Below the pieces are notes generated by a model that was given only the letters and a program-made list of their open reading frames with translations, had not been told where the DNA came from and made no database searches. A DNA stretch of 18,206 bases from Opitutales bacterium. GTDB lineage: Bacteria > Verrucomicrobiota > Verrucomicrobiia > Opitutales > UBA953. Shown here piece by piece: positions 1 to 18,206 of the stretch (position 1 is its first letter; every line of letters starts with the position of its first letter). The stretch is taken from positions 226,969 to 245,174 of the forward strand of contig JBBAUX010000001.1 of NCBI GenBank assembly GCA_040398005.1, read 5' to 3'. A program made the translations under genes and the position numbers.

Positions 1-56
1 TCGTCGTTCAATTATTTAATATAGGTTTCAGACACAACCCCTTGCCAACGTGCCCC
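1..56. repeat. Palindromic 8-mer-arm element, copy A (truncated by window start; core inverted relative to other copies)
   Basis: 1-42 (tcgtcgttcaattatttaatataggtttcagacacaacccct) resembles the reverse complement of the cores of copies C/D; arm ccccttgccaacgtgccc is identical to the right-arm start of copies B and E. Confidence 0.8.
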
Positions 57-67
57 TTGGGGTGCGC

Positions 68-445
68 TTACCCCAATAAAAACGCAAAGGTAAAACCTAT
101 GATCCAAACCACTACGGAGAAACCGTAAATCCAGTAAGAGATTTTTCGTCCAAGGATACAGGCATCCGCTAATTTCTTATCAGCGGGGCAGGGTAGATTA
201 CGTGCCCACCATAACCACATGCCGCCAAAGACTAATAAAATACCAGAAATACTAAAAACGAGTGGTTTATGTTCGGAGATCCAGATGAGTTGTGGAAAGC
301 GACTCAGAGTGGATGCAATCGTGGCGCCGAGACCTAACGAAACTAAGAGCGCAGGAATCGCACAACAAATGAGCGTTGAGGCCGAGGTAAAAAGCGTCAG
401 GAAGGGAACGCCTAAAGCCTGAATCCAATTTTGGAAACGGCTCAT
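68..445 (-). CDS. MerT-like heavy-metal transport membrane protein
   Basis: 125 aa, about three hydrophobic helices, CC pair in first helix (LICCAIPALLVSLGLGA) and a second Cys pair (PCPAD...AC); ATGA overlap with upstream HMA gene. Confidence 0.75.
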   Translation of the reverse strand: MSRFQNWIQALGVPFLTLFTSASTLICCAIPALLVSLGLGATIASTLSRFPQLIWISEHKPLVFSISGILLVFGGMWLWWARNLPCPADKKLADACILGRKISYWIYGFSVVVWIIGFTFAFLLG

Positions 446-1008
446 GGGGTGCTCTTTTTTAATTTATCTTTTACGGTGTCGAATGAATCTTTGGGGTACG
501 TAATTGCGCGTAAATTAAAGCCGGCATCTGTGACAATTTGTTTCGTTTTTTCTTCGGGGAGCTTTTGTCCTTCCTTTAATTGAAGCAGAACAGCCTTCGC
601 AGAGAGATTAACGTAAACAGCCGAAACCTCAGGGAGTTTGGTGAAGGTCTTGGTGATATTACTCGCGCAGAAATTACAGACTAATCCGTCGACCGTTAAT
701 TGAACTACGGCACCAGATTGAGATGGGACAGCTGCGGGTGCGTAGGGTTTATCTTCTTTGCTCGGATTATTAATTTTTTCTAAAAACTTTTTAGGGTCGG
801 CATCGAAATCTTTACGGCATTCCTTACAGCAGAGTTTGATTTCTTGATTTTCAAAAATGAAAACAACGGGCTTACCCATGGTACCAAGTTTTTCATCAGA
901 GACGATGCAGGTATCGAGAGGGTAAGGTTTTACGCCTGCAGGGAGTTTGTCGTCCGCCTGACAGATCAGACAGAGACTGGTGATAATGAGAGCGAATAGT
1001 TTTTTCAT
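442..1008 (-). CDS. Exported metal-binding protein, YHS/TRASH-like domain fused to an HMA (MerP/CopZ-like) domain
   Basis: Start moved to ATG at 1008 (MKKLFALII signal peptide, removes overlap with upstream gene); CIVSDEKLG...LCCKECRKDF motif, then GLVCNFC CxxC HMA motif. Confidence 0.8.
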   Translation of the reverse strand: MKKLFALIITSLCLICQADDKLPAGVKPYPLDTCIVSDEKLGTMGKPVVFIFENQEIKLCCKECRKDFDADPKKFLEKINNPSKEDKPYAPAAVPSQSGAVVQLTVDGLVCNFCASNITKTFTKLPEVSAVYVNLSAKAVLLQLKEGQKLPEEKTKQIVTDAGFNLRAITYPKDSFDTVKDKLKKSTP

Positions 1009-1012
1009 AAGT

Positions 1013-1657
1013 TTAGAAAAGTAAGCGAACACCCGCTTCGGCGTGGGTGCCGTGGTCGGAAATCATCACTCGTAATTCGAGCAATAGGTCTTCGTGCATC
1101 AGTATAAGTGATGGGCCATGGGCAAATCCAACCCCGGCACCGTTCTCATGTTGCACGGTGTAGTAAATCCAGGGTGCCCATTCATCGTATTCGGCTAACC
1201 AAGGTGCCCAGCCACCCATGAGCGTGCTCACGAGGCGACTGGCGGAAGGGACAAAGACGGCCTGCTCTTGGAGCATGATATGCCAGCTACGGTTTTCCCA
1301 GTCGGCCAAGAATGATACTGTGCCTGCCCAGCCTTCACGACTGCCTGCTCGACCTCGTCCAATACCTGCTCCGACAATGATATTCGCCTGAGAGTCTTCT
1401 GTATTCCACCTTTTGAGAAGTTGATTCACGATCGCCGCTTCGACTTGGATACTTTCCCCCTCACCGGTGTTAAAATAATATCCACCAAAACCCACGGAGC
1501 GAAAGCCGGTAAAGCTGCGACCTATTTCGGTGTACGAAAAAGTGTGACCATACTCCGCCTTCAGGAAGTTAATTCCAGGTGCCGAAATCATCTGCGCCTT
1601 AAGGCTTATGCTCATGAAAAGCACTCCGATTAAGATGGATAAAAATGACTTAACCAT
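1013..1657 (-). CDS. Hypothetical exported protein, probable outer-membrane beta-barrel
   Basis: 214 aa, signal peptide, aromatic/Gly-rich alternating strands, C-terminal Phe (AEAGVRLLF); ends 4 nt before the HMA gene start. Confidence 0.6.
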   Translation of the reverse strand: MVKSFLSILIGVLFMSISLKAQMISAPGINFLKAEYGHTFSYTEIGRSFTGFRSVGFGGYYFNTGEGESIQVEAAIVNQLLKRWNTEDSQANIIVGAGIGRGRAGSREGWAGTVSFLADWENRSWHIMLQEQAVFVPSASRLVSTLMGGWAPWLAEYDEWAPWIYYTVQHENGAGVGFAHGPSLILMHEDLLLELRVMISDHGTHAEAGVRLLF

Positions 1658-1738
1658 AATTTTAACGATGTTTTTTTTAGGGCTAATGTCAAATGGTTTT
1701 GCAAATAATAAGCGTTACTGACTCACTCGTTTGTCTCA

Positions 1739-2449
1739 ATGCGCACCCTAATCCTATTTCCTCTCATGGTTCTGATGGGTCGGGCCGAAAATACCGCGAC
1801 CACTCCAGTCCCTAAAGAGAAGAGTGGCTGGTTGGCTCATCACGAATCAATTAATGCCAAGGCCAAGCAGGGTGGAATCGATTTAGTTTATATCGGAGAC
1901 TCCATCGTCCAACAGTTTGAAACAAAAGGTAAAGAGGTCTGGGACTATTATTACGCCCCGCGTCGCACTCTCAACTTAGGCATCAGCGGCGACCGCACGC
2001 AACATGTGCTCTGGCGAATCGACCACGGTAATCTCGACGGTGTTAAGCCCAAGCTCACTATCATTATGATTGGTCAGAATAATGGAGGACACAACACCTC
2101 CCAAGAAATCGCCGAAGGGGTCACGGCTGTCGTTCAGCGCGTGCAGGCCAAATGTCCCGAATCCAAAATCCTTCTCTTAGCGATTTTTCAACGACGTCCC
2201 CAAATCACTCCCGAGCGTGCGGTCTTGGACGAAGCGAATGCGACCATTGCAAAACTCGCGGACAATAAAATTATTCATTATCTAAATATAAATTCAGTTT
2301 TCGTGAAACCCGATGGATCGATACCGGCTGACCTTATGCCTGACTTCGAACATCCCAGCCCACTCGGAAACAAAGTCTGGGCCGAAGCCATCGAACCCAA
2401 AGTCGCCGAATTGTTTGGAGATAAATCACTACCGCCGTTAAAGCGGTAG
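1739..2449 (+). CDS. SGNH/GDSL hydrolase (PAF-acetylhydrolase IB-like)
   Basis: Motifs YIGDSI, NLGISGDRTQHVLWRI, IGQNN, DFEHP; N-terminal signal peptide. Confidence 0.9.
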   Translation: MRTLILFPLMVLMGRAENTATTPVPKEKSGWLAHHESINAKAKQGGIDLVYIGDSIVQQFETKGKEVWDYYYAPRRTLNLGISGDRTQHVLWRIDHGNLDGVKPKLTIIMIGQNNGGHNTSQEIAEGVTAVVQRVQAKCPESKILLLAIFQRRPQITPERAVLDEANATIAKLADNKIIHYLNINSVFVKPDGSIPADLMPDFEHPSPLGNKVWAEAIEPKVAELFGDKSLPPLKR

Positions 2450-2450
2450 T

Positions 2451-2624
2451 GAGGGGACAAGGTGACACGGGGACAAGGTGACAAGGGGTAGTGTATTATT
2501 TTTTAATAAATTAGAGGAGCGACTTAGTCGCGAATACTTCTCCCCTTGCCAACGTGCCCACTTGCCCACGTGTCCCCTCGTAGCCATAGGCCACGTTACG
2601 TGTCACCTTGCCCACGTGTCCCCT
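2451..2624. repeat. Palindromic 8-mer-arm element, copy B
   Basis: Left arm 2451-2488 (gag + gggacaag gtgacacg gggacaag gtgacaag + ggg), core 2489-2541, right arm 2542-2579 (28/38 match to reverse complement of left arm by hand alignment), then a gtagcc hairpin and three more 8-mers. Confidence 0.92.
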
Positions 2625-2638
2625 AAGCTGTACCAATT

Positions 2639-2667
2639 AAAAAGGCTCGAGTTGCCTCGAGCCTTTT
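2639..2667. terminator. Bidirectional Rho-independent terminator
   Basis: aaaaaggctcgag-ttgc-ctcgagcctttt: perfect stem with A/T tracts on both sides, between convergent genes. Confidence 0.85.
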
Positions 2668-2689
2668 GGACTTAATTTTTTAGTACAGC

Positions 2690-3136
2690 TTACTGCTTAG
2701 CAGGTTTTGCGGGCTTACCAGAATCGGAACCTGAACCAGCACTCTTATTCTTACCAGAACCTGCGCGCTCTTTGTCTGCTTTGGCCGCTTTATCAGCAGC
2801 GTCGGCGAGTCCAGGATTAGCTTTAGTCACAGCAGCCTTTTGAGCTTCCGCGAGGTTACATTGAGCTTCAGAAACAGCTTTGTCGTCCGTACCAGCTTTC
2901 GCGGCATCAAGTGCAGCTTGAGCAGCAGCTACTGCAGGATCGCTGGCAGAAGCTTTGCGGGCTTCGAGTAATTGCTTCCATTCAGTTTCTGAAACTCCTT
3001 CAGGAGCTTTAGGGGCCTTATGTTTTTTCTTTTCACCTTTGGGAGGTGGATTGCCAGGAGGATTTTCAGGTGGCTGATTGGCATAGAGTGAGCCAACCGA
3101 AACCAAGAGAGCGAGGAGGAGGATTTTGGATTTCAT
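2690..3136 (-). CDS. Secreted Ala/Lys/Pro-rich hypothetical protein (148 aa)
   Basis: Start moved to ATG at 3136 (MKSKILLLALLVSVGSLYA signal peptide); the longer ORF-track start runs through repeat copy C. Confidence 0.75.
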   Translation of the reverse strand: MKSKILLLALLVSVGSLYANQPPENPPGNPPPKGEKKKHKAPKAPEGVSETEWKQLLEARKASASDPAVAAAQAALDAAKAGTDDKAVSEAQCNLAEAQKAAVTKANPGLADAADKAAKADKERAGSGKNKSAGSGSDSGKPAKPAKQ

Positions 3137-3197
3137 AGTAATGTATGGGGTTGCATGTATAGTACCCCGGTAATTTTGGGAAGTTGCACTGAAGTTT

Positions 3198-3423
3198 AGG
3201 GGACAAGGTGACACGGGGACAAGGAGCGCGAGCATAGCTCGCGAGGGGACAAGCTGGCACGGGGACAAGGTGACAAGGGGTAGTGTAAAAACCTATTATA
3301 AAATAGATAACGACGAAGTCGTTGAGAAATATTCCCCATGTCCCCGTGTCACCTTGCCCACGTGTCCCCTCGTAGCCATCGGCTACGTCACGTGCCCACT
3401 CGTAGCCAAAGGCTACGTCACGT
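3198..3423. repeat. Palindromic 8-mer-arm element, copy C, with accessory hairpins
   Basis: Left arm 3198-3280 containing cgcgagc-ata-gctcgcg (3227-3243), core 3281-3333, right arm 3334-3371, then a 30-nt tandem repeat (3361-3390, 3391-3420) carrying cgtagcc-nnn-ggctacg hairpins. Confidence 0.92.
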
Positions 3424-3432
3424 CCTAACACC

Positions 3433-3573
3433 CTAAGCGTCCTTACCTGATTTCGGATCAGAATCTTCGCGGTCTTCCCTGTAACTTTTCTTGAATCCCT
3501 GCAACGCAGCAAAAAACGCGATACCAAAGAGCACGGAGATGAAGAGCGCGAAATAAGGTACGTACTCAGTCAT
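3433..3573 (-). CDS. Small single-pass membrane protein (46 aa), not in the ORF track
   Basis: Hand translation MTEYVPYFALFISVLFGIAFFAALQGFKKSYREDREDSDPKSGKDA*; ATG overlaps the upstream stop (ATGACTGA); one TM helix plus charged tail. Confidence 0.7.
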   Translation of the reverse strand: MTEYVPYFALFISVLFGIAFFAALQGFKKSYREDREDSDPKSGKDA

Positions 3574-3751
3574 CTTTGGAGTTTCCGATCGCTTTTAAGT
3601 AGATACCGAAAGCGAGGATGGAGGGGGCCCAAAGCCCGACAAAAATGGCATCCTCCTTATGACCGTTCCAGTAAAGTATCTTCGAGAAGATGATGACCAG
3701 GAAAGAAGCAATAAACAGAAGTTTATCAGTTAAGGTGAACTTGTTGAACAT
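3566..3751 (-). CDS. Small two-helix membrane protein (61 aa)
   Basis: Start moved to ATG at 3751 (MFNKFTLTDKLL...), because the ORF-track start lies inside the upstream terminator; two hydrophobic segments, FVGLWAPSILAFG motif. Confidence 0.7.
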   Translation of the reverse strand: MFNKFTLTDKLLFIASFLVIIFSKILYWNGHKEDAIFVGLWAPSILAFGIYLKAIGNSKDD

Positions 3752-3821
3752 GTGCAAGGGGTGATGAAGTTTTAATCTAATCGTAGCTCGCTCGGAGTCA
3801 AATGGTGAAAGACTTCTTTTG

Positions 3822-3860
3822 AAAACAAAAAGCCCCGTCACTTTTGGTGACAGGGCTTTG
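3822..3860 (-). terminator. Rho-independent terminator of the fasciclin gene
   Basis: Minus strand caaagccctgtcac-caaaa-gtgacggggctttttgttttc, about 20 nt after the stop codon. Confidence 0.85.
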
Positions 3861-3880
3861 TTCGACTTGGCTTAAACTAA

Positions 3881-4288
3881 TTAGGCAGGAAGCAGTACGC
3901 TGTCGATGACGTGGATCACACCATTGCTGGTAGCTACGTCTGCGATAACGACATGGGCGCCGTTGATCTTCACCTTGCCGTCGGCAATGGTGATGGTGAT
4001 TTCGCCGCCATTGACGGTCTTGGCTTTCATACCGTTACTCAGGTCAGTCGACATAACCTTACCGGCCACAACGTGGTAGGTGAGGATGCTGGTTAACTTA
4101 CCTTTGTTTTCGGGCTTCACTAGGGATTCCACAGTGCCGGCAGGCAGCGCTGCGAAAGCAGCGTCGACTGGAGCGAACACGGTGAACGGACCAGGTCCGC
4201 TGAGGGTTGAGACTAAATCAGCTGCAGTAACTGCGGCGACCAGAGTCTTGAATGAGCCATTATTTACGGCGGTTTCTACGATGTTCAT
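3881..4288 (-). CDS. Fasciclin (FAS1) domain protein
   Basis: H1 motif [20 protein letters not shown]2 motif [13 protein letters not shown]; no signal peptide evident. Confidence 0.95.
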
Positions 4289-4506
4289 TTTTTTATTTTT
4301 GGTTTATTGGGTTAGGGAAAAGGAGTACCTAGACGGTATATAACTTTTTGAAATCTACGAAAAACGACGGTTAAATCACTTAGCGGCAGACGGTCGTTTT
4401 AAGGCGAACTTTGTCTAGGCACGTCGTTTATTTGTAATGTCAAAATATCAGAGACGATTTATTCTTCTCGTCACATGTCAGGCACAACTTTGGTAATTAA
4501 AGATCA

Positions 4507-4648
4507 GGGGGCTGGGAGCGCGAGCAAAGCTCGCGAGGGGACAAGGTGACAAGGGGTAATGTCTAAAACCTATTATAAAATAGATAATGACGAAGTCGTT
4601 GAGAAATATTCCCCGTGTCCCCGTGTCACCTTGCCCACGTGTCCCCTC
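4507..4648. repeat. Palindromic 8-mer-arm element, copy D
   Basis: cgcgagc-aaa-gctcgcg hairpin (4519-4535), short left arm, core 4557-4610 nearly identical to copy C core, right arm ending cccctc. Confidence 0.92.
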
Positions 4649-4661
4649 AATTAAATCCTAT

Positions 4662-4713
4662 CTGGCGGAGAGAGAGGGATTGATTTCGCTTCGCTCCAGG
4701 GCTTCGCCCCAAT
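4662..4713 (-). repeat. tRNA-Ser 3'-end duplicate with truncated RtT-like repeat
   Basis: 52 nt identical to 4862-4913; includes tggcggagagagagggatt, the reverse complement of the last 19 nt of tRNA-Ser including CCA. Confidence 0.9.
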
Positions 4714-4722
4714 TAAAGATCA

Positions 4723-4848
4723 GGGGATGAGGTGACACGGTGACAAGGTGACACGGGGTAGTGTATAACTTATATTTAAATAGAGGAGCGACTTTGTCGC
4801 TTAGACTCAACCCCTTGCCAACGTGCCCACTTGCCAACGTGCCCCCTC
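4723..4848. repeat. Palindromic 8-mer-arm element, copy E
   Basis: Left arm of gtgacacg/gtgacaag units, core 4759-4810 similar to copy B core (tagaggagcgac-ttt-gtcgct), right arm cttgccaa cgtgccca cttgccaa cgtgcccc ctc. Confidence 0.92.
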
Positions 4849-4862
4849 AATTAGATACTACC

Positions 4863-4967
4863 TGGCGGAGAGAGAGGGATTGATTTCGCTTCGCTCCAGG
4901 GCTTCGCCCCAATCCTGAAGGATTGTCTGTTCGCCTTTGGCTCACCGAACCCGGGTTCTCATCCCTC
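4863..4967 (-). repeat. RtT-like tRNA-linked repeat ending in a copy of the tRNA-Ser 3' end
   Basis: Minus strand GAGGGATGAGAACCCGGGTTCG...GCGAAGCGAAATCAATCCCTCTCTCTCCGCCA; same layout (GGATGAGAA...GGTTCG...AATCC + tRNA end) as I recall for the E. coli RtT repeat; closing stem gagggat/atccctc and internal hairpins. Confidence 0.75.
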
Positions 4968-4994
4968 ATTAGAGCTCGGCTTGAAATATCCATC

Positions 4995-5082
4995 TGGCGG
5001 AGAGAGAGGGATTCGAACCCTCGGTACCTTGCGGTACACTGCATTTCCAATGCAGCGCGATCGACCACTCTGCCATCTCTCC
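4995..5082 (-). tRNA. tRNA-Ser (anticodon GGA)
   Basis: 88 nt GGAGAGATGGCAGAGTGGTCGATCGCG-CTGCA TT GGA AA TGCAG-long variable arm-GAGGGTTCGAATCCCTC-TCTCTCCGCCA; encoded CCA. Confidence 0.97.
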
Positions 5083-5103
5083 TAATTACCAGATAGAAAG
5101 TTC

Positions 5104-5131
5104 ATCAAACCTTGTCCCCTAAACTCGTCAA
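5104..5131 (-). promoter_or_regulatory. Probable sigma70-type promoter of tRNA-Ser
   Basis: TTGACG (5131-5126) with a weak -10-like TTTGAT 16 nt downstream, about 20 nt before the tRNA. Confidence 0.45.
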
Positions 5132-5170
5132 GGGGAATGAGGCTTGGTCCTATAATCTATTAAAACTTGG

Positions 5171-6838
5171 CTATTTGACCACCTGCTTGGCCCAGGAGTC
5201 TTTCAGGGTCACAGTGCGATTAAAAATCGGCTTCTGCGGCGTAGATTCTTTATCCACGCAGAAGTATCCGGTGCGTTCAAATTGAACGCGACTGCCTTGA
5301 GTTAATTTTAAAAGGGCAGGCTCAACTTTTCCACGGATGACCTGTATGGAATTTGGATTTAAATATTTTCTCCAATCATCGTCCTCCGCTAAATCATTCA
5401 AATTCTCATGCATGAAGAGGCGATCATACAGACGTACTTCCACATCGCCTGCGTGTTCTGCACTCACCCAATGAATGGTGCCTTTGACTTTTCTACCATC
5501 CGCTGAATCGCCACCCTTGGTCGCCGGATCGTATGTGCAGTGAACTTCAGTGACCTTACCGGTCTCATCTTTCACGCAATGCGTGCAGGTTACGTAGTAA
5601 GCCCAGCGAAGGCGAACCTCTTGGCCAGGTGTCAGACGGAAGTATTTCTTCGGTGCTTCCTCAATGAAGTCATCACGCTCGATTAAAAGGGTCTTGGAGA
5701 AGGGCACAACACGTGAACCCGCCGCTGGGTCTTCCGGATTGTTCTGCGCTTCAAGATTCTCGGTCTGACCTTCAGGATAATTGGTAATGATTAACTTAAT
5801 GGGATCGAGCACCGCCATGAACCGGGGCGAGGTCTTATTTAAATCGTCACGCACTGCGTGTTCGAGCAAGGCGACGTCGCTGAGGGAGTTGTGCTTGGTG
5901 ACGCCAATGACTTCACAGAATTTACGAATACTGCAAGAACTGTAGCCGCGACGACGAAGACCCGAGATGGTTGGCATACGTGGATCGTCCCAACCGCCCA
6001 CGTGTTTCTCGTTAACGAGTTCAAGTAACTTACGCTTCGATAAAACGGTGTAGGTGATGTTCAACCGCGCGAACTCAATCTGTTGTGGTTTAGCGGGTGT
6101 ATTAACAGTGTTGATTACCCAATCGTAAAAGGGACGGTGCTTCTCAAATTCAAGAGTGCAGATAGAATGGGTAATGCCTTCGTAAGCGTCTTCAAGAGGG
6201 TGGGCGTAATCGTACATGGGGTACACGCACCACTTATTACCGGTGTTATGGTGTTCGACTTTACGAATACGATAAATGACTGGGTCACGCATGTATTCAT
6301 TGGTCGCAGCCATATCGATTTTCGCCCGTAAAACGGCCTTACCTTCATCGAACTCACCCCGCGTCATTTTATCAAACGCCGCTAAATTTTCTTCAACACT
6401 CGTACCACGGGTTGGACTGTTCTTACCTGGTGTTTTGAAATCGCCTTTTTGCAAACGCATTTCATCGAGCGATAAATAACAGACGAATGCCTTACCTAAT
6501 TTGATGAGCTTGATGGCATCCGCATGCATGCGATCGAAATAGTCAGAAGCTTGATGGTAGTGCTCATTCCATTCAGCACCTAACCAGCGTACGTCCTCTT
6601 TGATGGAGTCCACGTATTCAATTTCTTCTTTAGTCGGATTGGTGTCATCCATCCGTAGGTTAAACTGACCGTTAAACTCGGTCGCTAAGCCAGAATTTAG
6701 GCAGATAGACTTCGCATGACCGATATGCAGGTAGCCATTGGGCTCAGGGGGAAAACGCGTGATAATTTTCTGATGCTTACCCGAGGCGATATCGGCATCG
6801 ATGATCTGCTGGATGAAATGGCGAGGGGTATCGGACAT
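5171..6838 (-). CDS. glnS: Glutamine--tRNA ligase
   Basis: RFPPEPNGYLHIGHAKS, YPMYDYAH, VLSKRKL, GWDDPRMPT, C-terminal QFERTGYF...FNRTVTLKD. Confidence 0.97.
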   Translation of the reverse strand: MSDTPRHFIQQIIDADIASGKHQKIITRFPPEPNGYLHIGHAKSICLNSGLATEFNGQFNLRMDDTNPTKEEIEYVDSIKEDVRWLGAEWNEHYHQASDYFDRMHADAIKLIKLGKAFVCYLSLDEMRLQKGDFKTPGKNSPTRGTSVEENLAAFDKMTRGEFDEGKAVLRAKIDMAATNEYMRDPVIYRIRKVEHHNTGNKWCVYPMYDYAHPLEDAYEGITHSICTLEFEKHRPFYDWVINTVNTPAKPQQIEFARLNITYTVLSKRKLLELVNEKHVGGWDDPRMPTISGLRRRGYSSCSIRKFCEVIGVTKHNSLSDVALLEHAVRDDLNKTSPRFMAVLDPIKLIITNYPEGQTENLEAQNNPEDPAAGSRVVPFSKTLLIERDDFIEEAPKKYFRLTPGQEVRLRWAYYVTCTHCVKDETGKVTEVHCTYDPATKGGDSADGRKVKGTIHWVSAEHAGDVEVRLYDRLFMHENLNDLAEDDDWRKYLNPNSIQVIRGKVEPALLKLTQGSRVQFERTGYFCVDKESTPQKPIFNRTVTLKDSWAKQVVK

Positions 6839-6844
6839 CGTTAA

Positions 6845-8209
6845 TTAAGCGATGAAGGATTGAAGTCGGGCTAAGGTCAAATCGCGACCGAGGGCATGTA
6901 ATACACCGATTAAATGGGCTCCGCCGCCCTGGCCTGACACCGCAAAGCGCACAGGCGCAAAGAAGTCAGTGGGCTTGCGACTATGTTCAGCCCCCGCGGC
7001 ATTAAAGGCGGCTTCAATCGCAGCTACATTCCATTCGATGGACTGAAGGTGAACTAAAATCTCACGCACGCGAGCAGTCGGCTCTCCACCCTTTTTTGTG
7101 AGGTTCGCGAAAGCGGCTTCGTCTTTTTTGAAATCGTTATTGAAGAAGAAACCCACGAACTCAGGAAGGTGCTCCAGCGAATTAACTTTTTCTTGAATAA
7201 TGGAAAGCACTTCAGCGAGTCGGGCATCCGAAACATTATCATTCAGAACTTGAGCATTTTGCAGAATCGGTTTGGCAATCGCCACAAACTCCGAAGAGGG
7301 CAGGGCACGCAGAGTTTGTGCATTGATGTGCGACATTTTCTTTTCATCAAAACGTGCGTTCGATTGGTGAATCGCTTTGAGTTCGAATTGTTTGATGATT
7401 TCGTCAATCGGTAGAATCTCTTTTCCGTCCGCAGGGGTCCAACCGAGTAAGCAGAGATAATTACGCACCGCTGAAGGCAGGTAGTTTTTGTTTTGATACT
7501 CTTCGATGAGAGCACCGCGGTCGCGTTTGGACATTTTACCGGGTCCATCGGTCTTTAAAATGAGAGGAATATGGGCGTATTCAGGAGGTTTTACACCGAA
7601 GGCCTTAAAGATTTCGAGGTGCTTCGAGGTATTGGAAAGGTGGTCTTCACCACGAATCACGTGCGTGATTTTCATTTCAATATCGTCGACCACATTAACG
7701 AAGTGAAAGACGGGTTCGCCGTTAGAGCGGAAGAGAACGAAGTCACGATCTTCGGCTCGTTCGACGCGACCACGGACTAAGTCATCGAGCACCATCGGTG
7801 CGGCGTCTACTTTTTCGATTTCTTTCTTTAAGTGATCATCAAAAACCGTGGAGCGTTTTCCTTCGAGACGTAACCACCAAGCGCCATCTTTCTCGTAGGC
7901 TTTACCGAGTTGAATGAGTTCTTGGAGTTTCGCTTTATAAAGTTCGGTGCGTTGAGACTGAAAGTAGGGACCGTAGTTACCGCCGATATCAGGACCTTCA
8001 TCCCAATCCATGCCCAGCCAGCGAAGAGAATCTAAAATGACTTTAAGGTAAGCTTCGGAGTTACGTTCTTTATCGGTATCTTCGATCCGCAGAATAAATT
8101 TTCCACCCGTGTGACGTGCGTAGAGCCAATTGAATAAAGCCGTACGTGCGCTTCCGATGTGGAAGAAGCCAGTGGGACTGGGAGCAAAGCGTACGCGGAC
8201 AGAGGACAT
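6845..8209 (-). CDS. gltX: Glutamate--tRNA ligase
   Basis: VRVRFAPSPTG-FFHIGSARTALFN, LRIEDTD, THVIRGEDH, KMSKR. Confidence 0.97.
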   Translation of the reverse strand: MSSVRVRFAPSPTGFFHIGSARTALFNWLYARHTGGKFILRIEDTDKERNSEAYLKVILDSLRWLGMDWDEGPDIGGNYGPYFQSQRTELYKAKLQELIQLGKAYEKDGAWWLRLEGKRSTVFDDHLKKEIEKVDAAPMVLDDLVRGRVERAEDRDFVLFRSNGEPVFHFVNVVDDIEMKITHVIRGEDHLSNTSKHLEIFKAFGVKPPEYAHIPLILKTDGPGKMSKRDRGALIEEYQNKNYLPSAVRNYLCLLGWTPADGKEILPIDEIIKQFELKAIHQSNARFDEKKMSHINAQTLRALPSSEFVAIAKPILQNAQVLNDNVSDARLAEVLSIIQEKVNSLEHLPEFVGFFFNNDFKKDEAAFANLTKKGGEPTARVREILVHLQSIEWNVAAIEAAFNAAGAEHSRKPTDFFAPVRFAVSGQGGGAHLIGVLHALGRDLTLARLQSFIA

Positions 8210-8231
8210 GGGTGTAACTCGACTAAAGAAC

Positions 8232-9830
8232 TTATTGAGCTTGAGGCTCAGGCGCTGAGGTGAGGTCTTTCAGCAATCCCATGCCCATAAAATAGGCATT
8301 TCGTGAGGTAAAACGTTCCGCTAACTGCTTCACTTCCTCGGACGATGCATCGATTTGTGGGCGATCTGATTTGATAATGTGGATATAAACCGTGTCACCC
8401 GTGGTCGTTTGAATTCCGGATACGATTTTACCAGCGCCAGCGACTTCGAGTGACTGAGCGGTATTTTCGCTCACGCCCGTAAGGTTTGCTGGTAGATTGG
8501 CGGTGGTGAAGGGGGCAAGCTGACTTACCTTGAGTCCCAAGGATCCAGCACTGTCGGCGAAGTTTTTATTTTCCGCGGCCGAAGCCTTCATCGCTTTACT
8601 GATTTTAAATACTTCATCGCGCATGAGACGCAGACGTTCGTCGCGCTTCCAATTCGCAGTCGCATTATCTTTAACTTCATTGAAGTCAGGAATACGTGAA
8701 TCGATTCGCTTTTTAAGAATCAGGAAAACGGCTGCATCGTCGGAGCGATACATATCGGTGCGCCATTCTTTTTCGGATAGTTCACCCGCGGCCTTGAGGG
8801 CTTCGATCGGAACGCTAGCGAGTTCGGGCGGATTGGTGCTGTCAAAAGCGGCTAGAGTTTCGAGGGTCGCGTTTTGTTTTTTGAGCCAGGCGGTGAAAGC
8901 GGGCTCGTCGGACTTATGAGTGTCGACCGGGAATTGATCAGCGAGTTCTTCGCCTACTATTCCAGCGAGGTTACGGATGGCACGATTGGTGCGAATCATT
9001 TTTTCAATTTCGGAGCGACGGGCCAGAGCTTGTTCACGTATTTTACCTGGCTCAAATTTCAGTTTTTCGGCGACATTAAAGCCTTCCATGACGATATCGT
9101 CCTCACTCACCGGTGAGCTATCAGGCGTGAGATTTTTGAATGAAACGAGGGAGACTTCAACTTTCGCAGGTAAGCGGTAGCTCTCTTTGTTGGTTTCGAA
9201 ACTCGATTTTACTTTGGCTTCGTCGACGGTGACGGCGGGATTGAACTTCGTGTTATCGAAGGTGGCGACTTCAACAGTCCAGATGGTTTTTTCACGCTGG
9301 AGGACGCGTTGTAATTGTGAAGTGGTGACGTGTCCTGGGCCTGAGAGAATTTGAACGGCTTTGTTGACGCGCCAAGCATTGCGAATAAAAGTTTCAAACC
9401 GGGCAAGGGTGTCTACTTCCGAAGCATTGAGTTGTTTCGAAGCGACTTCGACGAATTTAATAAGTCCAGAGGCAGATTCTTTGCCGTCAGTCGGCGTGGT
9501 AATCGCCGTAGCGATTTTACGCACTTCGTTATCGGAGGGTTGCGGAATGCCCAGAGTATCGGCGACGTGGATTTCGGCGACGTATTGGGTGAGGCTTTGA
9601 CCCTCGACGCGTTGTCCGCTGATGGTGGTGAAGACAATCAGGTCGCGATAGCTGTTTTGAACCTTCGGGCTATTGAGGTCGACCCCGAGGTAAATACGGG
9701 CGTTGGCGCCCACTTGACCAATTGAATTGCCCCCTGTCATGAAAACAAGTGAGGCAACGCCACTTAAAATAAGTATAGCTTTAATTAATTTGTGGTGCCT
9801 GTCGGTGATTGGTCGGAGCCAAGAAATCAT
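8232..9830 (-). CDS. SurA/PpiD-like membrane-anchored periplasmic chaperone (divergent)
   Basis: N-terminal MISW...TM anchor, PSDNEV, FETNKESYRLPAKVEVSLVSF and PDFNEVKD segments resemble PpiD-family repeats. Confidence 0.65.
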   Translation of the reverse strand: MISWLRPITDRHHKLIKAILILSGVASLVFMTGGNSIGQVGANARIYLGVDLNSPKVQNSYRDLIVFTTISGQRVEGQSLTQYVAEIHVADTLGIPQPSDNEVRKIATAITTPTDGKESASGLIKFVEVASKQLNASEVDTLARFETFIRNAWRVNKAVQILSGPGHVTTSQLQRVLQREKTIWTVEVATFDNTKFNPAVTVDEAKVKSSFETNKESYRLPAKVEVSLVSFKNLTPDSSPVSEDDIVMEGFNVAEKLKFEPGKIREQALARRSEIEKMIRTNRAIRNLAGIVGEELADQFPVDTHKSDEPAFTAWLKKQNATLETLAAFDSTNPPELASVPIEALKAAGELSEKEWRTDMYRSDDAAVFLILKKRIDSRIPDFNEVKDNATANWKRDERLRLMRDEVFKISKAMKASAAENKNFADSAGSLGLKVSQLAPFTTANLPANLTGVSENTAQSLEVAGAGKIVSGIQTTTGDTVYIHIIKSDRPQIDASSEEVKQLAERFTSRNAYFMGMGLLKDLTSAPEPQAQ

Positions 9831-9925
9831 AGCCTCACCTTGGTTAGCGATTTGGTGCCTGTCAATCAGTCGAGAAGACCTTGGCTTACGCTTGCAGGGA
9901 CTTGGGTTTTCTTTACGGTTTCGGG

Positions 9926-10417
9926 GTGCCTAAGCCCATACATTGCATCGTAGCCGTTGCTCAAAATGGGGTTATTGGGCGCGAGGGGCGTTTGCCTTGG
10001 CATATTCCAGAGGACTTGGAATGGTTCACCGATCAGACGGTCGGTGGGGTGATGATTGAGGGTCCGGCCTGTTATCAAGAACTGGGTAAGGCACTCGGTG
10101 GTCGCGGCACCGTGGTCGTTTCGCGCGATGAGAAAAAAGTTTTCCCCGGTGCAACGCGGGCTAGTAATTTAGTTTCGGCGATTGCGGAAGCCGAAAAATT
10201 ACCGTGGTCGGGCCCCACGTGGATAACGGGAGGGGAAAGAATTTACGCCGAAGGTTTAGCCCATTGTTCCAAACTTTACATTACGCGCATTCATCAAGAT
10301 TTTTCGGGCGACCGAACTTTTCCGAAAGATTGGCCAAAAACTTTTACCCGTTTGGTCTGGTCGAAAGAAAGTCGCCAACCCGATTTAAGTTATACGTTTG
10401 AAATCTGGGAACGCTGA
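9926..10417 (+). CDS. folA: Dihydrofolate reductase
   Basis: IVAVAQNGVIG.EGRLPWHIPEDL.WF, ITGGERIY, LYITRI, GDRTFP; GTG start at 9926 gives a typical 163 aa length. Confidence 0.9.
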   Translation: MPKPIHCIVAVAQNGVIGREGRLPWHIPEDLEWFTDQTVGGVMIEGPACYQELGKALGGRGTVVVSRDEKKVFPGATRASNLVSAIAEAEKLPWSGPTWITGGERIYAEGLAHCSKLYITRIHQDFSGDRTFPKDWPKTFTRLVWSKESRQPDLSYTFEIWER

Positions 10418-10425
10418 ATACGGTC

Positions 10426-10453
10426 AATTAACCTGTGTATTAAGGGTTAATTT
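10426..10453 (+). terminator. Possible weak terminator/hairpin after folA
   Basis: aattaacc...ggttaatt inverted repeat 8 nt after the stop; AT-rich, short T tail. Confidence 0.3.
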
Positions 10454-10461
10454 AGATTAGT

Positions 10462-10490
10462 TTGACTCACCTGAAATCGCTTCATTATCT
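10462..10490 (+). promoter_or_regulatory. Probable promoter of tRNA-Arg
   Basis: TTGACT at 10462-10467, weak -10-like TTATCT 17 nt later, 10 nt before the tRNA. Confidence 0.4.
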
Positions 10491-10500
10491 CTTCCATAAC

Positions 10501-10575
10501 GCTCTCGTATTTCAATGGATAGAATGCTGGCCTCCGAAGCCGGCGATTTGGGTTCGACTCCCAACGGGGGCACCA
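10501..10575 (+). tRNA. tRNA-Arg (anticodon CCG)
   Basis: GCTCTCG/CGGGGGC acceptor, CTGGC CT CCG AA GCCGG anticodon arm, TTGGG TTCGACT CCCAA T-arm, A20 identity base, encoded CCA. Confidence 0.95.
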
Positions 10576-10584
10576 CTTTAAGGT

Positions 10585-11835
10585 TTATTTTTCCAACTCG
10601 TGGCTCGCGGCTTTGCCAATCCAACTGAGCACGCCTATTCCAATTAAAGCATAAGCGCACGCCGAGGTTAAAAGCGTCGGGCGCATGCCCCAGACATCGG
10701 CTAAGACTGAGGTGACCATGCCGGCGAAGGGAAGCAGTCCTAAGAAACTTAAGCTGGCGACCGCGGAAACGCGTCCCCGAATTTCTTCGGGCGCACGTTC
10801 TTGAATGACGATATTGCTAATGCCAATGAGTGTAGAAACGCCCAAGGCTAAGCAGACGAGCGATCCCGCTGCCCAAAGAAAAATATCCGCTTGGCTTAAA
10901 CTAAGGAGCGCTGTGCAAATTAAGGTAACCGCCAAAATAATTAAATTAGGACGCCACTTGTGCTTAACGAACGGCACCGCAATCGAACCGGTGAGTGAGC
11001 CGAGACCTGAACTCAACATCAATAAACCGAGTTGTTGAGGTTCTAGCTGTAAAGTGTACTTGGCGTAAAGGGGGAGCAGAATAATCATCACGGGAAAAAC
11101 AAACACCGTGTTCGTCGCCATCAGTAAAATCATGGCGAAGCTGGGCCGATCATTGAACACGTGACGAAAACCTTCTCCGATTCCGTGTTTACGTTTTTCT
11201 TCCTGAGCTACTGTGCCTTTCGCTCGTTTAGGTAGAGTCAGCAGGGCAATCATCAAGGCCAGAAACGAAAGTGCATTAATATAATAAGCGAAGGAGGCGC
11301 CGTAGTGGCCCACAATAAATCCGGCCAAGGCTGGGCCGATTAAGCGTGTGCCGTGAAAGACCGCCCGATCAAAAGCAACCGCTTTGGCAACGTTGGCTCG
11401 CCCCACTAATTCGGGCACAATGGCCGACGCCGCAGGCATTTCAAAGGCACCCGATATTCCCAATAAAAATGAAGCGAGGATAATATGCCAAATTTGAATA
11501 TCTCCTTGGGCCACTAAATAACCTAAAAGCAGGGAGAAGAAAATTTGAACCACTTGGCAGATTTGAAGTATGTAACGTTTGTCATATTTATCTGCATACA
11601 GTCCGCCAATCATCGAAAGCGCCAGAACGGGAAGACCGCCTGCCAAATTTACCCAGCCGACCATGACCGCGCTCGTCGTAAGACCGACCACAACCCAACT
11701 GTGCGCCATGGCCTGCATCCAGGTGCCGGTCATCGAAATGGCTTCACCTATAATATAGCGCGTGAACGCAGCATTCGGGAACGGGGCAGACTCTTTCGAA
11801 TTCTCCGTTGCGGGTACTGGGTCGGCTTCATGCAT
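10585..11835 (-). CDS. MFS transporter (MFS_3/EntS-like)
   Basis: About 12 hydrophobic helices, SMTGTWMQ, motif A GGLYADKYDKR, LIGPALAG, PEEIRGRV; start ATG 11835 or TTG 11844. Confidence 0.92.
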   Translation of the reverse strand: MHEADPVPATENSKESAPFPNAAFTRYIIGEAISMTGTWMQAMAHSWVVVGLTTSAVMVGWVNLAGGLPVLALSMIGGLYADKYDKRYILQICQVVQIFFSLLLGYLVAQGDIQIWHIILASFLLGISGAFEMPAASAIVPELVGRANVAKAVAFDRAVFHGTRLIGPALAGFIVGHYGASFAYYINALSFLALMIALLTLPKRAKGTVAQEEKRKHGIGEGFRHVFNDRPSFAMILLMATNTVFVFPVMIILLPLYAKYTLQLEPQQLGLLMLSSGLGSLTGSIAVPFVKHKWRPNLIILAVTLICTALLSLSQADIFLWAAGSLVCLALGVSTLIGISNIVIQERAPEEIRGRVSAVASLSFLGLLPFAGMVTSVLADVWGMRPTLLTSACAYALIGIGVLSWIGKAASHELEK

Positions 11836-11882
11836 TTCCTGCAAGTAAGCCGATGTGACTGGGGGGGCAATCTAAACTTCGC

Positions 11883-12590
11883 TTATTTTGCAGCTGGGTC
11901 GCTGGCCTTCCACGCTTTATCGACGACTGGGCGGACTAATTTAACAATTTCAGCATATCCCTTGGGGTTAGCATGCATTGCACTATCACCTTCCTCGCGG
12001 TAAAGAGTGGCGATAGCTTCACCGGTGGCGGTATTCATCACTTTATTGTGATCAACGAAGTAGAGATTTTTTCCAGTCGCACAGTATTTTTCAAGAAGCT
12101 CATTGAATTTATCAAATTCTGCCCAGTGGGGCTTGCGTTTGGGTGATTTAAGTCCGGCCATAATCACAAATCCAGCTTTCGGATTTTCTTTACGTAGTCG
12201 CTCAATGTATTGACGGATATTTTCAATCACATCTTCTGCTTTACTGCCACCAGCGAGATCATTGGTTCCAGCAAAATAAATCACCACACGAGGATGATAG
12301 GGCAAAGCGAGACGATCCATGGTCGAGAGGACTTCAGTGGTTTTGGATCCACCGAATCCACGATTAATCACCGGGTAGGGTTTGAAGTCCTCAGTACCGC
12401 TCACCCAATATCGCGCTGAGCTTGAGCCTGCGATGAGTAGGGCATTCTGGGGAGGAGGAGTCACTTTGTCCTGCTCAACAAATTTTGCGATATCAGCAGC
12501 GTAGCGATCTTTTCCGCTGACCTTGGTAGCTGTTTCTTGCGCACCAAGCCAGGGCGCTATGAAAAGGAGTAAGTAAGTAAATAATTTCAT
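11883..12590 (-). CDS. Exported SGNH/GDSL hydrolase
   Basis: AGSSSARYW, INRGFGGS, FAGTNDL, MHAN.KGY; signal peptide. Confidence 0.88.
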   Translation of the reverse strand: MKLFTYLLLFIAPWLGAQETATKVSGKDRYAADIAKFVEQDKVTPPPQNALLIAGSSSARYWVSGTEDFKPYPVINRGFGGSKTTEVLSTMDRLALPYHPRVVIYFAGTNDLAGGSKAEDVIENIRQYIERLRKENPKAGFVIMAGLKSPKRKPHWAEFDKFNELLEKYCATGKNLYFVDHNKVMNTATGEAIATLYREEGDSAMHANPKGYAEIVKLVRPVVDKAWKASDPAAK

Positions 12591-12648
12591 GGAAAGCGCT
12601 AAGTTGGGGCTGGAATATAAACCTTAAGTTTTTATAAGACAATAACGT

Positions 12649-13095
12649 ATGCCCAATGTTCCTGGATTAAGAAGCCCTTATGAGACAACTCACGGATTCG
12701 TCTACTTTCCGCGGATGCTCGATAAAATAAAACTGCATGCCGAAGGAAAACTCCACCCCGACTTTATCAATAATCTCGGTAAAGCTTTTGATGATCGGTG
12801 CTGTCAGTATTTAGGCGTGCCTTACGAAGAACTTAAAAACTGGGTACTCGCAAATCTACACGCTTCGAATGAGGACGCCTTGACCTGGGCCCAATCGCGT
12901 GGACGAAAACTATCATCCAACGATATCGATATTTGGAATTCTTTTATGACCAAGCGCGGTTGGCGCGATGAGGCGAATGAAACCTTATTACGTCGCCTTA
13001 AGGAAAACGGACTCAGTGCCGACGCCGGAGTCGATACGATGTTTGATTATATCGAAGTCGATGAAGGACGTGCTCCGCGCGGAAAAGCACTCTAA
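12649..13095 (+). CDS. DUF5069-like domain protein
   Basis: LRSPYE...YFPRMLDKIKLHAEGKL...FDDRCC.YLGV, C-terminal FDYIEVDEGR; family recognised from memory. Confidence 0.75.
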   Translation: MPNVPGLRSPYETTHGFVYFPRMLDKIKLHAEGKLHPDFINNLGKAFDDRCCQYLGVPYEELKNWVLANLHASNEDALTWAQSRGRKLSSNDIDIWNSFMTKRGWRDEANETLLRRLKENGLSADAGVDTMFDYIEVDEGRAPRGKAL

Positions 13096-13103
13096 TTTTT
13101 ATC

Positions 13104-14066
13104 TCAGGCGAAGTGTCCGAAGCCCCGACTGGTGATCACCGCACCATCGGTTCGAGATTTAATTATACCAGTTCCTTGGCTGACGACTCCGATATTTTTA
13201 ATTGGGGTCTGAGGAAATTGTTTCTTAAAATTCGCTTCAAGTAAATCGGCCTGTTGGGCTTGGACACTAAATAGTAATTCATAATCTTCGCCGTCTTGTA
13301 AGGCATGTTCGACGGCTGGTTTGCCGTCAGCTTTTGATAGTTGATGAGCCGCATCAGAAATCGGAAGTAACGCTAAGTCGATAACGGCATCCTGAGTGCG
13401 ATTTATAAGCCCATGCAGGTCTTTGGCCATGCCATCCGATAAATCGGTACAGGCGGTTACCATGCTTTGCGCGTTCAGCCATTCACCTTCGGCGAGACGT
13501 GGCTCAAAATTTAAATGATGTCCGGTAATGGATCCACCGAGTTTTCCGGTCACAAAAATAACGTCTCCATTATTCGCTGTCTTTCTCGTTAAAATTCGAT
13601 GCGCAAAACCTTGTACCGCTAACGTTGCTGCAAACGTGCCGGCCTGAACGCGACAAAGATCACCCCCGACACAATGGAGTCCGAATTGATGCGAAGCTTT
13701 GCCGACGCCACGGGCAAAGTCTTCGAGCCACTCGCTGTCCACATCAGGGCCCACTAATAAAGAAAGTAATGCATCGCTCGGAATGGCGCCCGCTGCCGCT
13801 AAATCGCTGAGATTTCTATTCACTAACTTGGCTCCGGCTATTGCTCCGGCGGTAGATGAATCAAAATGTCTACCAAGGATGACGGAGTCGACCGTGCTCA
13901 CCCGAAATTTTCTAGCCACTGTTTCTTCAAAGATCGCGCAGTCTCCGCCGGGTCCAGCCGGGAAGGGTGGACAGGCCTGACCCAGGTTAGCGGTAACCCG
14001 ACGAATAATTTCTTCTTCGGTGAGTTGTCCGATACTCCGGCTTGGCTGACTGGTGATGGCACCCAT
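13104..14066 (-). CDS. thiL: Thiamine-monophosphate kinase
   Basis: NLSDLAAAGA, VGGD, VTGKLG, DLSDG, GEDYELLF, C-terminal GFGHF; ATG at 14066 avoids overlap with the upstream gene. Confidence 0.93.
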   Translation of the reverse strand: MGAITSQPSRSIGQLTEEEIIRRVTANLGQACPPFPAGPGGDCAIFEETVARKFRVSTVDSVILGRHFDSSTAGAIAGAKLVNRNLSDLAAAGAIPSDALLSLLVGPDVDSEWLEDFARGVGKASHQFGLHCVGGDLCRVQAGTFAATLAVQGFAHRILTRKTANNGDVIFVTGKLGGSITGHHLNFEPRLAEGEWLNAQSMVTACTDLSDGMAKDLHGLINRTQDAVIDLALLPISDAAHQLSKADGKPAVEHALQDGEDYELLFSVQAQQADLLEANFKKQFPQTPIKNIGVVSQGTGIIKSRTDGAVITSRGFGHFA

Positions 14067-14073
14067 TCGTAAA

Positions 14074-15009
14074 TTATAACTGGCTAGAGGCATTTGGCGC
14101 TAAATAAAGCCAAATGAAAGTATGCAAATTAAAGAGAGCGTGTAACGCGATGCAGGTGAAGAGACCGAATCGATCACGAATAATACAGAGTACTGAGCCA
14201 AAAGCCATCAGCGGGAAGACGGCGGCGAGATTGCCGTGTACCACGCCGAAAAATACTCCCGTAATGATCATCGCATAACCGCGAGGTAACCATCGTTTTA
14301 GAGAAGGATAAATCATTCCGCGAAACACCAACTCTTCCATAATCGGAGCGCCAATCACGCAGCTAATTCCCAGAAAAACTATCGGACTGATTGGCCCGCT
14401 CCAGTCGTATTTCGCAATAAAATCTACGAGCGGTTGGATATCCTTAGGGAGAGGCTGGCCGGACTGTTCGCTTAAATAGTAAAACAATTTCCAAACTAAG
14501 CCCGCACAGAGGGCGATGGCACAGAGACTGAAAAATTTTTGCCAAAGGCTACGTAAGTCAAAGCTTTGCCAGGCAGACTTGATATCATCGGAAAAGGTTT
14601 GAACGGGAAGTTGAGGTGCTTCGTTTAAGCTGGCTGATGGAGCAAAGCGTAGTGAGCCAGGGCAAAGATACGCGAAGGTAGCTAAAGTAATTGCACCTAA
14701 AATCTGTCCAATAAGTTGCGCAAAATAGATCGCAGTATCGCCTTCGGTGAAAATAATTTTTAAACCAGGAATTAAGCTGCCTGGAATAATTGAAACATAG
14801 ATAAAGAAACTGATTAAACCAAAGAGACCATAGATGGCCTGAGATGAGTTCTGTAGTTCGCTGGGTTGCTCTTCTCCATAGTGGATGGTGCCTTTGCGAA
14901 ACATCGCGAGACCCACGAGGAAAAGGATTCCGATCCAAGCAAAGTAGGCGTAGTCTAAATTACTTAAAACCACTTCCTCGTTCAACTCGGCTGAGGCCAA
15001 AAAAATCAT
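14074..15009 (-). CDS. CPBP family (CAAX/Abi) intramembrane glutamic endopeptidase
   Basis: EELVFRG, FFGVVH, HALFN motifs in a polytopic membrane protein. Confidence 0.9.
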   Translation of the reverse strand: MIFLASAELNEEVVLSNLDYAYFAWIGILFLVGLAMFRKGTIHYGEEQPSELQNSSQAIYGLFGLISFFIYVSIIPGSLIPGLKIIFTEGDTAIYFAQLIGQILGAITLATFAYLCPGSLRFAPSASLNEAPQLPVQTFSDDIKSAWQSFDLRSLWQKFFSLCAIALCAGLVWKLFYYLSEQSGQPLPKDIQPLVDFIAKYDWSGPISPIVFLGISCVIGAPIMEELVFRGMIYPSLKRWLPRGYAMIITGVFFGVVHGNLAAVFPLMAFGSVLCIIRDRFGLFTCIALHALFNLHTFIWLYLAPNASSQL

Positions 15010-15011
15010 AG

Positions 15012-16310
15012 TTAGGCGGGTTTACTATCCGAGATTACTGCTTTGCCACCGACGAAGGTTGAATGGATGCGACTCGAGAAAGTTTTTCCGATGAGCGGAT
15101 TGTTACCCGATTTTGATAACTGATTTTCGGTATTAAACCTCCACGAAGTTTTGGGATTAATTAAAACGAAATCCGCCGCTGCCCCGACGCTTAAAGTTCC
15201 GGCATCAATCCCGAGCACTTTAGCTGGGCCCGTGGTGAGTCGGGTAATCAGTAATTTAACATCTAAATGTCCGGTGGCGACGAGGGCATCGTAGGCCGCA
15301 GAAAAAGCGGTTTCTAAAGTCGCTGCACCGAAGGGCGCTAAATCGAATTCACAATCCTTCTCCGTGCTCGTACACGGAGAGTGATCGGAGCAGATAGCAT
15401 CGATAGTGCCGTCAATTAACGCAGCGATAAGAGCGGCTCGGTCGGATTCCTCGCGCAATGGAGGATTTACTTTCAGGCGAGTATCATAATGTGCCAAGGC
15501 AGCATCGGTGAGTAGAAGGTGCAAGACCGACACTTCAGCTGTGACGGGAAGTTTATTGGATTTGGCTCGACGAATAATTTCCGCGGAACCGGCGGATGAA
15601 ATGTGTTGAAGGTGAATACGGGCCTTGGTGAGGCTTGCGAGAACGCAGTCACTCGAGACCACAATTTCTTCAGCAGCGCGAGGCCAGCCACGAAGTCCAA
15701 GACGAAGAGACCAAGTACCTTCGTGCATTTGCGCTCCTTCGGTCATGCTGCTATCCTGACAGTGATCGAGTACGACTAAGTTAAAAGTGTTAGCGTACTC
15801 TAAAGCACGACGCATGATTTCGTTATTCTGTACGCCCGAAGTGGTATCGGTTGCCGCAATGATTCCCGCTTTTTTGAGCGAGCCCATCGGGGCCAGTGCT
15901 TTGCCTTCTTGCTGTTTAGTCAGTGTACTCGCGGGCAGAACGTTCACGACGGCATGCGCGTCACAAAGCTCACGAATGAGTTGAATGGTCCCGACATTAT
16001 CCGCTGTCGGAATCGTATCGGGCATCGTCACAACCGTCGTGAAACCACCAAGCGCAGCGGCGAGCGTACCGGTGCGGAAGGTTTCGCGTGCGCTGCGACC
16101 CGGTTCACCGAGTCGACAGTTCAGATCAATGAAACCAGGGGAAAGAATGAGACCCTTCGCGTCGATGACTTGAGCAGACTTAATTTCTTCGGCTGAAAGT
16201 TGAGCGACGAATTTTCCGTCTTTAACAAAAACATCGCCGACTTCATCGCGACTGTGAGCAGGGTCGATGACGTGGGCACCGCGGACGAGAATGATATTTT
16301 TATGATTCAT
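15012..16310 (-). CDS. pyrC: Dihydroorotase-family protein, probably catalytically inactive PyrC'
   Basis: [41 protein letters not shown] overlap with pyrB; HxH metal motif replaced by NCR. Confidence 0.88.
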
Positions 16311-17248
16311 CGTTTGAGGGCCGAGGTGCAGAGGTAAAGAACAGCCATCCGGACGGCCACGCCATTACGCACCTGTTCGAGGATGACGGAGCGAGGTCCG
16401 TCGGCCACATCGCTGTCGACTTCGACACCGCGATTGATGGGACCCGGGTGCATGACCACTGCATTAGGTTTCATCCACGCCGCGCGTTCTGCATTTAAAC
16501 CGAACTGTGAAGTGTATTCAGCGAGCGAAGGGAAGTGAGTGGTCGTTTGACGCTCGTGCTGAATGCGTAGGAGCATCACTGCGTCGGCGTCGGAAAGAGC
16601 GGTTTTTAAATCGTGGACAATGCGAACCTGAGGGAAGGCTTGAGCTAAGGATAACGGTACTAAAGTCGCTGGACCCGCGAGCGTGACTTGGGCGCCTAAT
16701 TTAGTGAGACAGTGGATATTGGATCGGGCGACGCGACTGAAAAGAATGTCGCCTAAAATAGTTACCTTGAGTCCTTCGACCTTACCAAATTTTTGTTTGA
16801 GCGTAAACGCGTCGAGCAATGCTTGCGTAGGATGCTCGTGGGCGCCGTCGCCGGCATTGATCACGGAAATGTCGAGAACTTCACCGAGGTAACGAGGCGC
16901 GCCAGCGGAAGAGTGACGAATGACAATCGCATCCACACCCATAGCGCGAATGTTCATGGCGGTATCGCGCAGTGTTTCACCTTTAACGAGTGATGAAGCC
17001 GTGGTGTTGATCGATACTACTTCAGCCCCTAATTTTTTCGCTGAGATTTCGAAGGCAGTGCAGGTACGAGTACTTGGTTCTAAGAAAAGATTTACGACGG
17101 TGCGACCATGCATGAGGTCGAGTCCTTTACCTGGGGCTAAAGCGGGGAGAAATTTTTCCGCCTGATCAAAAAGAAATTCTATCTCGGCCCGGGAAAGTGT
17201 CTCGATGCCGGTTAGGTCTTTTTTGGTCCAGGTAGTTTGTTGAGCCAT
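16307..17248 (-). CDS. pyrB: Aspartate carbamoyltransferase catalytic subunit
   Basis: [49 protein letters not shown]. Confidence 0.97.
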
Positions 17249-17413
17249 ACGTTTTATTCCGGTGGCTCTAACAGTGGGCTAGAACCATTGGAAAAGTGAG
17301 ACAGGTGAGGGGGGTGGCAAGAAAGAATCGATGAATGCCCAAATTTTCGTTTAAACCCTCAAAAAATGGGCATCTGGCTGGACTGTCGGAATGGGTTAAT
17401 TAAGTTGCTGGGT

Positions 17414-18206
17414 ATGAAATTAAGCTGGAGTACGCGTATCATCATTTGGGTCGTTTGTGTGATGGTTGGTTTAACCGCTGGTTATATTATTCGTAAGCCA
17501 AGTGTTAAAACTGACGGACTTCAGCGAGTCACGGTGCAACTCGATTGGTTTCCTGAACCAGAGCATGGTGGACTTTATCAAGCGCTCGCTAAGGGATGGT
17601 TTAAAGAGGAAGGCTTAGACGTCGTTCTCCTTCCTGGCGGGGGTAACGTGAAGGTGACACAGATTGTGGCCACGGGTCGGGCGGACATTGGTCAATCTGC
17701 CACCACGCAAGTCATCCAAGCTCGTGCGGCTGGTTTACCTCTTTGTAACGTGGCAGCCGTTTTTCAACGCATGCCATTGTGCCTCATGGTGCATGAAGGA
17801 TCGTCGGTGAAATCGTATCGCGATCTGGTGGGTCGAGTCATTATTGCCCGACCCGAAGCCGCGTGGATTCCTTTCTTGAAAAATAAATTAGGCGCTGATT
17901 TCTCCATTCGTCCGCAGACTTATGGCCAAGGCGATTTCCTCCGTGACCCCGAAGCAATCCAAGAAGGATTCTTTACGGCTGAGCCTTATTTTCTTCAACA
18001 GGCTGGGGCGAAAGTGAGATGCTTGCCGTTATCTGATTTCGGGTATTCGTCTGCTGCGACGTTGTTCACGACCGATGAGTGGCTGAAAAAGAATCCGGAA
18101 GTACTCGCAAAGTTTTTGAAGGCCTATGTGCGCGGATGGCAGGATTACCTTACCCAGGATCCGTCTCTCGCTCATGACCTGATGAAAAAAGATAATCCAA
18201 AACTGG
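17414..18206 (+). CDS. NMT1/THI5-like ABC transporter substrate-binding protein (partial, runs off window end)
   Basis: Hand translation from ATG 17414: MKLSWSTRIIIWVVCVMVGLTAGY...VTVQLDWFPEPEHGGLYQALAKGWFKEEGLDVVLLPGG; absent from the ORF track, consistent with no stop inside the window. Confidence 0.88.
   Translation, partial: MKLSWSTRIIIWVVCVMVGLTAGYIIRKPSVKTDGLQRVTVQLDWFPEPEHGGLYQALAKGWFKEEGLDVVLLPGGGNVKVTQIVATGRADIGQSATTQVIQARAAGLPLCNVAAVFQRMPLCLMVHEGSSVKSYRDLVGRVIIARPEAAWIPFLKNKLGADFSIRPQTYGQGDFLRDPEAIQEGFFTAEPYFLQQAGAKVRCLPLSDFGYSSAATLFTTDEWLKKNPEVLAKFLKAYVRGWQDYLTQDPSLAHDLMKKDNPKL

Follow-up and report, generated by a model that had tools for sequence, protein, structure and literature searches.

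A hypervariable tRNA island carrying mosaic tandem-repeat arms, shared with a four-helix-bundle gene, in an Opitutales bacterium

INTRODUCTION

Among the closest described systems are the ORF-bearing intervening sequences (IVSs) of 23S rRNA in Coxiella and Leptospira (S23p/PF05635/TIGR02436), in which an ORF for a four-helix-bundle protein lies in the loop of terminal inverted repeats; short tandem repeats, heptamers in Coxiella, stand ahead of the ORF, and a family member of solved structure, 2GSC, is a homopentamer (PMC4990558). The intergenic mosaic elements of Neisseria, in which short conserved repeats (dRS3 and RS) surround exchangeable cores and form clustered arrays, have been proposed to promote recombination with incoming DNA, and minimal mobile elements place different whole-gene cassettes between conserved genes via homologous recombination (PMC3898611).

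Here we analysed a window of 18,206 nucleotides (the whole stretch taken from the genome, G000). The host is a freshwater bacterium. As in the IVSs, a four-helix-bundle gene of this genome stands between inverted arms of short tandem repeats; unlike in the 23S IVSs, the gene-bearing copy lies between protein genes, the copies in the window are devoid of an ORF and arms occur at 45 sites. The neisserial elements of PMC3898611 differ in their unrelated sequence; ours have tandem octamer arms and are linked with a four-helix-bundle gene rather than with a phage integrase. With additive flexible tRNA islands, as described in PMC4898812, the locus shares variable cassette sets, tRNA 3′-end repeats and an integrase island in one allele; unlike in those islands, the cargo is bounded by arms and not by the tRNA 3′-end repeats, which do not extend beyond the first 350 bp. 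REP, REPIN and BIME elements (PMC3116915) are extragenic, 3′-biased, gained and lost, and form hairpin doublets, and a GTAG REP is nested in many of our copies; however, our arms are tandem arrays and not short palindromes, singlets dominate and no cognate RAYT was found.

RESULTS

Elements are facing arms around exchangeable cores

An earlier note on this DNA had described five related intergenic elements. This description stands for B, C, D and E, whereas A is only the right half of a larger element, which begins 19 nt behind tRNA-Pro(GGG) (C1:226664-226740), about 230 bp ahead of the start of the window. The region is thus bounded by two converging tRNAs, tRNA-Pro(GGG) and tRNA-Ser(GGA). 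The two halves of A are separated by an assembly gap of 100 N with the same text repeated on both sides, and the core of A is identical over 54 nt to an element of the relative G090. What had been taken for a single palindrome consists of one or two facing arms, each made of 3-5 copies of the 8-nt unit G[GT][GT]G[AG]CA[ACT] (30-45 nt per arm), around an exchangeable core of 52-53 nt in the window elements; inserted mini-hairpins and swappable cores were found as well. A three-unit pattern matched the window 13 times, always within 2453-4846, versus no match in 200 shuffles. The features of the region are as follows.

1-56, minus strand: element A, a core and a short right arm
68-1657, minus strand: block of three genes, for a membrane protein of 125 aa, a protein of 196 aa with an HMA domain and a protein of 214 aa
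1739-2449, plus strand: SGNH/GDSL hydrolase (domain match)
2452-2624: element B, two facing arms of 4 units each around a 53-nt core that contains a mini-hairpin, followed by another mini-hairpin and an additional arm of 3 units
2690-3136, minus strand: secreted low-complexity protein, 148 aa
3198-3423: element C, a 3-unit arm, hairpin, arm, core, facing arm and two mini-hairpins
3433-3751, minus strand: genes for two small membrane proteins of 46 and 61 aa
3823-4321, minus strand: fasciclin gene (3881-4288; domain match) with terminator-like hairpin
4507-4648: element D, which with 4649-4710 belongs to a 216-bp duplication unit shared with E
4660-4710, minus strand: RtT-like unit, truncated, with the 3′ end of tRNA-Ser at its end
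4723-4848: element E, with a B-type core
4860-4983, minus strand: RtT-like tRNA-linked repeat (Rfam RtT, below gathering score)
4995-5082, minus strand: tRNA-Ser(GGA)

Element B begins 3 nt past the SGNH stop codon, elements C and D have a common core, and the 216-bp local duplication has its junction word at 4495 and 4711. When folded as RNA, elements B, C and D are much more stable than their shuffled versions on either strand (z −4.0 to −8.0), E folds weakly (z −1.0 and −2.5) and the two single arms that were tested showed no folding (z about −0.3). In gene-less elements, the match between facing arms is poorer than that between permuted pairs (0.31 versus 0.43; 16 pairs), and in this they are unlike a selected recombination stem. 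The arms of gene-bearing copies reach 0.79 versus 0.63 for permuted pairs, although these eight pairs are kin and not independent.

The interval between the two tRNAs is a hypervariable island

The interval from tRNA-Pro to tRNA-Ser is a hypervariable island, newly described here. Its tRNA-Ser(GGA) and the HMA (in the 196-aa protein, Pfam E 1.7e-6), GDSL/SGNH and fasciclin domains were confirmed; the Pfam search gave no match for the 125-aa, 214-aa and 148-aa proteins. The SGNH hydrolase is the most constant gene of the island within this clade, while the three-gene block is present, absent or relocated behind SGNH in relatives. The secreted-protein gene, which has its own terminator-like hairpin near 2640-2666, is missing at this position in G087, G090, L175 and L191, and the 46- and 61-aa membrane proteins are 91-100% identical in G087 and L191. 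The left edge of the fasciclin block does not lie at any element, and a counterpart of the protein, 93% identical, is found in the distant G041, where arms are absent. A plasmid origin of this block was considered and rejected, the matches reaching only 60-80%.

A tRNA end and an RtT-like end, both previously counted as cargo blocks, are really a tRNA-linked repeat and the 216-bp local duplication. The 3′ end of tRNA-Ser is repeated at 4660-4681 and 4860-4881, and these repeats enclose no gene. Rfam RtT (RF00391) matches 4863-4983 over the full model with 34.8 bits (gathering score 45; E 2.5e-4); at the gathering score, Rfam yielded two tRNAs and nothing else. RtT-like units truncated in the same way stand behind tRNA-Ser(GCT) of G000 and tRNA-Ser(TGA) of G087, each with its own tRNA end. 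In one related contig (L177), tRNA-Ser(GGA) is the target of a tyrosine-integrase island, with a tRNA 3′-end repeat behind the inserted cassette.

Arms are dispersed and follow the direction of transcription

No cluster was seen at 5083-18206, the housekeeping side of the window, in line with the earlier note. The family nevertheless is not local to tRNA-Ser, as the note had it: genome-wide mapping in G000 gave 83 arms in 45 clusters, some next to housekeeping genes. Most clusters lie directly behind the 3′ ends of genes or tRNAs, and in all cases seen the flanks are protein or tRNA genes, not 23S rRNA. Four or five units make up 57 of the 83 arms, and 37 of the 45 clusters show a single orientation (both in the other eight). 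Where single-orientation clusters lie between co-directional genes, 17/18 are oriented with transcription, the G-rich strand of the arm running in its sense. Convergent gaps hold about 15-16 of 40 clusters, their share of all gaps being 80/589. For 30 of the 37 single-orientation clusters the orientation also fits the local GC skew, but replichore polarity was rejected as the cause, since in three of the four cases in which skew and gene direction conflict, the arms follow the gene. Rather than being scattered evenly, an outcome that the earlier note would have taken as refuting its proposal, clusters are clumped (19/35 gaps within 3 kb versus a simulated mean of 3.9); 21 uniformly oriented arms occupy the first 25 kb of C8, and several contigs of the genome terminate at arms.

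Arms were detected in 24/24 genomes of the genus and in 0/16 genomes of other families. The idea of tRNA-Ser(GGA) as a unique anchor was rejected: 15 relatives have this tRNA behind glnS in the same orientation, and in only four of them, all of the small-genome clade, is it followed by arms. Among the 53 arm neighbours scanned, the only enzymes were RuvA, exonuclease VII, a Fic protein and an NYN protein, each next to one site; the sole GIY-YIG match, a 508-aa frame remote from every arm, is probably UvrC. Carriage by phages was rejected; three viral contigs match, each with a pure one-unit array. Pure arrays of one of these octamers occur in filamentous cyanobacteria. In cyanobacteria, Elhai et al. 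2008 reportedly described STRR arrays with inserted small dispersed repeats; like the elements studied here, these are arrays of short units interrupted by mini-hairpins of 17-25 nt, but ours mix different units, keep to a length of 3-5 units, also form facing pairs and belong to an Opitutales host. A four-helix-bundle gene lies within 700 bp at 0/35 named loci with pure arrays in other phyla versus 3/45 loci in Verrucomicrobiota.

The same arms bracket the only four-helix-bundle gene

Four-helix-bundle proteins, suggested in the earlier note as possible neighbours, proved the right lead. The only PF05635/TIGR02436 gene of G000 (C1:214680-215090, 12 kb from the window) lies between facing arms of the same kind, with two protein genes around it; the window elements are gene-less, having no PF05635 ORF in their loops. 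Its seven closest full homologues (64-73% identical) bear the same octamer arms, other clades of the gene have their own cognate repeat units, and inverted flanks exceed 100 shuffles in 24 of the 27 four-helix-bundle loci that were long enough to test. At the home site in 22 genomes, the gene is forward in four and inverted in two; at least four have an arm remnant with a REP in its stead, one has another repeat family there, and in three the gene is absent and the gap measures 43-44 bp. The nearest solved relative is 2GSC, with five chains, and the protein matches no catalytic family. No four-helix-bundle gene was detectable in G087 (88% complete) or G090 (95% complete), though their arms are polymorphic; the present role of the protein is therefore unproven. 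In the literature, searched mostly outside subscription journals, no description of a four-helix-bundle gene whose tandem-repeat arms are dispersed was found.

Genes are often, but not always, exchanged at arms

In lake strains, genes are in many cases, though not in all, gained, lost or exchanged where the elements sit, and some blocks are missing from one element to the next; the direction of these changes among close relatives is mostly unpolarised. By a strict criterion, gene content differs from G087 in 5/13 arm-bearing intervals versus 12/411 others, and without the window's own two intervals in 3/11 (p=0.005); depending on the criterion, the odds ratio is 6-21. The earlier expectation that blocks come and go exactly at element boundaries is thus borne out as an enrichment, but not as a rule: 12 of the 17 strict changes fall at arm-free sites, and both arm-free gaps of the island break too. 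Moreover, SGNH, the secreted protein and tRNA-Ser adjoin without any arm in 2/14 records, the arm-free alleles L176 and L181 retaining the gene order, so that cargo is syntenic there even without elements, an outcome that the earlier note had named as refuting its proposal. Other arm-free relatives have different neighbours in the island.

Individual alleles show what these changes look like. In two lake assemblies element C alone is skipped whole (joint 3179 to 3434), and a further joint, 4493 to 4710, spans the region of element D. Hybrid elements stand for B/C in G087 and for B/E in G090 and L175. Differences of a gene plus one arm occur at C5:120.6 kb, C1:105 kb and C2:174 kb, and on C8 one arm-bounded gene has moved in G090. 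In L174 and L189, cargos of 2.3 and 4.8 kb that are unrelated to each other occupy one and the same position, at the inner G-tail of an arm, and the resident sequence is retained on both sides. In filled versus empty alleles compared by eye, 30-45 flanking bases are replaced and no clean target-site duplication is apparent. Cargo lies between direct, facing or back-to-back arms; there is accordingly no single cassette grammar.

Neither attC boxes nor an integron integrase were found

Integrons and CALINs consist of gene-plus-one-site units in same-polarity arrays that are re-ordered, a likeness to the arms that extends to gain, loss and re-ordering at site boundaries, which here are not exclusive to the sites. 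Beyond this the resemblance fails. Pairs of attC R″ and R′ boxes are absent on both strands of all five elements. The two tyrosine recombinases of G000 (94% complete) match XerC and XerD best and score only 117 and 138 bits against the IntI model TIGR02249 (cut-off 265), and no serine recombinase, IS110, GxxExxY or reverse transcriptase match was obtained in this genome. Nor did the families searched, which leave DDE families outside, contain a cognate transposase. SGNH is on the plus strand and the other cargo on the minus strand, the blocks are multi-gene rather than co-oriented single-gene cassettes, and the sites are dispensable and also occur near housekeeping genes. We therefore rejected integron identity. 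The integron-like system anchored at tRNA-Ser, as proposed earlier, is not supported in view of the missing boxes and IntI, the 45 clusters and the arm-free adjacency; the simpler MITE/REP-like alternative came closer to the truth, but these repeats also take part in rearrangements.

DISCUSSION

Our results probably are best explained by a dispersed selfish mosaic repeat that serves secondarily as portable homology and as a break site in an additive tRNA island. The elements would derive from a four-helix-bundle (IVS/S23p-type) cassette, as non-autonomous copies of its inverted tandem-repeat arms without the gene, as suggested by the same arms around the only such gene, the lineage-wide dispersal, the 3′-end position, the mosaic cores and the presence/absence differences. 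They accumulate in a flexible tRNA-Pro/tRNA-Ser island that also varies independently of them, as the integrase island in one allele and the different neighbours in arm-free relatives show. Once in place, arms could serve as joints that break easily and as homology that is portable: when direct copies recombine through host functions or are joined in break repair, the intervening DNA would be deleted, duplicated or swapped, recombination between inverted copies would invert it, and one-ended events might fix foreign DNA at an arm. Spread to new sites may occur by gene conversion, or by an RNA- or transcription-coupled step aided by the four-helix-bundle protein. Some observations count against this explanation. 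The same-site cargos of L174 and L189, with resident flanks kept, are not predicted by homology alone, and the uniform arm polarity on C8 and the gene relocation in G090 also speak against it. In addition, single arms of 30-45 nt are short for RecA.

Small free-living genomes that have almost no mobile enzymes are nonetheless highly variable in their gene sets. The locus represents one population-level route to such variability, in which a dispersed repeat linked to a four-helix-bundle family marks joints of gene turnover. It bears on the function of PF05635 proteins outside rRNA, possibly the binding of cognate repeats, and on whether repeats merely lend homology or direct insertion. If they only lend homology, this would be a NIME-like variant in a new phylum; if they direct insertion, a new capture mechanism.

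The latter, a dedicated integron-analogous system, seems improbable to us. The arm tail would be a programmed cut or insertion site, a four-helix-bundle pentamer bound to 4-5 units would recruit a host enzyme, and gene-plus-arm arrays would be built and reshuffled. In its boldest form, doubtful to the same degree, this would be recombinase-free capture: a four-helix-bundle ring would bind the 4-5 units of an arm and mark its inner G-tail as the point at which the strand breaks or is invaded, and DNA from outside would become fixed there, so that a streamlined genome lacking an integrase could build and reshuffle same-polarity arrays beside tRNAs and housekeeping genes. The common insertion site in L174 and L189, the gene-plus-one-arm units, the re-ordering on C8, the enrichment of changes at arms, the prevalence of arms with four or five units beside the five chains of 2GSC, and the separate repeat unit of every protein clade all agree with such capture. 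What stands against it is the lack in G000 of a match to integron integrase, serine recombinase, IS110, GxxExxY or reverse transcriptase, a protein without a catalytic family, the majority of strict changes at arm-free sites, genes that adjoin without arms, and cargo in three different arm arrangements. Somewhat less remote, though still unlikely, is a job at the RNA level, with arms protecting or processing transcript 3′ ends and facing arms forming a stem (an RNase III substrate or two-way terminator). The position and orientation bias of the arms, the folding of B, C and D and the better matched arms of the eight related gene-bearing pairs point in this direction, and RNase III excises the Coxiella IVS (PMC4990558); however, single arms do not fold, E folds weakly, most clusters have one orientation, gene-less facing arms are poorly matched and some strains lack arms at the same sites. 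This RNA-level reading resembles the 23S rRNA intervening sequences and is compatible with the selfish-repeat explanation.

That the elements are REPINs moved by a RAYT is very unlikely. Of 14 copies of a GTAG-tagged REP, 13 have an arm no more than 150 bp away; this REP also stands alone at the same junctions in 4/14 records, and the genus has short RAYT genes with GTAG-type flanks. However, elements B-E are without it, G000 has its RAYT between copies of another REP (0/25 of whose copies are near arms), 28 of 30 RAYT loci examined have no arm, and doublets are a minority (8/45). A RAYT partner for the arms was rejected, no cognate RAYT flanked by the same repeat having been found. We give hardly any credence to the idea that repeats misled the metagenome assemblies and so produced the array and its variants as artefacts, even though N gaps fall within elements, several contigs of G000 end at arms and the lake-assembly joints carry the mark 'between: not known'. 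A contig of a possible source run covers 58-3362 without difference and another covers 3343-4544, and variant junctions have unique flanks and recur in separate assemblies, as does the loss of fasciclin in G087, X5 and X6.

Anatomy of the elements

The elements of the window are the gene-less form of a repeat-arm element that also exists with a four-helix-bundle gene (PF05635/TIGR02436). The earlier note had placed B, C, D and E correctly, and chance does not account for them: 13 pattern matches fall between 2453 and 4846, compared with none in 200 shuffles. Their arms consist of tandem 8-nt units, G[GT][GT]G[AG]CA[ACT], typically four followed by a G-rich tail, and face each other over an AT-rich core of 52-53 nt that contains a mini-hairpin. 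There are two core types, one common to B and E and another to C and D. Element A does belong to the family, but what was taken for a whole element is one half of an element starting 19 nt behind tRNA-Pro(GGG); the full element starts 230 bp ahead of the window, and a 100-N gap parts its halves. Since the other half adjoins that tRNA outside the window, two tRNAs that converge on each other bound the region, which spans 5.2 kb and has these features in the window:

1-56, half of element A
68..1657, metal (HMA) block
1739..2449, SGNH hydrolase
2452-2624, element B
2690..3136, secreted protein
3198-3423, element C, followed by genes for two small membrane proteins and a fasciclin protein
4507-4648, element D
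4723-4848, element E
4995-5082, minus strand, tRNA-Ser(GGA)

Two extra tRNA-Ser ends are present, one in an RtT-like repeat behind tRNA-Ser(GGA), which scores under the Rfam threshold, and the other in a 216-bp duplication that includes D.

The gene-bearing form and its home site

The sole four-helix-bundle gene of the source genome (contig C1, 214680-215090, about 12 kb from the window) is bracketed by facing arms of the same octamer, as are its seven closest full homologues, and remoter clades have inverted arrays of different 6-9-nt units. Of 30 loci, 3 were too short for a test of their inverted flanks, which were better than shuffles in 24 of the remaining 27. The mixed-unit arm occurs in all 24 genomes of the genus and in none of 16 from other families, and record titles assign it to freshwater Opitutales; cyanobacteria and others carry pure one-unit arrays.

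The home site of the gene, a gap between HAD phosphatase and aminotransferase genes, was compared in 22 genomes. The gene is forward in four and inverted between arms in two; an arm remnant plus a REP replaces it in G099, G090, G008, G096 and similar genomes, three lack the gene and have a 43-44-bp gap, and in one an empty palindrome made of another unit takes its place. At L249 (G094), a gene-less palindrome of a different octamer lies exactly at the site of the element in relatives. An ORF-bearing 23S rRNA intervening sequence (PMC4990558) has the same layout as the gene-plus-arms element; in the literature searched, we found no description of a dispersed form of these arms.

The features tested rule out both an integron, as the elements have no attC boxes and no IntI was found, and a REPIN. 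Nor did we find a serine recombinase, IS110, GxxExxY protein or reverse transcriptase in the source genome (1.44 Mb, 94% complete). As a separate observation, this genome encodes a 305-aa RAYT close to tmRNA, with paired REPs on either side (L020:1044-2128, contig C6); in the genus, REPs of this type occur with long RAYTs, and GTAG-type REPs with short RAYTs. The relative G090 has a reverse transcriptase domain within a 1998-codon open frame (L242, contig C86).

Distribution across the genome

The 83 arms of the source genome form 45 clusters, 37 of a single orientation. The even scatter that the earlier note had set against its own reading was not seen: 19 of 35 neighbour gaps are at most 3 kb (simulation mean 3.9, maximum 12). 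Clusters are placed downstream of 3' ends, and in 17 of the 18 that are informative the G-rich strand runs in the direction of transcription. Convergent gaps are over-used (16/40 clusters as computed, 15 with element C corrected by hand, vs 80/589 gaps) and divergent ones under-used (3/40 vs 167/589). A sense arm lies within 200 nt of 6/36 tRNA/tmRNA genes, including all four tRNA-Ser genes, vs 33/1221 ORFs. Two further serine tRNAs are followed by the same truncated RtT-like unit plus element, each carrying its own 3' end; if the elements spread through recombination between tRNA-Ser ends that resemble one another, this would account for the serine bias. Other neighbours include genes for ribonucleotide reductase, enolase and phosphoglycerate mutase, lpxC, dapB, ruvA and accessory genes. 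One stretch (C8:1-25200, L001/L002) has a GC skew (+0.20) stronger than that of any other part of the genome and holds 21 arms on the same strand, an arm-bounded rhodopsin and carotenoid cluster, and Fic and NYN genes.

Gene turnover at arms and elsewhere

The earlier note proposed that the elements delimit cassettes. Blocks do change at elements in relatives, but the same genes also adjoin without arms, and arm-free gaps break too. G087 (mean identity 93%) has a mosaic B/C element and lacks the secreted protein; a single element separates SGNH from the tRNA in G090 and L175; and G009 has the order SGNH, element, secreted protein, element, tRNA. Among 17 close metagenome contigs (from 22 examined among the best 30 matches, several sharing an assembly), facing pairs enclose two (L170/171), three (L174) or six (L189) other genes, or the relocated metal block (L182). 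At three loci outside the island, genomes differ in whether they have a gene together with one arm; a fourth locus shows an exchange of cargo, and one arm-bounded gene of the C8 array is in a different place in G090. Behind each of the tandem prepilin-type paralogues at L003:5776-7347 (C1:104776-106347) lies an arm; G087 and G090 retain different paralogues.

Among 966 gap-free intervals common to the source genome and G087, a length difference of at least 300 bp marks 5/13 arm-bearing vs 12/411 open arm-free intervals (p = 6e-5), in one genome pair of which G087 lacks the arm-richest region. Without the window, 3/11 arm-bearing intervals changed (p = 0.005); under a looser criterion, 24/411 arm-free ones did (p = 0.03).

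Differences from G087 lie mostly at arm-free sites. Counting L170 and L171 as one record, the SGNH-secreted protein junction holds arms in eight of 14 records, a GTAG REP alone in four and nothing in two; where the secreted protein adjoins the tRNA end, the junction holds nothing in three of eight records. Two lake assemblies have a joint from 3179 to 3434 that leaves out C and retains both neighbours (labelled 'between: not known'). Breaks occur in the two arm-free gaps of the island as well: loss of the metal block has one end in the gap before SGNH, and fasciclin loss has one at 3818-3822. The neighbours of the tRNA-Ser site differ among relatives even where arms are absent, and in one contig the tRNA-Ser(GGA) 3' end is occupied by a tyrosine-integrase island of the ordinary kind (L177:2547-7706; duplicated end about 35 bp; cargo, a DUF805 and restriction-type genes). 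Its DUF805 gene is akin (69%, DNA level) to cargo between the arms of L170.

How the arms might act

Rearrangements with one end or both in an arm are observed, as are mosaic cores and the gain and loss of arms. Direct arm copies would, through recombination or break repair, give deletions, duplications and swaps, and inverted copies inversions. Pairs of arms able to form a hairpin may tend to break, and this tendency would favour pairs with mismatches and events with a single end. Unlike in a selected recombination stem, agreement at variable positions between the facing arms of gene-less copies is lower than in permuted pairs (0.31 vs 0.43); between those of gene-bearing copies it is higher (0.79 vs 0.63), although related copies do not count as independent and a small number of asymmetric founders would produce the same figures. 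Cargo would have reached the island by ordinary routes, to be trimmed and shuffled later at arms. A dedicated system capturing genes at the arms seems unlikely to us, even though the unrelated cargos of L174 and L189 begin at the identical inner tail of an arm, arrays run one way, units are clade-specific and the 4-5 units per arm match a five-chain ring. A role of the four-helix-bundle protein is hypothetical; the protein was not detected in two relatives with polymorphic arms. The elements of the window probably act in the manner of Neisseria mosaic elements (PMC3898611), here inside an additive tRNA island (PMC4898812).

Further observations

The two-gene cargo at L170:6250-7475 (also in L171, L179 and L180) lies between 75-bp perfect inverted repeats that start at half of the mini-hairpin within an arm; this arrangement may represent either duplication by fold-back or an element in its own right. 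A 6.2-kb block behind tRNA-Leu(TAA) (C1:246892-253250), with arm-free ends, is missing in G087. At L191:962-1284 a fasciclin gene with its 5' end cut stands immediately next to tRNA-Ser, with no arm. One or two additional RtT-like tRNA-Ser 3' ends follow tRNA-Ser(GGA) in relatives (L060, L063, L065, L067 and L070) whose site is free of arms. Positions 5083-5170 of the window lack the lysine-rich short frame that G087, G090, G096 and G063 have between tRNA-Ser and glnS, and in three genomes of the genus (L066, L071, L072) the orientation of tRNA-Ser(GGA) relative to glnS is reversed.
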